Shown: in pieces, positions 1 through 64,000 of the stretch
Position numbering within the stretch: the first letter of the stretch is position 1
How the letters are laid out: every line of letters starts with the position of its first letter
Source: Lentisphaerae bacterium GWF2_49_21
Lineage (GTDB): Bacteria; Verrucomicrobiota; Lentisphaeria; Victivallales; GWF2-50-93
NCBI GenBank assembly: GCA_001804805.1
Contig: MHBH01000077.1
Location: forward strand, 87,355 to 151,354
Length of the DNA: 64,000 nucleotides
Reading direction: 5' to 3'
Program-made: the position numbers and the translations under genes
The notes under the pieces: generated by a model
Database searches by the model: none
Told to the model about the DNA's origin: nothing
What the model saw: the letters and a program-made list of their open reading frames with translations, nothing else

Positions 1-1
1 G

Positions 2-388
2 AAGACCCACGACAACAGTGTGCTCACCGACATCATGTATCGATGCGGGATGTATTGGATAACAAGCGGAAGTTTCTGGCGTCAGAACTACCCGACTGAA
101 AGGTTCCACCGCCTCGTTTCACCGACAGACGGGCTGACCGTATGCGCATCGGGCTTCACAAACCGTGTACAGTGGTACGAGCTGCATGGCGGCCGCGGGG
201 CCAATCTGTGTCTGGCCGACGGCAGCGCCTTCTGGTTTCCTAAATCGATGTGGACACCGTACTTTCCCAAAACCGTCGACGAATACTACGACAGGTACCG
301 GGTCGACTTCAGCCACTACACTGTGAATAATTTCTCTGCCCGTTACAGGGGATTGAAACCCAAACCGAACGCCTATGGATATCAATAG
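2..388 (+). CDS. C-terminal fragment of a prepilin-type (type II secretion pseudopilin-like, DUF1559-like) protein; 5' end lies outside the window
   Basis: ORF is open to the window edge. HGGRGANLCLADGS resembles the H-X9/10-DG tail also present in the full-length paralog at 10882..11643. Confidence 0.55.
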   Translation, partial: KTHDNSVLTDIMYRCGMYWITSGSFWRQNYPTERFHRLVSPTDGLTVCASGFTNRVQWYELHGGRGANLCLADGSAFWFPKSMWTPYFPKTVDEYYDRYRVDFSHYTVNNFSARYRGLKPKPNAYGYQ

Positions 389-433
389 AAGCGTACTGCG
401 GCACGTCCACGAGGACAAGAATGCCCAATAAAG

Positions 434-1957
434 ATGGATGAGATTATGGCATCAAAAAAGTCTCTAAACGTACTTTTCATCTTCTCCGACCAGCACCGCT
501 GGAGCGCCCTGAACTGCTACGGCAACGCAGAGGTAATTTCACCCGCGTTCGACCGCATGGCCGAGGAGGGAGTGCGCTTCACGCACGCCATGAGCAGTTG
601 TCCGGTCTGTGCGCCCGTGCGCACAACGTTGCAGACGGGTCTGCACGCGCATCAGCACAATGTCCGTGGAAACCAGAGCCCCTGGGTGGGGCAGCATTTC
701 CGCAGCCTGGCCGACTATTTCAACGACGCCGGCTACGAGACCTGCTTCATCGGCAAGGCCCACTGGGGAAAGTACATGTTCTACGACATGAAGTGGAAGG
801 GCGGCTTTGTGCCGCCAGAAAGGCGCCTACGCTGGAAGCACTGGCTCAGCACGGAAGGCCACGTACAGTATGGGGAGAAAGTCTACGACGATGCTGGCGA
901 GGTTCTCTTTGACGGCACTGGCGTTCCCGAGGCAACTTTCGAGACCGGCTTGGCCTTCGACTTCATCCGGCAGTGCGGCGATAAACCATGGATCGCGCAC
1001 CTCGACTGGGGCCCGCCGCACACCATACAGCCGGGGCCGACCGTGAAATACAATGATGAATACTACGCACGTGGAAGACAGTTGAACAGGGATATGGGAT
1101 TCAACCTGCCAGACGAACTGTTCGTGGAAAAGGATCCCCGGCTGAAACTGCTCATGCCGCAGTCGCTCCTATTCGACATAGTGCCGCAGCGGTTCCTGGA
1201 CATGTACGATGTGGATTCAATCACAGTGGATCCAAACGTGCCTGAGCAATACCGGAAGCTTGCACGTTATCATTACCATGAATACTACGCTCTGATCACC
1301 AGCCTGGATGAGGAGCTTGCGCGGATTTTCGAATTCCTCCGGCAGACGGGCCATGATCGGGACACCCTGGTCGTCTACACCTCCGATCATGGGGACCGCA
1401 TCGCCGCACATTGCACGCTGGAAAAGTTCCGCACCAAGTCCAGTCCGCATCAGAACTCACTCCGGGTACCCCTCATGTTCTGGGGTCCGGGGCTTGGCGT
1501 TGGACAGGGCAAGGTGAACCAGACTCCGTTCAGTTCAGTTGATTTCATGCCGACCCTGCTGGACTGCATCGGCGTGCCTGTCGATGTCCACCTGCCTGGC
1601 GAATCCCTGAAAAATTGCTTCATGGGCGAATGCCGGGAGATGGAAAGGCACGTCCTGCTCAGCCTGGATCCGTGGCGCGCAATCACGGACGGACGTTACC
1701 TCTACGCGATCCGGAGCGAGGCGAAGGCCGGCCCGGTCCCGGTCTCGACCAGGAAACATGCCGTTCCGCCCGCGTGGACTCCGATCCATCTGATCGACAT
1801 GCAGGAAGATCCTTACGACATGCAGAACCTCCTGGAAAAACCCGAACTCCAGGCCGTACGCGAACGCCTGCACACGGAACTGGTGCGGCAGCTCATCGCC
1901 ACGTCCGACCATGACTTCGTGCTGCGGACGGGTCTTAAGCAAAGGGAATTGTTCTGA
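434..1957 (+). CDS. sulfatase (arylsulfatase A family)
   Basis: 507 aa. N-terminal LNVLFIFSDQHR and the formylglycine motif C-A-P-V-R (SSCPVCAPVRTTLQTG); C-terminal SDHGD. Confidence 0.9.
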   Translation: MDEIMASKKSLNVLFIFSDQHRWSALNCYGNAEVISPAFDRMAEEGVRFTHAMSSCPVCAPVRTTLQTGLHAHQHNVRGNQSPWVGQHFRSLADYFNDAGYETCFIGKAHWGKYMFYDMKWKGGFVPPERRLRWKHWLSTEGHVQYGEKVYDDAGEVLFDGTGVPEATFETGLAFDFIRQCGDKPWIAHLDWGPPHTIQPGPTVKYNDEYYARGRQLNRDMGFNLPDELFVEKDPRLKLLMPQSLLFDIVPQRFLDMYDVDSITVDPNVPEQYRKLARYHYHEYYALITSLDEELARIFEFLRQTGHDRDTLVVYTSDHGDRIAAHCTLEKFRTKSSPHQNSLRVPLMFWGPGLGVGQGKVNQTPFSSVDFMPTLLDCIGVPVDVHLPGESLKNCFMGECREMERHVLLSLDPWRAITDGRYLYAIRSEAKAGPVPVSTRKHAVPPAWTPIHLIDMQEDPYDMQNLLEKPELQAVRERLHTELVRQLIATSDHDFVLRTGLKQRELF

Positions 1958-1989
1958 ACAAGGGGTGGAAAGAATATGAAGGGCTTTGA

Positions 1990-3564
1990 ATGACGAATCG
2001 TCCCAACATAATATTGATTCTGAATGACGACATGGGGTATTCGGACCTCGGTTGTTATGGCGGTGAAATCCATACGCCCAATCTGGACTCCCTGGCTAAG
2101 GGGGGCTTGCGCTACACGCAGTTCTACAATACGGCTCGTTGCTGTCCTTCCAGGGCATCGCTATTGACCGGCCTATATCCGCATCAGGCCGATGTCGGGC
2201 ACATGATGGGTGATGACAGGATTGATGGCTATCTTGGAGACTTGAATCCAAACACTGTGACCATTGCCGAAGCTCTCAGACTCGGGGGATATGCCACATA
2301 CATGTCCGGCAAATGGCACGTGACAAGACATGTCGCCGGGCCTAAGCACAACTGGCCGGTACAGCGCGGATTCGATGACTATTACGGGATTATTTCAGGA
2401 GCTGCGAACTACTACCAGCCAGGCACCCTGACCCGGAACAATGAGCGCATTGAGCCGGAAGGGAAGGACTATTTCCTTACAGATGAGATCTCCAAGGAGG
2501 CCGTCCGCCAGATCCGCGAGCACGTTTCAAACAGGAAAGATACGCCGTTCTTCCAATATGTGGCGTATACTGCACCGCACTGGCCCTTGCATGCGCATGC
2601 GGAGGATGTTGCGAAATACAAGGGCCGGTTTGACTGCGGCTGGGACGAGATTCGCAGGCAGCGTCTGGATCGGATGATAGGAATGGGGATCATCCATGAG
2701 AACTGGAAATTAAGCGAACGCGACCTGTCGGTCAGGCCCTGGGAAGATGAGAATCACAAGGAGTGGCAGGCGCGGCGGATGGAAGTCTATGCCGCACAGA
2801 TCGACAGGATGGACCAGGGCATAGGCCGCATTCTGGATGCGCTCAGGGAGACGGGACAATGGGAGAACAGTCTGATTGTGTTCCTTTCGGACAACGGAGG
2901 CTGTGCCGAGGAGCTTGGAGAAGATTGCCGGAATTGGATTGCCACGAGCCATGAAAAGGCCGGCCCCCTTCTAACACGCGATGGTCGCAATGTCCGGTTT
3001 GGGAACAGTCCTGACATATTGCCTGGCGGCGAAGACACATATTCCAGCTACGGTGTGCCATGGGCGAATGTGTCCAATACTCCGTTCCGGCTTTACAAGC
3101 ACTGGGTCCACGAGGGAGGAATTTCCACGCCCTTCATCGTTCATTGGCCGGACGGCATCAGGGCGAGGAACGAACTGCGTCATCAGCCGGCGCAACTGCC
3201 CGACGTGATGGCCACTTTCATCGACATCGCATCTGTTGACTATCCCAGGACCTTCAATGGAAGGAGCATCCAGGGAATAGAGGGATTCAGCATGGCGGAT
3301 ACTTTTGAGAATCGTCCTCACAGACGGAAAGTGCTCTACTGGGAACATGAAGGCAACAAGGCAGTGCGTAAAGGGAGATGGAAGCTCGTCTGCAAATATC
3401 CGGGCGGCTGGGAGCTCTACGACATGGAAGCCGGGCGCACGGAATTGGACGATGTTTCCGCCGATCACCCGGATATTGTGCGGGATCTGTCCGGGCTTTA
3501 TGCCGAATGGGCTGGAAGATGCAAGATCGTACCGTGGGAGAAGCTGCTGGAAAGGCGAAAATAA
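1990..3564 (+). CDS. arylsulfatase
   Basis: 524 aa. NIILILNDDMGYSDLGCYG, CxPxR motif (CCPSRASLLTG), LSDNGG. Confidence 0.9.
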   Translation: MTNRPNIILILNDDMGYSDLGCYGGEIHTPNLDSLAKGGLRYTQFYNTARCCPSRASLLTGLYPHQADVGHMMGDDRIDGYLGDLNPNTVTIAEALRLGGYATYMSGKWHVTRHVAGPKHNWPVQRGFDDYYGIISGAANYYQPGTLTRNNERIEPEGKDYFLTDEISKEAVRQIREHVSNRKDTPFFQYVAYTAPHWPLHAHAEDVAKYKGRFDCGWDEIRRQRLDRMIGMGIIHENWKLSERDLSVRPWEDENHKEWQARRMEVYAAQIDRMDQGIGRILDALRETGQWENSLIVFLSDNGGCAEELGEDCRNWIATSHEKAGPLLTRDGRNVRFGNSPDILPGGEDTYSSYGVPWANVSNTPFRLYKHWVHEGGISTPFIVHWPDGIRARNELRHQPAQLPDVMATFIDIASVDYPRTFNGRSIQGIEGFSMADTFENRPHRRKVLYWEHEGNKAVRKGRWKLVCKYPGGWELYDMEAGRTELDDVSADHPDIVRDLSGLYAEWAGRCKIVPWEKLLERRK

Positions 3565-3608
3565 ATCTATGGTGCGGCGGCCAGGCAAAAGGAAGGCACC
3601 GAGAAGAA

Positions 3609-3637
3609 TTGACAGCACTATGGCCTCGGTGTAATAT
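3609..3637 (+). promoter_or_regulatory. sigma70-like promoter TTGACA-N17-TAATAT upstream of the third sulfatase gene
   Basis: TTGACA at 3609-3614, a 17-nt spacer, TAATAT at 3632-3637, about 45 nt before the ATG at 3683. Sequence match only. Confidence 0.4.
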
Positions 3638-3682
3638 GGCACGAAAATCCAATCAACAGGAAGCCGGGAGATAAGTAATAAA

Positions 3683-5005
3683 ATGGTAAAGGATAAAAGA
3701 CCGAACATTCTGGTGATAATGACCGATCAGCAGTCGGCGGCGGCGATGAGCTGCACCGGCAATCCCAATCTCCGGACGCCTGCAATGGATTCGCTTTCAG
3801 CGGGCGGCATGCGTTTTGAGAAGGCATACTCCTGCAATCCTATTTGCGTACCATCGCGGACAAGTATGTTCACAGGGCTGATGTGCCACCAGACGCAGGT
3901 GGAACACAATGATGCAAAAGGAATCGCAGCAGGCATCTGCCTGGGAAAATGCCTCAAGGACGCAGGTTATGATACTGGATATACTGGCAAATGGCATATC
4001 CCGCACAAGCTCCAGGATCAGGAATGGTCCGGCTTCGATTTCCTGTCCGCAACCGGCAACCACAGGATTGATGAAGCCATACCTGGCGCCTGCGGACAGT
4101 TCTTTAAAATCAGGAGGGACCGTCCTTTCTTCCTGGTCGCCTCCTTCCTGAATCCGCACGACACATGCCAGTTCGCACGGCGACTGTCCGGCATCAAGGA
4201 AGAACTTATGGAAGGAGAGATCGGCGAACCGCCGCCGGTGGAATTATGTCCTCCGCTTCCTCCGAATTTTGAGACGCCCTCAGATGAGCCGGAGGCTATC
4301 CGCATACACAAGCAGCATTCGAAGAACTGGGAGCGTGTCTACCCGACACGTAACTGGGATGAGGCCAGCTGGCGCCGCTATCTCTGGGGATACAGCCGCC
4401 TTGTCGAAAAAGTGGACACCCAGGTTGGGAAGGTACTGGCCACCCTCCGGGAAAACGGTCTTGAACAGGATACGGTGGTCATCTTCACCAGCGATCACGG
4501 CGATGGAATGGCATCTCACCGCTGGAACCAGAAGACCATCTTTTACGAGGAAGTTGCGCGTGTACCGTTCATCATTTCCCAGCCGGGAACCATCGCAGGC
4601 GGCGTTGTCGACACACGCATCCTGATCAACACCGGCATCGACCTAGCAACTACGTGCCTGGGCATTGCCGGAGTGCCGGTTCCTGCGGAACTGAAGGGAC
4701 AGGACCTCTACGCCTATGTTCAAGGAAAGACCTCCAATACGCATCCGTTCATCGTAGCCCAGACAGATCTCCTCAAGGCTCCGGACTGTGATCGTCACAT
4801 ACGCGGGCGCATGCTGCGTACCGACAAGTTCAAATACGTTGTTTTCGACCATGGGGCAAATCCCGAACAGCTTTTCAATCTTGAAACAGATCAGGGGGAA
4901 ATGCATAACCTCGCCTATCGGACGGAAGAAGCAGCGACTTTGGCCGCACATAGACAAATGCTTGAAAACTGGCTCAAGGAAAATGGAGATGATTTTATAA
5001 AATGA
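3683..5005 (+). CDS. sulfatase
   Basis: 440 aa. PNILVIMTDQQ, CVPSRTSMFTG (CxPxR), TSDHGD. Confidence 0.9.
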   Translation: MVKDKRPNILVIMTDQQSAAAMSCTGNPNLRTPAMDSLSAGGMRFEKAYSCNPICVPSRTSMFTGLMCHQTQVEHNDAKGIAAGICLGKCLKDAGYDTGYTGKWHIPHKLQDQEWSGFDFLSATGNHRIDEAIPGACGQFFKIRRDRPFFLVASFLNPHDTCQFARRLSGIKEELMEGEIGEPPPVELCPPLPPNFETPSDEPEAIRIHKQHSKNWERVYPTRNWDEASWRRYLWGYSRLVEKVDTQVGKVLATLRENGLEQDTVVIFTSDHGDGMASHRWNQKTIFYEEVARVPFIISQPGTIAGGVVDTRILINTGIDLATTCLGIAGVPVPAELKGQDLYAYVQGKTSNTHPFIVAQTDLLKAPDCDRHIRGRMLRTDKFKYVVFDHGANPEQLFNLETDQGEMHNLAYRTEEAATLAAHRQMLENWLKENGDDFIK

Positions 5006-6009
5006 AGAAAATAACATTGATACTTTCAGACAATCCCGCGAAGATAAGTGAGGTTTTCGGGAAGCAGCACATGGCAAGGCTGAAAAGCCTTGTCGAGCTT
5101 CATCCTGAAATACTTTCCAGATCCTCTCTTGGGAATGCCGGACTCGTGGAACTTTTCGGCAAGACCGAGATCCTTGTTTCGACATGGGGGTTCCCTGCCC
5201 TCACGAAGGAAGAGCTTAATGCTTTCCCGGAACTCAAGATTGTCCTGTATGCGGCGGGAACAGTCAAATATTTTGCAGAACCTTTCCTTGAACGCGGCAT
5301 TACGGTAGTAAGCGCCTGGCAGGCAAATGCAGTACCGGTCGCCGAGTTTTCGCTAGCGCAGATCCTGCTTTCGTGCAAAGGATATTTCAGAAATATCCGC
5401 GAAAGCCGCAATCCTGAGACAAGGCTCAAAGGGAAATGCTTCGCAGGACGCGGGATATATGGAGAGACAGTAGGACTGATTGGATGCGGGGCGATTGCGC
5501 GGGCTCTCATAGGACTTTTGAAAGCCTTCAACCTCAAGGTAGTTGTGTTCGATCCATATCTCTCGGATTCGGACGTGGAAAAACTTGGAGTGGAGAAAGT
5601 CGAACTCCTGGATCTTTTCAAGAGGGCTTATGTTGTCAGCAACCACCTTCCCAACCTGCCTTCGACGAAATCAATGCTGGATCGCCGCTGTTTTGAAAGC
5701 ATGAGGGAATCTGCGACATTCATAAACACAGGAAGAGGTGCACAGGTCGTCGAACAGGATCTGATCGATGAACTCAAGAAAAGGCCTTCCTTGTGCGCAC
5801 TGCTTGACGTGACATTTCCTGAGCCTCCCCCGGCTGATTCTGAAATGTACAGGCTGCCAAATCTGCATCTGAGCTCGCATATCGCCGGCTCTCTCAACGA
5901 CGAACTCGGTAGGATGGCGGAATATGTCATAGGCGATCTTGAAAGATGGCTCGTTGGAAAACCTCTGCAATATCAGATAGCCCCGGAAATGTTCAGGAGC
6001 ATGGCATGA
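5002..6009 (+). CDS. D-isomer-specific 2-hydroxyacid dehydrogenase family protein (NAD-binding)
   Basis: 335 aa. Rossmann motif GLIGCGAIARAL. ATGA overlap with the upstream gene. Confidence 0.8.
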   Translation: MKKITLILSDNPAKISEVFGKQHMARLKSLVELHPEILSRSSLGNAGLVELFGKTEILVSTWGFPALTKEELNAFPELKIVLYAAGTVKYFAEPFLERGITVVSAWQANAVPVAEFSLAQILLSCKGYFRNIRESRNPETRLKGKCFAGRGIYGETVGLIGCGAIARALIGLLKAFNLKVVVFDPYLSDSDVEKLGVEKVELLDLFKRAYVVSNHLPNLPSTKSMLDRRCFESMRESATFINTGRGAQVVEQDLIDELKKRPSLCALLDVTFPEPPPADSEMYRLPNLHLSSHIAGSLNDELGRMAEYVIGDLERWLVGKPLQYQIAPEMFRSMA

Positions 6010-6785
6010 TCAGGACAGGCATAGCCTCAGTAAGTTTCAGGGCCTTGAAGGCTGATGAAATCATATGCCTATCCCAGAAGGCGGGACTGGACGGAATTGA
6101 ATGGGGCGGAGACATACATGTGCCCCATGGAAATATTGTTGTTGCCGAAAAGGTGAAAGAAATGTCACGTGACGCCGGACTCGAATGCCCGTCCTACGGT
6201 TCATACTACAGGGCCGGCGAACTCGTCAAGGAAAAGAAGGTCAGCTTTGACGCTGTGCTTGACAGCGCCCTTGCCTTGGGAGCAAGGACAATACGCATAT
6301 GGGCCGGAGTCCAGTCTTCCGAAAGCTCGGATGACGTGTATTACTCGATTGTTTCAGATGATATAAACAAGGTGTCTGCCGCATCGTCAAGACATAATAT
6401 CAGCATTTCACTGGAGTATCATGGAAAGACCTTGACGGATTCCGTTGCGTCTGCCGACAAGCTTTTCACCATGCTTGATCCGGCAGTCAGGACCTACTGG
6501 CAACCATTGTCCCATCTTTCGGAACTTGAATGGGCGACCGGCCTGGAGAAGGCGCTTCCAAGGCTCTCCAACCTTCATGTGTATTCCTGGGAACCGCTAG
6601 ATGGAAAAAACATAAGGCATCCGCTCCGGCATGGAGCTGAAAACTGGAAAACATTTCTCGGGACGGCATCTGAATTGCCCGGAGAAAGATACGCGCATTT
6701 GGAGTTTTTCAAGGACGATTCTCCTGATCAGTTCCTTGAGGATGCGGCTACCTTGAAAAACATTATATTGTCAGTCCAGCTATGA
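6006..6785 (+). CDS. sugar phosphate isomerase/epimerase (xylose-isomerase-like TIM barrel)
   Basis: Start moved to the ATG at 6006 (ATGA overlap with the upstream stop). Family-typical GLDGIEWGG and IRIWAG motifs. Confidence 0.7.
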   Translation: MIRTGIASVSFRALKADEIICLSQKAGLDGIEWGGDIHVPHGNIVVAEKVKEMSRDAGLECPSYGSYYRAGELVKEKKVSFDAVLDSALALGARTIRIWAGVQSSESSDDVYYSIVSDDINKVSAASSRHNISISLEYHGKTLTDSVASADKLFTMLDPAVRTYWQPLSHLSELEWATGLEKALPRLSNLHVYSWEPLDGKNIRHPLRHGAENWKTFLGTASELPGERYAHLEFFKDDSPDQFLEDAATLKNIILSVQL

Positions 6786-8041
6786 AAAATAACATCTTTA
6801 AATCGGATTACGATGTCATCGTCTGCGGCGGAGGGCCAGCTGGCATAGGTGCGGCGATCGCCGCAGCACGTGGAGGCGTCAGGACACTTCTTGTCGAACA
6901 ACTCGGTCATGTCGGCGGAATGCCGACAAGCGCCGATCTTGTAGCCTTCTGTGATACCATGGGCGGCCCGGTCTACGATGAACTGGTCGACATGCTCATC
7001 AAAATGGACGCTGGCCGCTATGCGTATGATCCAAAAAACCATCACAAGCCGGGAAGGCTTCATTTCCACGCGGAAACGATGAAGGCCGTGGCAATGAAGA
7101 TGCTGCAGGAGGCTGAGGTGGAAGTCCTCCTTCATACAATTGCAACTGGAGCTCATCTGTCAAAAAGAAAAGCCGTTGAAGGTGTTTTTATCGCAAACAA
7201 GTCGGGATATCGTCTAATCCGATCGAAGTTTGTCGTTGACGCTACTGCCGATGGCGACATTGCCGCGAATGCCGGAGCGGAATTCCTGAAGGGAGATCCT
7301 GCCGATGGACGAATACAGCACGTAAACTTCCGCTATTCTATTGGAGGAATTGACAAGAATGCCTTTGGAAAAAGCAGACCGAATCCTGAACAGATGCGCA
7401 GATTATTCCGCAATGCGATAAGGAAAAAGGAGATTAATCCTCCTGATAATATTTTCTCGCCTCTTGGAAAATATTTCCCCTATAACGCAAAAAAGAATCA
7501 GCTTTCGCTGGCATACTGGGAAATAGAAAAGGTCGATCCTTCTGATGCATTTACCTTGAGCAGTACTCTCGCGCAGTGCCATGCTGCCGCATGCGATGTC
7601 GTCAGTTTCTGCAGGAAGCATATTCCCGGACATGAAAATGCGAAGATCGCACATCTTCCCGCGACACTCGGGACAAGGGAGTCAAGAAGAATACTTGGCG
7701 ATTACGTGCTGACAAAGGATGATGTTGTGAAAGGACGGAAGTTCAAGGATGCCGTGGCAAAGGCGAATTTCTGGATTGACCTTCATGACTCTCCGCCTGG
7801 ACAGGATTTCACTACCTACAGCGCCGGACATAAGAAAAACACTCGTCCTGCTGAAGGCGACTGGTTCGATATTCCCCTGAGATGCCTGACACCAAAAGGC
7901 TTCAAAGGAATTCTCGTCGCAGGCAGATGCATTTCCGCCGACAGGGCGGCTCAGGCAGCAACAAGGATGATACCGACATGTTTCTACACGGGACATGCTT
8001 CTGGAAAATATGCCGCAACACAAATTCGAAACAAGAAATGA
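6782..8041 (+). CDS. FAD-dependent oxidoreductase (paralog of 11681..12958)
   Basis: 419 aa. Dinucleotide-binding YDVIVCGGGPAGIGAAIAAARGG; C-terminal GRCIS...A motif shared with the paralog. Confidence 0.8.
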   Translation: MKNNIFKSDYDVIVCGGGPAGIGAAIAAARGGVRTLLVEQLGHVGGMPTSADLVAFCDTMGGPVYDELVDMLIKMDAGRYAYDPKNHHKPGRLHFHAETMKAVAMKMLQEAEVEVLLHTIATGAHLSKRKAVEGVFIANKSGYRLIRSKFVVDATADGDIAANAGAEFLKGDPADGRIQHVNFRYSIGGIDKNAFGKSRPNPEQMRRLFRNAIRKKEINPPDNIFSPLGKYFPYNAKKNQLSLAYWEIEKVDPSDAFTLSSTLAQCHAAACDVVSFCRKHIPGHENAKIAHLPATLGTRESRRILGDYVLTKDDVVKGRKFKDAVAKANFWIDLHDSPPGQDFTTYSAGHKKNTRPAEGDWFDIPLRCLTPKGFKGILVAGRCISADRAAQAATRMIPTCFYTGHASGKYAATQIRNKK

Positions 8042-8048
8042 GGTAAAC

Positions 8049-8510
8049 ATGGAATCAGGCTGTTTCAATAAAGGTAAAATCCACATACTACGGATCGATC
8101 CCGGAGAGGACGTGCTTGTTTCAGTCAGGAAATTCCTGTGTGACAGAAAGATCGCCCAGGCGATTGTCCTTGGTGGATACGGTACTCTCTCAGAATATCA
8201 CTTGCACTGGGTGACAAGAGGCACTCTTCCAAGCAGAAACGCCTTTGGCAAAGGAAAAGGTGGAATAGAAATTCTTGGAATGAATGGACTTATTGTCGGA
8301 GGCGAACCGCATATCCATGTGTCTCTATCCACTAGGAAGGGCGCATTTGGCGGACACATGGAGGATGGATGCAGGGCGTATGTCGTGTGCGAAATCTTCT
8401 TCCTGGAACTGAAAGGCAGGAAGCTTACAAGAAAAAGCACCCCGGTAAATATCCCAGGTATGGGCAGGGGGCAGGTGCAGAGACTCATTTTCGGAAAAGA
8501 AAAACCATAA
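8049..8510 (+). CDS. PPC (DUF296) domain protein
   Basis: Start at the ATG at 8049. GEDVLVSVRKF...GTLSEYHL...PHIHVSLS...GGHM pattern is typical of DUF296. Confidence 0.65.
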   Translation: MESGCFNKGKIHILRIDPGEDVLVSVRKFLCDRKIAQAIVLGGYGTLSEYHLHWVTRGTLPSRNAFGKGKGGIEILGMNGLIVGGEPHIHVSLSTRKGAFGGHMEDGCRAYVVCEIFFLELKGRKLTRKSTPVNIPGMGRGQVQRLIFGKEKP

Positions 8511-8537
8511 AGGGAAAAGAGGATTGGAGTCTAGGAT

Positions 8538-8582
8538 TGTCGGACACGTCAGACATGTCGGACAGGCCTGACACCCGACACC
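8538..8582 (+). repeat. 5 x 9-mer tandem array (TGTCGGACA CGTCAGACA TGTCGGACA GGCCTGACA CCCGACACC)
   Basis: Read directly from the sequence. It begins 28 nt after the stop at 8510. The unit TGTCnGACA is itself palindromic. Confidence 0.7.
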
Positions 8583-8614
8583 ATGAACTCGAAAACTTGA
8601 ATTTGGAGAATAAT

Positions 8615-9985
8615 ATGAATCTACAGGAAATCACAACATGTTCTCTTGAATCACCGATCATCCTCTGCCGGGCTCTGCCGCTCAGGCTTGGTTCCGGCGG
8701 GATTGATGCAGTCCTCCTGGCATATTCCAACAGCGCAGGCTCTAATCCATGGATAGAAATGTTCAGTTTTCCGGCCGACACCTTGAAGCTGGCCGTATTT
8801 GATCTTAAGGGGAAAAAGATCTGGCATCGCGATCTAGGCCCTGGAGTAATCCCGGATGGAAGTTTCTGCCCTATCTTTGCTTTCGACATGGATGGAGACG
8901 GAAAGGATGAGATTTATTTTTTAAACAACACCGATCCTGAACATCCGTTCGCCATCAGCAAATACCGGCTTGAAAGAAGTGATGCTGGCAACGGCAGGAC
9001 AACAGGACAATGGCAATGGCCCGGATACAATTCCGAATGCAACATGAATAATGCCTTCCGCAATACCATCACCGGAGGATATGTCCACGGCAAACCTGTT
9101 CTTGTGACAGCCCAAGGGCTTTATGATGACATGTATCTTCAGGCTTGGAATCCGGACATGTCGCATCGATGGGAGCTAACCATTGCGGCCGGCAGTCCCG
9201 GAGCCCGTGGAAGCCATATGCATCCGATAGTTGATATCAACAGTGATGGCGTCGATGAACTGATGTGGGGGGAAAGGTGCCTCAGTATCGACAATGGAAA
9301 AGAACTTTTTTGTTTCGACAGTGAGAACTACTGCGGGCACTCGGACATCATCCAGCCATTCATCGATCCTGCTTCTGGCCGATGGCTGGTGTTTTCAACC
9401 AGGGAGAAAAAGGGAACCGTTGCACCGCGAATTTCTGTCTTCGATGCGACTGGAAAAATTGTATGGGGCGACTTGGACAGGGGACACATTCACATAGGCT
9501 GGGTCGCGCGTCTGTCACCCGACAAGATGACTGCAATGGCTATACGGATAGGTTCCCAGATACAGACCAAGAAATGCAGGCAGATTTTCGACAGGGAAAT
9601 ATTCGCATATGATGCCAGCAGTGGAAAACACATTGAACTGCCATTTGATCCGTTTCAGACAATTCCTGTTGATTTGAACGGTGACGGAATTCATGAGCTC
9701 GTACGCGGAACGAAACATGATGGAAACTGCAACGGAGAAGTCCTGGACGGCAAGGGACAGGTAACTGGCTCTGTCAAAGGCACAGTATCTCTCGCATCCA
9801 AGATTCTCAACCTACCCGGAGAACAGCTGCTCACTTATGCGGCAGACGGGGCAATCCGGATATGGGCGGATTTAGATGCATGTGATTCTGAGGCCGCAAA
9901 AGAAAGATACCGGAATCCTTTCTATGACTTGAATCAACGATTGAGCGCCTGCGGCAACCATCTGCATGTGCTCGGAGGAATATAG
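8615..9985 (+). CDS. FG-GAP/Ca-binding beta-propeller-like protein (possible polysaccharide lyase-like enzyme)
   Basis: Start moved to the ATG at 8615 (GGAGA 6 nt upstream). Repeated DxDGDGxDE motifs (DMDGDGKDEIYF, DINSDGVDELMW, DLNGDGIHELV). Function is uncertain. Confidence 0.55.
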   Translation: MNLQEITTCSLESPIILCRALPLRLGSGGIDAVLLAYSNSAGSNPWIEMFSFPADTLKLAVFDLKGKKIWHRDLGPGVIPDGSFCPIFAFDMDGDGKDEIYFLNNTDPEHPFAISKYRLERSDAGNGRTTGQWQWPGYNSECNMNNAFRNTITGGYVHGKPVLVTAQGLYDDMYLQAWNPDMSHRWELTIAAGSPGARGSHMHPIVDINSDGVDELMWGERCLSIDNGKELFCFDSENYCGHSDIIQPFIDPASGRWLVFSTREKKGTVAPRISVFDATGKIVWGDLDRGHIHIGWVARLSPDKMTAMAIRIGSQIQTKKCRQIFDREIFAYDASSGKHIELPFDPFQTIPVDLNGDGIHELVRGTKHDGNCNGEVLDGKGQVTGSVKGTVSLASKILNLPGEQLLTYAADGAIRIWADLDACDSEAAKERYRNPFYDLNQRLSACGNHLHVLGGI

Positions 9986-9997
9986 GGTATCAGATTA

Positions 9998-10027
9998 TCG
10001 ACAGGATAACAGGATTAACAGGATAAT
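9998..10027 (+). promoter_or_regulatory. promoter module copy 1: TCGACA-N18-GATAAT, spacer = 3 x ACAGGATWA
   Basis: ACAGGATAACAGGATTAACAGGATAAT differs by 1 nt from the copy at 21497..21523. An inverted partial copy (AAAATCCTGTAATCCAGTC) lies at 10049..10067. Confidence 0.45.
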
Positions 10028-10102
10028 TATGCATAAAGGAAAATCATGAAAATCCTGTAATCCAGTCAAATAATAGATTATTAATAAAAGGAGGAATTGG
10101 AA

Positions 10103-10810
10103 ATGACGAAGAAGAATCTGATCGCTGCGATATTCGCAGCCGCCGTGTGTGTCGTGTCCGGACAGCTCTCAGCGCAGGATGTGACATCCCCGAAGATGAA
10201 GGCCGCTCCGACTATCGACGGCAAGCTTGACGACTGGAAGGGTGTTGCAACCTCAATCGGGATGAGCGACACCAGCAACATCGATGATCTGAAGGTCGAG
10301 AACGCCTACGTCACCTGGGACGACAAGAATCTCTATGTCGCTGTAAAGGTAATGGACAAGAAGATTGTGAACGACCAGCCGATAGAAAGGATGCAGGCCG
10401 CCGACGCCGTCGAGCTTAGGCTTGTGACAAAGAACATAAATCTCGGATCTTTCTACAGGATCGTCATTGCGCCTACTACGAAGGATGGCAAGCCGACATT
10501 CAAGCTGACAGAGCGCGACGCCAATTCCAAGAACGAGACTACTGTGGTGTCGACTACGGAAAACACTGACAAGTCAGGGGTAAAATGGGCCCTGGTGAAG
10601 GATGATACATCATGGACTGTCGAAGCTTCCATTCCTCTTTCATTGATTGCACTTACGGCGCCTGCGGGAAAGAAGATCCCGTTCGTCCTGGTTGTCTGGG
10701 ACAGGGACCGCACCGACATCAATGAATGGGCCGAGTGGAACAAGCGCACCGAGAGCTCGAGCCAGAAGAAGAAGATCGATGAATGGCCGAGTCTGATTCT
10801 GGCTGAATAG
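10103..10810 (+). CDS. secreted CBM9/DOMON-like carbohydrate-binding protein
   Basis: ATG at 10103, 8 nt after AAGGAGG. Signal peptide present; APTIDGKLDDWKG is typical of CBM9-like domains. Confidence 0.6.
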   Translation: MTKKNLIAAIFAAAVCVVSGQLSAQDVTSPKMKAAPTIDGKLDDWKGVATSIGMSDTSNIDDLKVENAYVTWDDKNLYVAVKVMDKKIVNDQPIERMQAADAVELRLVTKNINLGSFYRIVIAPTTKDGKPTFKLTERDANSKNETTVVSTTENTDKSGVKWALVKDDTSWTVEASIPLSLIALTAPAGKKIPFVLVVWDRDRTDINEWAEWNKRTESSSQKKKIDEWPSLILAE

Positions 10811-10839
10811 AATTGCCCTAAAAAGAAGTAGATTAAAAG

Positions 10840-10865
10840 GTTGAGGGAGGAGTCCTCCCCTCAAC
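10840..10865 (+). other. GC-rich hairpin GTTGAGGGAGGA-GT-CCTCCCCTCAAC between two genes
   Basis: About 11 bp of stem and no U-tract, 16 nt upstream of the ATG at 10882. It could be a terminator, a processing site or a 5' structure; undecided. Confidence 0.35.
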
Positions 10866-10881
10866 GCACAAGGGTTCCGAT

Positions 10882-11643
10882 ATGAAATCACGATTTACTT
10901 TGATTGAATTGCTTGTCGTCATTGCGATCATCGCAATTCTCGCTGCGCTGCTCCTTCCTGCATTGAAGCATGCAAAGGAAATGGCGAAAGACGTCGTGTG
11001 CAAAGGCCAGCAGAGGCAGTTAAGTGTCGGAGTGATAAGCTATGTTACCGATTCCGACGCCTGGCTGCCATTCAACGACATGTGGGCCTTTGATCTTTTC
11101 AGAACAGCCGGCACTCCCCCTGTCAGCCCTCCCGTGGGACTTCGGGAACCTTGGCCGGCTCACTACACCGGACTAGGCCTTTTGAAGGAACTTGACTATG
11201 TGAGAGGAGGATTGAATGTGTTCTGGTGTGGAAATGAAAGCGCAAGGCAGGGCGCGGAATGCGGTTCCGGAAACAGTACGAAAGGACTAAAAGGATTTTC
11301 GAAGGAGACACCGACTTCGACCATCCGGAACGACTATTGGTACCGCTGCGGCTGGTTCTATGAGAAGAATCTGAGCGAGAACATCGGCCTTCTGAATGCA
11401 GAAAGCGGACTCCTGATGTGCGGCGCATGGAGGAACTGGAGCGGATCTGCCAGCTATGTTCATTGGCAGGATCTCCATAATACACGAGGTTTCAACCTCG
11501 CGTTCATTGACGGGCATGGGGAATGGTATTCTTACAGTTCAAAGCCCATTCCAGACTTATGGGGTGATCTTTACGGAGACCGCTACAGACCTGATTTCCC
11601 GAAATCCACTTTGAACAAGGCGGTCTCGCTGCTTAGGAACTGA
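10882..11643 (+). CDS. prepilin-type N-terminal cleavage/methylation domain protein (DUF1559-like pseudopilin)
   Basis: N-terminus [28 protein letters not shown]; C-terminal [14 protein letters not shown]. Confidence 0.85.
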
Positions 11644-11680
11644 TATTTATAATTCATTTAAAGGAAAGGTTGAATATAAG

Positions 11681-12958
11681 ATGAAAAGACTTCGCATTTC
11701 TGAACCTGCAAGGAAAATTCCTGTCATGGCCGACGTTGATGCCGTGGTCTGCGGTGGCGGAACCGCAGGTGTCGCCGCCGCCATATGCGCTGCTAGGGAA
11801 GGGCTTTCAGTGGTGCTGATAGAGAAAAGCTCCATTCCAGGCGGCATGGTCACCCATGTTACGCAGTGGTTTTCCGATTTCGCAAACAAGGGTGGATTCC
11901 CTAAGGAGTTCATAACTCATCTGCGGAACAAAGGCATTGACGCGAAACCATATTACAATCCCTGGCTGGTTCTCCCCTATCTTGATTCCCTGCTGAAGGA
12001 TGCGGATGTCCGCGTCATTTATCTTGCCGATGCCGTCGCGCCAATCATCAAGGACAAGAAGCTTCAAGGTGTAATCATAGAATCAAAGTCGGGCAGGACA
12101 GCGATCAGGGCGAAGATTGTGATCGACGCCACTGGCGACGGCGATATCGCAGACCGCGCCGGGGCACGGTTTAAACAGGGACGCGCCGGGGACGGTGCCG
12201 TCCAGGCAATTTCATTGAGCCAGATCCTGATGAACTACACCGCTGGGCACATCAGCCATGATAAGATGAATGAGATATTTGTTGCCGCCGTGAAGAAGTC
12301 CGGCAGAAAATACTGGCAGCCATACAGCAGGTGGCATCCTTTCCCGGTTGTTGGAACCACCAACACCCTGATCCATACGGTTCCACACGCGACAGGATAC
12401 GATCCGACCGATGCTGCACAACTCTCAGATGCGCTCATTGAAATGCGCAGGCAGGCTTATGAGCTTTACGATCTCCTCAAAAACAATTCTGAGGAATTCA
12501 AGGACATTGAGTTCGGGCCTTTCTCCGCCATCCCGGGCGTCCGCGAAAGCCGCAGGATCATCTGCGACAGGATGGTGACGAAGAAAGATCTGCTTTCAGG
12601 TGCGAAATTCGTGGACGGGCTTTTTACAGTGACACAGGGGATCGACATCCACCGGCGCGACAGGAAGGAACCAGCCATAATGTGTGAAAAGATCCAGCCT
12701 TACGAAATCCCATATGGCGCACTTCTGCCGAAAGGACTGGAAAACATCCTCGTCGTCGGACGCTGCATAGGCGGCGACCATGAGGCGATGGCCAGCTACC
12801 GCATCATTGGCGACTGCATGGCCATGGGCGAAGCCGCCGCTCTGGCCGCGAAATCCGCAGTCACAGGCAAATGCTCCCTCAGAAAAATATCTGTCTCCAA
12901 GCTTGTGTCGGAAATGTCCGCAAGAGGATATGAAAGACAAGGCAAATGCAAGAATTGA
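11681..12958 (+). CDS. FAD-dependent oxidoreductase (paralog of 6782..8041)
   Basis: 425 aa. DAVVCGGGTAGVAAAICAAREG. Collinear similarity to 6782..8041 (VRESRRI, GRCIGGD). Confidence 0.8.
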   Translation: MKRLRISEPARKIPVMADVDAVVCGGGTAGVAAAICAAREGLSVVLIEKSSIPGGMVTHVTQWFSDFANKGGFPKEFITHLRNKGIDAKPYYNPWLVLPYLDSLLKDADVRVIYLADAVAPIIKDKKLQGVIIESKSGRTAIRAKIVIDATGDGDIADRAGARFKQGRAGDGAVQAISLSQILMNYTAGHISHDKMNEIFVAAVKKSGRKYWQPYSRWHPFPVVGTTNTLIHTVPHATGYDPTDAAQLSDALIEMRRQAYELYDLLKNNSEEFKDIEFGPFSAIPGVRESRRIICDRMVTKKDLLSGAKFVDGLFTVTQGIDIHRRDRKEPAIMCEKIQPYEIPYGALLPKGLENILVVGRCIGGDHEAMASYRIIGDCMAMGEAAALAAKSAVTGKCSLRKISVSKLVSEMSARGYERQGKCKN

Positions 12959-14397
12959 AACACCGTGGATATCTGGGTCTTGTCAGGTCGCATCTTGACA
13001 GGCAGCTGAAGTACGGTCTTGCAGATTTCGGTCCGTCGCCTTCGCCCATGTGGATGTCGAGCCTTGATACACGCACCGGGAAATATCCCGAGAATGACAG
13101 CAGGCCCGTCCATATTCCGCGCCGCCATTACAGGGCGATAGATGCGCCCAAAGGGTGTTCACTATACTGGGACCAGCCATCATGCGTTGCCGCACATGCG
13201 CTTTCTAAAATCACAGGAGAGAAAAGCTACGGTGCCGCCGTTGATTCATATGTTTCAGCATTTCTTGAACGTTGCATCGCAAAGAACGGAATATTCCTCT
13301 GGGGAAACCATTACTACTGGGATGCCTTCCAGGGCAAAACCCTGAAGTTCAAGGGCGAAGAAGTTCCAAAATCCGTTGACTTTGAAATTGAAAACGGCGA
13401 TTATCACGAAGCCAGGCCGATTCCGCCCGCCTGGGACCTTTTCTGGAAAGTCTCTCCGGAAAAGACGGAAAAGGAAATCCGGGCATACTGCCTGAATTCA
13501 TTCTTTGATCTCAAGACCGGAGGATTCAACCGTCATTCTGACAGGAAGAAAGGATGCGCATTCATCGAATCCGGAGGGATCATCGCTGAATCCCTTGCCT
13601 GGCTTTATGGAAAGACCAATGACAAGTCTCTTCTCGACCAGGCCAATCTAATCATCAATTACAGTTTCACCGAGAAAGGGCTGGAGACTGGTCTCCTCGT
13701 GAACAATCCAACTGTCACCCGCTGGGACAAGTTCGCCAGCACCACCGAGTGCGGGCTCTGGGGCGGATCCCTGCTCCGCGCATCCGCTTGTGCTGGCAGG
13801 AAAACCGAATGGATCGAAAAGGCCTCAAGCGCAGTTTCAGCTTATCTCAAATATGGGTATGACGAGAGCTCAGACAAATATTGGGGTCGGTTACGCGTCG
13901 CCGACGGTTCACCTATAATCGGCAAATCCGAATCTGACAAGCCCAACGACATCTCAGAAAAACACCAACCACTCGACTATGCCGACATATGGCGCCCGCT
14001 GTTTCCGGCCCATGACTATCCCATGCAGTTTGCGGAATGCTGTCTATGCATTTATGAGATCACTGGTGAAGAAATATACCGTGAAGCCTGCGATAGATGG
14101 GTGCGACAGATAAAGGAGTCATTGTCGGATAGAAATCATGGAAAATATGCCGAACATTACGGGCGCTGTATTCATTTCCTCTTGCGTTTTGGAAAAGACT
14201 CAAAGAATTCAGAATATCTGAAACTTGCTCAGACGTTAGCAGATGAAGCTGTGGAAACATTGTTCGACAATGGTATGTTCAGAGGACATCCCGGCGAGCA
14301 CAGATATGACGCGGTCGACGGCGTCGGCTTCCTGATGCTTGCGCTTCTTTGCCTTGAAACCGATAATGAAATTGACATGATGGGGATGGGATGGTAG
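12946..14397 (+). CDS. hypothetical protein (possibly an alpha/alpha-toroid glycan-active enzyme)
   Basis: 483-aa ORF with coding-like composition; overlaps the upstream gene by 13 nt. I recognise no diagnostic motif. Confidence 0.55.
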   Translation: MQELKHRGYLGLVRSHLDRQLKYGLADFGPSPSPMWMSSLDTRTGKYPENDSRPVHIPRRHYRAIDAPKGCSLYWDQPSCVAAHALSKITGEKSYGAAVDSYVSAFLERCIAKNGIFLWGNHYYWDAFQGKTLKFKGEEVPKSVDFEIENGDYHEARPIPPAWDLFWKVSPEKTEKEIRAYCLNSFFDLKTGGFNRHSDRKKGCAFIESGGIIAESLAWLYGKTNDKSLLDQANLIINYSFTEKGLETGLLVNNPTVTRWDKFASTTECGLWGGSLLRASACAGRKTEWIEKASSAVSAYLKYGYDESSDKYWGRLRVADGSPIIGKSESDKPNDISEKHQPLDYADIWRPLFPAHDYPMQFAECCLCIYEITGEEIYREACDRWVRQIKESLSDRNHGKYAEHYGRCIHFLLRFGKDSKNSEYLKLAQTLADEAVETLFDNGMFRGHPGEHRYDAVDGVGFLMLALLCLETDNEIDMMGMGW

Positions 14398-14402
14398 AAT
14401 TA

Positions 14403-14448
14403 GTATGTCGGGTTTTACCTGTACTGAGCATAGTCGAAGTAACCCGAC
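14403..14448 (+). repeat. REP-like hairpin, GTATG head, stem GTCGGGTT/AACCCGAC with a 26-nt loop insert
   Basis: GTATGTCGGGTT[ttacctgtactgagcatagtcgaagt]AACCCGAC. The insert is homologous to the loop inserts at 44880..44910 and 24175..24211. Confidence 0.7.
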
Positions 14449-14456
14449 GTTTAGTT

Positions 14457-14478
14457 GGCGGATTAAAATCCGCCCTAC
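14457..14478 (-). repeat. REP hairpin GTAGGGCGGA-TTTTAA-TCCGCC
   Basis: The plus strand reads GGCGGATTAAAATCCGCCCTAC. An inverted partner lies at 15351..15373 on the other side of the gene. Confidence 0.7.
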
Positions 14479-14511
14479 TTATGCGGTAAACATATATAGG
14501 AGTCGTAATCA

Positions 14512-15354
14512 ATGAAAATTCTTGCGGTCGGAAACAGTTTCTCGGGTAATTCAACGAGATTCTTCAAGGAAATCGTAAAAAGCGCCGGCGGATGCAGGCT
14601 CGTATTCGGTCATGCGTGCATCGGCGGATGTCCTCTTGAGAAACACTACAGGCTTGCGATCAAGCATGAGCGCAACACCAGCGCTCCAGAAGGCAAGCCA
14701 TACTGGCACAATGGCAAGAAGATGAGCCTGAAATCAATGCTCAAGGCGGAGAAATGGGATTATGTGACAATCCAGCAGTACAGCATGCACAGCTTCCAGA
14801 TCGGCACATACAGGCCGTGGGGAAAACGCCTTTACAACTATATAAAGAAATATGCCCCGCAGGCGGAAATCGTCTTCCACCAGACCTGGGCGTACAGGGA
14901 GGATGACAGGGAGCTTTTCAACAAGAAATTCACTCCTGATAAAATGTACAAGGATCTGGCCAAGGCATATCAGATTATCGCTTCCGAGATCGGAATAAAG
15001 AGGATTATTCCTGTCGGCGACGCTTTCCATCTTGCGACGAATTCTCCAAAATGGAAATTCATTCCTGACACTAAATTTTTCTCCAGCAATCCCGGGTTCC
15101 CCGCCCTTCCCAAGGACAAGCACTCAATTCATGGCGGATACCACTGGCGTGACAAGGACGGGATGAAAGTGCTTGGATATGACAGCCATCATGCGAACAA
15201 AGCAGGCGAGTTCATGGGCGGCTGCGTCTGGCTCGAGTTCTTCTTCGGCAAGGATTGCCGCAAGATAAAGTTCAGACCGAAGGAAGTTCCACCCAAAGAT
15301 GCGGAGTTCCTGAAGAAGATTGCGCATAGGGTAATAATTTCCACTCAAAAGTAG
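14512..15354 (+). CDS. DUF4886-like SGNH/GDSL-type hydrolase
   Basis: 280 aa. N-terminal MKILAVGNSFS block. AGGAG ribosome-binding site upstream. Confidence 0.6.
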   Translation: MKILAVGNSFSGNSTRFFKEIVKSAGGCRLVFGHACIGGCPLEKHYRLAIKHERNTSAPEGKPYWHNGKKMSLKSMLKAEKWDYVTIQQYSMHSFQIGTYRPWGKRLYNYIKKYAPQAEIVFHQTWAYREDDRELFNKKFTPDKMYKDLAKAYQIIASEIGIKRIIPVGDAFHLATNSPKWKFIPDTKFFSSNPGFPALPKDKHSIHGGYHWRDKDGMKVLGYDSHHANKAGEFMGGCVWLEFFFGKDCRKIKFRPKEVPPKDAEFLKKIAHRVIISTQK

Positions 15355-15373
15355 GGCGGTTTTTTAAACCGCC
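15351..15373 (+). repeat. REP hairpin GTAGGGCGG-TTTTTTAAA-CCGCC; its GTAG head contains the TAG stop codon
   Basis: Stop codon at 15352-15354 lies inside the GTAG head. Confidence 0.7.
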
Positions 15374-15382
15374 AACAGAATT

Positions 15383-15404
15383 GTCGGGCTAAAGCCCAAC
15401 ATAC
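15383..15404 (-). repeat. REP hairpin GTATGTTGGGC-TTTA-GCCCGAC abutting the stop of the minus-strand AraC gene
   Basis: The minus strand reads TAA|GTATGTTGGGCTTTAGCCCGAC. There is a T-G wobble in the stem. Confidence 0.7.
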
Positions 15405-16253
15405 TTACACCACCAGCCCTTTTGAGATATTTTTACGGAACACGGTCGGCGGGTAGCCGTAGCACTTCTTGAATTCGCGACTGAAGTGGAACTGGTTGCA
15501 GAATCCTGTCTGCTGGGCAATCTCCTCGAGCGATGAACTAGAGCTCCTGAGCATGTCCGAAGCCTTCGAAAGACGCATCTTCCGCACATGGTCCAGCGGC
15601 GAGTCTCCGAAAAGCCTTTTGAATTCGGCATGGAAGCGCGGCACGGACAGGTTGGCCCTTTTTGCGAGATCCGCAACTTCAAGTTTCTGGTCGAGATGAC
15701 GTCTGGCATATTCAAGGACAGGAAGGAGCCTCATGATACTCGGGTTAATATGCGGAACAATCCCTTTGCTCTCCAGGTATTCCAGAAGAAGATGAAGCAC
15801 GGAAAACCCCAGTTCATTGATGCGTGCGACCGACTTGATGGATTTTAAATCCTCCGCACGCTTGAGCAGAAGCATCTTTTCAGCTATCTCCCCGAAACGG
15901 TTCGCCCATCGGGCTTCAACGCACAATGGCAGTTCAAAGAGTTCCGCCAGGTTGATCGCATCAAAAACAGTGAAGTTGAAATGGATAAATCTTATAATCA
16001 TCCTTTTTGTCTTAGAATCGCAGTGATGCGAGATTACCAGAGGTACATTCGGAGCGGTGAGGAAAGCTTCACCTGTCTTTATCTCGGACGAACGACCGTC
16101 TCCGCACTCGATCGTGTATCTGCCCTCCAAGGGCTGGGCAATGATGATATACGGGACGGCCTTCCGGTGTACCCAGCCGTCGTTCGTCATCGTCCCCTTT
16201 CCGGGATCGGCGAAAGTCAACCTGATTGAGTCTGTCGAGAATATCATAAACAA
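15405..16253 (-). CDS. AraC family transcriptional regulator
   Basis: 282 aa. C-terminal double HTH (LEEIAQQTGFCNQFHFSREFKK). Confidence 0.85.
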   Translation of the reverse strand: MFMIFSTDSIRLTFADPGKGTMTNDGWVHRKAVPYIIIAQPLEGRYTIECGDGRSSEIKTGEAFLTAPNVPLVISHHCDSKTKRMIIRFIHFNFTVFDAINLAELFELPLCVEARWANRFGEIAEKMLLLKRAEDLKSIKSVARINELGFSVLHLLLEYLESKGIVPHINPSIMRLLPVLEYARRHLDQKLEVADLAKRANLSVPRFHAEFKRLFGDSPLDHVRKMRLSKASDMLRSSSSSLEEIAQQTGFCNQFHFSREFKKCYGYPPTVFRKNISKGLVV

Positions 16254-16333
16254 TAGTCCTATATATGGATAAGATAATCGTGTAAATTGCCTGATTCAAG
16301 ATGATGGGATATTTTCACGGAAGAAAAATCAAT

Positions 16334-16355
16334 GACGGGCTAAAGCCCATCATAC
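16334..16355 (-). repeat. REP hairpin GTATGATGGGC-TTTA-GCCCGTC
   Basis: Same architecture and the same T-G wobble as 15383..15404. It lies 15 nt upstream of the ATG at 16370. Confidence 0.65.
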
Positions 16356-16369
16356 TTAAAGGAGGAAAT

Positions 16370-17203
16370 ATGAGATTAGGCGGACCAGTGCATGGAAAAC
16401 ATGAAAGTCCGGAAGCCTGGGTGAAATTGGTCAAGGCGGCCGGATACCGTGCGGCATATTGTCCGGTAGGTGTGGAAACTGATATAAACCTCATCAAGGC
16501 ATACGAGTCTGCCGCTAAGAAGGCTGACATCGTGATCGCAGAGTGCGGTGCATGGAGCAATCCGATAAGCCCGGATGCAAAAATCCGGGAAGAAGCAATG
16601 TCCAAATGCAAGAAACAGCTCGCGCTTGCCGACGAGATCGGCGCATTGTGCTGTGTCAATATCGCAGGCTCACGAGGGGCGAAGTGGGACGGGCCTGACA
16701 AGAACGACTTCACTAAATCTACATTTGACCTGATAGTCGAATCCGTCAGGCAGATAATCGATGCCGTGAAGCCCAAGCGCGCTTTCTACACTCTTGAGAC
16801 CATGCCCTGGATGTATCCGGATTCCCCGGACTCCTATCTTGATCTGATCAAGGCGATCGACCGGAAGGCCTTTGCCGTACACCTGGATCCCGTGAATATC
16901 ATCTGCAGCCCCCAGAGGTATTTTAGCAACACCGACATTTTGAAGGAGTGCTTCAAAAAACTCGGTCCGTACATCAAATCCTGCCATGTAAAGGACATCA
17001 TCCTCAGGGACAAGCTGACAGTGCATCTCGACGAGTGCAGGCCTGGGACTGGAGGAATTGACTATGCGACTTATCTGAAGGAAGCAGGCAAATTGAACCA
17101 GGACGTGCCGTTGATGATAGAACATCTTCCGAACGGAGAGGAATACAGGCTGGCCGCGGAACACATGAGGTCTGTAGCGAAGAAGGAAGGACTGGAAATA
17201 TGA
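16370..17203 (+). CDS. sugar phosphate isomerase/epimerase (TIM barrel)
   Basis: Start at the ATG at 16370, after AAGGAGG. Family-like pattern HLDPVN...CHVKD. Confidence 0.75.
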   Translation: MRLGGPVHGKHESPEAWVKLVKAAGYRAAYCPVGVETDINLIKAYESAAKKADIVIAECGAWSNPISPDAKIREEAMSKCKKQLALADEIGALCCVNIAGSRGAKWDGPDKNDFTKSTFDLIVESVRQIIDAVKPKRAFYTLETMPWMYPDSPDSYLDLIKAIDRKAFAVHLDPVNIICSPQRYFSNTDILKECFKKLGPYIKSCHVKDIILRDKLTVHLDECRPGTGGIDYATYLKEAGKLNQDVPLMIEHLPNGEEYRLAAEHMRSVAKKEGLEI

Positions 17204-18171
17204 AGCATTATGCAGTCACTATTACCGCAAAGGAAAAGGCCGAACTCCGTGAGGTCGCTGAGCCTCCTGCCTTGAAGCCAAATGAGGTCAGAGGCAGGAC
17301 GCTCTGCACGTTGATCAGCCCCGGGACCGAACTCGCGTGGAACTATTGCGGAAAGAGTTTCCCGTCAAATCCGGGCTATGCCGCCGTATTCTCGGCCGAG
17401 GAGATGGGCACAGATGTCAAGGATATTAAAAAGGGGGATGTCTTTTTCTGCAAGAGCGGCCACAGGAGCATACAGCAGTGCGATGCCGGAGATGCCGTCA
17501 GGGTCCCGGAAGGTCTTGCCCCTGAGAAGGCGGTCATTGCAAGACTGATTGGTGTTTCATTGACGACATTGATCACGACTACAGCCAGACCGGGAGACAT
17601 TGTGATTGTCACCGGTGCCGGCCCTGTCGGATATCTTGCGTCCCAGATTTTCTCAATATCCGGCTATGAGGTTTTAATAGTCGAGCCGGATGCAGGCAGG
17701 AGGGATCTTGTAAAGAAGACATGCGGGCTCAAGGCGGTTGAAAAAATTCCATTTGAGGACAAATCAATTTGCGGAAATGTCGCGCTTGTCGTCGAATGTT
17801 CAGGCCATGAACAGGCTGTTCTCGAAGCATGCAAGGCGGTGAGGAAGCGCGGTGAAGTTGTGATGGTAGGCGTCCCATGGCAGAAAAAGACGGATCTTTG
17901 CGCTCACGAACTCCTCCATGCAGTCTTCCACAAGTATGTCGTCCTTAGAAGCGGATGGGAATGGGAGATTCCTCTTCATTCATCGGATTTCCGTCCGCAC
18001 AGCATATATTCAGGATATCAGACGGCGCTGAAATGGCTGGCTGAAGGGAAGGTCAAGCTTGACGGGCTGAGCACGCTGCTTGATCCGCGAAATCCGCAGG
18101 AGGCGTACCAGGATCTGCTGAACAAGCGCGCCAAAGGGCTTTTCTCGATCTTCGACTGGAGGATGATTTGA
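17200..18171 (+). CDS. zinc-type alcohol dehydrogenase (MDR) family oxidoreductase
   Basis: 323 aa. Rossmann VTGAGPVGYLASQ. ATGA overlap with the upstream gene. Confidence 0.75.
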   Translation: MKHYAVTITAKEKAELREVAEPPALKPNEVRGRTLCTLISPGTELAWNYCGKSFPSNPGYAAVFSAEEMGTDVKDIKKGDVFFCKSGHRSIQQCDAGDAVRVPEGLAPEKAVIARLIGVSLTTLITTTARPGDIVIVTGAGPVGYLASQIFSISGYEVLIVEPDAGRRDLVKKTCGLKAVEKIPFEDKSICGNVALVVECSGHEQAVLEACKAVRKRGEVVMVGVPWQKKTDLCAHELLHAVFHKYVVLRSGWEWEIPLHSSDFRPHSIYSGYQTALKWLAEGKVKLDGLSTLLDPRNPQEAYQDLLNKRAKGLFSIFDWRMI

Positions 18172-18205
18172 GGAACGTCTTATTGTAATATTGAACCTGA
18201 AACTT

Positions 18206-18342
18206 GTTGGTAGTTAAGCCCGTAAGGACTGTTTCTGGGAGTAGGTACGTGCTTCAGCATGTACCATCTTAATATTCAGGATTGGGACAGGCTAAAGCCC
18301 GTCCCTACTTTAAGAACATGTCTTGCGACATTAACTACAAAC
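18206..18342. repeat. two-shell composite REP element (137 bp)
   Basis: Outer shell: GTTGGTAGTTAA+hairpin (18206-18230) and hairpin+TTAACTACAAAC (18318-18342). Inner REPIN: GTAGGTACGTGCTTCAGCATGTACC (18241-18265) and GGGACAGGCTAAAGCCCGTCCCTAC (18284-18308). Confidence 0.8.
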
Positions 18343-18390
18343 GAATTCAAATAGGCGATTTAAAAACCGCCAGACCTGGGAGGAAATACT

Positions 18391-18756
18391 ATGATCATTC
18401 GCAAATTCGAAGCTGCCGTGAAGGAGTTCGACAAGTGCCATGACGGCAAGGGTGTTCTGCTCTGCACCGAGATGCTTGCGGAGTACCAGAGGAAGGAACC
18501 TGGAGTCAAGTTTTACCATGACAATATTCTTCAGCCGGGCGACAGCATAGGAGAGCATCTGCACAAGGACGACGAGGAGGTCTATATAATTATTGAAGGC
18601 ACTGGCATCATGAAAGTCGACGGAAAAGAGGAAAGGGTCCAGTCCGGAGATGTCTGCATCACCCGCAAAGGGCACAGCCATTCGCTTGTGAACACCGGGA
18701 AGACACCGATGCATTTCCTGGTGGTGGGAGTGGTGCTGCAAAAGGCAGGATATTAG
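18391..18756 (+). CDS. cupin domain protein
   Basis: 121 aa. GEHLHKDDEEVYIIIEGTG...GHSHSLVNTG, the two cupin motifs. Confidence 0.8.
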   Translation: MIIRKFEAAVKEFDKCHDGKGVLLCTEMLAEYQRKEPGVKFYHDNILQPGDSIGEHLHKDDEEVYIIIEGTGIMKVDGKEERVQSGDVCITRKGHSHSLVNTGKTPMHFLVVGVVLQKAGY

Positions 18757-18802
18757 AAGCGGCTATAAGAATACATTGCTAACTTGCTGCAGATATATTC
18801 CT

Positions 18803-18898
18803 GTTGGAGTTCACAGCTTTAGCGTGTGCATTTTTTTATTTTTTCATCCAGAAATTTCCCGGAATTACAAAGAACACGCTAAAGCTGTGAACTCCAAC
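18803..18898. repeat. GTTGGAG-headed REPIN doublet (perfect 25-bp inverted repeat)
   Basis: GTTGGAGTTCACAGCTTTAGCGTGT at 18803-18827 and its exact reverse complement at 18874-18898. Confidence 0.8.
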
Positions 18899-19024
18899 CT
18901 AATGATTTTACTAAGCGAAATATTTTCCCTGAATATCTCAATTGCCCTGCATCCCATGGCATGCTTTATGCTCCGTGACAATTAGATTCACTATGTTTGC
19001 ACAACGAAATTTTGGAGATGGCAA

Positions 19025-19405
19025 ATGATTCTTATCTTCGAAGACAACATGGATATCGGGCTCGTTCTGAAACGCATGCTAACCCACATGTTCCATGAGA
19101 ATGCCGTAGTGACATCCAATTTCGTTGATGCGGAAAATATGGTATTGGCCGGAGAAGTTGAACTTGTTCTGAGCGACCTGAATATTGAAGGCCACAAGGA
19201 ACAGGGGCTTGACCTCATTAAGAAAATAAGGAGGATCAAACCCCATACTTCTCCGCCAATCGTCGTCTATACCGGGGTGAACTGCAATGACACCTTGTAT
19301 GCCGAGGCGGAAAGGTTCTCCGACGAGATCTTCGAGAAGAGCGAAATCTCCCTGCCTCAGCTCTGCAAGGAGATGTACCGTCTGCTGAACCTCAGAAAAC
19401 GCTGA
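19025..19405 (+). CDS. stand-alone response regulator receiver domain protein
   Basis: 126 aa. CheY-like pattern (MILIFEDN..., LVLSDLNIEG, ...K). Confidence 0.7.
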   Translation: MILIFEDNMDIGLVLKRMLTHMFHENAVVTSNFVDAENMVLAGEVELVLSDLNIEGHKEQGLDLIKKIRRIKPHTSPPIVVYTGVNCNDTLYAEAERFSDEIFEKSEISLPQLCKEMYRLLNLRKR

Positions 19406-19410
19406 ATTCC

Positions 19411-19542
19411 AACCACGAAACACACGAAATAAAACTCTCTTAACCTCCCTGTTTTTTCTTAATCACAAAATCAATTGTTAATTTTTTGCGCAGCAAAACC
19501 TAAACAATGGTATTTTTCGTGTGATTAGTGTGTTTCGTGGTT
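19411..19542. repeat. inverted repeat built from tandem CACGAAA-type units
   Basis: AACCACGAAACACACGAAAT (19411-19430) against ATTTTTCGTGTGATTAGTGTGTTTCGTGGTT (19512-19542). A 15-bp perfect core. It starts 6 nt after the stop codon. Confidence 0.7.
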
Positions 19543-19614
19543 AATTCTTATCCCTTGCATTTAAAATCATTCCTAATATATTTAAAAACAAAACCAATTA
19601 AGGAATTATATCCC

Positions 19615-20619
19615 ATGCCACGCAAAAACGTCAAGATAAACAAACCGCCGGTGCTCATCAGGCAGACCCAGAAAAGCATCCAGAAGATCGAAAAGATGCT
19701 CGACGGGACTTTCCTATCATACTGGAATTCGCCCGGAGGATCCGTCTGCCACAACGATGTGATGGCGTTCTACGAGATCCTCAAATACATGAAGACCGGG
19801 AAGAATCTCTACCTCTTCATAAAGTCCAACGGCGGAGATGGAGAGGCTTCACTGCGAATCGTGAACCTGCTCAGGAAGCATTTCAACAAGATCATCGCGA
19901 TCCTCCCTCTTGAATGCGCGTCAGCGGCAACTATGATCGCCCTCGGCGCCGACGAGGTCCAGATGGGCCCCCTCGCCTACCTCACAGCAATCGACACCTC
20001 CCTCTGCCACAGTTTGTCGCCAGTCGACAAGAACAACCAGACGGTAAGCGTCAGCCAGGACGAGCTCACCCGCGTGATCCGCCTCTGGCACGAATATAAA
20101 CAGGGAGCCGGCGAAAATCCTTACAAATCGCTCTATCCGCACATACATCCCCTGGTTTTCGGGGCGATTGACAGGGCGAGTTCGCTTTCAATCAAGCTCT
20201 GCAAGGAAATTCTCTCGTACCACATAAAGGACGCCAAGGTTTCCGACAAGATAAGCCAGCACCTCAATTCGAACTATCCTTCGCACGAATATCCGATCAC
20301 CCTCCGCGAAGCCCAGAGGATCGGGCTGAAGGTCAAGGCGATAGATCCCGCCCTCAACGATCTGCTGATCGAACTGAACTCATATTATTCTGAGATGGGA
20401 CAGCGGGCCCTGACCGACTACGACGAGGAGAACTACCACAACAACGAGATCCTGAACATCCTCGAAGGCGACCGCATCCAGATCTACTACCAGAACGACA
20501 AGGACTGGCACTACAGGAAAGAGGAAAGGCGCTGGGTGCCTCTGAACGACATAAGCCTCTGGTACAGGCAGGTAGTCTCAGGGAAGAAGATCGTCTCTTC
20601 GAAGTTCCATATCAGATAA
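19615..20619 (+). CDS. ClpP-fold serine protease (SDH/SppA-like family)
   Basis: Start at the ATG at 19615. IKSNGGDGEASLRIVNLL...ECASAATMIALGADEV resembles serine dehydrogenase proteinase family proteins. Confidence 0.65.
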   Translation: MPRKNVKINKPPVLIRQTQKSIQKIEKMLDGTFLSYWNSPGGSVCHNDVMAFYEILKYMKTGKNLYLFIKSNGGDGEASLRIVNLLRKHFNKIIAILPLECASAATMIALGADEVQMGPLAYLTAIDTSLCHSLSPVDKNNQTVSVSQDELTRVIRLWHEYKQGAGENPYKSLYPHIHPLVFGAIDRASSLSIKLCKEILSYHIKDAKVSDKISQHLNSNYPSHEYPITLREAQRIGLKVKAIDPALNDLLIELNSYYSEMGQRALTDYDEENYHNNEILNILEGDRIQIYYQNDKDWHYRKEERRWVPLNDISLWYRQVVSGKKIVSSKFHIR

Positions 20620-20645
20620 ATTTCCGGACGGAAATTTATATTTTG
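20617..20645 (+). terminator. stop-codon-embedded palindrome TAAATTTCCG-GA-CGGAAATTTA followed by TATTTTG
   Basis: 10-bp stem whose first three bases are the TAA stop codon; a T-rich tail follows. Confidence 0.5.
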
Positions 20646-20649
20646 ATTT

Positions 20650-20787
20650 GCTTGTAGTAGTGCAATTTATTGCACATTCTAGAAGTAGGGACGGGCTTTA
20701 GCCTGTCCCACTCTTATAATCAAGATGGTACATGCTGAAGCACGTACCTACTTGGAATAACGGCGTATAAATTCGCCTACTACAAAC
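20650..20787. repeat. two-shell composite REP element (138 bp)
   Basis: Outer shell: GCTTGTAGTAG+TGCAATTTATTGCA and GGCGTATAAATTCGCC+TACTACAAAC. Inner REPIN at 20685-20751, same as the 18241 unit in opposite orientation with a diverged spacer. Confidence 0.8.
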
Positions 20788-20811
20788 ATGATCTGCGTGA
20801 AACTTGAACTC

Positions 20812-20879
20812 GTTGGAGTACAAACTTTAGTTTGTCTTCAGGATCAAAAAAATACGCAAGCTAAAGCTTGTACTCCAAC
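20812..20879. repeat. GTTGGAG-headed REPIN doublet with non-identical stems
   Basis: GTTGGAGTACAAACTTTAGTTTGTC (20812-20836) and CAAGCTAAAGCTTGTACTCCAAC (20857-20879). Confidence 0.75.
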
Positions 20880-20883
20880 CTAA

Positions 20884-21477
20884 TCAATTGGATCGGCGCA
20901 GGTCTTCTTGTAATTTTTTAACGGCCTTATACTCCTCCGAATCTGATTCCGTGCCGGCGACTACCGCCTTCACTATCGCCGAAATCTTCTCCTGCTGCTC
21001 CGGATTTATCCCGGCTTTTCCAAGTATTTCAGAAACTCCATCGATATATTTTTTTCCGCTGGCGGAAAAAAATATTATGACAAGAGAAGTCTTCACGACA
21101 CACGGATCACACTTGGTTCCGCCAAGGACATTGTCCGCCAGCTTGCACGCCTTTTCAAGATCCTTCTGGGCTTTGTCATCCAGCTTGAACTGACTGGAAA
21201 GAAGCGCCTTGACCTTCTCGATTACAGGTGATGCTGATTCGTCCTTTGAAGCCCTTCCGAGGCACTGGTCGGCGAACTTGCACCATTTGGCGCAGCCAAG
21301 ATCTATTCTGGGATTCTTGATCTCATTGCTGCATTTTTTGCAGATAAGGAAAGGTTCATCTTTCCAGAATTCCATCTCATTGCCGCAGTGCGGACATTTC
21401 AGCGTGAATATGTCCTCCGGCTTCCAGAATCTCATGTCCTGCCCCGGACACCTTGGCCTTGCGTTGTCGGATTTCAT
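20884..21477 (-). CDS. zinc-ribbon domain hypothetical protein
   Basis: 197 aa. N-terminal CPHCG...CKKC plus further Cys pairs. I recognise no family. Confidence 0.55.
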   Translation of the reverse strand: MKSDNARPRCPGQDMRFWKPEDIFTLKCPHCGNEMEFWKDEPFLICKKCSNEIKNPRIDLGCAKWCKFADQCLGRASKDESASPVIEKVKALLSSQFKLDDKAQKDLEKACKLADNVLGGTKCDPCVVKTSLVIIFFSASGKKYIDGVSEILGKAGINPEQQEKISAIVKAVVAGTESDSEEYKAVKKLQEDLRRSN

Positions 21478-21493
21478 TTATCAAAACCTTTTT

Positions 21494-21523
21494 TTGACAG
21501 GATAACAGGATTTACAGGATAAT
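21494..21523 (+). promoter_or_regulatory. promoter module copy 2: TTGACA-N18-GATAAT, spacer = 3 x ACAGGATWA; candidate promoter of the C1 operon
   Basis: Perfect -35 at 21494-21499 and GATAAT at 21518-21523. The next plus-strand gene starts at 21985, implying a leader of about 450 nt. Confidence 0.5.
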
Positions 21524-21600
21524 AATATTGTATGCCTTAGCATGCGGAAATCAAGCTTAATATTTTCATGTAACCGCCGGACTCGCAACGTTCCTATTTC

Positions 21601-21740
21601 GCTTGCAGTAGTCCGCCTAGGCGGATTTGCGCGTTAAGTAGGTACGTGCTTTAGCATGTACCATCTTAGTTTCCAGGAATGGGACAGGCTAAAGCCCGTC
21701 CCTACTTTAAAAAAACGCGCAAACATGCGCTACTACGAAC
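21601..21740. repeat. two-shell composite REP element (140 bp) with an extra 10-bp stem
   Basis: Outer shell: GCTTGCAGTAG+TCCGCCTAGGCGGA and GCGCAAACATGCGC+TACTACGAAC. Extra stem TTTGCGCGTT/AACGCGCAAA. Inner REPIN at 21638-21705. Confidence 0.8.
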
Positions 21741-21771
21741 GGAATCCTTTATTTTGCCAAGTCAGATGCTT

Positions 21772-21795
21772 TTGCCGGCGAGACGCCAGCGCTCC
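21772..21795 (+). repeat. left copy of a 24-bp perfect inverted repeat bracketing the homocysteine methyltransferase gene
   Basis: TTGCCGGCGAGACGCCAGCGCTCC. Its exact reverse complement is at 22925-22948. It contains a local GGCG-AGA-CGCC hairpin. Confidence 0.8.
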
Positions 21796-21805
21796 CTTAT
21801 TGATA

Positions 21806-21856
21806 ATAATGCCAATATGCCTTGCCATTTCTCAGGGCAAAGCATATTGGCATTAT
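21806..21856 (+). other. long hairpin (about 20 bp) in the putative operon leader
   Basis: ATAATGCCAATATGC-C-TTGCC[atttctcag]GGCAA-A-GCATATTGGCATTAT. No U-tract follows. Confidence 0.6.
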
Positions 21857-21984
21857 CCTGCAATATACTTGAAGTTTGCTATAAAGCTGCAAAACCCGGC
21901 TTTTATTTATTCGGGTGTATAATTATTGTTTGGCGTTTACTTGAGCGATGCAATATTTTACCAAAATTATTTTAGGAGGCTGAT

Positions 21985-22881
21985 ATGGGCAGGGGAAAAA
22001 TTGTTGACGCGCTGAAGAGCGGAAAAATCCTGGTTTCCGACGGGGCATGGGGGACTTTCCTTCAGAAAAAAGGACTTAAGCCGGGCGAGTGTCCGGAACT
22101 CTGGTGCATAGACCGTCCGGACGATGTCTATGATGTCGCCAAGAACTACATCGATGCCGGTGCGGACATGGTCGAATCCGACAGTTTCGGCGGAACCTGC
22201 TTCAAGCTCGAGCACTACCACCTCGCGGAAAGGACCGCCGAGATCAACATTGCCTCCGCCAAAATCTCCCGCAAGGCCGCCGGTGACAATAAATGGGTCA
22301 TAGCGTCAATTGGACCGACAGGAAAAATGCTTGTCATGGGGGATGTCACCGAAGACGATCTCTACAAGGCCTTCAAGGAACAGGCTGTCGCGCTGGAAAA
22401 AGGTGGAGCCGACGCCATCTGCATCGAGACAATGAGCGCGACCGACGAGGCTGCAATAGCCATCAAGGCCGTCAAGGAAAACACAAAATGCGAAGTCATC
22501 TGCACGTTCACCTTCGAACTGACCGCGCACGGCGGATACAGGACCATGATGGGCGTCACTCCTGCCGATGCCGCAAAGGCCGCGCTTGAAGCAGGCGCCG
22601 ACATAATCGGTCCGAACTGCGGGAACGGCATTGAACGAATGATCGAGATCGTCAGGGAAATAAAGAAAGCCGCTCCTAAGTCATTTATCCTCGTCCATGC
22701 GAACGCCGGACTTCCGAAAAACGTCAACGGCGTTGACATATTCCCGGAGACGCCAGAAGAAATGGCGAAGAGGGTTCCTGAACTTATCAAAGCCGGCGCA
22801 AACATCATCGGCGGCTGCTGCGGAACGACACCGGCACATATAAAGGCGATAAAGCAGGCGGTGGAAACCTGCAAGAAGTAA
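21985..22881 (+). CDS. stand-alone homocysteine S-methyltransferase domain protein (MetH N-terminal module type)
   Basis: 298 aa. LVSDGAWGT, IGPTG, ETMSA, GPNCG, HANAGLP and GGCCGTTPAHIK align with the MetH Hcy-binding domain, including the Zn-ligand cysteines. Confidence 0.85.
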   Translation: MGRGKIVDALKSGKILVSDGAWGTFLQKKGLKPGECPELWCIDRPDDVYDVAKNYIDAGADMVESDSFGGTCFKLEHYHLAERTAEINIASAKISRKAAGDNKWVIASIGPTGKMLVMGDVTEDDLYKAFKEQAVALEKGGADAICIETMSATDEAAIAIKAVKENTKCEVICTFTFELTAHGGYRTMMGVTPADAAKAALEAGADIIGPNCGNGIERMIEIVREIKKAAPKSFILVHANAGLPKNVNGVDIFPETPEEMAKRVPELIKAGANIIGGCCGTTPAHIKAIKQAVETCKK

Positions 22882-22882
22882 T

Positions 22883-22917
22883 TTGATACTTGATACTCGT
22901 AACTTGAAATTGGAAAT
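22883..22917 (+). repeat. 5 x 7-mer tandem array (TTGATAC TTGATAC TCGTAAC TTGAAAT TGGAAAT)
   Basis: Begins 2 nt after the stop codon at 22879-22881. Confidence 0.65.
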
Positions 22918-22924
22918 TATTATC

Positions 22925-22948
22925 GGAGCGCTGGCGTCTCGCCGGCAA
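22925..22948 (-). repeat. right copy of the 24-bp inverted repeat (GGAGCGCTGGCGTCTCGCCGGCAA)
   Basis: Exact reverse complement of 21772-21795. Confidence 0.8.
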
Positions 22949-22970
22949 TTGATTTAGAAATTCGAAATTA

Positions 22971-22995
22971 GTTGGAGTTCACAGCTTTAGCGTGT
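22971..22995 (+). repeat. single GTTGGAG-headed REP
   Basis: GTTGGAGTTCACAGCTTTAGCGTGT, identical to 18803-18827. Confidence 0.75.
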
Positions 22996-23038
22996 TCTTT
23001 AATTATCGATAAATAATATAATTGGAGGAATTGTTAAT

Positions 23039-24106
23039 ATGAAAACCAAATTCACCGCCACAGGCATTGGCAGTATGCCATTTCCGGATCCCGACTACGC
23101 AGTAAAGGTATCCCTCTCGAAGATGTGCAACGCCCCGATCTGGCCCCAGCTCCCGAAGCTCGGCCTGCATGAACAGATGGAGATCCAGTATTCCGAAGGC
23201 ATGCCCTGCACAGTGATCGATGAGGAGAAGCACAGGATGTATTTCGACACGTCAAAGGATTATTCCGAATCTTTTGCGCAACTCTACGAAGGCTACATTG
23301 CCGCATCCGAGGAAGGTGGAACCAGGGATTTCTCAAAGATGGCGATAAGCCCGGATTTCTCAAAGGGGATATACGCGCTCGAAAAGGCGCTCCAGGCAAA
23401 AGGCGGAGCAAAACTCCCGTTCGTGAAAGTGCAGACGACCGGTCCGTGCAGTTTCGCCCTGACACTCGTCGACGAGAACAAGCGCGCCATCTACTACAAC
23501 GAAGAGTTCCGCGACATGATCCTCAAGGCTCTTGCCATGAAATCCCGCTGGCAGATCCAGATGTTCCAGCCCTATGCTGAAAAGATCATCTGCTTCATCG
23601 ACGAACCCATCCTCTCGGCTTTCGGAAGCTCGACATATGTATCGGTCAAACGCGATGACGTTGTCATACTCGTAAACGAAGTCTCGGAAGCCATCCATGC
23701 GGAAAAAGCCCTTTCCGGAGTCCATTGCTGTGGAAATACAGAATGGAGCATACTCATCGACGCCGGCGTCGATATCGTAAACTTCGACGCATTCGGTTTC
23801 GGCGAGACGATCGCAATGTATCCGGAAGCTGTAAAGATGCATCTCGAACGCGGTGGAATCCTCGCATGGGGCGTTGTGCCTACATCGACCGCGATAAGGG
23901 ATCAGACCGTCGAGAAGCTTGCCGCGCATCTCGAGAAAATGATGGACAATCTGGCTTCAAAGGGAATCAACAAAAAGCTTATCGCGGAACAGGCGATGAT
24001 CACACCGTCATGCGGAACTGGCTCGATGGAACCGGCTGATGCGGAAAAAGTCTTCGAGACATTGTTCCAGCTCTCGAACACAATGAAAGCTAAGTATGGT
24101 TTTTAA
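23039..24106 (+). CDS. core-MetE-like (cobalamin-independent methionine synthase catalytic-domain family) zinc methyltransferase; candidate corrinoid-protein-dependent methionine synthase
   Basis: 355 aa. TATGIGSMP (compare MetE TTTIGSFP), IDEPIL, GVHCCGN and ITPSCGTG (MetE-type His/Cys/Cys zinc ligands). No N-terminal MetE domain. Confidence 0.65.
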   Translation: MKTKFTATGIGSMPFPDPDYAVKVSLSKMCNAPIWPQLPKLGLHEQMEIQYSEGMPCTVIDEEKHRMYFDTSKDYSESFAQLYEGYIAASEEGGTRDFSKMAISPDFSKGIYALEKALQAKGGAKLPFVKVQTTGPCSFALTLVDENKRAIYYNEEFRDMILKALAMKSRWQIQMFQPYAEKIICFIDEPILSAFGSSTYVSVKRDDVVILVNEVSEAIHAEKALSGVHCCGNTEWSILIDAGVDIVNFDAFGFGETIAMYPEAVKMHLERGGILAWGVVPTSTAIRDQTVEKLAAHLEKMMDNLASKGINKKLIAEQAMITPSCGTGSMEPADAEKVFETLFQLSNTMKAKYGF

Positions 24107-24262
24107 GTAGGTACGGGCTTTAGCCTGTACCATTGGTACACCCTAAAGGGCATACCTAAGAAGTAGGGACGGCCTTTCTGTGTCCGGCGTAGCCTTTTGG
24201 CGAAGTCGGAAGGCTGTCCCAATCAAGAACGTAGAATGGTACAGGCTAAAGCCCGTACCTAC
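24107..24262. repeat. compound REPIN filling the whole intergenic gap (4 REPs)
   Basis: GTAGGTACGGGCTTTAGCCTGTACC at 24107-24131, directly after the TAA stop. Its perfect inverse is at 24238-24262. Inside are a degenerate REP (24135-24160) and GTAGGGACGGCC[37-nt insert]GGCTGTCCC (24163-24220). Confidence 0.85.
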
Positions 24263-24278
24263 TTTAAGAAGATAAACT

Positions 24279-25058
24279 ATGAAAATCGCAATATCAGGGA
24301 AAGGGGGGGTGGGCAAATCGACACTTGCCGCCGCCCTCGCCCTGCTCATGGCGGAGAAGAAGAGAAAAGTGCTTGCGCTAGACACGGATCCGGCTGCGAA
24401 TCTCGCAAACGCCATCGGCATTCCTGCAGACATCAGGAACAAGATTATCCCAATTTCCAAACAAAAATCCCTGATCGAAGAGCGCACCGGCGCAAAAGTG
24501 AAACAATACGGACAGATGTTCAAGCTGAATCCTGAAGTCTCTGACATCGCCGACAAGTACGCCGTCAATTACAATGGAGTCTCCCTCATCGTGGTTGGCG
24601 CGATCGAAAAAGGCGGGAGCGGCTGTGCGTGTCCGGAGAGCGTCCTGATCAGGGCACTTGTGACAAACCTCGTGCTCCACAGGAACGAGGCGCTGATAAT
24701 GGACATGGAGGCCGGTGTCGAACATCTCGGCAGGGCGACCGCCAGCGGTGTCGACGGCATGATCATAGTCGTGGAGCCCGGACAGCGTTCCATCGACTGC
24801 GCAAAGGCGATAATCGGGATGGCCCATGACATCGGACTGAAGAAGCTGCATATCGTCGCAAACAGGGTGACCTGCCATGAAGACGAAACTTTTGTCAAGA
24901 ATTCTTTTCCTGACCAGGAACTGCTTGGATCTATCCCATTCTCGGAGAAGGTCCGCAAGTCCGATATGAACGAGGTTTCCGTCCTTGAGAAGATAGAACC
25001 GGAGACAAGAAAGGCTTTTGAATCAATTCTAAATAATGTTGAGAGGCTTTTAAAATGA
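24279..25058 (+). CDS. cooC: CODH/ACS nickel-insertion ATPase (CooC/AcsF family)
   Basis: 259 aa. P-loop GKGGVGKST; CooC CxC motif (GSGCACPES). Confidence 0.85.
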   Translation: MKIAISGKGGVGKSTLAAALALLMAEKKRKVLALDTDPAANLANAIGIPADIRNKIIPISKQKSLIEERTGAKVKQYGQMFKLNPEVSDIADKYAVNYNGVSLIVVGAIEKGGSGCACPESVLIRALVTNLVLHRNEALIMDMEAGVEHLGRATASGVDGMIIVVEPGQRSIDCAKAIIGMAHDIGLKKLHIVANRVTCHEDETFVKNSFPDQELLGSIPFSEKVRKSDMNEVSVLEKIEPETRKAFESILNNVERLLK

Positions 25059-25267
25059 AAACGGATGTCGTGCGTGAAAAATATGTCCGTCTCATGACGG
25101 AAATCGAGGATCTCGAGGACAAGATCGAGAAAGCTGAGAAAAAAGTTTCAAAGAAGGCCGGAAAGAAGGCTGAAAAGGAGCTTGAGCTGATGAAAGAACA
25201 GCTTGCGGCGAAAAGGAACGAGCTCGCAAGGATCAGCGACGGCTGCGGAAAACCGCATGCGCATTAG
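25055..25267 (+). CDS. small coiled-coil protein with a C-terminal Cys/His tail (hypothetical)
   Basis: 70 aa. ATGA overlap with cooC (translational coupling). Lys/Glu-rich heptad-like sequence ending in DGCGKPHAH. Confidence 0.45.
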   Translation: MKTDVVREKYVRLMTEIEDLEDKIEKAEKKVSKKAGKKAEKELELMKEQLAAKRNELARISDGCGKPHAH

Positions 25268-25269
25268 AA

Positions 25270-25439
25270 GTAGGGACGGCCTTTCTGTGTCCGGCGTAGC
25301 CTTTTGGCGAAGTCGGAAGGCTGTCCCAAGCAAGAAAGCAGAATGGTACAGGCTAAAGCCCGTACCTAAGAAGTAGGGACGGCCTTTAGGCTGTCCCAAG
25401 TAAGAATGTAGAATGGTACAGGCTAAAGCCCGTACCTAC
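25270..25439. repeat. two tandem REPIN doublets
   Basis: 25270-25327 is identical to 24163-24220 (the insert-bearing REP). Paired REP at 25345-25366. GTAGGGACGGCCTTTAGGCTGTCCC at 25373-25397 is the insert-free version. GGTACAGGCTAAAGCCCGTACCTAC at 25415-25439. Confidence 0.85.
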
Positions 25440-25448
25440 TTAAACAAA

Positions 25449-26279
25449 ATGTCCTACACAATAGCAGTGACAGGCAAAGGCGGGGTCGGCAAGACGACAG
25501 TGACCGGGCTTATCATCAACCGGCTCCTGGCGAACGGACGGACGCCTGTGCTTGCCGTAGACGCGGATGCAAATTCATGCCTGCATTCCGTTCTCGGGGT
25601 GACGGTTGAGAATTCTGTCGGCAAAATCCGTGAAGAAGCACGAGAGGAAGCGTCGAAGGGAAAAGTCACGGGAATCGCAAAACAGCAGATGCTCGAAATG
25701 AAGATAGCAGAATGTCTTGTCGAAGCGAAGGATTTCGATCTTATCGCGATGGGCAGGCCCGAAGGACCGGGCTGCTACTGCTACGCGAACAATGTATTGA
25801 GGGACGTAATCCGGAAACTTTCATCGAGCTATCCATACGTGGTAATCGACAACGAGGCGGGACTTGAAAACCTTTCGCGGCGTATTGTCCAGAAGGTCGA
25901 TCTTCTTGTGATGGTCGCGGATCCTTCGAAGAACGGAATCGAGACTATCAGGCGTCTTCACAAGCTTGCCTTTGAGATGAAAATAGATTTCAAGAAGCTC
26001 TGCATCTTCATCAACAGGACCAGGGACGGCAAGATTCCTGAAGAGGCGAAATATCTGAAGAATGAGACTGAAGCTGATTTTATCATACCTCTACCCGACA
26101 ACAAGGAAATTGCATCATTCTCGGAAAAGGGAACTTCACTGTTCGAGCTTTCCGTTGAGAACGAAGTGTCCAAGATAGTAGATGAATTTGTAGGACAATT
26201 GGATTGCATATTTGGCTGCGCCAAATCTGCAAAAGCAACTGCGTTGCAGGAGAAAATGGCAGCGAAGCTGCACATATAG
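25449..26279 (+). CDS. cooC: CODH nickel-insertion ATPase (CooC family), second copy
   Basis: Start at the ATG at 25449 (the upstream part of the ORF is REP sequence). GKGGVGKTT P-loop and GPGCYCY CxC motif. Confidence 0.8.
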   Translation: MSYTIAVTGKGGVGKTTVTGLIINRLLANGRTPVLAVDADANSCLHSVLGVTVENSVGKIREEAREEASKGKVTGIAKQQMLEMKIAECLVEAKDFDLIAMGRPEGPGCYCYANNVLRDVIRKLSSSYPYVVIDNEAGLENLSRRIVQKVDLLVMVADPSKNGIETIRRLHKLAFEMKIDFKKLCIFINRTRDGKIPEEAKYLKNETEADFIIPLPDNKEIASFSEKGTSLFELSVENEVSKIVDEFVGQLDCIFGCAKSAKATALQEKMAAKLHI

Positions 26280-26311
26280 ACTGCGAAGCAGGATATATAA
26301 GGAGAATATAA

Positions 26312-28261
26312 ATGGCCAAGGAAGCTAAAAGACCGGAAGAGCTGGTTTCCGACCAGGCGTCGATCGAGACGATATTGAAAGCTCAGCTCGACTGCGTCGA
26401 AACTTGTTTCGTCAGGGCTGAAGCCCAGGGGATGCCCTGCAAGTTCGGAACACTCGGAGTATGCTGCAAGATATGCCACATGGGACCGTGCAAGATAACT
26501 CCGAAGTCTCCGCGCGGCGTCTGCGGAGCCGATGCCGACACGATTGTCGCCAGGAATTTCCTGCGCGAAACAGCTGCCGGAACTGCAGCCCATTCTGACC
26601 ATGGGCGCCATCTCGCCCTACGTTTCAAGAAGATTGCCGAAGGCAAGGAACCGGACTACAAGATCACCGATGTCAAGGCACTCCACAGGATAGCCGGAAA
26701 ATATGGAATAAAGACCGAAGGACGCGCTCAGAATGAAATAGCCCTTGAACTTGCGAATACGTTCATGTCCGAATTCACATCCCAGGAGGAACCGCTCAAG
26801 ACATTGAATCTAGCGCCGGAAAAGACCCGGGCCGTATGGAAAAAGACCAAAATCGAACCATACGGGGCAGACAGGATGGTGGTCGAGGCGATGCACCGTA
26901 CACATATGGGAGTTGATCATGATTACAGGAATCTTCTCGACATGGCCTTCAGGACTTCACTTGCAGACGGCTGGGGCGGAGCGCATGTTGCAACGCAGAT
27001 TTCCGACATAATGTTCGGAACGCCTGAACCTGTCAAAAGCAGTGCCAATCTCGGTGTGCTCGAAGAGAAGAAGGTAAATATAATTGTTCATGGACACGAG
27101 CCTGCTCTTTCGGAAATGCTCGCAACTGCGGTCTATGATCCGGAGATAATTGAATATGCGAAGAAGGCTGGAGCTGAAGGAGTGAACCTTGCAGGGCTCT
27201 GCTGCACTGCGAATGAGATCCTCATGCGCCGCGGAATAAATGTCGCCGGAAACTTCCTCCAGCAGGAACTTGCAATCATCACCGGCGCCGTTGAAATGAT
27301 GGTGGTCGATGTGCAGTGTGTGATGCCGAGCCTTCCGTCGGTCGCCGCGTCATATCATACATTGGTTGTTTCTACAACGGACATCGCAAAGACCATCGGA
27401 GCAATCCACATGGAGTTCGACGAGGATCACGCCTATCTTTCGGCAAAAAACTTAATTAAGAAGGCTATCGACAATTTCAAGAACCGCGATCCGAAGAAAA
27501 TGCAGATCCCGAAAGTCAAGGAACCTCTCATCGCAGGATTCAGCGTTGAAGCGATAAGATACATGCTCGGTGGATCATTCAGGGCTTCATTCCGCCCTCT
27601 CAACGACGCCATAATCCAGGGCAGGATCCGCGGAATCGCCGGAATCGTCGGCTGCAACAACATCAAGACTAAAACAGATTCGTATATCAACTCTATTACA
27701 AGAGAACTTATTAAACGGAACGTCCTAATTCTTAAGACGGGATGCGCCGCACAGGCCTCAGGCAAGGCTGGAAAACTTACTCCTGAAACCGCTCTGGGAG
27801 AGGCCGGACAGGGACTGCGCGAAGTCTGCGAGGCCGTAGGAATTCCGCCGATCCTCCACATGGGGAGCTGTGTCGACAACACGCGCATCCTCGAGGCTGC
27901 TTCTGAAATCGTCTATGAAGGCGGACTCGGTGACAGCATCGCGAAAGTTCCCGCAGTGGGCGTCGCCCCCGAATGGATGAGCGAGAAGGCCGTCGCGATC
28001 GGTTGTTATTTTGTGGCGTCAGGAGTCGATGTGATCCTTGGACAGCCTTTCCATATTTCCGGTTCGGAGAACGTGGTGAAATATCTCGACGAAGGGGCGA
28101 GGGAGAAGTACGGCGGGGGTTTCATATATATTCCTGATCCTATGGAGGCCGTCGAGAAGATCATGTCGCTCATCGAGGCAAAGCGTGAGAAGCTCGGTAT
28201 CAACAAGAAGGCCGAACGCAAGCTGCTCGACATGAAAGATAGGAGATCTACCAATGTCTAA
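26312..28261 (+). CDS. cooS: anaerobic Ni-Fe carbon monoxide dehydrogenase catalytic subunit
   Basis: 649 aa. N-terminal Cys clusters (CKFGTLGVCCKICHMGPC...CGA), AHSDHGRHL, GCNN, HMGSCVDN. Confidence 0.92.
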   Translation: MAKEAKRPEELVSDQASIETILKAQLDCVETCFVRAEAQGMPCKFGTLGVCCKICHMGPCKITPKSPRGVCGADADTIVARNFLRETAAGTAAHSDHGRHLALRFKKIAEGKEPDYKITDVKALHRIAGKYGIKTEGRAQNEIALELANTFMSEFTSQEEPLKTLNLAPEKTRAVWKKTKIEPYGADRMVVEAMHRTHMGVDHDYRNLLDMAFRTSLADGWGGAHVATQISDIMFGTPEPVKSSANLGVLEEKKVNIIVHGHEPALSEMLATAVYDPEIIEYAKKAGAEGVNLAGLCCTANEILMRRGINVAGNFLQQELAIITGAVEMMVVDVQCVMPSLPSVAASYHTLVVSTTDIAKTIGAIHMEFDEDHAYLSAKNLIKKAIDNFKNRDPKKMQIPKVKEPLIAGFSVEAIRYMLGGSFRASFRPLNDAIIQGRIRGIAGIVGCNNIKTKTDSYINSITRELIKRNVLILKTGCAAQASGKAGKLTPETALGEAGQGLREVCEAVGIPPILHMGSCVDNTRILEAASEIVYEGGLGDSIAKVPAVGVAPEWMSEKAVAIGCYFVASGVDVILGQPFHISGSENVVKYLDEGAREKYGGGFIYIPDPMEAVEKIMSLIEAKREKLGINKKAERKLLDMKDRRSTNV

Positions 28262-31200
28262 GATAATCTGCGGAAGCGCAATTGACGGAGCTATCGAATG
28301 GGTGGCGAAAGCCGAGGCCATACTCGACAAGGCTGTAAAGCTAAAAGGCGAATCAAGTCCGGTCGCATTTCCGAACACTGCCTATTACCTGCCTGTGATC
28401 TATTCGTTCACCGGCGAGAAGATGGAGAAGCTCTCGGATTTAAGAAGGATACTCAAGCTGGCTAAAAGCCTTCTTCCGGCGCGCCCAACCGACAAAGTTT
28501 GGCTGCCGTATCTCGGAAAGGCGCTTGATGCGGGCGCAGCAGCACTTTTCGCCTGTGAAGTGATCGAGGCGTGCAAATATCTCATCGGCCCAAATCCGGT
28601 CGACGGTATCTGGCTCGGTGCGGCGAACGATGTCATCATGCGTGAACGCGGAATTGAATTCGTCGACGGCACTGCTCCAGGATTCGCCGCCATCACCGGC
28701 GCGGCTCCGAACAGCAAGATAGCCGTAAAGATCGCGCGCGAACTCCAGGAAAAGAACCTTTATGTGTTCATGGCCGGCTGCACCAATGGCAAGCAGTTCG
28801 CCGAACAGCTCGCAGAAGAAGGCGTACAGCTCGGATGGGAGACACGGCTTGTTCCTTTCGGACGCGATGTGTCCGCTCTTATCTACGCACTTGGATTTGC
28901 GAACCGCGCAGCCCTTTCGTTCGGAGGAGTAAAACCCGGCGACTTCAAAGGAAACCTTAAATACAACAAGGAAAGAATATTTGCATTCGTCCTCGCATTG
29001 GGCGAAGTCACGGCCGACAAATATGCGGCGGCCGCAGGAGCGATCAACTACGGATTCCCTGTTATCGCCGACACCGCGATCCCGGAAATCCTACCGACCG
29101 GCGTCTGCACATACGAACATGTAGTCTCAAAAATCCCGCATGAGACGATGGTCGAGAAGGCGCTTGAAGTCAGAGGCTGCAAGATCAGGATAACAAAAGT
29201 TCCGATCCCGGTACCGTATGGCCCGGCGTTCGAGGGCGAACGCATCCGCAAGGCCGATGTCCATGTCGAATTCGGCGGGAACAAGACACCTGCATTCGAG
29301 TTTGTGACATCCGTAGATCTGGAAAGCATCAACGACGGCGAGATCGAGATCATAGGCCCTGACATTGACAAGGTAAAGGAAGGAGAAGCACTTCCTTTCG
29401 GAATCTGGGTCGAGGCCGCAGGCCGCAAGATGCAGTCCGACTTCGAACCCATCCTCGAACGCCAGATCCATCACCTGGTGAACGGCGCCGAGGGAATCTG
29501 GCACATGGGCCAGCGCGACATCATCTGGACGCGTGTCTCGAAAAACGGCTTCGCAAAAGGCCTTCGGTTGCGCCATTACGGCGAAATCCTTCATGCAAAA
29601 CTGCTTTCGGATTATCCGGCAATCGTAGACAAGGTGAAGGTCACACTAATAACCGATCTCAAGGAAGTTGAGAAACGCCTTGCCATAGCGAGGAAAGTCT
29701 ATGACGAACGCAACCGCCGTCTTGAATCCATGACAGACGAATCGGTCGACACCTTCTATTCATGCCTGCTCTGCCAGTCATTCGCGCCGAACCACGTCTG
29801 CATAATCACACCAGAACGACTCGGACTTTGCGGCGCATACAACTGGCTCGATGGAAAGGCCGCGTTTGAAATCGACGAGACCGGGCCCAACCAGCCTGTC
29901 AAGAAAGGCGAATGCCTCGATCCGGTCAAGGGCATATGGAAAGGCATCAACGATTATGTGTTCCCTAACAGCCATAAGACCGTGGATACGTTCTGCGCAT
30001 ATTCGATCATGGACAGGCCGATGACAAGCTGCGGATGCTTCGAAGTCATCTGTGCATATCTGCCGGAATGCAACGGAGTCATGGTAGTCAACCGCGAATT
30101 CCAGGGCGATACGCCTGTAGGAATGACGTTCTCCACCCTTGCCGGAAACGTCGGAGGCGGACAGCAGACGCCGGGATTCATGGGCTGTGGAAAAGTATTC
30201 CTGACTTCAAGGAAATTCCTCGGTGCCGAAGGAGGATTCAGAAGACTTGTCTGGATGCCGAAGGAGCTCAAGGAGCTTCTCGCGGCCGATCTCAAGCTGC
30301 GCTTCAAGGAACAGGGGGTTACTGATCTCATGGACAAAATAGCAGACGAGACGGTCGCGACCGAAGCCGGCGAAGTCCGCAAATATCTTGAGAAAATCGG
30401 CCATCCCGCGATCAAGATGGAGGACATGGGAGTATATGCGCATTCAGGAACCGCCGAAGCTGCTAGCCAGCCCGAGCAGGCTCCTGTCGAAATAAAACCT
30501 GTTGAGAAATTAGATGCTCCTGCCACAGACAGGAAACCGGAGGAGGAGGAAATGAAGATAACGCCTGAACTGATAAACCAGATCAAGAATCAGATCTCAA
30601 AAGAGATTTCCGATGAGCTCAAATCGACAATCGCCAAAGACATTGTCAAGGATATCATCGGAACACTGAGCGAGAAATATCTCAGGGAGAAGATCACGCA
30701 GGAACCTGCGGCGAAACCAGAGGTTCCCAAAACTGAACCAGTTCCTGTAAAGACTGTTGAAGCTCCGGTTGAAAAACCCCTCGCACAACAGGCCCCTGCC
30801 CCTACGCCAGTTGAAAGATTATCCTCGCTGAAGACCTTCAAGATCAGGAAGGACAAATGCGAGGTTCCGGTCTGGACCGTCAAGCTTGGCGCTGGCAAGA
30901 AGGAAGGCGGAACTAGAGGAAAGACCTATTCCGTCGGAGGTGCGACCTGCATGCCGTTCCATCTCTGGGAAGGTGAAATGCCAAACAGGCCTCTTGTAGC
31001 AATGGAAGTGTTCGATGTAGTCAACGATAAATATCCGCAGGTCCTCAGAAACACCTACGGCGATCTTCTTGCGAATCCCGCAAAGATGGCGAAGGCCTGC
31101 GTCGAGAAATACGGCGCGGATCTCATAAGCATCCGGCTCGAGGGGACTCATCCGGAAAAGGGCAACCGTTCACCTGAAGATTCAGTTAAACTCGTCAAGT

Positions 31201-31796
31201 CAGTTCTTGAAGCCGTCGATGTTCCGCTGATCATAACCGGGCACAACAACTTCGACAGGAACAACGAAGTGATGAAAGCTGTCGCACAGGCTTGCGCCGG
31301 AGAGAACCTGCTCCTCAACTGGGTAGAACAGAACAACTACCGCACCATCGCCGGAGCCGCGCTCGGTTACGGGCATTCGCTCGTTGCGCAGTCCCCGATC
31401 GACGTGAACATTGGCAAGCAGTTGAACATCCTCCTGACCAACATGGATGTGAAGATCGAACAGATCGTGATGGATCCGATGACAGGTTCCGTCGGCTACG
31501 GGATCGAATACACATACTCCGTGATGGAGCGCGTGAGATACACCGGACTGACCGGCGATAAGATGCTTGCAGGACCGATGATCGTCTCACCCGGACAGGA
31601 ATGCGCCAAGGTGAAGGAAGCCAAGGCCGAGGAGAAGGACTTCCCGGCATGGGGTGATCTCAAGAAACGCGCCGCCCTCTGGGAATACACGACTGCGGCG
31701 AATTTGCTTTATTCCGGCGCCGACATCCTGATCATGTACAGCCCGGAAGCGGCCGTAGCAATAAGGAAGTTAATAACAAAATTAATTAATAAATAA
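28254..31796 (+). CDS. acsB: acetyl-CoA synthase (AcsB) fused to the corrinoid Fe-S protein small subunit (AcsD)
   Basis: 1180 aa. Residues 1-725 are AcsB-like (CLLCQSFAPNHVC...LCGA and the A-cluster motif SCGCFE). Residues 726-859 form a Pro/Glu/Lys-rich linker with an amphipathic helix. Residues 860-1180 are AcsD/CdhD-like (VGGATCMPFH..., TIM-barrel type). Confidence 0.85.
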   Translation: MSKIICGSAIDGAIEWVAKAEAILDKAVKLKGESSPVAFPNTAYYLPVIYSFTGEKMEKLSDLRRILKLAKSLLPARPTDKVWLPYLGKALDAGAAALFACEVIEACKYLIGPNPVDGIWLGAANDVIMRERGIEFVDGTAPGFAAITGAAPNSKIAVKIARELQEKNLYVFMAGCTNGKQFAEQLAEEGVQLGWETRLVPFGRDVSALIYALGFANRAALSFGGVKPGDFKGNLKYNKERIFAFVLALGEVTADKYAAAAGAINYGFPVIADTAIPEILPTGVCTYEHVVSKIPHETMVEKALEVRGCKIRITKVPIPVPYGPAFEGERIRKADVHVEFGGNKTPAFEFVTSVDLESINDGEIEIIGPDIDKVKEGEALPFGIWVEAAGRKMQSDFEPILERQIHHLVNGAEGIWHMGQRDIIWTRVSKNGFAKGLRLRHYGEILHAKLLSDYPAIVDKVKVTLITDLKEVEKRLAIARKVYDERNRRLESMTDESVDTFYSCLLCQSFAPNHVCIITPERLGLCGAYNWLDGKAAFEIDETGPNQPVKKGECLDPVKGIWKGINDYVFPNSHKTVDTFCAYSIMDRPMTSCGCFEVICAYLPECNGVMVVNREFQGDTPVGMTFSTLAGNVGGGQQTPGFMGCGKVFLTSRKFLGAEGGFRRLVWMPKELKELLAADLKLRFKEQGVTDLMDKIADETVATEAGEVRKYLEKIGHPAIKMEDMGVYAHSGTAEAASQPEQAPVEIKPVEKLDAPATDRKPEEEEMKITPELINQIKNQISKEISDELKSTIAKDIVKDIIGTLSEKYLREKITQEPAAKPEVPKTEPVPVKTVEAPVEKPLAQQAPAPTPVERLSSLKTFKIRKDKCEVPVWTVKLGAGKKEGGTRGKTYSVGGATCMPFHLWEGEMPNRPLVAMEVFDVVNDKYPQVLRNTYGDLLANPAKMAKACVEKYGADLISIRLEGTHPEKGNRSPEDSVKLVKSVLEAVDVPLIITGHNNFDRNNEVMKAVAQACAGENLLLNWVEQNNYRTIAGAALGYGHSLVAQSPIDVNIGKQLNILLTNMDVKIEQIVMDPMTGSVGYGIEYTYSVMERVRYTGLTGDKMLAGPMIVSPGQECAKVKEAKAEEKDFPAWGDLKKRAALWEYTTAANLLYSGADILIMYSPEAAVAIRKLITKLINK

Positions 31797-31797
31797 T

Positions 31798-31878
31798 CTC
31801 GCACTAAGGCACAAAGGCTCTAAGTATTATGAAATTCAAAATAGATGAAACTTCGTGGCTTTGTGACTTTGTGAGAGG
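31798..31878. repeat. inverted repeat of tandem CACAAAGG-type units between acsB-D and acsC
   Basis: CTCGCACTAAGGCACAAAGGCTCTAAG against CTTCGTGGCTTTGTGACTTTGTGAGAGG. It begins 2 nt after the stop codon. Confidence 0.6.
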
Positions 31879-31902
31879 ATAAAGTTCAAGGAGGTATTCA
31901 CC

Positions 31903-33240
31903 ATGGCATTGACAGGATTACAGATACAGAAACTTCTACCGAAGACGAACTGCAAGGAATGCGGTTCGAACACGTGTCTCGCGTTTGCGATGAAGCTTGC
32001 AGCGAAAAAAGCGGAACTTTCACAATGCCCGTACGCGTCAGAAGAGGCGAAGAAAGTACTCGGTGCGGCAAGTGAACCACCGGTGAAATCAATCGTACTC
32101 GGACCCGACAAGAAACTCAAACTCGGTGAGGAGACTGTCCTTTACAGGCACGAAAAGACTTTTGTCAACCAGACCGCCCTCGCTGTCAACATAAACGACA
32201 CCGACAAGCCGGAGTCGATTGAAAAGACGCTCCGCGCGGTCGGCAGCTACCTGCTCGAGCGTGTCGGCGAAAAGCTCATCGTCGACATGGTCTGCATAAC
32301 CTGCAAGAGCGGAGATCCTGCGAAGTTCGCAAACATCTGCTCCAAGGCGTATGAGATCGCAAAGCGCCCGATCGTGATGCGCAGTTCCAGCGTCCAGGAA
32401 ATCTCAGCCGCGGCGAAGGCGGTGAAAGGTTCGAACAGCGTTATCGCATCGGCGAATCCAAAGACAGCCGATGAACTGAAAAAAATCGCCGAGGAGAACG
32501 GTCATGCGCTCGCATTGACAGCTCCTAACCTCGATGAGCTTTCAGCGCTGACTTCAAGGATCAAGGAGTCCGGCTTCAACAACATCATCCTCAATTTCGA
32601 GACGTTCTCGCTTTCAGAGCAGTTCCAGGTGAATTCAATCGCACGCAGGGCGGCGCTGAAGGACTCGTTCAAGCCTCTCGGATATCCTTCGATCAAATTC
32701 ATCGATGGAGGAGAAATGTTCGACATCGCCGGCGAGGCGATAAACGAGATCACAAAATACGGGGGGATCTGCGTGCTTCCATACTTCGATTCGGCAATGC
32801 TGGTTTCCCTGATGACGCTCCGTCTGAACATCTATACGGATCCTCAGAAGCCAATCCAGGTTGAGCCGAAAGTATATTCTATCGGCGAACCGGACAAGAA
32901 CTCCCCGGTATTCGTCACGACAAACTTCTCGCTCACATATTTTATTGTATCGGGCGAGATCGAGAACAGCGGGACAAACGCGTGGCTCGTGGTTCCAGAG
33001 TGCGAAGGCATGAGCGTCCTGACCGCCTGGGCTGCCGGTAAGTTCTCCGGCGCGTCGATCGCGAAGTTCATAAAGGGGATCGGGCTCGAGGAGCAGGTCG
33101 CCACGCGTCAGATCATAATCCCCGGCTACGTCGCGCAGATCAGCGGTGAACTCGAGGAAAGCCTTCCGGGATGGAAGGTCGTCGTAGGGCCGCAGGAAGC
33201 CGCCGACATTGAAAGCTTCGTGAAGGCGAGGATTAAGTAA
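31903..33240 (+). CDS. acsC: corrinoid iron-sulfur protein large subunit
   Basis: 445 aa. N-terminal 4Fe-4S motif CKECGSNTCLAF...C. AAGGAGG ribosome-binding site. Confidence 0.9.
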   Translation: MALTGLQIQKLLPKTNCKECGSNTCLAFAMKLAAKKAELSQCPYASEEAKKVLGAASEPPVKSIVLGPDKKLKLGEETVLYRHEKTFVNQTALAVNINDTDKPESIEKTLRAVGSYLLERVGEKLIVDMVCITCKSGDPAKFANICSKAYEIAKRPIVMRSSSVQEISAAAKAVKGSNSVIASANPKTADELKKIAEENGHALALTAPNLDELSALTSRIKESGFNNIILNFETFSLSEQFQVNSIARRAALKDSFKPLGYPSIKFIDGGEMFDIAGEAINEITKYGGICVLPYFDSAMLVSLMTLRLNIYTDPQKPIQVEPKVYSIGEPDKNSPVFVTTNFSLTYFIVSGEIENSGTNAWLVVPECEGMSVLTAWAAGKFSGASIAKFIKGIGLEEQVATRQIIIPGYVAQISGELEESLPGWKVVVGPQEAADIESFVKARIK

Positions 33241-33262
33241 TAAATTTTGCAGGCAAAATTTA
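33241..33262 (+). promoter_or_regulatory. 22-nt palindrome TAAATTTTGC-AG-GCAAAATTTA filling the acsC/RACo intergenic gap
   Basis: It starts right after the TAA stop and ends 1 nt before the ATG at 33264. No Shine-Dalgarno sequence is visible. Same outer arms as the palindrome at 20617. Confidence 0.5.
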
Positions 33263-33263
33263 T

Positions 33264-35195
33264 ATGCCACTCATCACATTCAAACCATCCGGCAAGACGA
33301 TTGATGTTCCAGCGGGAACAGAACTCCTCGAAGCCGCTAGAAAAGCAGGGATAAAGATCGACTCCCCCTGCGGGGGGAAGGGTTCCTGCGGAAAATGCAT
33401 TGTGCATGTGCTTTCCGGAATTGTCGATTCCGACAGCCTCGGTGTTCTTCCGCAGACCGCGGTCGCCGACGGCTATGTGCTTGCATGCAAGACAAAAGTT
33501 CTTGATGGTCAGATAACTGTAGACATACCGGAACAGGTCGGCAGGACCGGCGGAAAATTCACAAAGGCGACCACCGAGGATTTCAACCTGATCCGCCAGG
33601 AACTTCTTCCGGAACGATGGGAATACGAACCGCTGGCGATAAAATGGATGATCAAGGTTCCCCCTGCAAAGATCGAGGACGGACTTTCCGACCTCGACCG
33701 ACTCTCACGTGCGCTTAAAAGGGAATGGGGCGAATGCGAGATCATATATAGCCTTCCCGTCCTGAGAAAAATCCCCGACACGCTCCGCGAAAAGGATGGA
33801 ATGGTCACTTTCACGTTGGTCAATGACGCCAAGCGCTGCTATGTGATCAACATCCAGCCGGGGGATACGACAGTCAATCATTATGGTGTCGCCATCGATG
33901 TCGGGACGACAACAGTCGCCGTGGAACTCGTCTATCTCTTCCTCGGTGAAGTCGTGGCGGTGAGAAGCGACTACAACGACCAGATAGACTGCGGACTCGA
34001 CGTGATAAGCAGGATAAACTACGCAAAGAATCCAGAACGACTGGAAGAGCTCAGGAAAAGAGTATTGAATTCCGTCAACCGGCTGATAAAACAGGCCGCT
34101 GAAAGCCATAATATTGATCTGAACGACATTTCGAGCGGTGTTATTTCCGGCAATACTGCGATGATCCATCTGATGCTCGGGATCAATTCAGAATATCTGC
34201 GTTTGGAACCTTATACTCCGACCATCCGCGAATCTCCATTCCTGACCGCCGCCGAAGTCGGACTGGACATCAACCCGCAGTCATGGCTTTATTTCTCCCC
34301 CCATGTAGGAAGCTATGTCGGAGGTGACATCACTGCCGGGATACTCTGCACGGATCTTGCGACTGACAGCAAGGACATCAGCCTTTTCATCGACATCGGA
34401 ACCAACGGAGAACTTGTGATAGGAAATTCTGATTTCATGCTGACATGTGCGTGTTCCGCAGGACCGGCGTTCGAAGGCGGCGGCATCGAGTTCGGGATGA
34501 GGGCCGCACTTGGAGCAGTCGAAAAAGCCGAGGTCGATCCGAAGACTGGACGCGCGCATTACTGGACAATAGGAAATGTGAAGGCGAAAGGAATTTGCGG
34601 ATCGGGAATGATCTCTCTTCTTGCCAATCTCTATCTGACGGGATGGATCGATGCATCCGGCAAGTTCAACCGCCAGATGAAATCAAAGTATATCATCGTA
34701 GAAGGACGTTTTGCAAAATATATCATCGTGCCGGCAAAGGAAAGTGCGACAGGCAAAGACATTACCATCAGCGAGATGGACATCGAGAACATTGTCCGTG
34801 CAAAAGCCGCGATCTACTCTGCGTGCAACCTGATGCTCGAACAGGTCGGGATGAAGTTCGAGGATCTCTCTACAGTATATATAGCGGGTGGATTCGGAAG
34901 GTCGCTCGATCTTGAAAAGGCGATTGTCATCGGACTCGTGCCCGACCTGCCACGCGAAAAATTCCATTATATCGGCAACTCGTCCCTGATGGGCACATAC
35001 ATGGTGCTTCTTTCAAAGGAGTTCAGGGAGAAGCAGCTCGAGCTTGCACGGAAGATGACCTATGTCGAACTCAACACCGCCCCGGCATACATGGACCAGT
35101 ACATAGGCGCCCTATTCCTCCCGCACACCGACATCAACAGGTTCCCGACAGTTAAGAAAATGAAAGATGATTTCACCACGAAGGGCACGAAGTAA
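33264..35195 (+). CDS. corrinoid activation/regeneration protein (RACo-type; 2Fe-2S ferredoxin + ASKHA ATPase)
   Basis: 643 aa. N-terminal plant-type ferredoxin motif (CGGKGSCGKC...C) followed by an ASKHA-like domain (AIDVGTTT, DIGTNGE). Confidence 0.85.
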   Translation: MPLITFKPSGKTIDVPAGTELLEAARKAGIKIDSPCGGKGSCGKCIVHVLSGIVDSDSLGVLPQTAVADGYVLACKTKVLDGQITVDIPEQVGRTGGKFTKATTEDFNLIRQELLPERWEYEPLAIKWMIKVPPAKIEDGLSDLDRLSRALKREWGECEIIYSLPVLRKIPDTLREKDGMVTFTLVNDAKRCYVINIQPGDTTVNHYGVAIDVGTTTVAVELVYLFLGEVVAVRSDYNDQIDCGLDVISRINYAKNPERLEELRKRVLNSVNRLIKQAAESHNIDLNDISSGVISGNTAMIHLMLGINSEYLRLEPYTPTIRESPFLTAAEVGLDINPQSWLYFSPHVGSYVGGDITAGILCTDLATDSKDISLFIDIGTNGELVIGNSDFMLTCACSAGPAFEGGGIEFGMRAALGAVEKAEVDPKTGRAHYWTIGNVKAKGICGSGMISLLANLYLTGWIDASGKFNRQMKSKYIIVEGRFAKYIIVPAKESATGKDITISEMDIENIVRAKAAIYSACNLMLEQVGMKFEDLSTVYIAGGFGRSLDLEKAIVIGLVPDLPREKFHYIGNSSLMGTYMVLLSKEFREKQLELARKMTYVELNTAPAYMDQYIGALFLPHTDINRFPTVKKMKDDFTTKGTK

Positions 35196-35198
35196 TAA

Positions 35199-35228
35199 CG
35201 GACTGGATAACGGAATTTACAGGATTAT
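35199..35228 (+). promoter_or_regulatory. promoter module copy 3 (diverged): CGGACT-N18-GATTAT
   Basis: ACTGGATAACGGAATTTACAGGATTAT aligns with the 27-mers at 10001 and 21497. The -35 is weak. Confidence 0.3.
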
Positions 35229-35314
35229 TTTATGGTTATAATTCCCACAAAGAAAAAGTAATCTCTAGTCTGTGAAAGTCTGTGGCAAAATAATCTCAAA
35301 GGATTCTATATCTG

Positions 35315-35914
35315 ATGTCCAAGACCGAAGGGCAGAACGAGGCGATCAGGATTGCGGCTGCGAAACTCGCAGGGGCGGATATGTCCAGGCGTGCGGACAA
35401 CCTCGGGTTCAGCTTCATGGACAAGGGAACAATCCTAATACGTGCCTTCGGGGCCGACTACACGGTTGATTTGAAAAGTTTCGATGTCAGGAATAAAAAG
35501 GCAGGTCAGCCGGTGAGACCCGACCTGAAGATCATAATTCTCCATTATCTGCTCTTCGATAATAAATTTTCCGAAACCGGAAAATTTATAACTTTCAGGG
35601 ATCTGCCTGGCGGACAGTTCTATCTTGAGCCTTACAAATCCAGGAGTGTCAACATCTTGTCCAGCGTGATAAAGGACGACGTTGCCCGATTGAAGAAGAA
35701 TCTTGGCCGTCTTGACTGGAAGGATAAGACTCCCGGCGACATCGGGGCGGAAATCCACGTTATTGGGAAAATCAAAGTGAACCTGATCTATTACAAGAGC
35801 GACGAAGAAATGCCGGCGACCGCAGATTTCGTATATGATTCGTCCATAAAGAACGTATTCAGCACGGAAGATGTGGTTGTAATGGCCTCATTGATATGCA
35901 GGATGCTGTTGTAA
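35315..35914 (+). CDS. hypothetical protein, DUF3786-like (a family I recall as co-occurring with acs clusters)
   Basis: 199-aa ORF, last gene of the cluster. The family assignment is from memory of its general character, not from a motif. Confidence 0.45.
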   Translation: MSKTEGQNEAIRIAAAKLAGADMSRRADNLGFSFMDKGTILIRAFGADYTVDLKSFDVRNKKAGQPVRPDLKIIILHYLLFDNKFSETGKFITFRDLPGGQFYLEPYKSRSVNILSSVIKDDVARLKKNLGRLDWKDKTPGDIGAEIHVIGKIKVNLIYYKSDEEMPATADFVYDSSIKNVFSTEDVVVMASLICRMLL

Positions 35915-35920
35915 TAGAGC

Positions 35921-35955
35921 CGTCGGTCGTCAGTGGTCAGTCGTCAGTTGTCAGT
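35921..35955 (+). repeat. 5 x 7-mer tandem array (CGTCGGT CGTCAGT GGTCAGT CGTCAGT TGTCAGT)
   Basis: Begins 7 nt after the stop codon at 35912-35914. Confidence 0.7.
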
Positions 35956-36011
35956 AGCTGATGTCATATCTACCAGTAAAGCAAGTTTTTTACAACCATA
36001 TTCCAATTTGA

Positions 36012-36049
36012 CTTGCCATTCGAAGCTAGCAAAGCGATAGCGAAGAATG
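36012..36049 (+). repeat. direct repeat 1 flanking the GIY-YIG gene
   Basis: CTTGCCATTCGAAGC...GAAGAATG. An imperfect copy lies at 36392-36432. Confidence 0.6.
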
Positions 36050-36316
36050 TTAAAATTCTAACTTCTTGAGTAAGTGCTTGCTGATGAATGCCTTTCCTGA
36101 AGAAGATTTAAGATATTTCTCGAAGTTGAAGGCTGTAGCGGAGTCGGAAAACACAGTATATGTTTCTAGCTCCCACGGAGCATATCTTTTAGTGTATATC
36201 TGTGACTCTGAGTTATGTTCCTGTATTCTTCTTGAAAGATTTTCAGTGCAACCAACATAAACTTTATCTGGGGATTTAACACTTCTTAGGATATATACAT
36301 AATATTTTTCATTCAT
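36050..36316 (-). CDS. GIY-YIG nuclease family protein (small, stand-alone)
   Basis: 88 aa. YYVYIL...VYVGCT...R..EH motif series of the GIY-YIG domain. Confidence 0.8.
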   Translation of the reverse strand: MNEKYYVYILRSVKSPDKVYVGCTENLSRRIQEHNSESQIYTKRYAPWELETYTVFSDSATAFNFEKYLKSSSGKAFISKHLLKKLEF

Positions 36317-36391
36317 AGATATATTCTCCTGGAATTATTATCCTTGCATGTCTAAAGTAGAATCAAGATATCAAGCATATTCAATATCCGG

Positions 36392-36432
36392 CTTGCCATT
36401 CGAAGCCACGAACGGAGTGAGGGTGAAGAATG
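36392..36432 (+). repeat. direct repeat 2 flanking the GIY-YIG gene, abutting the tRNA 3' end
   Basis: CTTGCCATTCGAAGC...GAAGAATG. It ends at the CCA end of tRNA-Pro. Confidence 0.6.
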
Positions 36433-36508
36433 GTCGGGACGGTGAGATTCGAACTCACGGCCTACAGACCCCCAGTCTGACGCGCTAACCAGGCTGCGCT
36501 ACGTCCCG
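36431..36508 (-). tRNA. tRNA-Pro (anticodon GGG), CCA encoded
   Basis: Manual cloverleaf fold: acceptor CGGGACG/CGTCCCG, D stem GCGC/GCGC, anticodon loop CTGGGGG, T arm GTGAG-TTCGAAT-CTCAC, discriminator A plus CCA. Confidence 0.9.
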
Positions 36509-36518
36509 ACGACGCCCC

Positions 36519-36548
36519 TTAAAATGTAACAAAGGTTGTTTTTTTCAA
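36519..36548 (-). promoter_or_regulatory. candidate tRNA promoter TTGAAA-N18-TTTTAA
   Basis: Minus-strand reading. The -10 ends 10 nt before the mature tRNA 5' end. Sequence match only. Confidence 0.3.
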
Positions 36549-36678
36549 GGACGACAACAGAATATTTCAATTTTTAAGAAAATTTCATTTTTTATTTGAA
36601 AGAATGGATTATTTGCAATAGATTAATGGAATTGTTAAATAATTTTATTTCCTAAGTATCAGAGAAAGGACGCTAAAG

Positions 36679-37239
36679 ATGAAAAAAATTGTTGCTCTGG
36701 TGGTGATTGTATTTGCCATGACGGCCGGGACTGTAACTCAGGCTACGGTGCTGGACAAGATTGTGATGTACATCCCGAACAGGATCGTCGATGTGACGGA
36801 TATAATCTCGCTTTCACTTGGATTCGGACCATGCGCAAGAGCTGAAATGTGGTGCACAAGGCCGTTTTCCTTCGGAGCCGGTACAGGCGTCGAAGCCAAG
36901 ATGATAAAGGGTTACAACCGCCAGTACGGTTTCGGTCTTGAATCCGGATGGGATACCAGTTTCGTGATGATTTCCGCCGAAGGCAAGGAACTCCAGTCAA
37001 CTATCGGAACTGTAAAGACCGTTGAATACTATGCCTCAGGCGTTCCGGATCTCAGGAAGAAGGACTACAGCTATTCCGAAGGTTCAAGGGACTACTGGTC
37101 AGTAGGCGTCCAGGCTGGCTGCGGAATCGCCGAAGTCGACGCTGAATTCCATGCCATCGAACTCTTCGACTTTTTTGCCGGCTTCATTTTCTTTGATCTC
37201 AAGGATGACGATATAACAATGAATGACCTGAGCAACTGA
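36679..37239 (+). CDS. secreted hypothetical protein
   Basis: 186 aa. Signal peptide MKKIVALVVIVFAMTAGTVTQA. A strong terminator lies downstream. Confidence 0.55.
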   Translation: MKKIVALVVIVFAMTAGTVTQATVLDKIVMYIPNRIVDVTDIISLSLGFGPCARAEMWCTRPFSFGAGTGVEAKMIKGYNRQYGFGLESGWDTSFVMISAEGKELQSTIGTVKTVEYYASGVPDLRKKDYSYSEGSRDYWSVGVQAGCGIAEVDAEFHAIELFDFFAGFIFFDLKDDDITMNDLSN

Positions 37240-37261
37240 TACTTGATTGAATGATACTGAA

Positions 37262-37291
37262 GGGCGCGGAAAAATCCGCGCCCTTTTTTTT
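37262..37291 (+). terminator. rho-independent terminator
   Basis: GGGCGCGGA-AAAA-TCCGCGCCC followed by T8. Confidence 0.85.
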
Positions 37292-37323
37292 CGACATAGC
37301 AGAAAGCCGGCCAATGATAATAG

Positions 37324-37511
37324 CTGCAGGTTGACGCAATAGTGAACGCCGCGAACTGCTCCCTCCTCGGGGGTGGCAGGGTTGACAGAGCAATTCAAAG
37401 GGCCGCAGGCCCGGAGCTTCTCGAGGAATGCAGGAAGTCATATTTACTGCGTTCAGCACTGATGCTGAAGATATCTACAAGTCGCTCATCAAAGAAATTT
37501 CCCCGAAATAA
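37324..37511 (+). pseudogene. macro domain (O-acetyl-ADP-ribose deacetylase-like) gene remnant
   Basis: [38 protein letters not shown] is the macro-domain N-terminal motif, but no start codon is present. In another frame, after a frame shift at about 37440, there is a C-terminal-like tail [23 protein letters not shown]. Roughly 110 internal codons are missing. Confidence 0.65.
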
Positions 37512-37578
37512 AAATTTTTTATTTGACAATTCGCCTATTTATATTTAATTGCGATTGTCATAATAAACGGAGAAATTA

Positions 37579-38688
37579 ATGGGCGACACGGAAAATCTCA
37601 AGCTGACTCCTCTCTATAACAGGCATCTGGCCCTCGGAGCTAAAATGGTTCCCTTTGCCGGCTGGAACATGCCTGTCCAGTATTCCGAAGGAATCATCGC
37701 CGAGCACAGGCACACCAGGACCCACGTTTCCATATTCGACATATTCCACATGGGCGAGTTCCGCGTAAAAGGTTCAGGAGCTGCCGCCGCACTCGACAAG
37801 CTTCTCGCCAGGGCGGTAGCCGACCAGAAGACAGGAACCTGCAGATATAATTTCCTGCTAAATGAAAAAGGTACCGTGATCGACGACCTTATTGTATACA
37901 GGATGGATGAAAATGAGTTTTTCATTGTCGTCAATGCTGGAACAAGGGGGAACGATGCGGCAAGATTCCGCAAGCTCCTTCCCTCTGATGTATCATTCGC
38001 GGATGAATCCGACTCAACTGCCAAGCTTGATCTCCAGGGACCTGAAAGCGCGGATGTGCTCATTGGCCTGGGATTCAAAAAGGAAAACCTTCCGCTTTAC
38101 TACAAATGGATCAAGACGCAGATCAATGGCATTCCATGCATCCTGAGCCGGACCGGATACACCGGGGAACTCGGTTTCGAGATTTATTTCCCGGCCGACA
38201 AATCCGAAACTATGTGGGATCTCCTGCTGAAACAGAAGAATGTCAAGCCCGCCGGCCTTGGCGCACGCGACACGCTCCGCCTTGAAATGGGCTATCCCCT
38301 CTACGGACATGAGCTCAATCTCGAAACAACTCTGGTGGAGGCTGGATTCGCACCTATCCTCAAGCTTGGAGAAAAACGCGATTTCATAGGTTCCGACGTG
38401 CTGCGGAATTCGCATCCTGCAAAAAGACTCGCAGGAATAGTCCTGGACGGGCGCCGCGCCGCAAGGGAGGGGACTCCTGTGTTCATCTCCGGAAAGGAGG
38501 CCGGCAAGGTTTCTTCAGGCACTTTCTCTCCTTCGCTTGAAAAAGCAGTGGCCATGGCGTTTATTGGATCCGTATTCAAAATAGAAGACGGAACTCCGGT
38601 GGAGCTTGCAACTGACAGATTCAAGATAACGGGCAGAATTGCATCTGTTCCATTCTATAAGAACGGGACGGCACGGATTAAAATTTAA
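37579..38688 (+). CDS. gcvT: glycine cleavage system aminomethyltransferase T
   Basis: 369 aa. TPLYNRHLALGAKMVPFAGWNMPVQY, SRTGYTGELGFEI. Confidence 0.92.
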   Translation: MGDTENLKLTPLYNRHLALGAKMVPFAGWNMPVQYSEGIIAEHRHTRTHVSIFDIFHMGEFRVKGSGAAAALDKLLARAVADQKTGTCRYNFLLNEKGTVIDDLIVYRMDENEFFIVVNAGTRGNDAARFRKLLPSDVSFADESDSTAKLDLQGPESADVLIGLGFKKENLPLYYKWIKTQINGIPCILSRTGYTGELGFEIYFPADKSETMWDLLLKQKNVKPAGLGARDTLRLEMGYPLYGHELNLETTLVEAGFAPILKLGEKRDFIGSDVLRNSHPAKRLAGIVLDGRRAAREGTPVFISGKEAGKVSSGTFSPSLEKAVAMAFIGSVFKIEDGTPVELATDRFKITGRIASVPFYKNGTARIKI

Positions 38689-38779
38689 AAAAACTATAAA
38701 AAATATTTTTTTCGCCCTATTATTTTTAAAAAAACAAATTATATAAAAACATTCTTTCGAAATTCACTTGGAGGCTTAG

Positions 38780-39166
38780 ATGAAAAAATACACTAAAGAA
38801 CATGAATGGGTGGAGATAAAAGGCCGGGAGGCAGTCATAGGCATCACCGCCTATGCCGCCAAGGAGCTTGGAGATATCACTTTTGTCGAAGTCCATCCGG
38901 AGGGGACAGATGTGATCGTCGGAGATGTGATAGGGACTATTGAGTCCGTCAAAGCCGCGTCCGACGTATATTCCCCGATAAGCGGAACTATCTCCGCGAC
39001 CAACACGGAGCTCGAGGAGGAACCGGCGATAGTGAACAATTCCCCCGAGGAGAAGGGCTGGGTCTGCAAGCTTGACAACATAGACCTTGTCGAACTTGAA
39101 GAGCTCATGACAAAGGAGCAATACGACAAATTCCTCAAGGAGTCCGCTTCCTCGTCCAAGAAGTAA
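38780..39166 (+). CDS. gcvH: glycine cleavage system H protein
   Basis: 128 aa. YTKEHEWV and the lipoyl-lysine context ESVKAASD. Confidence 0.92.
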   Translation: MKKYTKEHEWVEIKGREAVIGITAYAAKELGDITFVEVHPEGTDVIVGDVIGTIESVKAASDVYSPISGTISATNTELEEEPAIVNNSPEEKGWVCKLDNIDLVELEELMTKEQYDKFLKESASSSKK

Positions 39167-39202
39167 TTCTCAAAATGCCAGCAGTTGATTGAAAAGGGAA
39201 CA

Positions 39203-40549
39203 ATGCCTTATATTCCGAATACTGATGCCGATAGGAAGGAGATGCTTGAAGCCATAGAATGCAAAAGCATCGATGAACTCTGGCAGAAGGCTCAGATAAG
39301 GACCCCTCCGCCAGCTCTTGAAAACATCCCCGCCGGCATGTCTGAATACGAAGTCACGCGCCATCTGAACTCCCTCGCCTCCCAGAATGCAACTCATCTT
39401 GTGAATTTTGTCGGAAGCGGATATTACGATCATCTGATACCGGCAGCTGTGGGGACAATGGTCGGTCGTTCAGAATTCTATACCGCATATACCCCATACC
39501 AGCCTGAAGCCTCGCAGGGTACCCTCCAGGCAATCTATGAATATCAGTCCGCAATATGCCGCCTGACATCCATGCCGATGTCAAACGCCTCCCTCTACGA
39601 CGGTGGAACTGCTCTGTTCGAGGCAATCATGATGGCTGTCAGGATCACAAACCGCCGCCAGGCCGTGATCTCCGGAGCAGTCTCCCCGATATTCCGCGAA
39701 ATGATCAGATGCTACAGCAGCAATCTTGACATCGAACTTATCGTCGTGCCTGTCAAATCTTCAAAGACAGATTCCTCGCAGGGCGCCCTGGTTGACGCTG
39801 TAACCGACAAGACCGCCTGCGTCCTCGTCCAATACCCGAATGTCTTTGGAACTGTCGAAGAATGGTCTGACACCGTTGAAAAGATCCATGCAAAGGGCGC
39901 CATCGCCGTCTGTTCCGTCTATCCAATCGCCCTCGCCATGCTTAAAACCCCAGGTGAAATGGGATTTGACATTGTCACCGGCGAAGGACAGAGCCTTGGA
40001 ATTCCGCTCAGCTTCGGCGGTCCGTACCTCGGATTCATGGCAGTCAAGGAAAAACTGGTCCGCAAAATGCCGGGAAGGATTGTCGGCAGGACCGTCGATC
40101 TCGACGGGAAACCTGGATTCGTACTGACTCTCCAGGCCCGCGAGCAGCATATCCGCCGCGAAAACGCGATGTCGAACATCTGCTCCAATGAAAGTCTCTG
40201 TGCACTGACCGCCCTCGCCTATCTCACATGCATCGGAAAGGAAGGACTCCTTCAGGTCGCCAACCTTTGTGCTGCAAAAGCGAATTTCGCAAGGGATCTC
40301 CTCCTTCAGATAAAAGGCATCGAACCTGTCGGTGAAAAGGCGTTCTTCAACGAATTCGTGATAAAGCTGCCCGGCGACTCATCTGAGATCGTCGGAAACA
40401 TGATCGACAAGGGCTTCGCCGCCGGATTTCCTCTTGGAAGATATTACAGCGACAGGAAGAACCAGCTGCTCGTGGCTGTCACCGAGAAAAGGACCCGCGA
40501 GGAGATCAAGGCGTTTGCAAACGCAATGGAGGCCGTGCTGTGGAGCTGA
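39203..40549 (+). CDS. gcvPA: glycine dehydrogenase (decarboxylating) subunit 1
   Basis: ATG at 39203 (MPYIPNTD). FLGAGxYxH-like GSGYYDH, YTPYQPEASQGTLQ. Confidence 0.9.
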   Translation: MPYIPNTDADRKEMLEAIECKSIDELWQKAQIRTPPPALENIPAGMSEYEVTRHLNSLASQNATHLVNFVGSGYYDHLIPAAVGTMVGRSEFYTAYTPYQPEASQGTLQAIYEYQSAICRLTSMPMSNASLYDGGTALFEAIMMAVRITNRRQAVISGAVSPIFREMIRCYSSNLDIELIVVPVKSSKTDSSQGALVDAVTDKTACVLVQYPNVFGTVEEWSDTVEKIHAKGAIAVCSVYPIALAMLKTPGEMGFDIVTGEGQSLGIPLSFGGPYLGFMAVKEKLVRKMPGRIVGRTVDLDGKPGFVLTLQAREQHIRRENAMSNICSNESLCALTALAYLTCIGKEGLLQVANLCAAKANFARDLLLQIKGIEPVGEKAFFNEFVIKLPGDSSEIVGNMIDKGFAAGFPLGRYYSDRKNQLLVAVTEKRTREEIKAFANAMEAVLWS

Positions 40550-41991
40550 TCTATTCAAAAGGCAAATCTGGAAGACGCGGTTCATCGCTGCCGAAGCTTG
40601 ATGTTCCGGACGCCAACTCAATTCCATCCTCTCTCAGGAGGAAAAAGGCCGCACAGATGCCTGAAGTTTCAGAGCTCGAAGCCGTAAGACATTTCACACT
40701 TCTCAGCAGGAAGAACATGGGCGTGGACTCGAACTTCTATCCTCTCGGTTCCTGCACGATGAAATACAATCCGAAGGTGAATGAGAAGATTGCCGCAATG
40801 CCGGGATTTGCCGACCTTCATCCACTTCTCCCCCAGCTCAGGCGCGGGGGAGCCCTCACTCAGGGTGCGCTGGCCGTAATATATGAAACTGAACGCATGC
40901 TCAGCGAACTTCTCGGTTTCTCCCAGACGACGATGCAGCCACTGGCCGGAGCACATGGCGAACTTACCGGTGTCATGCTCATCGCCGCTTATCACAAGGC
41001 GCATGGAGACACGAAAAGAAAGATCATGCTCATTCCCGATGCCGCCCATGGGACAAATCCGGCAAGCGCGGCAATGGCGGGATTCGATACAGTGACAATC
41101 CCTTCCGATCCGGACGGAAATGTCGATTTGGACGCTCTCAAGAAAGAACTGAACGAGAATGTCGCCGGAATCATGCTCACATGTCCGAACACTCTCGGAA
41201 TGTTCGACAAGAATGTCAAAGAAATCTGTGAACTCATCCATAAGGCCGGCGCTTTAGCCTACTGCGACGGTGCAAACTTCAATGCGATCATCGGCAGGCT
41301 ACGTCCGGGCGACATCGGATTCGACGTGATGCACGTCAATCTCCACAAGACGTTCTCCACTCCTCACGGCGCCGGCGGCCCCGGTTCGGGTCCTGTCGGA
41401 GTCTGCGAGAAGCTTGTTCCATATCTGCCGGTTTCATGCGTTGCAAAACGCAGCGATGGAACATATGCGCTTGAGTACCATCATAAGGAAAGCATCGGAT
41501 ATATTGCACCGTTCTACGGAAATTTCGGAATCATCCTCAGGGCCTATGCCTATCTTCTTACTCTCGGAAAAGAAGGTCTTGTGAGAGTCAGCGAAAATGC
41601 CGTGCTCAACGCCAATTATATCCGGGCAAAACTCATTCCATACTATGACCAGCAACATCCCGGCTACTGCATGCATGAATGCGTATTCTCCGCGACACGC
41701 CAGTCTGAAAAAGGTGTCCATGCCCTGGATATCGCAAAGGCCCTGATCGACCGCGGAATCCATCCGCCAACCATCTACTTTCCTCTGATAGTCAAGGAAG
41801 CTCTCATGATCGAGCCTACGGAGACTGAGTCCATTGAGGATATCAATAAGTTCATCCAGGTGATGATCGACATTGCGAAACTCGCAGACGAGAATCCCGA
41901 AGCGATCAAGCAGTGCCCGCTGACGACTCCCATCAAACGCCTAGACGAAACCCAGGCCGCCCGGAAACTGGATCTGGCTTCGCTGGAATAA
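40540..41991 (+). CDS. gcvPB: glycine dehydrogenase (decarboxylating) subunit 2
   Basis: GTG start overlapping the gcvPA stop. PLGSCTMKYNP; PLP-lysine context NLHKTFSTPHGGGGPG. Confidence 0.9.
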   Translation: MELIYSKGKSGRRGSSLPKLDVPDANSIPSSLRRKKAAQMPEVSELEAVRHFTLLSRKNMGVDSNFYPLGSCTMKYNPKVNEKIAAMPGFADLHPLLPQLRRGGALTQGALAVIYETERMLSELLGFSQTTMQPLAGAHGELTGVMLIAAYHKAHGDTKRKIMLIPDAAHGTNPASAAMAGFDTVTIPSDPDGNVDLDALKKELNENVAGIMLTCPNTLGMFDKNVKEICELIHKAGALAYCDGANFNAIIGRLRPGDIGFDVMHVNLHKTFSTPHGAGGPGSGPVGVCEKLVPYLPVSCVAKRSDGTYALEYHHKESIGYIAPFYGNFGIILRAYAYLLTLGKEGLVRVSENAVLNANYIRAKLIPYYDQQHPGYCMHECVFSATRQSEKGVHALDIAKALIDRGIHPPTIYFPLIVKEALMIEPTETESIEDINKFIQVMIDIAKLADENPEAIKQCPLTTPIKRLDETQAARKLDLASLE

Positions 41992-42033
41992 ATGTAACAT
42001 CCGCCTTCGCTGAGATGCCTCTGCAACTTCCCC

Positions 42034-43770
42034 CTACGGATTCTTCGACAGGATCTTCCGAATCTTCTTCATGTCGAATTTTTCCGAGCGGTCATAGTTG
42101 TAGATGCCATTCTGTTCCTGCTCGACATCAGTCAACTGGGTATAGCAGTATCCCTTGATATGTTTGTGGCTCAGCAGTGCATTGACCTGTCCTTCCAGAC
42201 GGTTGTAGACTTCTTCTAGAGATTTCGGAGCATCTCCATATCCCCATGTATTGTCCGCAAAGGCTGCGCCCACAACCCATTTGATCCCACCGAATTCATC
42301 TACAAAGTAAGGCTGTCCCTGATACTTCACTTCCTTTTCCGGATGGTTTCTCCAGACGCCTTTTTCTCTGTCAGGAGTAAGCTGAGCCTTGAGCTTTTCA
42401 GGATTCTGCTCATAGTTGTGGACTGTCCAGAGATCCGTTTTCACATGGACATAGCCGCTTGCCTCGTTGACAGGTCTTGTCGGATCAAGAGATTTTGTAA
42501 TATCATAAAGGTCCGCGTGGAATCTTGAGTGTTGCACCCCGTCTCCAGTATCCCATGTCTCATTAAGAGGTGTCCATGCTATTATGGAAGGATGGTTCAG
42601 GTCACGGGCTACGACTTCAGCCCATTCCGTGATGAAATTCCTGGCGGCGACAGGATCCTTCACATCGGTACCCCAACTCGGGAACTCGCCCCAGGTAAGA
42701 TAACCAAGCTTGTCCGCCCAGTAATGGAATCTTTCCTCGAATACTTTCTGATGGAGCCTTGCACCATTGAATCCGGCCTTCATGGAAAGTTCAATGTCCT
42801 TTTTCAAGGCTGAATCGCTTGGCGCGGTCCAGATACCGTCAGGATAGAATCCCTGGTCGAGGACGAGTCGCAGATAATAAGGTTTGTTGTTGAGATAGAG
42901 AGTGTCCCCCTCGATATGCACCTTCCTTATTCCAGCATAGCTTTTCACGGAATCCACCACTTTCCCTCCGTCAACAACTTCAAACAGGATGCTGTAGAGG
43001 AATGGACTTTCCGGAGACCAGACCTTCGGATTGCCGACTGCGAGTTGGACTGGCACTCCGCTTTGTGCGGGAAATTCACCCTTTGCTGCAATTTTTTCTC
43101 CATCTTTCACAGCAATCCTCACCTTTAAATTTCTTTTCATACCGCGGAAGAGCGGTGTGAAAAGAAATTTATTACCGTCAAGATCGGGGAGAATTCTACA
43201 AGACTGGAGGGAGAACTCCGATACTGCTTCTAGCCAGACGGTCTGCCAGATCCCGGTAGTACGGGTGTAATGACAACCAGCCGACTTGAATCCGAAGGAT
43301 TGTTTTCCGCCTGGCTGCTTCCCGTGGCGCGTGTCGTCGGAAACATGTAGGACCAGTGAATGCTTCTTGCCAGCTTCCACATAATCCGAAATGTCATAGT
43401 CAAAAGAGGAACTTCCTCCGAAATGCCTGCCGACGTACCTGCCATCAACGAAGATTTCAGCTATATAGTCTACGGCACCGAAATGGAGAATGACTTTACT
43501 TCCCCGCCAATCCTTTGGAATCTGGATGTCTTTCTGATACCACATCATCTCGATGAAGTCCTTGTACCCGACGCCGGAGAGTTCGCTTTCCGGGCAGAAT
43601 GGAACGGTGATCTTACCAGCAAAACCTTTGCTGTCCTTGAATCCTCTTTCGGCTCCCGACTTGCCGAAATCAAAAGCATAGGTCCACTGTCCGTTAAGGT
43701 TGATCCAGCTTTCCCTTTCAAACTGGGGCTTGGGATGTTCAGGACGGGGAATCGTTGAATTCTTAGCCAT
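42034..43770 (-). CDS. glycoside hydrolase family 2 (beta-galactosidase/beta-glucuronidase-like)
   Basis: 578 aa. Sugar-binding domain, Ig-like domain and TIM barrel order; NGARLHQ and WGEFPSWG motifs. Confidence 0.85.
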   Translation of the reverse strand: MAKNSTIPRPEHPKPQFERESWINLNGQWTYAFDFGKSGAERGFKDSKGFAGKITVPFCPESELSGVGYKDFIEMMWYQKDIQIPKDWRGSKVILHFGAVDYIAEIFVDGRYVGRHFGGSSSFDYDISDYVEAGKKHSLVLHVSDDTRHGKQPGGKQSFGFKSAGCHYTRTTGIWQTVWLEAVSEFSLQSCRILPDLDGNKFLFTPLFRGMKRNLKVRIAVKDGEKIAAKGEFPAQSGVPVQLAVGNPKVWSPESPFLYSILFEVVDGGKVVDSVKSYAGIRKVHIEGDTLYLNNKPYYLRLVLDQGFYPDGIWTAPSDSALKKDIELSMKAGFNGARLHQKVFEERFHYWADKLGYLTWGEFPSWGTDVKDPVAARNFITEWAEVVARDLNHPSIIAWTPLNETWDTGDGVQHSRFHADLYDITKSLDPTRPVNEASGYVHVKTDLWTVHNYEQNPEKLKAQLTPDREKGVWRNHPEKEVKYQGQPYFVDEFGGIKWVVGAAFADNTWGYGDAPKSLEEVYNRLEGQVNALLSHKHIKGYCYTQLTDVEQEQNGIYNYDRSEKFDMKKIRKILSKNP

Positions 43771-43790
43771 TTGAAACTCCTTATAAAAAT

Positions 43791-43873
43791 TGGATTAATG
43801 GATTGCTGGATTTATGGATTAATGGTTTTGGATATTAACCCAGTCATCCAACCATCCATCAATCCAATCATCC
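43791..43873. repeat. inverted repeat built from tandem TGGATTWA 8-mers
   Basis: TGGATTAA TGGATTGC TGGATTTA TGGATTAA TGGTTT TGGATATT (43791-43836), followed by inverted ATCCA units (43841-43873). Confidence 0.65.
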
Positions 43874-43966
43874 TTGCTCCACTTACTTTAATGTGCTATA
43901 TTATCACTTCAAGAGAATATGCCATGCGTATAATTTGCATTTTAATGAGGTATATGCGCATTATAA

Positions 43967-44034
43967 GTAGATACGCCCTTCAGGGTGTATCATTCTTAAA
44001 TATTAAGATGGTACATGCTAAAGCACGTACCTAC
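43967..44034. repeat. REPIN doublet upstream of araC
   Basis: GTAGATACGCCCTTCAGGGTGTATC (43967-43991) and GGTACATGCTAAAGCACGTACCTAC (44010-44034). Confidence 0.8.
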
Positions 44035-44046
44035 TTTAGGAGCACC

Positions 44047-44859
44047 ATGCGCGAAGACATCATAAATTTCTCAGGATTGAAGGCGGAAGAGTCGAATTTC
44101 CATCTGGACTTGGCTGGAATTTCATACTGCGATGGAAGCTACCGCATAGCCAGGAAAAACTCACCAATTTTCGTTTTCGAATATGTGATCGAAGGAAGTG
44201 GGACGCTTATCCATAGCGGGATGAAGCTGTATCCTGAAAGAGGAGATGTATATATTGTCCACAAGGGAACCGATCACTCATATTTTTCAAGTGCGGACAA
44301 TCCCTGGACCAAGATTTGGTTCAATGTTGGAGGAGTTCTTGTTGAAAGACTTGTCGAGGCATATGGCCTCAATGTCGTCTGGCTTGTGAAAAACTGCGAA
44401 ATTCGCAGACTTTTTGAAGACGGACTTGCCTATGCCAGGAAAAAGCCAACGGACGTCCATGAGAAGACCGCAATTGTAATCCACAGGATAATCCAGGCCA
44501 TTTCCAATGAACTGAAAAAACGCGAGGACATCCACCATTCAGAAGAAGGGTTGAAACTCAAAAACTTCATTGATGCGAACTTCGCAGAAATCAAGGAGCT
44601 TGACAAGCTGTCCGGGCTCATAGGCCGTTCCCCGTCGCAGACGATCAGGATCTTCAAGCGTGAATGGAAGCGGACCCCCTACGACTACGTACTGGAGAAA
44701 CGGATCGGCGCAGCAAAATCATTGCTGCTGGGAACGACGTTCACGGTCAAGGAGATCTCTTCGAGGACCGGCTTCAAGGACCAGTTCTACTTCTCCAACA
44801 TCTTCAAGAGGAAGACTGGAACCGCACCGGAAAACTACAGGAAGGCGAATTCTCAATAA
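44047..44859 (+). CDS. AraC family transcriptional regulator (cupin N-domain)
   Basis: Start at the ATG at 44047, after AGGAG (the upstream part of the ORF is REP sequence). C-terminal HTH VKEISSRTGFKDQFYFSNIFKR. Confidence 0.8.
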   Translation: MREDIINFSGLKAEESNFHLDLAGISYCDGSYRIARKNSPIFVFEYVIEGSGTLIHSGMKLYPERGDVYIVHKGTDHSYFSSADNPWTKIWFNVGGVLVERLVEAYGLNVVWLVKNCEIRRLFEDGLAYARKKPTDVHEKTAIVIHRIIQAISNELKKREDIHHSEEGLKLKNFIDANFAEIKELDKLSGLIGRSPSQTIRIFKREWKRTPYDYVLEKRIGAAKSLLLGTTFTVKEISSRTGFKDQFYFSNIFKRKTGTAPENYRKANSQ

Positions 44860-44867
44860 AATTTCCA

Positions 44868-44991
44868 GTAGGTACGTGCTTTCCTGTCCTGAGCTTATCG
44901 AAGGGAGAATGTACCATCTTTTCTCAATAATGGTACACCCTGAAGGGCGTACCTACTTTTAAGAACATCCCTTACGGGATTAACTATAAAC
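44868..44991. repeat. REPIN doublet (left unit carries a loop insert) plus a right-hand outer-shell arm only
   Basis: GTAGGTACGTGC[tttcctgtcctgagcttatcgaagggagaat]GTACC (44868-44915); GGTACACCCTGAAGGGCGTACCTAC (44932-44956); ATCCCTTACGGGAT+TAACTATAAAC (44967-44991). Confidence 0.75.
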
Positions 44992-45136
44992 AAATTCAAA
45001 TCTCGTAGCTCTTCAACTTAAAATGGCCAATTTTATGCTCTGAAAAGATTGATTTCAGGTATCTCTTAGTGTAATTAATGCAAATGAATTTTGCAGTAAA
45101 ATTAAATCCTGAACCAATAACCTCAGAGAGACTACC

Positions 45137-46084
45137 ATGAACATAGATCTTGAGAAATCCTCCGGCCTTATAAAGAAGATAAAGGACAATGTGACAAAAG
45201 TCTTCCTCGGGAAGGATGATGTCACCGAAAAAGTAATCAAGGCGATGCTTTCAGGAGGGCATATCCTTCTTGAAGACATTCCCGGAGTCGGAAAGACACT
45301 GCTGGCAAAAGCTGTCGCCAGGTCGGTCTCCGGCGAATACCGCAGAATCCAGTTCACAGCCGATCTTCTTCCCACGGACGTAACAGGCGTCACCGTATAC
45401 CAGCAGAAGGATGGAAGTTTTGTATTCAGGCCCGGTCCGGTATTCTGCAATGTCCTGCTTGCCGATGAAATAAACAGGGCCACCCCGAGAACCCAGTCGA
45501 GTCTGCTCGAAGCTATGGAGGAACTGCAAGTGACGGTTGAAGGGCAGCTTCATAAGCTCAACGAGCCGTTTTTCGTCATTGCGACACAGAATCCGATCGA
45601 GTTGGAGGGGACGTATCCCCTTCCCTTCTCGCAGATGGACCGTTTCATGGTCAGATTGAAAATAGGTTATCCGGACTTCACAAATGAAAAGAGGATACTT
45701 GCCGAACAACGGGTTCTGGATCCGATTGACACGCTAACCTCAGTGATCGAAATAGAAGAACTCCTGAAACTGCAGGATACTGTAAGAAACCTTAAAGTTT
45801 CCGATCCGGTCTCAGAATATATTGTAAAAATAGCGCGCCGGTCAAGAGACATAGAAAGCGCTGAATACGGAGTGAGCCCGCGATGCTGCCTTGATCTGAT
45901 GCGATACAGCCAGGCAGCGGCATTGTGCGCCGGAAGAGACTTCGTCACGCCCGATGACGTCAAATCCTCCGCAGAGGCCGTAATGGGGCACAGGATCATC
46001 GTCCGCAAGGGAAGCCGTCTCGCCACTTCATCGGAAACAGAAGCGGTTGACAGCATTGTCGAATCGGTGGAAGTACCGCTTTAA
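45137..46084 (+). CDS. MoxR-family AAA+ ATPase
   Basis: 315 aa. Walker A GVGKT; LLADEINRATPRTQSSLLEAM; ATQNPIE. Confidence 0.9.
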   Translation: MNIDLEKSSGLIKKIKDNVTKVFLGKDDVTEKVIKAMLSGGHILLEDIPGVGKTLLAKAVARSVSGEYRRIQFTADLLPTDVTGVTVYQQKDGSFVFRPGPVFCNVLLADEINRATPRTQSSLLEAMEELQVTVEGQLHKLNEPFFVIATQNPIELEGTYPLPFSQMDRFMVRLKIGYPDFTNEKRILAEQRVLDPIDTLTSVIEIEELLKLQDTVRNLKVSDPVSEYIVKIARRSRDIESAEYGVSPRCCLDLMRYSQAAALCAGRDFVTPDDVKSSAEAVMGHRIIVRKGSRLATSSETEAVDSIVESVEVPL

Positions 46085-46124
46085 CAGTTCTATCAACTTT
46101 GAGATTGAAAATCTTTTCAGGCAA

Positions 46125-46192
46125 GTTTGTAGTTAAGCCATTTTTGGCTGTGAATATAAACACGAAGAAACACGCAAGAATGCGTTAACTAC
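46125..46192. repeat. empty outer-shell element (no inner REPIN)
   Basis: GTTTGTAGTTAA+GCCA-TTTT-TGGC ... ACGCA-AGAA-TGCGT+TAACTAC. Confidence 0.7.
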
Positions 46193-46277
46193 CAGCAAAT
46201 AAACATACGATATTTTGACTGCAGCAGTTATTAACAGAGGCAATTTCAAAATTGCCTCTTTTGAGCTGATTGCTAAA

Positions 46278-46346
46278 GTAGGAGTTCACAGCTTTAGATG
46301 TGCATCCAATTGATGATAAGACACAACTGAAGTTGTGAACTCCAAC
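46278..46346. repeat. GT[A/T]GGAG-headed REPIN doublet
   Basis: GTAGGAGTTCACAGCTTTAGATGTG (46278-46302) and ACACAACTGAAGTTGTGAACTCCAAC (46321-46346). Confidence 0.75.
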
Positions 46347-46414
46347 AGGGGTATTGCCATAACAAGCGTTTCCCTGCATTTTGCAATCAGCTCAGCAAAT
46401 AGAATAAGGTCTCC

Positions 46415-47551
46415 ATGCAAAGGCTTTTCAACATTCCTGTGATCGCACCGACCAAGAAAGGCATTGTCTTCCTCTGCCTATGCGCCCTCATATATCTTTC
46501 CGCTACACAGTCCCAGTCAGGACTTCTCTTCCTCGTCCTCGGCATCATTGTAGGAGCATTAGTCCTTAATATCTTCCTGGCATTCCAGCTGATCAGGAAA
46601 GTCAAAGTGGACATGGACGAGATCATCAAGGCCACGGAAGGATGTCCTGTCCCGTCACCCATGAAAATAACCAACAGGTCCAAGTTCAGCCTTGGTCTCA
46701 TCGAAATCAGCTCACAGCACGGAATCCTGACAAAGATATATTCGCTGCCGGCAGTCACTGATTCGCATGTGATGCCGGAAATAGTTTTCCCGCGGCGCGG
46801 GATCTATCCTCTGAAGAAGCTGCTTTTGAAATCCACCTATCCCTTCGGTCTTGTAAAGGCAACCCTGAACCTTTCTGGCTCAGGAGAGGCGGTAGTGTTC
46901 CCCGACATATACAAATGCCTTCCTGCACAGGCTTCGGGATTTGAACCGATGGTCGGGGGAAGCTGCAGCGACAGGCACACTAGCCCTTCAGGATTCGACT
47001 TCTCCGGGGTACGCCCCATGCAGAGCGGTGATTCGTTCCGCCACATCCACTGGAAGTCATCTGCAAAAGGCACGGGCATAATGATAAAGGAGTTCAGCGA
47101 GGAACTTTCGGGACGGCTTACGATAATACTCGACAACAGGGCTTCCGCCGGGATGGAGCTCTGCGACATAGCCGCACGTGCGGCCGGATCCCTGGCCTTC
47201 TCATCATTGGATGCCGGACATCATGTTGAAATGGTCGATCCTTCGCGTGCGGACACGCTTGTCGTCCCTCCGTTTTCCACCGGTGATGCACTGCTTGAGT
47301 TCATAGCCAGGACGGAACTATCTGCGGATTTCAATCTTCTGGAAAAAATAAAAGATATACTCGGTAAGATCTCAAGCCGCTCATCAGTCGTCATCGTAGC
47401 CGTGAAGAGGGAGGGGCTGGATGAAGCGGTTGAATATCTTTTATCACAGAACAGGAAAGTCTCATTGTATATCCCTGAAACAATGAAGGAAGACTCATTC
47501 CCGGCAAACATCAAGGTACACAAATATGCAAGGAACACCATATACCAGTAA
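46415..47551 (+). CDS. DUF58 domain protein (MoxR partner)
   Basis: 378 aa. Two N-terminal TM helices. FDFSGVRPMQSGDSFRHIHWKSSAKG is the DUF58 signature. Confidence 0.75.
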   Translation: MQRLFNIPVIAPTKKGIVFLCLCALIYLSATQSQSGLLFLVLGIIVGALVLNIFLAFQLIRKVKVDMDEIIKATEGCPVPSPMKITNRSKFSLGLIEISSQHGILTKIYSLPAVTDSHVMPEIVFPRRGIYPLKKLLLKSTYPFGLVKATLNLSGSGEAVVFPDIYKCLPAQASGFEPMVGGSCSDRHTSPSGFDFSGVRPMQSGDSFRHIHWKSSAKGTGIMIKEFSEELSGRLTIILDNRASAGMELCDIAARAAGSLAFSSLDAGHHVEMVDPSRADTLVVPPFSTGDALLEFIARTELSADFNLLEKIKDILGKISSRSSVVIVAVKREGLDEAVEYLLSQNRKVSLYIPETMKEDSFPANIKVHKYARNTIYQ

Positions 47552-49622
47552 TGCGAAGGCTGGCACAGCCGGATACGGAACCAGCGGTTCCTGGTTCGGA
47601 CGCATACTCCTGCCGCTTATGGGCCGCCAGCGGGAGAAGTTCAAGGATCCATTCTATCTCCTGATACTTCTTGGTTTCATTTCCCAGGGTTTCTTCTGGG
47701 AAAATGCCATAATGCCGGTGGTGCTTGCGATCCTCTGGTTCCTGCTGATACATCTCTCAGGTAAAAAATACGCTGTAAATGAGACCACTGAAATCCTTAT
47801 TCTCCTCCTTGGACTTCTGGTGTCGATACATTTCGGACGGACAGCATTCATGAGATCCCTGTCATTTGGTAACGGGCTCCTCGTCCTGCAGTGCATGAGA
47901 ATGCTCAGACCTCTCACACCGAGGGAGAAATGTCTTTCCGCCGGAATAGCGATTGTCAATATCGCGGTCGGCAGCCAGATGATGCTTGAATACAGCTACA
48001 TACTTGTGCTTATGGCCGCACTTGTGCTCATCCTGCAGACTTTCCACAAGCTGGAAGCGGAGGTATGCGGATTTGCCGAATCCAAGTTCCTGCCTTCCGC
48101 AAAATGGAAGGAATTCACTTTTGTATTCATTGCAATGATTGTCTTTTTCATGATCTTCCCTAGGTACAAGGCGTTTTCTTCAGTGACAACAAACCTCTCC
48201 ATAGGACGGAACGCGCCAATAGCACCGACCCTTGATCCTGCTTCAGGAGGCATGGAGGGTTCAGGACGCCTGATAATGCAGATTTCAGGAGATGATGTCG
48301 GTTATCTTAAGACTTTCACCCTCGACACATTCGACGGGACAAGATGGAATCCAGGAAAACATGCAACAGCCTACAGAAGGAATTTGCGGCTCGAACCGAG
48401 GACGGAACTCAAATACCGCAAAGTAACTGTCAAGGAGATCACTCTTCTCAACGGTTCTCTTCCGACCGATGGATATCCGGTCGCCCTGAAAGGGAATTTC
48501 TTCCAGGACGAATATGTCTCCTGGCAGGGAAGCGTCCGTGTCTCGCGCTACTGGCCTGCAGACACCAACATCTACGAATACTGGACGGATCTCACTAAAA
48601 TCCAGGAGGCTGACAGCCGCGAGACGGCATCATGCCTCAAGATTCCTGAACTTTCAGCTAGAACGGTTAAATTCATAACGGACGCCACCGCCGGAGCTGT
48701 CGGGGAATACAACAAGGCCCGCGCGCTGGAAAAGCATTTCCGCGACAATTTCACCTATGAACTCGGTACCTATGACCTGAACCGCCTGAATCCGTTGGAG
48801 GATTTCCTTTTCAACGAGAAGAACGGGCACTGTGAACGTTACGCCTCGGCGCTCGCGCTCCTTTTCAGGCAGATGGGAATCCCCTCGAGAATAGCCATCG
48901 GCTTCGTACCAACTGAAAAAAATGAGATCGGAGGATTCTACAATATAAGGGATACCAACGCCCACGCCTGGACAGAGGCCTATCTCCCAGAACGCGGATG
49001 GATCATCTTTGACGCGACACCTGTTTCAGACAGGATATTGCAGAGGCAGACCGGCGGGATTGCGCTGACGATGCGCGACTGGATTGAATTTTTATGGTAC
49101 CAGAAGATTGTCGGTTTCACCTCCAACGACCAGGTAATGCTATATAAATTCACAGTTGGAAGCATAGATGTCGCTACAGAGAAAATTTCCCGGAATTCAG
49201 GAATTGCTATACTGCTGGTCACAGGACTGCTAATGCTCATCGGCGCGATGGTATTGCTGAAAAGATATTCGGCGAGGAAGGCCTACCGGCTTGAATCCAT
49301 CACGTATGCGGAAGTGTATGCCGAACATTTCTACCGCGACCTCCTCAGGGAACTTGCTTCCGCCGGGATCAGGAGATCTCCATTCGAAACTCCCGGGGAA
49401 ATCCTCAAAAGAGCCTCTGTGAAAATCCCTTCGGCCTCTCCTGAAATAAGCTTCATTACCGATGAGTTCTGCAAAATCAGATACGGCGGACGGAAACCGG
49501 AGGAAAATTTGCATGACAGAGTGAAGAAAGCACTGTATGCTGTGAAATCGGCAATAAGGGGAAGAATTGTTCAACCACAGAACACACTGAAAACACAGAA
49601 AATGATGGATGGTATAGACTAA
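47526..49622 (+). CDS. transglutaminase-like membrane protein
   Basis: 698 aa. Multiple TM helices. Cys-His-Asp core (NGHCERYASALALL...NAHAWTEAY...FDAT). The start is uncertain (alternative ATG at 47619). Confidence 0.8.
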   Translation: MQGTPYTSNAKAGTAGYGTSGSWFGRILLPLMGRQREKFKDPFYLLILLGFISQGFFWENAIMPVVLAILWFLLIHLSGKKYAVNETTEILILLLGLLVSIHFGRTAFMRSLSFGNGLLVLQCMRMLRPLTPREKCLSAGIAIVNIAVGSQMMLEYSYILVLMAALVLILQTFHKLEAEVCGFAESKFLPSAKWKEFTFVFIAMIVFFMIFPRYKAFSSVTTNLSIGRNAPIAPTLDPASGGMEGSGRLIMQISGDDVGYLKTFTLDTFDGTRWNPGKHATAYRRNLRLEPRTELKYRKVTVKEITLLNGSLPTDGYPVALKGNFFQDEYVSWQGSVRVSRYWPADTNIYEYWTDLTKIQEADSRETASCLKIPELSARTVKFITDATAGAVGEYNKARALEKHFRDNFTYELGTYDLNRLNPLEDFLFNEKNGHCERYASALALLFRQMGIPSRIAIGFVPTEKNEIGGFYNIRDTNAHAWTEAYLPERGWIIFDATPVSDRILQRQTGGIALTMRDWIEFLWYQKIVGFTSNDQVMLYKFTVGSIDVATEKISRNSGIAILLVTGLLMLIGAMVLLKRYSARKAYRLESITYAEVYAEHFYRDLLRELASAGIRRSPFETPGEILKRASVKIPSASPEISFITDEFCKIRYGGRKPEENLHDRVKKALYAVKSAIRGRIVQPQNTLKTQKMMDGID

Positions 49623-49649
49623 ACGGAAAATCTAATTTCTTTGATACTC

Positions 49650-49674
49650 GTTTGTAGTTAAGCTCGCAAGAGCT
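49650..49674 (+). repeat. single outer-shell-type REP GTTTGTAGTTA+AGCTC-GCAA-GAGCT
   Basis: Same 11-nt head as at 46125 and 18206. GNRA-type loop. Confidence 0.7.
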
Positions 49675-49717
49675 GTTCTCCTCCCACTCCCTCTTTTTTT
49701 TATTATTTGATTTCATC

Positions 49718-49741
49718 CCCCAGCCTAACTGCTGGGGCTAC
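49718..49741 (-). repeat. REP hairpin GTAG+CCCCAGC-AGTTAG-GCTGGGG
   Basis: The plus strand reads CCCCAGCCTAACTGCTGGGGCTAC. Confidence 0.6.
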
Positions 49742-49810
49742 AATATGCCACCCTCTGCGAGGGCTGTGGAAAAATTGTTAATGGCTGCATAATTGACTTG
49801 AAATTCCAAA

Positions 49811-49983
49811 GGAGCGCGGGTTTGACACTTCGCTGCCATCCCGTTGGGCTGCCCTAATTCGCAGGCTCATTTTCCAACCCGCGAGGCGGACTGGAAATAA
49901 ATCAATATAAGATGAAGACGGAAGCCGCTTAGCCGAGCAAAGCGACGCTTGCCGAAGGCAAAACGGCGTCCCTCCATGGCTTC
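49811..49983 (+). other. GC-rich multi-hairpin non-coding block upstream of cstA
   Basis: GGAG+CGCGGGTT[53 nt]AACCCGCG (49811-49883) and nested stems GAAGCC/GGCTTC, GACGC/GCGTC, TTGCC/GGCAA (49921-49983). No ORF. Confidence 0.4.
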
Positions 49984-50051
49984 GCCATTATCAAAATTAG
50001 CTTCACAAACAAGTTGAGAATGCGATATTATATGATAAATTTTTTATTCCC

Positions 50052-52085
50052 ATGAAAAATTTATTGAAAATACTGTTCTGGGTTTCACTCAGTCTTCTTG
50101 GTGCGATATCGCTTGCGATAGTCGCATTCAAGCGGGGTGAATCTGTAAATGCGTTATGGCTGATCACGGCATCAATCTGCGTTTTCGCCGTCAGCTACCG
50201 CTTCTACAGCAAATGGCTATTCACGAAAGTCTTCGTGCTCGATCTCAAGCGCGCCACTCCTGCGTGCGTGAAGGAGGACGGCAAGGACTATGTCAAGACT
50301 AATTCCTGGATAGTCTTCGGGCATCATTTCGCGGCAATTGCCGGACCCGGACCGCTCGTCGGACCGGTGCTTGCGGCACAGTTCGGATATCTTCCCGGCG
50401 CATTATGGATACTTGTCGGTGCGGCGCTTGGCGGAGCCGTCCATGATTCCATGATCCTTTTCTGCTCGATGCGCCGCAACGGAAAATCACTAGGACAGAT
50501 GGTCAAGGAGGAAATAAACTCGTTTGCTGGAAGGATCGCACTTGTCGGCATAATCTCAATACTTGTAATACTCATAGCATTTCTCTCGCTGGTGGTGGTG
50601 AAAGCCCTGGCGGAAAGTCCCTGGGGCGTCTTTACAATCGCGATGACAATCCCGATCGCCATTGTGATGGGCTCTGCTCTCAGGTACATCTGCCCGAAGA
50701 ATATCGGATATATTACCGCTTTCGGAGTCATAGCCCTTCTGCTTTCAGTCTATCTCGGCCAGTATCTGACACATTTTCCGACAATTGAAAATCTTTTTAC
50801 CTTGGATGGAAAATTTCTTGCCATAACGATCATCATCTATGGTTTTGCCGCCTCGACCCTGCCTGTCTGGCTCCTTCTCGCGCCGCGAGATTACCTGAGC
50901 ACGTTCATGAAAGTCGGGACGGTTGCCTTCCTCGCCCTTGCGATCATCGCAATCGCCCCATCTTTCCAGATGCCGGCGGTGACAAAATTCATCGACGGGT
51001 CCGGACTCGTACTCGCGGGGACAGTCTTCCCATTCTGCTTCATCACCATAGCCTGTGGCGCCATGTCAGGTTTCCACGCCCTGATCTCCTCCGGGACCAG
51101 TCCGAAGATGATCACCAGCGAATCCTGCGTGAAGACCATCGGCTACGGCGCAATGCTTGTAGAAATGATGGTCGCAATAATGGCGCTTATTGCCGCAAGC
51201 ACCATGAAACCCGGAGTCTACTTCAGCATCAACATGAAAGGTGAACCGGCGGCAGTTGTCCAAAAAGCTACAGACGCCGGATTTGCGGTAACGGAACAGG
51301 AGATGAAGGATCTCGCGGAACTCCTTGGGGAAAAGACAATGATCGGCAGGACAGGTGGAGCTCCGACATTCGCCGTCGGCATGGCGGAAATGCTCTCAAA
51401 GATCTTCGGCACTTCGGCGCTCGCGCTCTGGTATCATTTCGCGATCATGTTCGAGGCGCTGTTCATACTCACGACCATTGACGCCGGCACCCGCGTCGGA
51501 CGATTCCTCATGCAGGACCTCCTTGGACAAATCACGCCCGTGCTCGGAAATACAGGCACAATTTTTTCAAATGTCATTGCAAGCGTCCTCTTCTGCGGCG
51601 CCTGGGGATGGTTCCTCGTACAAGGCGTAATTGATCCCCGCGGAGGAGTCAACAGCCTTCTTCCTATTTTTGGAATTGCGAACCAGCTCCTTGCCGTCAT
51701 CGCACTTTCACTTGGAACTACAATCATGATCAAGATGGGCAAGGCAAAGTACATATGGGTGACACTGGTTCCCCTGATCTGGCTTTTCGCCGTGACAATG
51801 TCCGCTGGATTCCTGAAGATCTTCAGCGCAGATCCCCGGATAGGATTCATTGCAGAGACGAAATCGTATTCAGCCCAAATCGCCGCAGGCGCAGCAGGTG
51901 AAAATCTCATACGCCTCAAGGATCTCATTGTGAACGACTACATCAACATTACTGTATGTGCCGTATTTATGATTCTTGTCCTGCTGATCGTGTGCGCCTG
52001 CATCAGGGAATGGTATCTGCTGCTGTCAAAGAAGAAGGCCCCGGTACTCCACGAATCTGAATATGTCGTGCTGGAGACGGCGTGA
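50052..52085 (+). CDS. cstA: carbon starvation protein A family transporter
   Basis: 677 aa, polytopic. FGHHFAAIAGPGPLVGPVLAAQFGYLPG is the CstA signature region. Confidence 0.9.
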   Translation: MKNLLKILFWVSLSLLGAISLAIVAFKRGESVNALWLITASICVFAVSYRFYSKWLFTKVFVLDLKRATPACVKEDGKDYVKTNSWIVFGHHFAAIAGPGPLVGPVLAAQFGYLPGALWILVGAALGGAVHDSMILFCSMRRNGKSLGQMVKEEINSFAGRIALVGIISILVILIAFLSLVVVKALAESPWGVFTIAMTIPIAIVMGSALRYICPKNIGYITAFGVIALLLSVYLGQYLTHFPTIENLFTLDGKFLAITIIIYGFAASTLPVWLLLAPRDYLSTFMKVGTVAFLALAIIAIAPSFQMPAVTKFIDGSGLVLAGTVFPFCFITIACGAMSGFHALISSGTSPKMITSESCVKTIGYGAMLVEMMVAIMALIAASTMKPGVYFSINMKGEPAAVVQKATDAGFAVTEQEMKDLAELLGEKTMIGRTGGAPTFAVGMAEMLSKIFGTSALALWYHFAIMFEALFILTTIDAGTRVGRFLMQDLLGQITPVLGNTGTIFSNVIASVLFCGAWGWFLVQGVIDPRGGVNSLLPIFGIANQLLAVIALSLGTTIMIKMGKAKYIWVTLVPLIWLFAVTMSAGFLKIFSADPRIGFIAETKSYSAQIAAGAAGENLIRLKDLIVNDYINITVCAVFMILVLLIVCACIREWYLLLSKKKAPVLHESEYVVLETA

Positions 52086-52102
52086 GGAAGAACGTATCGG
52101 GG

Positions 52103-52126
52103 TAATGGCGTAACGGCGTGTCGGCG
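52103..52126 (+). repeat. 3 x 8-mer tandem array (TAATGGCG TAACGGCG TGTCGGCG)
   Basis: Begins 18 nt after the cstA stop. Further CGGCG units lie at about 52153-52176. Confidence 0.55.
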
Positions 52127-52200
52127 TATTGGAGAATCCGCCTTCACAAAATAAGAGCTACGGCGGACACAGTCGGCGAAAAAACTCACCAGCTAAAAAA

Positions 52201-52593
52201 TCAGCCTCCCAAGCTGACCATCTGTAAAAAAGGTGCCAGCATTCCATATATTATGAATTGATGCATCAGCAGTAAAGCCAGAAGAGTTGTCAGGAACAAA
52301 AGTATTGGGAAGATATTATTCGTCGTCCTCATATTAAGCAGAGCCAGAGCAAATAAAACGAGAATAAATGGAATGATCCAAAGGAATCTATATGTGGAAA
52401 TCAACCACTGTGTAACTAGTGGCACCTTCTCACCTTCAAACAACTCAGAAAGCAGTTTTTCAAGTTTTGGAATTTCTATAAAAGCCGCAACAGAAAGATA
52501 TAACTGATATAGAATAAATATCAACAAGCATACAAGTAATTGCTTTTTTGAGATTTTATAAAATTTTGATTCCTCCACAAAAGCTCCCTTCAA
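52201..52593 (-). CDS. hypothetical membrane protein
   Basis: 130 aa, 3-4 predicted TM helices, AT-rich. Start lies 4 nt after the upstream gene's stop. Confidence 0.5.
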   Translation of the reverse strand: MKGAFVEESKFYKISKKQLLVCLLIFILYQLYLSVAAFIEIPKLEKLLSELFEGEKVPLVTQWLISTYRFLWIIPFILVLFALALLNMRTTNNIFPILLFLTTLLALLLMHQFIIYGMLAPFLQMVSLGG

Positions 52594-52596
52594 ATT

Positions 52597-53853
52597 TTAC
52601 TGGTTTACAGGCTCCACCGGTTTTTCCTGTATGGGCTGTGCGGGTTCCGCCGGAATTTCAGGTTTCTTCAGTTCTTCAGGTTTTTCAGCGGGAGCTGGCT
52701 GGACCGGTTCTGCAGGTTTTATCTCTGGATTTTCAACTTTAATTTCCTGCGGAGGTTGCTCTATTTTCGGCTGGGCATCTTTGTTTTCCAGAATCATCTG
52801 AGGAGTTTCTCCAGGCTGTTCAAGCTTCTGCTGCAGGCTCTCTTGAGCAGGCTGGTCGACAGGCTTGGGTTGTTCGATCTTCTCGGGTGGCTGGACTGGT
52901 TGTTTCGCCGTCTCATCCGGTTTCTTCTCCTGGGGAGTTTTGGCAGGTTCAGCGGGCTTCTTGGCGGTATCTGTCTTCTTATCCTTGTTAGCCGGCTTGG
53001 GTGGTGGTGGCTTGAACATCGGGTGATCAGGATTCAGTGTCTTGAAAATCGCCTTGTTATATGCGGAAGCATAACTCCCTTCATCCTTCTGGAACTTCTT
53101 CGGATCGACATCAGGCTTCTTCTCGACCTTTATCCTTTCAGGATATTTCTCAAGGAGTTCCTTCCCTATCTCCTTGGCGAAATAGACTTCCCATTTCCCG
53201 GATCCCGGCTTCTTCGAATCCTCCCTGTAGACCTCTATGAATCTTATCTTGCCGCGTTCTATATCAGTTTTAGCGAGATCCTGCGCCTTCACCTTGTCCA
53301 TGGGAATGTCGCCAGTGTCGATAATCACCGGCGGAGGAGGTGGTGGCTTTGCAGCAACAGGCTTGCTGTCCTTCTTCTTATTATCCTTGGCTTCCAGCTT
53401 GGCGTCCTTTTTCGCGGGTGCATCCTTCTGTGAAGCATCAACTTTCTGGGGCGGGGGATTCTTGGCAATCAGGCTTTTCTCCCTCTCATTTACAAAGCCA
53501 CCCATTGTCTTATTATAGGAATTTGCAAAACTCGATTCGTTTTTCCTAAATGTATTTATGTCAAGATCAGGATCTTTTTCAATACGTATCTTGGATCCAT
53601 ATTTATCTACAATCTTCTGTCCTACCGAAGGAACCTCCCATTTGCTGTTCGCAGGCTCCTTCGTGTCCTCCTTGTATACTTCAATGAATCTTATCCTGCC
53701 GGCGTCAAAATCTGATTTGGCCAGTTCTCCCGCCTTGACATTCTTCATTGATATCTCGTTGGAGAATGCTGGAAGATTCATGATATAGGTTGCAAGAACA
53801 AGAATGCCGATTACACCGGCAACTATTCCAATCACCTTCAATTTGGCCATCAT
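52597..53853 (-). CDS. membrane-anchored protein with two internal domain repeats and Pro/Lys/Glu-rich linkers
   Basis: 418 aa. N-terminal TM helix. Two homologous modules of about 80 aa (KVKAGELAKSDFDAGRIRFIEVYKED... and KVKAQDLAKTDIERGKIRFIEVYRED...). PE/KP-rich tail. Confidence 0.6.
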   Translation of the reverse strand: MMAKLKVIGIVAGVIGILVLATYIMNLPAFSNEISMKNVKAGELAKSDFDAGRIRFIEVYKEDTKEPANSKWEVPSVGQKIVDKYGSKIRIEKDPDLDINTFRKNESSFANSYNKTMGGFVNEREKSLIAKNPPPQKVDASQKDAPAKKDAKLEAKDNKKKDSKPVAAKPPPPPPVIIDTGDIPMDKVKAQDLAKTDIERGKIRFIEVYREDSKKPGSGKWEVYFAKEIGKELLEKYPERIKVEKKPDVDPKKFQKDEGSYASAYNKAIFKTLNPDHPMFKPPPPKPANKDKKTDTAKKPAEPAKTPQEKKPDETAKQPVQPPEKIEQPKPVDQPAQESLQQKLEQPGETPQMILENKDAQPKIEQPPQEIKVENPEIKPAEPVQPAPAEKPEELKKPEIPAEPAQPIQEKPVEPVNQ

Positions 53854-53928
53854 GACCGGCCCCCCTTTTTAACAGGTTCCAGAATCTATTTTTCAAACCT
53901 AATATATCCTATATACCAGAAAAGGAAA

Positions 53929-53954
53929 ATAAATTTTCCCGCAGGAAAATTTAT
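53929..53954 (-). terminator. stop-codon-embedded palindrome ATAAATTTTCC-NNNN-GGAAAATTTAT after pmm
   Basis: 11-bp stem that includes the TAA stop codon (53951-53953, minus strand). T-rich sequence follows on the minus strand. Confidence 0.5.
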
Positions 53955-55267
53955 CCCCTGATTATTTTAAGAAGCTCGTCTCGCCTGGCTTCCATCGTCT
54001 TCTTGTCCCTGGCCTCGGTGATCAGCCTCAGGAGCGGCTCGGTGTTGGATGCCCTCACATTGAACCACCAGTCCTTGTACTCCACGGAGATCCCGTCAAG
54101 CTCGAACATCCTGCCGTCGGAATATTTCTCCTTGATCTTTTCCAGTACCGTCTTCACGTCGGCCACCTTGGAATTGATCTCGCCGCTGGAGCAATATATC
54201 CTGAGAGGGGCGACAAGTTCGCTTACCTTCTTCTTCGTCTTGCACACAAGGTTTGCAAGCTTCAGCATCGCGAGCCCCTGCGATTCCGTCGTGTAGTTCT
54301 GCTTGAAATAGTAATGCCCTGAGAGCTCCCCTGCGAAAACCGCACCATATTCGCGCATCTGCGCCTTGATGAAGGCGTGCCCTACCCTGGACATGATAGC
54401 CTTGCCTCCGTTCTTCTCGATGCACTCCTTGACCGCCCAGCTGCTCCTTAGATCATATAGGATTGTCGCCGGTCCTTCGGAAAGGATGTCCTGGGCGATG
54501 AGGGCCGTGAAAAGATCCATGGGGATGATTTCGCCTTTGTCGTCTATAAAACCGCAGCGGTCGGCATCGCCGTCGAAGCCTGCTCCGAAATCCGCTCCGA
54601 CCTCCTTGACCTTGGCGCGAAGGGCGTCAAGCGTATGTGTCTCCAGCGGATTCGCCTCGTGGTTGGGGAAAGTGCCATCAAGTTTTTCATACAGTGGAAT
54701 AAGTTCGAACATGTCCCTGATCCCGGCGATCTCGTAAGAGCCCATGGCGTTTGCGAAATCCGCAACAACTTTAAGCTTCCGGTCGAGTTTCGCATACTTC
54801 CTCAGGAATTCACCATATTCCTTGGAAATGTCATATGTTGATTTCTTTCCTTTGACCGCGCAGTTCTTCCAGAGCCTGTCATGCACGATCTTCTCGATGT
54901 CGGCTATGCCTGTCGCGCCGCTGATCGGAATAGCCTGGTTGCGGCAGAGCTTGAACCCGTTCCACTGCCCGGGATTGTGAGAGGCGGTGATCATGACGCT
55001 GCCGTCGGCACCGAGTTTTCCGTTCGCGTAATATGACATCGGCGTCGAGCAGAGCCCGATGTCGATCACGTCCGCCCCCTGCCCTGTCATGCCTTTCGCG
55101 AGCGCCTCGAAAAGAGGGACCGAGTGCGGGCGCATGTCGCGTCCGACGACGACTTTTCTTGCACCTGTGAAATGAATGAATGCGCGTCCTATGTTTTCAG
55201 CCGTCTGTTCGTTGAGCTGATCCGGATATATTCCTCTGATATCATAAGCCTTGAAGATTCCAGCCAT
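53951..55267 (-). CDS. phosphomannomutase/phosphoglucomutase
   Basis: 438 aa. Active-site TASHNPGQWNGFK; metal loop DGDADR. Confidence 0.9.
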   Translation of the reverse strand: MAGIFKAYDIRGIYPDQLNEQTAENIGRAFIHFTGARKVVVGRDMRPHSVPLFEALAKGMTGQGADVIDIGLCSTPMSYYANGKLGADGSVMITASHNPGQWNGFKLCRNQAIPISGATGIADIEKIVHDRLWKNCAVKGKKSTYDISKEYGEFLRKYAKLDRKLKVVADFANAMGSYEIAGIRDMFELIPLYEKLDGTFPNHEANPLETHTLDALRAKVKEVGADFGAGFDGDADRCGFIDDKGEIIPMDLFTALIAQDILSEGPATILYDLRSSWAVKECIEKNGGKAIMSRVGHAFIKAQMREYGAVFAGELSGHYYFKQNYTTESQGLAMLKLANLVCKTKKKVSELVAPLRIYCSSGEINSKVADVKTVLEKIKEKYSDGRMFELDGISVEYKDWWFNVRASNTEPLLRLITEARDKKTMEARRDELLKIIRG

Positions 55268-55331
55268 TGTCGATCTCCTGATAATTAATTTTGAATGTTT
55301 CCTATATTGTATTGTCTTTTTACATTATGTC

Positions 55332-55353
55332 AAAAATCCGACGCCGGATTTTT
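55332..55353. terminator. bidirectional terminator-like hairpin AAAAATCCG-ACGC-CGGATTTTT
   Basis: 5-bp GC/AT stem flanked by an A-run and a T-run. No annotated gene ends here. Confidence 0.45.
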
Positions 55354-55355
55354 CA

Positions 55356-55620
55356 TCCGTAAATAAAGAATCTCCTGACGGCCATCCTATCCCCGCCGCA
55401 TCCGGCTTCGCAAGACTACGCCGTGACAAGAGCAGCGGGGTATTACGGACGCCCTCCCTCGCCTCGCGGCGGGCCGGATATTCTTTATAACAAAAGAAAT
55501 TCTAAGCCGACCCAAGGGTTCGGGGAATTTGACCCAACTAAGATTAATGGGTATGCCTCCCCTTTTGGCACAAATACCGCATCCCGCTTGGAAATAGCAG
55601 TTCCCCGCGTGTATTTTACT
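55356..55620. other. GC-rich structured non-coding region (candidate small RNA; strand unknown)
   Basis: No ORF. Complementary blocks CCCGCCGC/GCGGCGGG and ATCCGG/CCGGAT in mutually exclusive order. Hairpins at 55507-55524 and 55550-55578. Confidence 0.3.
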
Positions 55621-55656
55621 GGTTTTATTTTATAGAAGCAACTTTAAAGAGACCTG

Positions 55657-56931
55657 ATGAACCATTTCCTGACAGATCTGTTCCTGGCATGGCGCTACCT
55701 GAAGCCCAAGCGAAATGCAGTTTCCCTTATAACCTGCATGTCCGTCATGGGAGTCACGCTCGGTGTCGCCGTCCTCATTGTCGTCCTGGCGGTCATGACC
55801 GGCTTTACAGACGAGATGAAGGAGAAGATGATCGACACGATGGCGCACATACAGATCCAGGACGTGAGGAGAGGATACATTTCCAATCCCGGAAAGGTGC
55901 TGAAGGAGGTCAAGGCGCTAGGCTGCGAAGCTTCGCCAGTGGTATACAGGTACGGACTCCTGCAGAAGGGCGAAAGCCTGATTCCGCGCACAGTGATCGG
56001 GATCCGGCCGGAAGAGCAGAACTCCGGCATAGATGTGAAGAGATACATGTTCATCGGCAAGTTCTCCCTCGCCAAGGGTGAAGCCCTCATCAGCGACATC
56101 ACCGCCCAGGAGCTCAACCTCAGGATCGGCGACAAGATAATCCTCCATTCGCCTTCGAAGATAACCAGGATGTTCAAATACGAGGAGGGAAAGGGCTTCA
56201 AGTTCAACGAGGACAAGGCGAAGGTCTTCCTCCCTGACGAATACAGGATTTCCGGAATATTCTCCTTCGGAAAATACGACTTCGACAATTCAGTCCTCTT
56301 CATAAACATCGACGACGCCGCCGAACTCTTCGACCTTCCATGGGATTCTGCAACGGCAGTATATGTACGCACAAAGGATCCCTTCAATCTCAACGACACC
56401 TTGACATCGCTCGAGAAGAGCCTGCCTGAACTCCAGATATACTCCTGGCAGCAGCTCAACAGGCAGTTCCTCGGAGTGCTGGCGGTTGAAAAGAACATGA
56501 TGTTCTTCCTGCTGATATTCATAGTGCTGGTCGCTGCGTTCAGCATATCGAACACACTCATCACGGTCGTTCTCCAGAAGACCCGCGAGATAGGGCTGAT
56601 CAAGGCCCTGGGCGCCTCCCCTCTCGCCATACTCCGCACATTCGTCCTCCAAGGTTTCATTGTCGGAATACTTGGCACGTTCTGCGGAACATTGCTTGGA
56701 ATCGCGGTGATACACTGGCGGAATGGAATCATGCATGCCGTAAGCAGTCTCACGGGCATGGAACTTTTCCCGAAGAAGTTTTATTTCTTCAGCGAACTGC
56801 CGGCCAGGATTGTGACAGGAGATCTCGTGCTGATATGCGTTGTCTCAATCATTCTTTGCACCATAGGCGCACTGATTCCGGCATGGAGGGCGGCCAGGTT
56901 GGATCCGGCCAAGGCGCTGAGATACGAGTGA
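55657..56931 (+). CDS. lolC: lipoprotein-releasing system permease (LolC/E, FtsX family)
   Basis: 424 aa. N-terminal FLAWRYLKPKR; 4 TM helices plus a periplasmic domain. Confidence 0.85.
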   Translation: MNHFLTDLFLAWRYLKPKRNAVSLITCMSVMGVTLGVAVLIVVLAVMTGFTDEMKEKMIDTMAHIQIQDVRRGYISNPGKVLKEVKALGCEASPVVYRYGLLQKGESLIPRTVIGIRPEEQNSGIDVKRYMFIGKFSLAKGEALISDITAQELNLRIGDKIILHSPSKITRMFKYEEGKGFKFNEDKAKVFLPDEYRISGIFSFGKYDFDNSVLFINIDDAAELFDLPWDSATAVYVRTKDPFNLNDTLTSLEKSLPELQIYSWQQLNRQFLGVLAVEKNMMFFLLIFIVLVAAFSISNTLITVVLQKTREIGLIKALGASPLAILRTFVLQGFIVGILGTFCGTLLGIAVIHWRNGIMHAVSSLTGMELFPKKFYFFSELPARIVTGDLVLICVVSIILCTIGALIPAWRAARLDPAKALRYE

Positions 56932-56980
56932 TACGCAGCGGACGCTGCGTATATATAAAATAAGGGATGATAATTTTATC

Positions 56981-57670
56981 ATGAGTGAAGGCTTCATACA
57001 GGCAAGGGGTATATACAAGGACTACAAGATCGAGAAGACCAAGATCTCGGTCCTGCGCGGCGCCAATCTGGATGTCCGGAAAGGTGAATGGATCGCCCTT
57101 CTGGGAGCCTCAGGCAGCGGCAAGACCACCCTGCTCAATATCATCGGCGCCCTTGAAAGCCCCGACCAGGGGGATATTACTTTCGACGGATTCAAGTATT
57201 CCTCGATGTCCAGGGAGAAGTCGTCCGACTTCCGTCTCAACAAGGTCGGTTTCATTTTCCAGGCATATCACATGCTGCCGGAACTTACCATCCTTGAGAA
57301 TGTAAAGCTCCCGGCGATGCTCAAGGGACGCCACGGGGAGGCCGTCTCGGTGGAAGCGCGGGAACTTCTCGACAAGGTCGGACTCGGCCACCGTCTCAAA
57401 CACAAGCCGGCGGAGCTTTCCGGAGGTGAACAGCAGAGGGCGGCTATTGCAAGGGCCCTGATAAACTCCCCTCTCCTCGTGCTGGCCGATGAGCCGACGG
57501 GCAACCTGGACTCCAAAACCGGCTCCGAGATACTTGAAATTTTCAAAAAACTGCATAGTAGTGATTCAGGCAAGACGATGATCATGGTCACCCACGATCC
57601 GGATGTCGCAACGCTTGCAGACAGGATCGTCCACATGAAAGACGGGATAATCGTTGAGTCCGCTCAATGA
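56981..57670 (+). CDS. lolD: lipoprotein-releasing system ATP-binding protein
   Basis: 229 aa. Walker A GASGSGKTT, signature LSGGEQQR, Walker B LVLADEP. Confidence 0.88.
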   Translation: MSEGFIQARGIYKDYKIEKTKISVLRGANLDVRKGEWIALLGASGSGKTTLLNIIGALESPDQGDITFDGFKYSSMSREKSSDFRLNKVGFIFQAYHMLPELTILENVKLPAMLKGRHGEAVSVEARELLDKVGLGHRLKHKPAELSGGEQQRAAIARALINSPLLVLADEPTGNLDSKTGSEILEIFKKLHSSDSGKTMIMVTHDPDVATLADRIVHMKDGIIVESAQ

Positions 57671-57682
57671 TGGAGGGATAAA

Positions 57683-58234
57683 ATGCTTTGCGAAATCTGC
57701 CATAAGAATGAAGCCACGATACATATACAGGAAATCATAAATTCCCAGAAGAAGGCCCTTCACATCTGCCAGGACTGCGCATCAAAGAAAAATACCGGCA
57801 ACGGCATATTCAACGGCCTCAATCTTGCGGACATCCTCTATAATATCTCATCAAATATCTCCAGTACTGCGCCCGATGCGGAAAAAATACAGGATAAGAC
57901 AGTCACACCGGTACCGGTGATAACCTGCGGCAAATGCGGCTGGACCACGGCCAAGTTCAGTGAAAAGGGGAGGATCGGATGCGCCAACTGCTACAATGTC
58001 TTCAGGGATATCCTCTCCCTGGCGTTGAAAAACATGCACAAGGGCACATTGCATGTGGGGAAACGCCCGGGTGCGCGGCGTCCCGAGGATGAGGAGGCAG
58101 GAAGGAACGCCATCGAGATCATGAAGCTCCAGAAACAGCTCGAAGAGCATGTCATCAGGGAGGAATATGAGAAGGCCGCCCAGATCAGGGACAGGATATC
58201 CACTCTGAAGAGCAAGAATAAAAAAAGCAGATAG
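57683..58234 (+). CDS. mcsA: McsA-like protein (zinc fingers + UVR motif), arginine kinase activator
   Basis: 183 aa. CEIC...CQDC and CGKC...CANC; C-terminal EEYEKAAQIRDRI UVR motif. Confidence 0.75.
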   Translation: MLCEICHKNEATIHIQEIINSQKKALHICQDCASKKNTGNGIFNGLNLADILYNISSNISSTAPDAEKIQDKTVTPVPVITCGKCGWTTAKFSEKGRIGCANCYNVFRDILSLALKNMHKGTLHVGKRPGARRPEDEEAGRNAIEIMKLQKQLEEHVIREEYEKAAQIRDRISTLKSKNKKSR

Positions 58235-58248
58235 GACTCAGCGGAACC

Positions 58249-59319
58249 ATGCAGGACAATCCGGTAAACAAACTTTTTGAAAAACGTGTAAGCTGGCTCG
58301 CGGACAGCGGCCCCGAGGACGACATAGCCATAAGCTCAAGGATACGTCTCGCGAGAAACCTGTGCGATCTGCCTTTTCCTTCGAATGCAAGCACGGAACA
58401 TCTTGATTCCTCCACCGCCGCGGTCCTCCTGGCCGTGGAAAAATTGAAGATCTTCAAGAAATTCTACGAGATCGACATGTCCAAGCTGAGCGCCCTCGAC
58501 AGGCAGGTCCTCCTTGAAAGAAGGCTCATAAGCAGGGAGTTCTACGCGAAGAAGCAGAACACCGCCCTTATAATGACGGATGATGAGATATGCGCCATCA
58601 TGATCAACGAGGAGGACCACCTGAGGATGCAGGCGATACTCTCGGGACTGCGCCTCGGCGAAGTCTGGAAGATCATTGACAGGATGGATGACAGGCTCTC
58701 GACCGAGCTTCCTTTCGCCTTCGATGTGAACCTTGGATACCTGACATCCTGTCCTACAAATGTCGGAACGGGAATCAGGGCTTCGGTAATGCTGCATCTC
58801 CCGGGACTTGTCCTTTGCGAACAGATAAACGCCGTCATCCAGGCGGTAAACAAGCTCGGACTTGCCGTCAGGGGTATTTTCGGAGAGGGAACTGAAAGCC
58901 TTGGAAACCTTTTCCAGATCTCGAACCAGAGCACTCTCGGCGAAACGGAGGTTCAGATCATCGACAGGCTCGAATCGGTCATCAGGCAGATAATCAACCA
59001 TGAGAAGAACTCCCGCCAGAAGCTCCTGCATAACCGCAGGGAATTCCTGATGAACCACATTGGAAGGGCATTTGGAATACTGAGGCATTCATACATCGTA
59101 TCGAGCGAGGAGACACTGAACTCCCTTTCCGCGCTGAGACTCGGCGTTGACATGGGCATGTTCTCGTCAGTAGACATTCATACGGTAAATGAGCTGTTCG
59201 TGACAGTACAGCCCGGACATCTGCAGAAATACGCCGGCAAGGAGATCGATCCCTCCGAGCGCGATATTTTCCGGGCCACTCTAATAAGGGAGAGGTTGAA
59301 GTCTTCGGAAAAGAAATGA
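58249..59319 (+). CDS. mcsB: protein arginine kinase (ATP:guanido phosphotransferase)
   Basis: 356 aa. CPTNVGTGIRASVMLHLPGL signature. Confidence 0.88.
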   Translation: MQDNPVNKLFEKRVSWLADSGPEDDIAISSRIRLARNLCDLPFPSNASTEHLDSSTAAVLLAVEKLKIFKKFYEIDMSKLSALDRQVLLERRLISREFYAKKQNTALIMTDDEICAIMINEEDHLRMQAILSGLRLGEVWKIIDRMDDRLSTELPFAFDVNLGYLTSCPTNVGTGIRASVMLHLPGLVLCEQINAVIQAVNKLGLAVRGIFGEGTESLGNLFQISNQSTLGETEVQIIDRLESVIRQIINHEKNSRQKLLHNRREFLMNHIGRAFGILRHSYIVSSEETLNSLSALRLGVDMGMFSSVDIHTVNELFVTVQPGHLQKYAGKEIDPSERDIFRATLIRERLKSSEKK

Positions 59320-59320
59320 A

Positions 59321-59430
59321 TGTCCAATATCGAACAAGGAATGTCGAATGTTGAAGTAAATTTCCCGGAAAATGATTTTGATTCCACTTGGATATTGGAA
59401 ATTCCTTGTTGGATATTGGTTATTCAAGGA
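59321..59430. repeat. heptamer-periodic inverted repeat between mcsB and the kinase gene
   Basis: TGTCCAA TATCGAA CAAGGAA TGTCGAA TGTTGAA (59321-59355) against TTCCACT TGGATAT TGGAAAT TCCTTGT TGGATAT TGGTTAT (59382-59423). A 19-nt core matches with 1 mismatch. Confidence 0.65.
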
Positions 59431-59441
59431 AAGATGTTTTA

Positions 59442-61415
59442 ATGGAAACAACGATAACATGCGTACTGGCCCTTCTTGAGATGACTTTCATCTTCGTGGG
59501 GCTCCTTATACTCCACGGCCTCAGGAAGGAGATCGGAAGTTCGGCCTTCTATATTGCCATCGGGCTCCTGCTTATTTTCACCCAGCTGGTGAGTGCAACC
59601 GAATTGAAGGTCATAATCGGATTCCAGGGCGCTGATTTCTATATTGCTCAAAGCGTGCTTTTCCTTCCATATCTCGCAGCCCTGATGGTCATCTATATAA
59701 CAGAGGGGACGCTCACCACCCACAGGTTCATAATCGGCGCCATGGCGACCCTCGGCCTCTACGTCTACCTGAGCTACATCACGGGAATGCAATGCGGCTG
59801 GGCCGGCATGACCATATCCCAGGGCGCATCTGCAAGCTCCTTTGAAAACCTCCTCTCCAACAGCCAGAGGACCATGGCAAGTTCCATCCTCGCGCAGACA
59901 CTGGACCTCTTCCTGATTCCAATCTTCTTCCAGAGACTGAGAAACCTAGGATGCAGAATGTTCTTCTCGGTGCTCGGTTCGCTGATGCTGACGCAGCTTG
60001 TCGACACCTTCGTCTATTCCTTCGTATGCTTCTGGGGCGAACCGCAGCTCTGGGTCTACCTGAGATCCTCATATATCGCAAAAGCCGTCTTCACGATTGT
60101 GCTCAGCGTGATCGCCACAATATATCTAACCAAGATCGAGACCGAGATCCCCGGCGAAAAACGCAGGACGCTCGATATCATAGTCGCATTCCTTGAAAGC
60201 TACAGCAAGACTAAGATCCTCGAAAGGAACCTGCAGGAATCGGAAGGCAGATACCGTACCGTGATTGAAAACGCAAGCGACATGATACTGCTCCTGAACC
60301 GGGATGGAAAGATCCTCGATGCAAACAACACCGCACTCTCCCTGCTCCATATGAAAGCCAAGAAGGAGATCATCGGAAAATCATTCCCCGAAATGCTCAC
60401 GGACACTTCCGAATTCCCGTTCAACATAGACTCCTACTGGGATGAGACTGTCAGAAAGACAAAACTTGGCGAACCCCACATCCACAATTTCCAGCTCCAC
60501 GCTCTTTCCCCGAACGGAAAGAAAATCGAACTCGATGTGGCCCTCAACGTCATGGAAGTGGAGAACGTGCAGGTGCTGATAGTGTTTGGCAGGGATGTCA
60601 CCGAACAGAACAGGCTCAACCGGGAACAGGAGGAGCTCCGCGAGGAACTCGCGCACGCACAGAGGCTGGAATCAGTCGGACAGCTCGCCGGCGGCGTCGC
60701 GCACGACTTCAACAACTACCTCCACGCCATCCAGGGCAATCTCGACATCCTTCTTTATATGCACGAAATCGAGGACAAGAAGGTCATCAAGCACCTGAAC
60801 AGGATTACTGACATCACCGGACAGGCATCCAAGCTGACAGGGGAGCTGCTCGGTTTCGCACGCAAGGGCAAATACCGCGAAGAGATACTGGACCTTTCAA
60901 AGCTCATGCGCGAAACTATCGAGCTCTTCAGTCCGCCGTCTCTCGGAAACATTGAACTGGCAATTGACATCGACAAGGGCAAAATGACTGTCAAGGGCGA
61001 TGCCGTCCAGCTCAAGCAGGTCTTCCTGAACATACTGATAAACGCCAGGGACGCCGTTGAATCCAAGGCCGGAAAGAACGCCAGGATATCGCTGGAAGCC
61101 AAAAACGCCGAAGTCTTCATAGAAAAATATTTCCCGCCTCCAGAAAAGGAGAACATGAAAATATCGTCGTTCTTCTGCGTCAGGATACAGGACAATGGAA
61201 TCGGGATGGACAAGGAGACGCTGAGCCGCATCTATGATCCTTTCTTCACGACCAAGCCCATAGGGAAAGGCACCGGCATGGGGCTCGCGATGGCCTATGG
61301 CGCAATCTCCAACCATCATGGATGGATGTACGTAGAAAGCAATGAGGGCGAAGGCTCCGCCTTCTACATATTCCTGCCCCGATACGATGGAAAGGAAGAA
61401 TTGCAACATGCTTAA
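59442..61415 (+). CDS. membrane PAS sensor histidine kinase
   Basis: Polytopic N-terminus, PAS domain (SEGRYRTVIENASD), H-box VAHDFNNYL, HATPase GTGMGLAMAYG. Start could instead be the TTG at 59388. Confidence 0.85.
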   Translation: METTITCVLALLEMTFIFVGLLILHGLRKEIGSSAFYIAIGLLLIFTQLVSATELKVIIGFQGADFYIAQSVLFLPYLAALMVIYITEGTLTTHRFIIGAMATLGLYVYLSYITGMQCGWAGMTISQGASASSFENLLSNSQRTMASSILAQTLDLFLIPIFFQRLRNLGCRMFFSVLGSLMLTQLVDTFVYSFVCFWGEPQLWVYLRSSYIAKAVFTIVLSVIATIYLTKIETEIPGEKRRTLDIIVAFLESYSKTKILERNLQESEGRYRTVIENASDMILLLNRDGKILDANNTALSLLHMKAKKEIIGKSFPEMLTDTSEFPFNIDSYWDETVRKTKLGEPHIHNFQLHALSPNGKKIELDVALNVMEVENVQVLIVFGRDVTEQNRLNREQEELREELAHAQRLESVGQLAGGVAHDFNNYLHAIQGNLDILLYMHEIEDKKVIKHLNRITDITGQASKLTGELLGFARKGKYREEILDLSKLMRETIELFSPPSLGNIELAIDIDKGKMTVKGDAVQLKQVFLNILINARDAVESKAGKNARISLEAKNAEVFIEKYFPPPEKENMKISSFFCVRIQDNGIGMDKETLSRIYDPFFTTKPIGKGTGMGLAMAYGAISNHHGWMYVESNEGEGSAFYIFLPRYDGKEELQHA

Positions 61416-62304
61416 AAATCCATTTCCTGGAAACATCAAACATATCGCCATCGTATCACTGGCGGGAAAACCCAAGAAAGAGGCGGTATCGGCAACGTGC
61501 AAGCTTCTGAAGGAGCTCGGTATAAGGATTACTGTCATGCCTAACGTCTTCGCCCCCGAGCATGGACCACAACTTCCTTCCGGCTGCGAGCTCCGCATTT
61601 CTGACCTGCACAGGGCGCTGAAGGACAAATCCGTCGATCTCATCCTTTGTTCACGTGGAGGACATGGTTCGGCACATCTTCTTGACAAGGTTGACTGGGC
61701 GCTACTGAAAAAAAGGAATATTCCTGTCCTCGGATACAGCGACATCACCACCTTCCATCTTGCGATGTTCGCAAAAAAGGCCGGAACCGCCATCTCGTCC
61801 CCCATGCCTTTTGAACTTCCAAGGGCGCTGAAACATCCTCTTACATGGGATTCCCTGCATCACTCCTTTGATGATGATTCAAAGAAAAATTTTCCGCTCG
61901 CGGAAAAATTTAAAATTAACGTGATAAGAAGAGGCAAGGCCTCCGGAAGGATAATCCCAGTAAACCTCACAGTTCTTACGACCATGCTCGGGACTCCATA
62001 CCTGCCCGATTTTAAAGGTGCTGTACTTCTTATAGAGGATCTCAATGAGCCCGTCTACAAACTCGACCGTTACCTCACACATCTTAGGCTTGCCGGGGTG
62101 TTGAAGGATATTTCAGCATTGCTTTTCGGAAATTTCCGGCGATGTGGGAATGAGAAGGAAAGGAAGAGAATCTTTGCGAAATTCGCAGAAGATGTCAAGG
62201 GCCCGGTAATCTCCGGCATTCCCTTCGGCCACATCAAGCGCCGCCTCTGCCTGCGCTTCGGCTCCAAAGTCAAAATTGACAACGATAAAATATCCTATCT
62301 ATGA
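61408..62304 (+). CDS. ldcA: LD-carboxypeptidase (peptidase S66)
   Basis: Start at the ATG at 61408 (8-nt overlap with the kinase gene). Nucleophile motif GYSDITTFH. Confidence 0.8.
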   Translation: MLKNPFPGNIKHIAIVSLAGKPKKEAVSATCKLLKELGIRITVMPNVFAPEHGPQLPSGCELRISDLHRALKDKSVDLILCSRGGHGSAHLLDKVDWALLKKRNIPVLGYSDITTFHLAMFAKKAGTAISSPMPFELPRALKHPLTWDSLHHSFDDDSKKNFPLAEKFKINVIRRGKASGRIIPVNLTVLTTMLGTPYLPDFKGAVLLIEDLNEPVYKLDRYLTHLRLAGVLKDISALLFGNFRRCGNEKERKRIFAKFAEDVKGPVISGIPFGHIKRRLCLRFGSKVKIDNDKISYL

Positions 62305-62903
62305 TCTCGACTCCAGTATTAGTGCTGAGGAAGACTCCTTACAGCGAGACAAGCATCATTGCCGCAACGCTGAGCCCTGAGCATGGCCGTCTGGACTTCA
62401 TGATCAAGGGGGCGAGACAGATCTCCAGGAAAAAATTTCCACAGGTAGATCTTTTCCGTGAGCTTGAAGTCCATTTCCACCATAATAATTCCGGCCTCAA
62501 CAACATACATTCCGTTGAACTTATAAGCTCCTTTGACAACATAGCATCCTTTCCATCAAACTATCTGAGTGGATGCGAGATCGCGACATTCGTCCTGCGG
62601 AATTCGCAGAGCATGATCCCTTCGCCAGAGGTCTATTCTGCTTTAAAGACATCATTCTCGGCTTTGAGCAGTTCTAAGACGGATATTCCATGGACAGCTC
62701 TTTTGAAGCTTGTCTATCTTGATGAACATGGTTTCCTACCGGAAGACATGGATTTGAGCGGTGATTCAAAAAAACAGGAAGTGATGGAAAACCTGCTCGA
62801 TGCTGTGATCCTAGGTTCACCCCTGCCCGATTTCCCCAGTAAAACCTGGCAGAAACTCGCCGAATGGGCCGACAAGCTCTGCAAGTACCATGAACTAGAG
62901 TAA
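62301..62903 (+). CDS. recO: DNA repair protein RecO (short form)
   Basis: 200 aa. N-terminal OB-fold pattern VLVLRKTPYSETSIIAATLSPEHGRLDFMIKGAR. Confidence 0.7.
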   Translation: MISTPVLVLRKTPYSETSIIAATLSPEHGRLDFMIKGARQISRKKFPQVDLFRELEVHFHHNNSGLNNIHSVELISSFDNIASFPSNYLSGCEIATFVLRNSQSMIPSPEVYSALKTSFSALSSSKTDIPWTALLKLVYLDEHGFLPEDMDLSGDSKKQEVMENLLDAVILGSPLPDFPSKTWQKLAEWADKLCKYHELE

Positions 62904-62945
62904 GATTGAGTCGGAGAACCGACCATAAAGAGAGTCTTGTGCATT

Positions 62946-63087
62946 GCTGTAGCCGCGTCACTCTGATGACGCGTCTAGTATTGAAGAACACGCCAACAGA
63001 GTGGCGTGGCTACAGCAGAGCAATTATAGAAAAACAAATCATTAGAAACAGAAGGGACGCGTCAGCAGAGTGACGCGGCTACAGTGG
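62946..63087 (+). repeat. REP cluster (3 REPs), left direct repeat of the RAYT cassette
   Basis: GTAGCCGCGTCACTCTGATGACGCGTC (62949-62975, forward), GTAGCCACGCCACTCTGTTGGCGTG (62989-63013, reverse), GTAGCCGCGTCACTCTGCTGACGCGTC (63056-63082, reverse). Confidence 0.85.
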
Positions 63088-63113
63088 AAATAATTATATA
63101 AGGAGCATGCGAT

Positions 63114-63593
63114 ATGGAGGAATATCCTAAGAGACCGCCCCGCCTTACGACATTGTTCAGCGGCGTAAAACCATTTTATTTCGTAACGTTCAACACTCGC
63201 AACAGGAAAAGCGTTCTTGCAAATGACAAGATCTATGAACGTTTTCTATCCTTCTGCAATGAAGCGAAAGAACATGGAGTCTTCGTCGGGACATTCGTAA
63301 TCATGCCAGATCACATTCACTTGTACGTCTGGATAAATCTTGAAAGCTGTGGCCTCAAGAAATGGATTAAATCCTTGAAATGCTTTTTAAGCGTCAGTCT
63401 GGATGAAATGAACGTCAAAAGACCTCATTGGCAAGAAGGATTTTTCGACCATATCCTACGAAGCTCCGACAGCTACAGGGAGAAGAGCATTTACATGATG
63501 AATAATCCTGCAAGGGCAGGTTTATGTAAACCACCTGATGAATGGAAGTACAAAGGGACAATGAAAGACATCTACTGGTCTGACTACGATTAA
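63114..63593 (+). CDS. REP-associated tyrosine transposase (IS200/IS605-like Y1 HUH enzyme)
   Basis: 159 aa. HUH motif (MPDHIHLYV) and catalytic Tyr context (SIYMMNNP). Flanked by GTAG-headed REPs. Confidence 0.85.
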   Translation: MEEYPKRPPRLTTLFSGVKPFYFVTFNTRNRKSVLANDKIYERFLSFCNEAKEHGVFVGTFVIMPDHIHLYVWINLESCGLKKWIKSLKCFLSVSLDEMNVKRPHWQEGFFDHILRSSDSYREKSIYMMNNPARAGLCKPPDEWKYKGTMKDIYWSDYD

Positions 63594-63610
63594 ATTGATC
63601 TCTCGGCTTC

Positions 63611-63753
63611 GCTGTAGCCGCGTCACTCTGCTGACGCGTCTTGTATTGAAGAACACGCCAACAGAGTGGCGTGGCTACAGCAGAGCAATTATAGAAAAAA
63701 CAAATCATTAGAAACAGAAAGGACGCGTCAGCAGAGTGACGCGGCTACAGCGG
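63611..63753 (+). repeat. REP cluster (3 REPs), right direct repeat of the RAYT cassette
   Basis: REPs at 63614-63640 (forward), 63654-63678 (reverse) and 63722-63748 (reverse). Confidence 0.85.
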
Positions 63754-63755
63754 AA

Positions 63756-64000
63756 TCAACAAAGAGGGCAATTTTTCAGGCACCCGCCCTTCCTGCAATG
63801 TTCCTTCGCCATGCGGACGAAAAGGGCATGGAATTCGTTGAAGATCTTTGGCTCATTCGGCAGATTGTCCATGAAATATTTCCTGAGTTCATGGTAGTCG
63901 ATGTCAGGCTTGAATCCGAAATGCCTCGACATGATCCTCTTCGTATATGCATCGATCACGAATGTCGGAAGATTGAAGCTGTACAGGAGGATGCTGTCCG
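63756..64000 (-). CDS. endonuclease III-like (HhH-GPD) protein, C-terminal part; 5' end lies outside the window
   Basis: ORF is open to the window edge. IDAYTKRIMSRHF... and the C-terminal Cys cluster (HCRKGGCLKNCPLC). Confidence 0.55.
   Translation of the reverse strand, partial: DSILLYSFNLPTFVIDAYTKRIMSRHFGFKPDIDYHELRKYFMDNLPNEPKIFNEFHALFVRMAKEHCRKGGCLKNCPLC

Follow-up and report, generated by a model that had tools for sequence, protein, structure and literature searches.

The window, meaning the whole 64-kb stretch of DNA that was analysed, contains a plus-strand operon with the gene order ORF1-MesB-cooC-cooC-cooS-acsB~acsD(fused)-acsC-RACo-DUF3786. CODH, ACS, both CFeSP subunits and the Ni-insertion ATPase are all encoded in the cluster, as in canonical Wood-Ljungdahl acs clusters. 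The content proposed in the initial annotation (two cooC genes, cooS, acsB-D, acsC and RACo) was confirmed in full with Pfam and NCBIfam profiles; acsB and acsD were found to be fused, and a DUF3786 gene was added to the unit. The two genes of the homocysteine-methyltransferase type that it had placed at the operon head were both found there, on the plus strand. The features of the region are the following:

21843..21984, plus strand: 5' region of the operon, conserved among Victivallales relatives, probably a promoter/operator
21985..22881, plus strand: ORF1, zinc-dependent methyltransferase that consists of a MetH-type homocysteine-binding module alone (PF02574), similar to split-MetH/MtgE
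23039..24106, plus strand: ORF2, core methionine synthase of the MesB family, with one barrel resembling the C-terminal domain of MetE (phmmer, residues, fold)
24110..24259, no strand: REP-like palindromic repeats that fill the MesB-cooC1 spacer
24279..25058, plus strand: cooC-type Ni-insertion ATPase 1 (CbiA/ParA/NifH-family P-loop matches)
25055..25267, plus strand: small conserved ORF of 70 aa, coiled coil with C-terminal ISDGCGKPHAH, possibly metal-binding
25413..26279, plus strand: cooC-type ATPase 2 (profile matches)
26312..28261, plus strand: CooS/AcsA, Ni-CODH catalytic subunit (TIGR01702, 634 bits; PF03063, 560 bits)
28254..31796, plus strand: AcsB, with N-terminal CODH-binding domain, fused to AcsD, the small CFeSP subunit (Pfam and NCBIfam)
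31903..33240, plus strand: AcsC, large corrinoid/Fe-S subunit of CFeSP (NF003195, 507 bits; PF04060 and PF03599)
33264..35195, plus strand: RACo/AcsV, ATP-dependent reductive activator of corrinoid (NF040756, 711 bits; Fer2, RACo_linker, Raco_middle and RACo_C_ter)
35315..35914, plus strand: DUF3786 protein, final gene of the unit (PF12654, 134.8 bits)
36434-36508, minus strand: tRNA (Rfam), 3' of the DUF3786 gene

The operon 5' region is 69-88% identical over its last ~100-200 nt to the upstream regions of related loci (blastn; L013, L014, L015, L018 and L019), and in L020 the conserved stretch, with identity in the same range, is only 33 nt long. At gathering score, Rfam detected only tRNA in the window and in seven diverse loci, and a permissive scan (E<=1) of positions 21450-24300 returned just chance-level miRNA and snoRNA matches on the palindrome. 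The first cooC gene keeps its position in related loci, and of 86 loci, 21 carry a motif of the ISDGCGKPHAH type in the matching position. The long ORF of the second cooC-type ATPase begins with 24 nt of REP-like repeat, so that translation probably starts at the ATG at 25449. In the AcsB~AcsD fusion, which is present in most related loci, PF18537, PF03598 and PF19436 cover residues 22-725 and PF03599 covers residues 886-1167 (NF040764, 1052 bits; NF003376, 381 bits).

The two homocysteine methyltransferase genes

ORF1 encodes a 298-aa protein that matches the full PF02574 profile (E 7.8e-71, 239.7 bits, profile positions 1-283 of 283), with no second domain detected in the Pfam scan. It contains the motif GGCCGTTPAHIK, and its zinc ligands Cys212, Cys278 and Cys279 align with Cys247, Cys310 and Cys311 of E. 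coli MetH. The best PDB matches are MetH Hcy domains (147-152 bits, the top two 152 and 151), whereas BHMT scores 71 bits; the reading as an Hcy methyltransferase that depends on betaine or SMM was rejected on this ground, and the initial description of the protein as a stand-alone MetH-type Hcy-binding domain holds. In MetH this module itself catalyses methyl transfer from CH3-cobalamin to Hcy. Genetic evidence has established stand-alone PF02574 subunits as components of split methionine synthases, where their partners are separately encoded corrinoid proteins and activators of the RamA/RACo type (PMC5764234, PMC12478193).

ORF2 (355 aa) had been described as a core-MetE-like zinc methyltransferase, which can now be narrowed to the MesB type. 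With phmmer, residues 5-354 aligned to a 343-aa Dehalococcoides core-MetE with 230.9 bits (E 1.3e-72), where MesB membership is defined by at least 173 bits to DET0516/cbdbA481, or 130 bits in a broader survey (PMC7857596). BLASTP gave 226 bits and 36% identity to Dehalococcoides MesB, a full-length homologue. The reference sequence (L009) was taken from metagenome contigs scanned for the published cloning primer A481_fw, which gave two matches; the other (L008) matched by chance and was left out. In L009 the reverse primer is not an exact match, and the encoded C-terminus KHGTV does match. This sequence was needed for the class assignment because the PDB search returned nothing even at E<=1 and there was no phmmer match to E. 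coli MetE.

The zinc ligands His229, Cys231, Asp250 and Cys325 of ORF2 align with His215, Cys217, Asp236 and Cys312 of the Dehalococcoides protein, making a His-Cys-Asp-Cys site, in which MetE has Glu in place of Asp. For homocysteine binding, Ser12 and Asp188 correspond to Ser15 and Asp178, and both ORF1 and ORF2 retain the contacts to the amino-acid moiety of homocysteine. Across 151 family sequences, the MesB catalytic residues are at least 93% conserved and the zinc ligands at least 97%. The motifs TATGIGSMP, HCCGN and PSCG, quoted in the initial annotation, are present in ORF2.

The AF2 model of ORF2 (pLDDT 90.3) has a MetE-like predicted fold, and the top 19 PDB matches found with Foldseek are all MetE (TM ~0.6 on ORF2 length, ~0.3 on the two-domain MetE targets). 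It is predicted to be a single barrel of the MetE C-terminal type that lacks the folate-binding N-terminal domain. An enzyme of the MtaA/URO-D type, the clade in which ORF2 might alternatively have fallen, was rejected, since homology and fold are MetE-like. A MetE or MesA identity was also not supported: in addition to the missing match to E. coli MetE, no Pfam family matched, PF01717 included, and the NCBIfam model for MesA-type methionine synthases (PRK00957) gave a weak match (E 3e-8, 33 bits) against a cutoff of 258 bits. MesB is further defined by a genome that encodes the CFeSP subunits AcsC and AcsD, and here both are in ORF2's own operon. ORF2 is a MesB-type core methionine synthase, with its activity predicted from sequence and modelled fold. 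At NCBI it is still labelled 'hypothetical protein', an annotation that can be improved at once.

Conservation of the operon and local absence of AcsE and MetF

MesB-like genes of the ORF2 clade were found in 480 species genomes, and the order ORF1-MesB-CooC-CooC-CooS-AcsB~D-AcsC-RACo recurs across the ~14 phyla that they represent. Tabulation of identities and zinc ligands, used here in place of a tree, showed that the ORF2 subclade is compact, with at least 70% identity across phyla, followed by a gap to at most 46% for the rest of the MesB family. Carriers of the operon include complete genomes, such as OY787460.1 (Victivallales) and CP070627.1 (Aminicenantes), and the 4.0-Mb ctg35858 and 4.6-Mb CAWBCK010000005.1 contigs. 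Sulfatases, pectate lyases and glycoside hydrolases are encoded among the neighbouring genes of carriers.

The initial annotation had regarded the pairing of a MetH-type Hcy module with MesB as unusual; it is instead the rule for this operon type and its dominant architecture. Of 76 informative loci, 59 (78%) have a PF02574 gene just upstream of mesB and in the same orientation, with a median gap of 68 bp, and the remaining 17 lack ORF1. In one locus (L003) the operon contains three homocysteine/thiol methyltransferases. Clustering of 390 unassigned ORFs from the loci yielded as recurrent neighbours only an FAD oxidoreductase and a CooF-like ferredoxin (representative ORFs from Aminicenantes and Omnitrophota loci) and regulators; folD, fhs, metF, acsE and transporters were not found among them. 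No description of the operon architecture, of the PF02574/MesB pairing or of the AcsB-AcsD fusion was found in the open-access literature. The enzymes are thus of known kinds, in an arrangement not found described there.

In the Pfam scan, no pterin-binding AcsE (PF00809) was detected among the real-looking ORFs of the window, in agreement with the initial annotation. The E. coli MetH pterin domain and MetF, used as phmmer queries against every stop-to-stop ORF of 60 aa or more, gave nothing at E<=10 in the window and ~85 related loci; as a positive control, a PDB search with the pterin-domain query recovered the AcsE proteins of Moorella and Carboxydothermus at ~1e-13. An acsE adjacent to the window was also looked for, and no AcsE, MetF or other C1 genes were present in the 10 kb past either end, so that the local absence covers ~84 kb of the 264.5-kb contig. 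AcsE, MetF, MetH and MetE may be encoded beyond these ~84 kb, and the methyl group may then come from CO2 via the normal methyl branch.

Proposed route from methyl-CFeSP to methionine

On balance, we infer that both enzymes draw their methyl group from CFeSP and pass it to homocysteine, and that this group probably originates from acetyl-CoA cleavage, as proposed for Dehalococcoides. Methionine synthesis directly from methyl-CFeSP, one of the readings offered in the initial annotation, is the best supported and matches the published MesB proposal (PMC7857596, PMC7005905); in vitro, the Dehalococcoides core-MetE accepts methylcobalamin and not methyl-THF (PMC7005905). The operon would then place two zinc-dependent homocysteine methyltransferases of unrelated families in one transcript with the complete set of CODH/ACS genes. 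With the methyl group on the cobalt of CFeSP (AcsC and the AcsD part of the fusion), MesB, and probably ORF1 also, would move it from CH3-Co(III) to the zinc-activated Hcy thiolate, giving methionine and Co(I), and oxidised Co(II) would be repaired by RACo. Because this operon type encodes no pterin-binding AcsE, the methyl group would most likely come from cleavage of acetyl-CoA by AcsB, and the CO freed could be converted to CO2 through CooS. By analogy, the scheme would follow the Dehalococcoides proposal, here with CODH present.

Several observations speak against this reading. Two enzymes, or three in L003, look redundant for one reaction, 17 of 76 loci do without ORF1, and the full Ni/Fe-S/B12 complex would be a costly supply of the methionine methyl group alone. 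Moreover, no SAM or B12 riboswitch and no T-box linking the operon to methionine regulation was found with Rfam.

A less probable explanation, which still carries some weight, is that only MesB uses CFeSP, while ORF1 belongs, as Hcy module, to a split MetH-type system with its small corrinoid protein and loading methyltransferase encoded elsewhere, and is placed in the operon only for the co-regulation of methionine synthesis. Proteins 74-75% identical to ORF1 (L095-L098) adjoin a small PF02607/PF02310 B12-binding protein and RACo, in a demethylase-like setting that also includes URO-D methyltransferases, and in L060 the gene immediately 5' of the ORF1 homologue, within the CODH/ACS operon, encodes a small B12-binding protein, a hint that ORF1 may favour corrinoid proteins of the MetH type over CFeSP. 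Modular sharing of Hcy modules is documented (PMC12478193), and the loci without ORF1 indicate that the CODH/ACS-MesB unit works alone. However, the small B12-binding protein and a pterin module as ORF1 partners were absent from the window and from all but one of ~85 loci, and CFeSP is the sole corrinoid protein nearby in all but one of ~80-85 related loci. The tight same-strand linkage of the PF02574 gene to mesB across phyla also points to a direct tie to the operon products.

It is rather unlikely that the cluster belongs to an ordinary Wood-Ljungdahl pathway, with AcsE, MetF and the methyl branch encoded elsewhere, CODH/ACS serving acetogenesis or CO2 fixation, and both Hcy methyltransferases tapping a little methyl-CFeSP as a shortcut to methionine. 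The gene survey covers ~84 kb only, and Price et al. described MesB as such a shortcut, reporting it in many organisms with a full Wood-Ljungdahl pathway (PMC7857596). Nevertheless, in ~85 loci from ~14 phyla acsE was never within 10 kb and mesB was always in the lead position, and many carriers appear, from record titles and neighbouring genes, to be polysaccharide-fermenting lineages and not known acetogens.

A reverse, catabolic flow, the second reading offered in the initial annotation, seems improbable. One or both enzymes would demethylate methionine or other S-methyl compounds (methylthio or sulfonium compounds) onto Co(I)-CFeSP, and ACS would join the methyl group with CoA and with CO formed from CO2 by CooS, giving acetyl-CoA. 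The thiol methyltransferases would thereby replace AcsE, the usual methyl entry that is absent from all clusters, and Hcy/Met would possibly be a folate-free carrier between corrinoid systems. The two to three paralogous or analogous thiol methyltransferases per operon resemble methylotrophic sets of substrate-specific methyltransferases, the family of ORF1 occurs in the demethylase-like clusters mentioned above, an MtmB-like gene abuts the operon in L099, and methanogen zinc enzymes such as MtsA carry out methyl transfer from thioethers to Co(I). Against this, in established MetH chemistry the transfer from CH3-Co(III) to thiolate is strongly favourable and the reverse from methionine is uphill. 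ORF1 and ORF2 keep the residues for the amino-acid part of homocysteine, one ORF1-family member, again 74-75% identical to ORF1, adjoins MetY, which makes homocysteine (L011, a biosynthetic context), and the operon shows no consistent linkage to a transporter or to a methyltransferase specific for a substrate.

Most doubtful is that Hcy/methionine replaces methyl-THF as a small-molecule methyl carrier in anaerobes poor in the folate methyl branch, where various methyl-corrinoid proteins, such as those of the L095-L098 demethylase systems, would supply the MetH-type PF02574 modules with the methyl group for methionine, and MesB would pass it on to CFeSP (or with the two roles swapped), so that methyl groups of methylated substrates would reach acetyl-CoA synthesis without AcsE; this would be a new entry route to the acetyl-CoA pathway and would explain the two different Hcy methyltransferases at the operon head.

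The preferred reading, methionine from methyl-CFeSP, would have consequences for metagenome surveys. The arrangement is common to hundreds of anaerobic bacterial species and suggests, as far as sequence can tell, that they make methionine directly from a cobalt-bound methyl group. If so, it would be wrong to count as 'Wood-Ljungdahl carbon fixation' the CODH/ACS genes of hundreds of fermentative lineages, among them Lentisphaerota, Planctomycetota, Spirochaetota, Bacillota, Bacteroidota, KSB1 and Aminicenantes; these genes would represent a self-contained module that passes the acetyl methyl group to methionine. The adjacency of a MetH-type and a MetE-type homocysteine methyltransferase, with one corrinoid protein, also poses a biochemical question.

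Comparison with known systems

The closest known enzyme is the MesB/core-MetE of Dehalococcoides mccartyi (cbdbA481, DET0516; Deobald 2020, Price 2021), which shares with ORF2 a single MetE-C-terminal-like barrel of ~350 aa without folate domain, the His-x-Cys...Asp...Cys zinc site, the Ser/Asp homocysteine contacts, 36% identity (231 bits), and a genome that encodes CFeSP, with methyl-CFeSP proposed as donor. However, ORF2 belongs to a separate compact subclade (at least 70% against at most 46% identity) and leads a CODH/ACS operon, whereas the Dehalococcoides gene adjoins methionine-salvage and SAH-hydrolase genes and the organism lacks CODH. ORF2 usually has a PF02574 neighbour, while D. 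mccartyi genomes have no metH or bhmt homologue (PMC7005905).

The split MetH/MtgBCDE systems of Phaeobacter and Ruegeria (Price 2018, Mausz 2025) likewise combine a stand-alone PF02574 protein with a separate corrinoid protein and a RamA/RACo-type activator. These systems of aerobes have their own small MetH/MtgC-type B12-binding protein and a pterin module (methyl-THF), whereas the window encodes no corrinoid protein other than the iron-sulfur CFeSP of CODH/ACS, and MesB, an Hcy methyltransferase unrelated to the PF02574 module, is its neighbour.

The acs cluster of the Moorella thermoacetica type has the same clustering of cooC, acsA/cooS, acsB with the CODH-binding N-domain, acsC, acsD and a corrinoid activator. 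The window operon differs in the absence of acsE, in the fusion of acsD to the 3' end of acsB, and in opening with two homocysteine methyltransferase genes; metF, folD and fhs are not nearby. In Methanosarcina MtsA/MtsB (methylthiol:CoM methyltransferase), a zinc enzyme swaps methyl groups between thioethers and a corrinoid protein, which is a precedent for the reverse flow, although this system has a URO-D fold, another corrinoid protein and coenzyme M as acceptor.

Finally, mesB is co-operonic with the CFeSP subunit genes in the methanogen mesB-acsC-acsD operons, which provided the published genomic argument for CFeSP as methyl donor (Price 2021). Those operons are archaeal and, as described, include CFeSP genes only, whereas the window operon is bacterial and includes the complete CODH/ACS, RACo and a MetH-type module. 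Earlier published evidence linking MesB to CFeSP consisted of co-occurrence and these methanogen operons, and the present operon is the strongest bacterial gene-neighbourhood evidence so far for MesB acting with CFeSP.

Two homocysteine methyltransferase genes at the head of the CODH/ACS operon

A closely packed series of genes occupies the plus strand of the window from 21985 to 35914. The two cooC genes, cooS, the acsB-acsD fusion, acsC, the RACo/AcsV gene and the DUF3786 gene all gave strong Pfam and NCBIfam scores.

Genes of the CODH/ACS unit and features downstream of it (window coordinates)
21985-22881, + strand, ORF1, 298 aa
23039-24106, + strand, ORF2, 355 aa
24279-25058, + strand, cooC (first)
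25055-25267, + strand, 70-aa ORF between the two cooC genes
25413/25449-26279, + strand, cooC (second)
26312-28261, + strand, cooS
28254-31796, + strand, acsB-acsD fusion, 1180 aa
31903-33240, + strand, acsC
33264-35195, + strand, RACo/AcsV
35315-35914, + strand, DUF3786 gene
36434-36508, - strand, tRNA, downstream of the DUF3786 gene
37259-37286, strong terminator between the CODH/ACS unit and the glycine-cleavage operon
37579-41991, complete glycine-cleavage operon (gcvT, gcvH, gcvPA, gcvPB), directly downstream of the CODH/ACS unit

ORF1 is covered over the entire PF02574 profile (239.7 bits), and Pfam found no second domain. Its nearest solved structures are the homocysteine-binding domains of cobalamin-dependent methionine synthases (8ssc, 152 bits; Thermotoga maritima 1q7m, 151 bits), whereas betaine-homocysteine methyltransferase scored much lower (71 bits). 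The zinc ligands Cys247, Cys310 and Cys311 of Escherichia coli MetH align to Cys212, Cys278 and Cys279. Judged by these sequence comparisons, ORF1 is a stand-alone version of the MetH module that transfers methyl groups from methylcobalamin to homocysteine, as the initial annotation had proposed.

ORF2 had no match in Pfam, in a PDB sequence search or to E. coli MetE by phmmer, and only a weak NCBIfam match to the MesA-type model. The characterized Dehalococcoides core-MetE was therefore obtained from metagenome contigs, which were searched for the cloning primer published by Deobald et al. The matching locus (L009) encodes a protein of the reported length (343 aa) with the reported zinc residues His215, Cys217, Asp236 and Cys312, and its C-terminus is the one predicted from the published reverse primer; its methionine-salvage and SAH-hydrolase neighbours match the description of the cbdbA481 operon by the same authors. 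ORF2 aligned to it end to end (36% identity, BLASTP 226 bits), and the phmmer score of 230.9 bits exceeds the 173 bits that define MesB in Price et al. All the zinc ligands are kept (His229, Cys231, Asp250 and Cys325), as are the homocysteine-contacting Ser12 and Asp188; across 151 family sequences, conservation of each of these residues is at least 93%, and of each zinc ligand at least 97%. For the AlphaFold model (pLDDT 90.3), the 19 top-ranked PDB matches were all MetE structures. The score, the ligands and the MetE-like fold place ORF2 in the MesB family, bearing out the earlier suggestion.

The pterin-binding methyltransferase AcsE, which the initial annotation had not seen, was not recovered by our searches either. 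Pfam found no pterin-binding domain in the ORFs of the window. The E. coli MetH pterin domain and MetF, used as phmmer queries against every ORF of 60 aa or longer from the window and ~85 loci, gave no match at E<=10; as a positive control, the MetH pterin-domain query finds authentic AcsE in the PDB at ~1e-13. No C1 gene was found in the 10 kb past each window end, nor a recurrent one among the clustered unassigned neighbours of related loci.

AcsB and AcsD (the small subunit of the corrinoid iron-sulfur protein, CFeSP) form a single polypeptide with a linker of ~130 residues, a fusion found in the majority of related loci. The 70-aa ORF product is predicted to form a coiled coil and has the C-terminus ISDGCGKPHAH; 21 of 86 loci, mainly of PVC-group bacteria, have a C-terminal SDGCGxP(H/R) motif at this position, and the product is possibly a metal-handling accessory peptide.

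Repeats and surroundings

The 22-nt palindrome GGTACGNGCTTNAGCNNGTACC has eight copies in the window (18244, 20727, 21641, 24110, 24238, 25345, 25415 and 44010), against none expected by chance. It belongs to ~100-nt repeats that occupy the MesB-cooC1 and small-ORF-cooC2 spacers, which makes it a REP/MITE-like element within the operon. The annotated cooC2 start (25413) lies inside a copy, so translation probably begins at the ATG at 25449. A near-perfect long inverted repeat, TAATGCCAATATGCCTTGCC...GGCAAAGCATATTGGCATTA (21794-21872, ~120 nt 5' of ORF1), produced the sole Rfam hits, all at chance level, and may serve as an operator or as terminator for an upstream unit.

Between the CODH/ACS unit and the glycine-cleavage operon lie the tRNA, a 186-aa ORF without family match and the terminator; the 10 kb covered on either side of related loci seldom extend as far as the glycine-cleavage position. 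Elsewhere the window has many genes for sulfatases, pectate lyases and glycoside hydrolases, a content that fits a polysaccharide-degrading anaerobe. This Lentisphaerota genome also carries a McsA-like (UVR motif) and McsB-like pair at 57683-59319, the latter an ATP:guanido phosphotransferase of the protein arginine kinase type.

Distribution of the arrangement

ORF2 homologues number in the thousands, and 70-90% identity persists across phyla. In a library clustered at 50% identity this clade is reduced to a few representatives (55-62% identity), separated by a gap from the remaining MesB family, Dehalococcoides type included (at most 46%). With each species represented by one genome, the clade was found in 480 species, the best 80 of which belong, judged by their record titles, to Lentisphaerota, Bacillota, Spirochaetota, Planctomycetota, Verrucomicrobiota, Kiritimatiellota, Bacteroidota, Ignavibacteriota, Fibrobacterota, Acidobacteriota/Aminicenantes, Omnitrophota, KSB1, Zhuqueibacterota, Raymondbacteria and Desulfobacterota.

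Downstream of the MesB gene, essentially all related loci carry cooC-cooC-cooS-acsB~acsD-acsC-RACo. The pairing with ORF1, initially called unusual, proved to be the common arrangement: a same-strand PF02574 gene, 65-96% identical to ORF1, lies just upstream of the MesB gene in 59 of 76 informative loci (median spacer 68 bp), at some in two tandem copies. All components of the operon are conserved to a similar degree across phyla, with median identities to the window of 73% for MesB, 74% for ORF1, 80% for AcsB and 68% for CooS, a pattern that may reflect transfer of the operon as one unit.

Recurrent extra genes encode an FAD/NAD(P) oxidoreductase (9 loci) and a CooF-like ferredoxin (8 loci), an observation that covers the Aminicenantes/Omnitrophota loci L004, L029 and L061. 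The ORFs that represent them are located between the cooC2 and cooS genes of L061 (Aminicenantes) and L029 (Omnitrophota), both without a PF02574 gene. At another locus (L099, 6877-7713), an MtmB-like gene of the monomethylamine methyltransferase family lies directly upstream of the PF02574-MesB pair.

ORF1 homologues also occur in other settings. In four loci of the same layout (L095-L098; in L095 the cluster spans 4397-13357), proteins 74-75% identical to ORF1 are encoded next to, and downstream of, a small B12-binding protein gene, with RACo, a MetH-activation-domain protein (PF02965) and a PocR/AraC regulator on the divergent side, and URO-D-family methyltransferases, a sugar ABC transporter and rhaM in the vicinity. 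This looks like a demethylase system with homocysteine, not THF, as end acceptor. In L011 the ORF1-family gene adjoins one for O-acetylhomoserine sulfhydrylase. These settings fit a generic methyl-corrinoid protein:homocysteine role.

Proposed methyl transfer and known systems

The operon unites MesB, a second cobalamin-type homocysteine methyltransferase, CFeSP, its activator, ACS and CODH behind a single promoter, and the folate-side methyltransferase is absent. We lean slightly towards the simplest scheme, in which ACS would cleave acetyl-CoA and the methyl group would move onto the CFeSP cobalt, from which MesB, and probably ORF1, would methylate homocysteine; CooS would oxidize the CO and RACo would rescue Co(II). 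CFeSP would then be the methyl donor and acetyl-CoA the methyl origin, with flow towards methionine.

Alternatively, the corrinoid partner of ORF1 may be encoded elsewhere, and ORF1 may share only its regulation with the CODH/ACS operon; ORF1 is missing from 17 loci, and in one locus the PF02574-MesB pair is directly preceded by the gene for a small PF02607/PF02310 corrinoid protein (L060, 8099-8746). The pathway may also be ordinary, with a normal methyl branch elsewhere in the genomes and ORF1 and MesB as a side tap. Reverse flow, from S-methyl compounds to acetyl-CoA, could account for the absence of AcsE and for the presence of several thiol methyltransferases, but it is energetically uphill by known MetH chemistry and finds no support in a conserved transporter or substrate-specific partner.

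Both ORF1 and ORF2 fall in described enzyme families. We found no paper in the open-access literature on a bacterial CODH/ACS operon led by mesB, on its regular pairing with a MetH-type homocysteine module, or on the accompanying AcsB-AcsD fusion and its wide distribution. CFeSP as the methyl source of MesB is an already published idea. MesB uses methylcobalamin and not methyl-THF in vitro (PMC7005905), and it was proposed to draw on the CFeSP of an incomplete Wood-Ljungdahl pathway in Dehalococcoides, in which the methionine methyl originates from the acetate methyl (PMC7857596). Free-standing PF02574 modules are genetically required subunits of the split methionine synthases of Phaeobacter and Ruegeria, in which the homocysteine module partners a separate corrinoid protein and a RamA/RACo-like activator (PMC5764234, PMC12478193).

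Follow-up and report, generated by a model that had tools for sequence, protein, structure and literature searches.

The window, by which we mean the whole 64,000-nt stretch of the Lentisphaerae bacterium GWF2_49_21 genome analyzed here, includes at positions 24163-25397 a locus in the spacers that separate two cooC-like genes and cooS of a CO-dehydrogenase/acetyl-CoA synthase operon. The window has a GC content of about 50% and many REP-type hairpins, and its source genome encodes many sulfatases and DUF1559/prepilin-type proteins, a content suggestive of the PVC superphylum. The hairpins of interest are built from GTAG, a stem of 7 to 9 bp, and a TTTA or TTCA loop, with about 15 in the window following the more specific scheme of GTAGG, a 9-bp stem with one G.T pair, and either loop. 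Inverted doublets lie between ORFs at 18241/18308, 20685/20751, 21638/21705, 24107..24262, 25373/25439, and 43966/44034. Given the GTAG at the foot, the extragenic inverted doublets, and a RAYT (REP-associated tyrosine transposase) gene in the genome, these hairpins are bona fide REP/REPIN elements. The RAYT gene is at 63114-63593 on the plus strand (PF01797; NF047646 at 85.1 bits, cutoff of 80) and is flanked by repeats of about 145 nt (62946-63089 and 63611-63755) that carry CTGTAGCC-GCGTCA-CTCTGN-TGACGC. These flanking GTAGCC REPs are of a different family from the REPs that host the inserts described below. The ORF at 20884-21477, itself flanked by REP doublets, was considered as a RAYT and rejected, as it encodes a Cys-rich zinc-ribbon protein without an HUH motif.

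Within the operon spacers, the same REP is found both empty and filled. The empty copy, at 25373-25397 on the plus strand, reads GTAGGGACGGCC-TTTA-GGCTGTCCC, is intact as the first-pass annotation had it, and represents the unoccupied site. The filled copy at 24163-24220 (plus strand; covariance-model E = 2e-5) consists of GTAG (24163-24166, whose last G also opens the 5' arm), the 5' arm GGGACGGCC (24166-24174), loop bases TTT (24175-24177), a 33-nt module (24178-24210), the loop A (24211), and the 3' arm GGCTGTCCC (24212-24220). The second filled copy of the GGGACGGCC REP, at 25270-25327 on the plus strand with its module at 25285-25317, duplicates part of 24159-24261. At both sites, the 33-nt insert CTGTGTCCGGCGTAGCCTTTTGGCGAAGTCGGA is placed between the third and fourth bases of the TTTA loop, giving TTT+CTGTGTCCGGCGTAGCCTTTTGGCGAAGTCGGA+A, which bears out the loop insertion first proposed: the arms are the same, and the pattern of arms plus insert has zero matches in the shuffled window. 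Comparison of 24163 and 25270 with the empty site at 25373 shows that the TTT|module|A junction is clean and that target duplication is absent. As both 33-nt copies are contained in a direct repeat of 103 nt with 97% identity, we count them as one insertion followed by local duplication and not as independent events.

The whole 24163-24220 element folds as a single long hairpin, with an energy of -34.7 kcal/mol (z = -5.4) for RNA and of -16.5 kcal/mol (z = -4.8) for DNA. From the base upward, the REP stem is followed by a 7-nt 5' bulge (UUCUGUG), the stem UCCGGC/GUCGGA, a GUA/GAA internal loop, and finally GCC-UUUU-GGC, so that the TCCGGC/GTCGGA stem picked out by eye in the earlier annotation does form. 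Since the host loop carries the module at its 3' edge, the module hairpin stacks directly on the 3' arm of the host and lengthens the REP stem, and the remnant of the host loop together with the module tail makes up the 5' bulge.

Shorter modules are found in REPs with other stems. The REP-like hairpin at 14403-14448 on the plus strand (GTAT plus GTCGGGT/ACCCGAC, TTTA loop at 14414-17) carries a 24-nt module, CCTGTACTGAGCATAGTCGAAGTA, at 14418-14441 on the same strand, and the REP at 44868-44915 on the plus strand (GTAG plus GGTACGTGC/GAATGTACC, with one substitution in the 3' arm) carries a 23-nt module with a 3-nt loop, CCTGTCCTGAGCTTATCGAAGGG, at 44883-44905, also on the plus strand. Scored with a profile built from other genomes only, the two inserts reach E = 7e-6 and E = 7e-5, respectively. 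That CCTGTACTGAGCATAGTCGAAG (14418) and CCTGTCCTGAGCTTATCGAAG (44883) occupy the loops of hairpins whose stems differ is as previously described, whereas the single consensus that was to unite them with the 33-nt insert resolves into two families, which we call Fam1 (23 to 24 nt) and FamA (30 to 36 nt). The unit sizes are 33 nt at 24178/25285, 24 nt at 14418, and 23 nt at 44883, in place of the 26 to 37 nt first given.

Empty counterparts exist for these hosts as well. REPs with the GGTACGTGC stem are empty at 18241, 20751, 21638, and 44034 and filled at 44868. For the GTCGGGT hairpin filled at 14403, the predicted empty site, GTATGTCGGGT-TTTA-ACCCGAC, was found exactly, on the minus strand of locus L275 at position 3457, and position 3371 of this locus, 6 kb upstream of the window, has a Fam1 module in a GGACGGTT REP. 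At least three host families (GGGACGGCC, GGTACGTGC, and GTCGGGT) are therefore represented both with and without a module, and in this genome the REPs that carry modules have no fewer than four different stems, to which one non-REP hairpin is added. The latter, a GC-rich hairpin at 55391-55440 on the minus strand (CCCCGCTGC/GCGGCGGGG; E = 0.07; RNA fold z = -3.2), holds a short FamA module at 55430-55401, minus strand, that reads CTTGTCA-CGGC-GTA-G-tcttg-C-GAA-GCCG-GA. We also make a weak call of a degenerate FamA-like copy without a host hairpin at 52172-52137 on the minus strand (CTGTGTC-CGCC-GTA-...-GAA-GGCG-GA; E = 0.4), which shares the CTGTGTC tail with the 24178 copy.

Nested modules explain the REPs that look "broken" and the assembly breaks at such sites; assemblies break at these REPs, and one 1,095-nt contig terminates there. 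Among contigs sharing identical proteins, no strain polymorphism of modules was found, the REPs being either identical or the point at which the contig breaks. Two near-identical assemblies (DNKO01000089.1 of GCA_003488745.1 and ERZ27254744 k141_1019793) have a 14-nt tandem-repeat indel as their sole difference, and no differences in module presence or absence were seen between them.

To establish how far the modules extend beyond this genome, Fam1 was sought with the pattern CCTGTNCTGAGCNNAN{0,1}TCGAAG in one genome per species. At least 120 matches were obtained, compared with the roughly 35 that we estimate would arise by chance over the whole collection, and the loci around them, 0.93 Mb in all, contain 38 extra copies of CTGAGC-N2-6-TCGAAG, compared with about 0.2 expected by our own estimate. 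The Fam1 consensus is RAG-CCUGU-N-CUGAGC-N3-4-UCGAAG-N'-R. Among the matches listed, positions that the pattern leaves free are conserved as well (G-1 in 96 of 121 copies, C5 in 96, G15 in 118, G22 in 97, and R23 in 119), and the flanks of these 121 copies are random beyond -3 and +24. The genome scan places Fam1 in at least 13 bacterial phyla, comprising Proteobacteria, Acidobacteriota, Nitrospirota, Binatia, Methylomirabilota, Verrucomicrobiota, and Planctomycetota as well as Bacteroidota, Cyanobacteria, Chloroflexota, Patescibacteria, Eremiobacterota, and Fibrobacter. Among Cyanobacteria, copies are carried by a genome of the Nostocales (L012) and by a Nostoc plasmid, and Fam1 is also present in 28 viral contigs. 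Neither Firmicutes, Actinobacteria, nor Archaea appear among the matches listed, and none of 5,426 E. coli genomes has Fam1, an absence that may explain how the family escaped study. The few plasmid matches have no annotated features under them. We presume that Fam1 also gives rise to many ORFs wrongly annotated as "hypothetical protein," whose peptides include ..PVLSEVEG.. and ..LSLSKG...

Specific base pairs within Fam1 are indicative of a folded hairpin, which runs from N-N' through C-G, U-A, and tandem G.A/A.G pairs to a G-C pair closing a C-N3-4-U loop. At the N5/N22 pair, the 121 copies listed show six pair types (93 C-G, 10 G-T, 5 G-C, 4 A-T, 3 T-G, and 2 T-A), with only four non-pairs, and U4 pairs with R23 in 119 of them. 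The subfamily with a 3-nt loop, CCGTTCG-NN-CTGAGC-YTG-TCGAAG-N'N', which is represented among the 38 extra copies, likewise has two closing pairs that covary. The 5' RAGCCUG is conserved yet unpaired. Wobbles are also informative: N5/N22 has 13 G.T versus 3 A.C, and T4.G23 occurs in 71 copies, in each case among the matches listed, and such frequent G.T wobbles indicate that one particular strand folds, as RNA or as single-stranded DNA.

FamA was sought in metagenomes with the core of the 33-nt insert, CGGCGTAGCC-N3-5-GGCGAAGTCG, which gave at least 120 matches, all on metagenome contigs without taxonomy. Many of these look like GC-rich coding noise: after deduplication, the 5' tail is missing from 67 of the 104 matches listed, of which 31 have only a 3-nt "loop." True FamA copies follow G-C-Y-T-G-Y-C|CGGC-GTA-GCC(C)-NNN-(G)GGC-GAA-GTCG|G-R, an architecture of CYUGYC tail, outer stem, GUA/GAA internal loop, and inner hairpin, in which Y-2 and R+1 covary (22 C-G, 12 U-A, and 2 U-G among the matches listed). 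When a descriptor fixed only GTA...GAA and the pairing, 17 further copies with wholly different stems were recovered, versus 2 in shuffles; many again have a YTGYC-like tail, and one, CCGACC-GTA-GCAC-gca-GTGC-GAA-GGTCGG, lies beside a canonical copy in L216. T-arm-like flanks at two loci (L158 and L216) suggested a link to tRNA that we rejected, since they are 3' fragments of tRNAs at island junctions and not module-bearing tRNAs. Fam1 and FamA differ in consensus and have in common the 5' tail C-Y-U-G-Y-C, the 3' ..GAAG..GR end, and the architecture, and are treated here as related but distinct families for that reason. The unpaired 5' CCUG of Fam1 and CYUG of FamA stand at the foot of the module hairpin, the position that GTAG has in a REP.

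These scans bear on the simplest explanation of the window copies, namely, that the similarity is due to chance or that the long loops are degenerate REP variants that evolved in place. Two observations would suit it. The large loop at 49811-49883, offered at first as a further case, is no family member by profile and folds no better than its shuffles (z = +0.44), and the added copy at 52137-52172 is weak. However, the profile and covariance-model E-values of 7e-5 to 7e-6, the lack of any shuffle match, and the hundreds of near-identical copies in other phyla speak against it, and the Fam1 and FamA scans, with their conservation and covariation, refute it; we give it practically no credence.

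Modules also behave as discrete units elsewhere. Tandem arrays of a 24-nt unit, CCTGTCCTGAGCGAAGTCGAAGGG, are found at three loci (L006, L016, and L062) and of a 33-nt unit, CCTGCCCGGCGTAGCCCGAAGGGCGAAGTCGGG, at a fourth (L208), unit lengths that equal those of the window inserts, and partial or nested module fragments occur at L005, L012, and L059. FamA modules are present in the TTTA loops of REPs with other stems on two unrelated metagenome contigs, GGTACGGGC (L137) and GGGACGGGC (L240). The partner REP at L240 has a third kind of insert. Together with the filled and empty pairs of three host families, these two contigs bear out the central idea of the first-pass annotation, a passenger sequence in the loops of different REPs. 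Exclusivity for REP loops is not supported, as two of the window copies lie outside REPs and only about a quarter of the copies listed elsewhere are in a host hairpin: of the 121 Fam1 copies among the matches listed, 31 adjoin a host stem 7 bp or more in length, versus 9.7 expected. Where such a host exists, its geometry is that of the window, with 2 to 5 nucleotides left unpaired 5' of the module and the 3' arm of the host beginning immediately after it. Hairpin loops are thus a favored and not an obligatory context.

Copies of the window and its surroundings that lie in unidirectional gene contexts (14418, 24178/25285, 44883, and L275 3371) are all in the sense direction, albeit representing few independent events. 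This fits an RNA role, and it can be argued that the module works as a structured motif in RNA, a platform for protein or RNA binding that has been recruited repeatedly, with REP loops as a convenient scaffold. Conservation across phyla could then reflect the partner and not mobility, with CCUG and the non-canonical pairs forming the platform. The strongly conserved core, the covarying closing pairs, and G.U pairs on one strand only are in keeping with such a motif, as are a copy inside the loop of a terminator-like hairpin (L113) and a FamA copy that diverged contigs (L129/L148/L153/L193 versus L144) seem to retain at one shared position. In other genomes, however, orientation relative to neighboring ORFs is unbiased (69 co-oriented and 58 opposed in about 125 copies, with crude ORF calls), which we count in favor of action at the DNA level over the mRNA level. 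Moreover, the tandem arrays and the partial or nested fragments (L006, L012, L062, and L208) look like proliferation, Rfam offers no match even at E = 10, and selection alone leaves unexplained how the same 24-nt sequence arrived in unrelated loops. We regard a selected RNA or protein-binding motif as unlikely, with some room left for it.

The clean junctions without target duplication raise another explanation, in which no enzyme is dedicated to the module and hairpin loops that are nicked or cause stalling are repaired by template switching or gene conversion from another hairpin. Preference of the copies for structured DNA would be natural under such repair, the filled 25270 and empty 25373 REP doublets are adjacent paralogues, and slippage is compatible with the tandem arrays. 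Yet the host arms are non-homologous, since they belong to four REP stems, to a hairpin rich in GC, and, in other phyla, to hairpins that are unrelated, so that homology-guided conversion would have no match between donor and recipient. Nor does it account for the conserved unpaired 5' tail and the constant geometry of insertion, and we consider enzyme-free spread quite improbable.

The explanation that we favor, and hold to be probable by a modest measure, is that of a mobile single-stranded DNA hairpin module that spreads by copy-and-paste. Modules would be separate units whose copies accumulate within a genome, whether dispersed, in tandem, or nested; their spread would occur at the DNA level, by a copy-and-paste process acting on single-stranded, hairpin-folded DNA; and exposed hairpin loops would be the preferred landing sites, with no target duplication left behind. 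It is the parallel between the anatomy of the module and that of REPs and IS200/IS605 ends that makes copy-and-paste of single-stranded DNA the favored route. The likely agent would be an HUH/Y1-type enzyme, of either the RAYT or the IS200 kind, and the RAYT gene means that an enzyme handling single-stranded hairpin DNA is present in the window, with no tie to the modules. The data show the module anatomy, the filled and empty sites, the covariation, the folding of one strand, the unit size, and the wide distribution; mobility as such, the single-stranded substrate, and the enzyme are what we infer.

Several findings weigh against the mobile-module explanation. No enzyme is linked to the modules: the window RAYT is flanked by the other REP family, no RAYT flanked by modules was found, and no Y1/HUH gene lies near the modules in the roughly 240 module-bearing loci among the matches listed. 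A link to GIY-YIG enzymes, suggested by one plasmid match under a GIY-YIG gene, was rejected after a motif scan in which none of the 120 genome loci listed and 1 of the 120 metagenome loci listed was positive. The compared strains show no module gained or lost. Bias relative to local GC skew, expected for IS200/IS605-like elements, is lacking (53 of 109 copies; skews over 8 kb are noisy). That different phyla share 22-nt cores that are nearly identical does not readily follow from a selfish element inherited vertically and may instead reflect constraint from a conserved partner.

If the modules are indeed mobile, the lower size limit of transposable DNA would fall to about 24 nt, and hairpin loops would be a general landing pad. 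Tentatively, and with more doubt than confidence, we propose that hairpins of 23 to 36 nt with a 5' tail of 4 to 6 nt may be the smallest known mobile DNA, found bacteria-wide, copied into the 3' edge of exposed loops of REPs, terminators, and other hairpins by widely distributed machinery that recognizes structure and remodeling intergenic DNA and RNA as it spreads. The recognizer of the CCUG tail and G.A hairpin might be a nuclease or transposase or an RNA-binding factor, a question that the sequences make testable.

To relate the modules to described elements, the window, the REP region, a single module, 15 module-bearing loci, and the FamA pair were compared with Rfam, and only tRNA and RNase P scored above the gathering threshold. 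Applied to the modules, a cutoff of E <= 10 gave nothing meaningful, as the lone C/D match, at E = 9.6, is noise. The published literature that we searched contains no match to the module sequence, its reverse complement, or the translated peptide, and for the host REP sequence it yielded primer coincidences only. Fam1 and FamA are thus undescribed as far as we checked, the Nostocaceae repeats discussed below having been compared by description only. Weaker resemblances were set aside. Fam1 UGA-G...C-GAA recalls hammerhead positions 7 to 14, with tandem sheared G.A on a G-C pair, and its CUGA box with G.A pairs recalls the C/D k-loop; by inspection, there is no three-way junction, no CUGAUGA core, and no 3-nt bulge, and both the hammerhead and the k-turn readings were rejected. 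Resemblances to 5S rRNA and the tRNA D-arm were too weak, and a possible likeness to the phage G4 primer hairpin was dropped.

REPs and REPINs themselves are similar to the modules in having an imperfect hairpin whose 5' foot bears a conserved, single-stranded tetranucleotide (GTAG in REPs, CCUG in modules), in folding strand-specifically with G.T pairs, and in being extragenic and multicopy. In contrast to REPs, modules have no GTAG at the foot (FamA has GUAG only inside its internal loop), are half the size, occur singly or in direct tandem and not as inverted doublets, and are near-constant across phyla, whereas REP families are lineage-specific. Certain insertion sequences share the landing site, as IS1397/ISKpn1 and IS621/IS1111-type elements target REP loops (Tobes and Pareja 2006, as cited in PMC3116915). 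These elements, however, are autonomous, 1 to 1.5 kb long, and encode a transposase, whereas the modules are non-coding, measure 23 to 36 nt, and are without terminal repeats.

IS200/IS605 elements likewise leave no target duplication, are recognized by a hairpin, and depend on a short stretch lying 5' of the hairpin foot. They differ in needing two distinct hairpins at their ends and a target that is a fixed tetra- or pentanucleotide, while each module has one hairpin and a varying left flank (TTT here, RAG elsewhere), with no strand-of-replication bias detected. A miniature IS200/IS605 derivative was rejected on account of the single hairpin, the varying left flank, and the lack of any Y1 gene in the 240 loci listed. 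MITEs were rejected too, as there is no target-site duplication, the sole inverted repeat is the internal hairpin, and the units are only 23 to 36 nt.

The closest known concept is that of the Nostocaceae small dispersed repeats (SDR1-8, SDR5 above all), which were reportedly described by Elhai and colleagues in 2008. The first-pass annotation knew of no described equivalent; this stands in that no match was found in Rfam or, for sequence and peptide, in the literature searched, and it falls short in that the SDRs are a conceptual equivalent. Like the modules, SDRs are ultra-small units (about 21 to 27 nt, compared with 23 to 24 nt for Fam1; FamA, at 30 to 36 nt, is outside this range), are both dispersed and tandem, are non-coding, and are thought to be mobile. 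SDR5, according to PMC4390886, inserts precisely after nucleotide 3 and before nucleotide 4 of the palindrome HIP1, and SDR elements are also discussed in PMC2884548. This 3|4 insertion parallels TTT|A here, with the difference that our target is the loop of a REP or other hairpin and not HIP1. Whereas SDRs are reported only in Nostocaceae, as stated in PMC5861425, Fam1 extends over at least 13 phyla.

In a Fibrobacter MAG (L053), the 23- to 24-nt self-folding module Fam1 has travelled as a passenger within a larger repeat. This repeat, at least 90 nt long, is present in three copies (at 2964, 5209, and 6293), each with a Fam1 module, which is enclosed by a hairpin (CATTCCGGC...GCCGGAATC).

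Members of FamA, the 30- to 36-nt self-folding modules, adjoin duplicated tRNA 3' fragments (GGTTCGATCC...CCA) at 1290-1420 of locus L158 and 6290-6420 of locus L216, sites that resemble island or att junctions. Two neighbouring FamA copies in L216 have stems that differ completely. In a related organism (L240, 395-455, minus strand), a REP (GGTACGTGC/GCATGTACC) that is the partner of a FamA-filled REP carries a 36-nt insert, CCTGGTCGCCTATGGCGCCGCCGCAGGCGGGTAAAC, which differs from FamA and may represent a third module family. The insert is positioned 5' of the TTCA loop and starts with CCTGGTC, a tail similar to that of the modules.

Within the window, a GIY-YIG nuclease gene (88 aa; 36050-36316, minus strand) lies immediately 3' of a tRNA (36434-36508, minus strand). 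Bracketed by an imperfect direct repeat of ~40 nt (CATTCTTC...GCTTCGAATGGCAAG), the gene resembles a small inserted cassette. The same order, tRNA and then GIY-YIG, is seen at 5828-~6200 of L216.

Further repeat families populate the window. One, found also in L137 and L276, consists of TTGTAGTTAAG, a short hairpin, and GTT (18198-18233, 18309-18352 [minus strand], 44958-45001 [minus strand], 46117-46152, and 49642-49677); its stem shows compensatory changes and its loop is GNRA-like (GTAA, GCAA, TTTT). Inverted copies bracket REP doublets, giving composite elements of ~155 nt. The long palindromes GGAGTTCACAGCTTTAGCGTGT...ACACGCTAAAGCTGTGAACTCC (18802-18898, 22970-22990, and 46277-46340) are another hairpin family, the interior being unlike between copies, with central segments that vary in size and sequence. 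The motif GACAGGATAACAGGATTWACAGGATAAT, with three ACAGGAT units, is repeated upstream of genes (9995-10030, 21491-21526, and 35196-35231) and may be a binding site for a regulator.

Over 20 kb, the two near-identical assemblies, L276 and L277, have a single difference, a 14-nt indel (L276 15394), which falls among successive heptamer-like repeats (CAGGTGT/CAGTGTT) that shortly precede a gene.

A RAYT (REP-associated tyrosine transposase) gene is located at 63114-63593 (plus strand) of the window, with ~145-nt repeats, 96.5% identical, on both sides (62946-63089 and 63611-63755). Within these repeats lie three REPs that form a family of their own, CTGTAGCC-GCGTCA-CTCTGN-TGACGC. With its flanking REPs, the RAYT gene is a textbook RAYT/REPIN locus.

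What the first reader, a model, noticed from the sequence alone, without database searches (positions are those of the whole stretch)
28254..31796. Single 1180-aa polypeptide fusing acetyl-CoA synthase (AcsB) to the CFeSP small subunit (AcsD)
Residues 1-725 carry the AcsB cluster motifs (CxxC...C...C and the Cys-Gly-Cys A-cluster motif SCGCFE). Residues 860-1180 look like AcsD/CdhD. They are joined by a linker of about 135 aa (nt 30430-30830) that is rich in Pro, Glu and Lys and includes a predicted amphipathic helix. In the textbook bacterial system these are separate proteins, and CFeSP (AcsC/AcsD) docks transiently on ACS. A covalent tether would change the stoichiometry and the methyl-transfer cycle. 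I cannot verify how rare this architecture is.
Basis: partly seen in the sequence, partly recalled or inferred. Interest (0 to 1): 0.6.

Follow-up and report, generated by a model that had tools for sequence, protein, structure and literature searches.

The report
Acetyl-CoA synthase fused to corrinoid-protein subunit
One 1180-residue gene joins acetyl-CoA synthase to the small subunit of its methyl-donor corrinoid protein through a long flexible linker with a conserved helix; the fusion is real and widespread in uncultured anaerobes, but I found no paper that describes or studies it.

Summary
Window 28254-31796 (+) is one uninterrupted 1180-aa ORF. Residues 1-725 are a complete AcsB with intact A-cluster ligands. 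Residues 726-861 are a Glu/Pro/Lys-rich linker. Residues 862-1180 are a complete AcsD/CdhD.

It is not an assembly artefact. All 80 related species-level genomes examined keep the reading frame open (1145-1237 aa). The linker evolves under purifying selection. No second acsD lies in any of these operons.

It is not rare either. One tight clade (68-95% identical) spans Lentisphaerota, Verrucomicrobiota, Planctomycetota, Bacteroidota, Spirochaetota (termite Treponema), Bacillota, Desulfobacterota and others. A second, well-populated fused clade occurs in Chloroflexota.

Both clades share a linker layout of disordered arm, conserved amphipathic helix, disordered arm, although the two linkers show no detectable homology to each other.

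Every solved structure has AcsB and AcsD as separate chains. Ten full-text searches found no description of the fusion; one GenBank annotation does name both functions.

The most likely role is a covalent tether that keeps CoFeSP at 1:1 beside the A-cluster, with the helix as a docking or assembly element whose partner is unknown. Verdict: a new variant of a known system, of moderate interest.

The parts
28254..31796 (+). Whole AcsB-linker-AcsD fusion gene (1180 aa plus stop)
   Evidence: 100% identical to database protein P0001, from a Lentisphaeria MAG.
28254..29183 (+). ACS domain A1 (residues ~1-310), the CODH-binding, tunnel-bearing N-terminal domain
   Evidence: Pfam CODH_A_N 22-110. Aligns to residues 24-311 of solved A1 fragments such as 9fu4_B.
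29205..29669 (+). ACS domain A2 (residues 318-472)
   Evidence: Pfam CdhC, 216 bits.
29700..30428 (+). ACS domain A3 (residues 483-725) carrying the A-cluster ligands: C504, C507, C516, C526 (nt 29763-29831) and SCGCFE 592-597 (nt 30027-30044)
   Evidence: Pfam ACS_CODH_B_C, 392 bits. All ligand cysteines are invariant in alignment A1.
30429..30554 (+). Linker arm 1 (residues 726-767): variable, Pro/Glu/Ala-rich, predicted disordered
   Evidence: Column identity about 0.2-0.4 with many indels. pLDDT below 50. dN/dS 0.19-0.44.
30555..30701 (+). Conserved linker helix (residues 768-816), consensus TPExIxxIKxxIxxE..LKxxxTxEIVxDIIGTLSxKFLGE
   Evidence: AF2 helix 771-809. Among 80 aligned sequences: L805 in 80/80, I801 and I802 in 73, V798 in 71, G811 in 73. 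Hydrophobic positions recur every 4th residue. A 4-residue indel occurs in 28 sequences. dN/dS 0.13-0.22. No Pfam or PDB match.
30702..30800 (+). Linker arm 2 (residues 817-849): variable, Pro/Ala/Glu-rich, predicted disordered
30801..30836 (+). Conserved lead-in to AcsD (residues 850-861; the motif PxAxERLxxVxxFxIRKExCE runs on to residue 870)
   Evidence: dN/dS 0.04-0.16.
30837..31793 (+). AcsD/CdhD domain (residues 862-1180), the CoFeSP small-subunit TIM barrel
   Evidence: NF003376, 380.6 bits against a cutoff of 280. Aligns end to end with M. thermoacetica AcsD 4djd_D residues 4-317, E=7e-91.
26312..28261 (+). acsA, the Ni-CODH catalytic subunit; its stop overlaps the fusion start
   Evidence: Prismane, 560 bits; TIGR01702, 634 bits. 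Found upstream of the fusion in 75/80 loci.
31903..33240 (+). acsC, the CoFeSP large subunit (FeS domain, TIM barrel, B12 domain); the expected partner of the fused AcsD domain
   Evidence: NF003195, 507 bits; Pfam FeS plus CdhD. Found downstream of the fusion in 65/80 loci.
33264..35195 (+). acsV/RACo, the reductive activator of CoFeSP
   Evidence: RACo_C_ter, Raco_middle, RACo_linker and Fer2. NF040756 scores 710.8 bits, below its cutoff of 800. Present in 46/80 loci.
24279..26279 (+). Two CooC-like Ni-insertion ATPase genes (24279-25058 and 25413-26279)
   Evidence: CbiA, ParA and AAA_31 hits. Syntenic in 66-68/80 loci.

Best explanation
This is a genuine, expressed, selectively maintained gene fusion. 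The C-terminus of bacterial acetyl-CoA synthase (domain A3, which holds the Ni-Ni-[4Fe-4S] A-cluster) is joined to the small subunit (AcsD) of the corrinoid iron-sulfur protein by a flexible linker of about 135 residues.

Shown:
- One open frame with both domains complete.
- Catalytic ligands intact.
- Frame and domains conserved in hundreds of sequences from more than 10 phyla.
- The fused AcsD is the only AcsD in the operon.
- acsC and the activator RACo follow directly downstream.

Inferred:
- AcsC pairs with the fused AcsD domain, so a complete CoFeSP is permanently tethered to ACS at 1:1.
- The two disordered arms (about 40 residues each) plus a helix of about 40 residues give enough reach for the corrinoid protein to swing between its methyl donor, its activator and the ACS docking site on A1/A3 without diffusing away.
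- This would raise the local concentration of the methyl donor and couple expression stoichiometrically.
- The conserved amphipathic helix in the middle of the linker is a binding or assembly element, either docking on another subunit or self-associating, rather than a passive spacer. Its partner is unknown.
For: ORF and domains. Ligands invariant. All solved AcsB and AcsD are separate chains, and the linker is not covered by any of them. In all 80 genome loci the frame is open (1145-1237 aa) even though linker length varies from 93 to 190 aa. Full-length fused homologues: 120/120, 120/120 and 120/120. dN/dS is 0.02-0.07 in the domains, 0.13-0.22 in the helix and 0.16-0.44 in the arms. No second AcsD within +-6 kb in any of the 80 loci, and the order AcsA-fusion-AcsC-RACo is conserved: and. 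Helix conservation. An independent conserved helix in the same position in the Chloroflexota clade. The CoFeSP small subunit is the element that docks onto ACS A1 and A3 in the C. autoethanogenum cryo-EM complex: bioRxiv 10.1101/2024.08.05.606187. Archaeal ACDS uses disordered terminal regions and a CdhD helix to hold ACS and CoFeSP together: bioRxiv 10.64898/2026.07.07.736967.
Against: - There is no protein-level evidence that the 130-kDa polypeptide stays intact in the cell.
- The AF2 model is poor (mean pLDDT 67.9, pTM 0.40) and does not dock the helix or place AcsD relative to ACS.
- Any kinetic benefit of tethering is inference only.
- One main-clade member (L066, Syntrophaceae) lacks the helix, and one divergent representative (P0129) has only a ~50-aa linker. 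The helix is therefore not indispensable for a fused enzyme.
- dS is close to saturation, so the dN/dS values are approximate.
Confidence: 0.7

Rival explanations
1. Assembly or annotation artefact: a lost stop codon or frameshift merged two adjacent genes, acsB and acsD.
For: None found. Raw reads could not be inspected.
Against: - The same in-frame fusion appears in 80 of 80 independent species-level genomes from different studies and assemblers, and in 360 listed database proteins.
- Linker indels always preserve the frame.
- Linker dN/dS is below 1.
- In the nearest unfused relative, acsD is not adjacent to acsB but about 5 kb downstream, after acsC, RACo and cooC. A simple read-through therefore could not create this arrangement.
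Confidence: 0.01
2. Co-expression device only. The fusion guarantees equimolar synthesis, but the protease-accessible Pro/Ala/Glu-rich linker is cut after folding, so the mature enzyme behaves like the classical separate-subunit system.
For: Long disordered linkers are generally protease-sensitive (general knowledge). Nothing in this analysis shows the mature polypeptide is intact.
Against: - A conserved helix in the middle of the linker in two clades, and purifying selection on it, are not expected for a disposable connector.
- No conserved cleavage-type motif was seen in the variable arms.
Confidence: 0.1
3. Scaffold model. The linker helix self-associates (a coiled-coil-like bundle) and assembles several ACS-CoFeSP units, with the CODH dimers, into a large ACDS-like supercomplex. 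This would be a bacterial analogue of the archaeal CdhD N-terminal helix that oligomerises CoFeSP.
For: - The layout of disordered arm, conserved amphipathic helix, disordered arm, AcsD barrel is the same as that described for archaeal CdhD.
- The helix stays undocked in a monomer model.
- The same layout occurs in two clades without detectable sequence homology between them.
Against: - No sequence similarity to the M. acetivorans CdhD IDR fragment.
- The clade-1 hydrophobic periodicity is 4.0 rather than the 3.5 of canonical coiled coils.
- Oligomerisation could not be modelled with the tools available.
Confidence: 0.17
4. Neutral 'Rosetta-stone' fusion of two interacting proteins, with no functional consequence and a linker that is only a spacer.
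For: Fusions of interacting partners are common. This family is fusion-prone: a CODH-AcsB fusion (P0130), Pyr_redox_2-AcsB (P0128) and a short-linker AcsB-CdhD (P0129) were all seen.
Against: - The fusion persists at 68-95% identity across more than 10 phyla, and again in a second populated clade.
- Conserved helices are embedded in otherwise fast-evolving linkers.
Confidence: 0.1

Closest known systems
Bacterial CODH/ACS plus separate CoFeSP (Moorella thermoacetica AcsA/AcsB with AcsC/AcsD; Carboxydothermus hydrogenoformans; Clostridium autoethanogenum)
   Same: - Same domains and cofactor ligands. AcsB aligns at residues 9-725 with E about 1e-226 to 9fr0_A, 7zkj_B, 1ru3_A and 1oao_C. AcsD aligns at 863-1177 with E=7e-91 to 4djd_D.
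- Same operon partners: AcsA, AcsC, RACo and CooC.
- The small subunit is the ACS-docking part of CoFeSP in the solved complex.
   Different: - In every solved system AcsB and AcsD are separate chains, and CoFeSP docks transiently.
- Here they are one chain with a 136-residue linker containing a conserved helix that has no counterpart in any PDB chain.
- The AcsD domain falls below the cutoff of the acetogen-type WLP_AcsD model: 266.7 bits against 430.
- Clade-1 operons lack a nearby acsE.
Archaeal ACDS complex (CdhABCDE), as described in bioRxiv 10.64898/2026.07.07.736967
   Same: - ACS and CoFeSP are held together permanently.
- Disordered terminal regions act as tethers.
- A helix inside the disordered region N-terminal to the CdhD barrel organises the complex. 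The linker here has the same layout of arm, helix, arm, barrel.
   Different: - The archaeal tethering is non-covalent.
- CdhC lacks the A1 domain, whereas this protein has a full bacterial A1.
- There is no detectable sequence similarity between this linker and the M. acetivorans CdhD IDR fragment.
[quoted passage not shown]
Cobalamin-dependent methionine synthase MetH (established knowledge; not tested here)
   Same: Design principle: the corrinoid carrier and the modules it shuttles methyl groups between are strung on one polypeptide with flexible linkers, so the carrier swings between stations instead of diffusing.
   Different: - Unrelated catalytic chemistry.
- In the fusion only the non-corrinoid small subunit is covalently attached. 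The B12-binding AcsC remains a separate gene.
Chloroflexota/Anaerolineae AcsB-AcsD fusion clade (P0122-like; uncharacterised database proteins)
   Same: - Same domain order and same operon order: AcsA, fusion, AcsC, RACo.
- Same tripartite linker with a conserved central helix.
   Different: - Only 53% (AcsB) and 44% (AcsD) identical to the window protein.
- Separated from the main clade by unfused proteins in NJ trees.
- Linker not detectably homologous: hhalign probability about 1%.
- Sits in a classical WLP cluster with Fhs, AcsE and FolD.

Membership tests
Bacterial acetyl-CoA synthase AcsB (NCBIfam NF040764 / PRK09529) | Full-length match above the curated cutoff, covering domains A1-A2-A3 | tested here: met
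   NF040764 scores 1051.6 bits (cutoff 800) over residues 10-725. NF007078 scores 1036.2 bits (cutoff 809). Pfam CODH_A_N, CdhC and ACS_CODH_B_C are all present.
Bacterial acetyl-CoA synthase AcsB | A-cluster ligands: four Cys for the [4Fe-4S] cubane, and the Cys-Gly-Cys motif for the Ni-Ni site | tested here: met
   C504, C507, C516, C526, C593, G594 and C595 are present and invariant in 80 homologues. The assignment of ligand roles comes from established knowledge of M. thermoacetica ACS.
Bacterial acetyl-CoA synthase AcsB | Encoded next to a Ni-CODH (AcsA) with which it forms the bifunctional complex | tested here: met
   acsA at 26312-28261 overlaps the fusion start. AcsA is upstream in 75/80 loci.
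Bacterial acetyl-CoA synthase AcsB | Acetyl-CoA synthesis or cleavage activity | not testable with these tools
   Needs biochemistry.
CoFeSP small subunit AcsD/CdhD | Full-length match to a delta-subunit model above its cutoff | tested here: met
   NF003376 scores 380.6 bits (cutoff 280) over residues 862-1178. Pfam CdhD scores 141.8 bits (cutoff 24.8). End-to-end alignment with 4djd_D residues 4-317.
CoFeSP small subunit AcsD/CdhD | Partner large subunit AcsC (FeS domain, TIM barrel, B12 domain) encoded alongside, with no other AcsD in the operon | tested here: met
   acsC at 31903-33240 scores 507 bits to NF003195. AcsC is downstream in 65/80 loci and there is no second AcsD hit in any locus. 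No other CdhD-domain ORF exists in the 64-kb window.
CoFeSP small subunit AcsD/CdhD | Forms a heterodimer with AcsC and supports corrinoid methyl transfer | not testable with these tools
   No multimer prediction tool was available. Needs biochemistry or AlphaFold-Multimer.
Acetogen-type AcsD (NCBIfam NF040759 WLP_AcsD) | Score above the curated cutoff of 430 bits | tested here: not met
   266.7 bits. The domain belongs to a different delta-subunit subfamily than the canonical acetogen AcsD.
Archaeal ACDS-type tethering (CdhD N-terminal IDR with an oligomerising helix) | Sequence relationship to the archaeal CdhD N-terminal region | tested here: not met
   BLASTP of the linker against the M. 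acetivorans CdhD residue 43-88 fragment gives no alignment at E<=100. Archaeal delta models align only from residue 854 onward.
Archaeal ACDS-type tethering (CdhD N-terminal IDR with an oligomerising helix) | Helix-mediated oligomerisation of CoFeSP | not testable with these tools
   Only a monomer AF2 model was possible, and in it the helix is undocked.

The most novel reading that the evidence does not exclude
The AcsB-AcsD fusion arose at least twice, once in the multi-phylum clade and once in Chloroflexota. Each time it acquired a conserved amphipathic helix in the middle of a disordered tether. That helix is an assembly module that builds a permanently integrated, ACDS-like CODH/ACS-CoFeSP supercomplex in bacteria, making it a convergent counterpart of the archaeal CdhD coiled-coil scaffold. 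If so, bacterial acetyl-CoA synthesis would not universally rely on transient CoFeSP docking, and these proteins would provide a naturally locked complex for capturing the methyl-transfer state.
Probability: 0.15. Interest if true: 0.7.

Novelty: new variant of a known kind. Interest (0 to 1): 0.45.

Why it matters
How the corrinoid protein finds and leaves acetyl-CoA synthase is a live question. Recent cryo-EM work on bacterial CODH/ACS-CoFeSP and on the archaeal ACDS contrasts a "transient" bacterial mode with a "scaffolded" archaeal mode.

A widespread bacterial lineage that covalently links the two partners through a tether with a conserved helix blurs that contrast. It also offers several practical openings:
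- A natural 1:1 complex for structural capture of the methyl-transfer state.
- A direct test of whether proximity limits flux through the Wood-Ljungdahl carbonyl branch.
- A design template for engineered gas-fermenting strains.

There is an annotation consequence too. These proteins are named only "ACS subunit beta" or "alpha/beta" in the annotations listed. Gene-presence pipelines may therefore score acsD as missing in Lentisphaerota, termite Treponema, Anaerolineae and others, and so under-call the Wood-Ljungdahl pathway.

Tried and rejected
1. Literature. Ten full-text searches and nine papers read gave no description of an AcsB-AcsD fusion. Adam et al. 2018 (PNAS), the most likely place for one, is not held. 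Absence from the literature is therefore not proven.
2. Linker homology. Nothing significant came from the linker against PDB (best E=1.1), against Pfam (all hits below cutoff), or against the M. acetivorans CdhD IDR fragment (no alignment).
3. Common origin of the two clades' linkers. hhalign gave a probability of 0.6-1.5%, so homology is undetectable. Profiles of short helices have little power, so a single ancient fusion is not excluded.
4. AlphaFold2 of the full protein with an 80-sequence alignment. Mean pLDDT was 67.9 and pTM 0.40, and domain A3 and the linker were poorly modelled. It was used only for secondary structure, and no fold search was run on it.
5. Search for a cultured carrier. 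Querying with a termite Treponema MAG protein returned only MAG or single-cell records, with no T. primitia or other named isolate in the top 120.
6. Internal start at Met767. It is preceded by a purine-rich stretch and could yield a CdhD-like protein with an N-terminal helix. I rejected this as a general feature because position 767 is not conserved (Ala, Thr or Val in most homologues).
7. Fragments P0147, P0236 and P0179. They looked like stand-alone AcsD proteins with an N-terminal helix. P0147 and P0236 begin with the end of the AcsB domain, so they are contig-edge pieces of fusions. P0179 is ambiguous.
Full report
**1. Observation**

Window 28254-31796 (+) is a single ATG-initiated ORF of 1180 codons with no internal stop. 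An AGGAG ribosome-binding site lies 9 nt upstream, and the stop codon of the preceding acsA gene overlaps the start.

- Pfam finds CODH_A_N (22-110), CdhC (318-472), ACS_CODH_B_C (483-725) and CdhD (886-1167).
- NCBIfam gives a full-length bacterial ACS match (NF040764, 1051.6 bits, cutoff 800, residues 10-725). It also gives a full-length delta-subunit match (NF003376, 380.6 bits, cutoff 280, residues 862-1178).
- The A-cluster ligands (C504, C507, C516, C526, C593-G594-C595) are present and invariant in 80 homologues.
- Residues 726-861 are 14% Glu, 11.8% Pro and 11.8% Lys.
- AlphaFold2 predicts one long helix (771-809) between two low-confidence stretches.

**2. Artefact or real?**

A scan of one genome per species found 430 relatives. 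The best 80 all match query residues 1 to about 1180 contiguously. In each of these 80 loci I found an uninterrupted reading frame of 1145-1237 codons, even though the linker region varies from 93 to 190 residues.

Three protein-database searches each returned 120 of 120 full-length, four-domain proteins.

Codon-level comparison with four close relatives gives the following dN/dS values (dS is near saturation, so the values are approximate):

| Region | dN/dS |
|---|---|
| Catalytic domains | 0.02-0.07 |
| Linker helix | 0.13-0.22 |
| Linker arms | 0.16-0.44 |

The linker is therefore translated and under purifying selection. In the nearest unfused relative (P0124, 56% identical in AcsB), acsD is a separate gene about 5 kb downstream, after acsC, RACo and cooC. 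A simple read-through of adjacent genes could not generate this architecture. The artefact explanation is rejected.

**3. How common is it?**

The main clade is tight but taxonomically broad. AcsB-domain identity to the window is 75-95% and AcsD-domain identity is 57-94%. Record titles name the following groups:
- Victivallales/Lentisphaerota (closest, up to 91% overall)
- Verrucomicrobiota, including Opitutaceae, Kiritimatiellia and Pontiellaceae
- Planctomycetota
- Bacteroidota
- KSB1, Zhuqueibacterota, Chitinivibrionales, SAR324
- Spirochaetota, including termite-gut Treponema and Leptospirales
- Bacillota (Oscillospiraceae and others)
- Desulfobacterota-type lineages
- Oligoflexia
- Thermoanaerobaculia

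In a library clustered at 50% identity, the whole family collapses into two full-length representatives plus fragments. Unfused AcsB representatives are at most 56% identical.

The second representative, P0122, stands for a populated clade. All 120 listed hits are fused (1180-1262 aa, one with an intein), and wherever a name is given it is Chloroflexota or Anaerolineae.

In neighbour-joining trees (no support values) the main clade is monophyletic for both domains. P0122 is separated from it by unfused proteins in both trees. This suggests one or two origins, but both fused clades share the operon order AcsA, fusion, AcsC, RACo, so I leave the number of events open.

A third, short-linker AcsB-CdhD form (P0129) and other fusions in the family also exist: CODH-AcsB, Pyr_redox_2-AcsB and intein-bearing AcsB.

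**4. Anatomy of the linker**

Across 81 aligned main-clade proteins the two arms are highly variable, with column identity about 0.19 and many indels. The centre is conserved.
- Hydrophobic residues recur every fourth position from 769 to 810.
- L805 is present in 80/80 aligned sequences, I801 and I802 in 73, V798 in 71, L810 in 71, F809 in 66, and a Gly cap at 811 in 73.
- A 4-residue indel at 786-789 occurs in 28 sequences, which is exactly one period.
- The motif just before the AcsD barrel (PxAxERLxxVxxFxIRKExCE) is also conserved.

The Chloroflexota clade has the same tripartite layout with its own conserved helix, ADVQQIAQxSAxIVxGSIRRALEAALRELGG, in which A845 and L846 are at 100% and L849 at 99%. 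The two linkers show no detectable homology to each other (hhalign probability about 1%).

The linker also matches nothing in Pfam or the PDB, and it does not match the archaeal CdhD IDR fragment. One main-clade member, L066, lacks the helix.

**5. Context**

The operon runs as follows:
- an S-methyl_trans-domain gene
- a 355-aa gene with no Pfam hit
- two cooC-like genes
- acsA
- the fusion
- acsC
- acsV/RACo
- DUF3786
- then gcvT, gcvH, gcvPA and gcvPB

This order is conserved in the 80 loci, and none has a second AcsD within +-6 kb. No other CdhD-domain ORF occurs in the 64-kb window. The fused domain must therefore be the CoFeSP small subunit of this system.

**6. Mechanism**

*Shown:* both catalytic and structural domains are complete and conserved, the fusion is the only source of AcsD in the operon, and its partner AcsC and the activator RACo are co-encoded.

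*From the literature:*
- In archaeal ACDS, CoFeSP is a scaffold that tethers ACS and CODH through disordered terminal regions, and it oligomerises through a helix in the CdhD N-terminal IDR.

*Inferred:*
- The fusion turns the small-subunit/ACS contact into an intramolecular one.
- AcsC binds the fused AcsD barrel, giving a CoFeSP that is permanently attached at 1:1.
- Two arms of about 40 residues plus a helix of about 6 nm have a contour length above 30 nm (simple polymer arithmetic, not computed by a tool). That leaves CoFeSP free to visit its methyl donor and RACo and to return to the A-cluster.
- The conserved helix is most simply a binding or assembly element. Its partner is unknown.

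**7. Comparison and novelty**

All solved bacterial systems have separate AcsB (708-734 aa) and AcsD (309-323 aa) chains. [quoted passage not shown] It does not mention this fusion.

One GenBank record is annotated [quoted passage not shown] (P0307), so the dual nature has been noticed at annotation level.

I classify this as a new variant of a known kind. It is real, widespread and uncharacterised, and it is interesting mainly because it bears on the current debate over transient versus scaffolded methyl transfer. It is not categorically new, because fusion of interacting partners is a familiar evolutionary move.

**8. Limits**

- No protein-level evidence.
- No multimer modelling.
- The trees have no support values.
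- Only the best 80 of 430 genome hits were inspected.
- All carriers seen are MAGs or single-cell genomes.
- The literature check is limited to the held library.

Noticed in passing
window 21985-22881 (+) and 23039-24106 (+); also L085:3666-6038: Upstream of the operon and co-oriented with it are two genes. One is a 298-aa S-methyl_trans (MetH Hcy-binding-like) gene. The other is a 355-aa gene with no Pfam hit and only a weak MetE-like NCBIfam hit. The second carries an HCCG...D...SCG pattern resembling the HCDC zinc site of MesB-type 'core' methionine synthases, which are proposed to take methyl groups from CoFeSP (PMC7857596). Both genes are syntenic with the fusion, in 34 and 55 of 80 loci respectively.
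   Followed up: partly
whole window 1-64000; L084, L085 versus L086: No Pterin_bind (AcsE methyltransferase) gene exists anywhere in the 64-kb window, nor within +-10 kb of the fusion in a Treponema or an Oscillospiraceae locus. The Chloroflexota fusion clade, in contrast, sits in a classical cluster with Fhs, AcsE and FolD. Clade 1 may use ACS/CoFeSP in a partial, Dehalococcoides-like C1 scheme. Presence of acsE elsewhere in these genomes was not checked.
   Followed up: partly
window 37579-41991 (+): A complete glycine-cleavage set lies directly downstream of the CODH/ACS operon on the same strand: gcvT 37579-38688, gcvH 38780-39166, gcvPA 39185-40549 and gcvPB 40540-41991. This hints at a linked C1/glycine module.
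   Followed up: no
window 35315-35914 (+): A DUF3786 gene follows acsV. It recurs next to the fusion operon in 21/80 loci, and upstream of it in the Oscillospiraceae locus L085. Its function is unknown.
   Followed up: no
proteins P0126, P0421, P0128, P0130, P0136, P0129, P0233, P0265: The ACS family shows other unusual architectures:
- AcsB interrupted by a LAGLIDADG intein (P0126, and the fused P0421).
- Pyr_redox_2-AcsB (P0128).
- CODH-AcsB single chains (P0130 at 1375 aa, and P0136).
- A short-linker AcsB-CdhD (P0129).
- AcsD proteins with unannotated C-terminal extensions of 200-340 aa (P0233, P0265).
   Followed up: partly
window 30555-30701 (fusion residues 768-816): The hydrophobic positions of the linker helix repeat with period 4.0, not the 3.5-3.6 of coiled coils or ordinary amphipathic helices. 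A common indel is exactly 4 residues long. The structural meaning of this periodicity is unexplained.
   Followed up: partly
L001-L080 versus the window: The main fusion clade is 68-95% identical across more than 10 phyla, while the nearest unfused AcsB is only 56% identical. This suggests the whole operon spread by horizontal transfer. It was not tested against a species tree.
   Followed up: no
window 434-5005 (+), 42034-43770 (-), 8369-14397 (+): The flanks carry three tandem sulfatase genes, a GH2 glycosidase, rhamnogalacturonan-lyase-like and pectate-lyase-like genes, and AraC regulators. This is a polysaccharide-degrader context, consistent with a Lentisphaerota/Victivallales host.
   Followed up: no
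window 63114-63593 (+); also 36679-37239, 52597-53853 (-), 10882-11643, 20884-21477 (-): An IS200-like (Y1_Tnp) transposase gene lies near the window end. Four ORFs of 186-418 aa have no Pfam hit.
   Followed up: no
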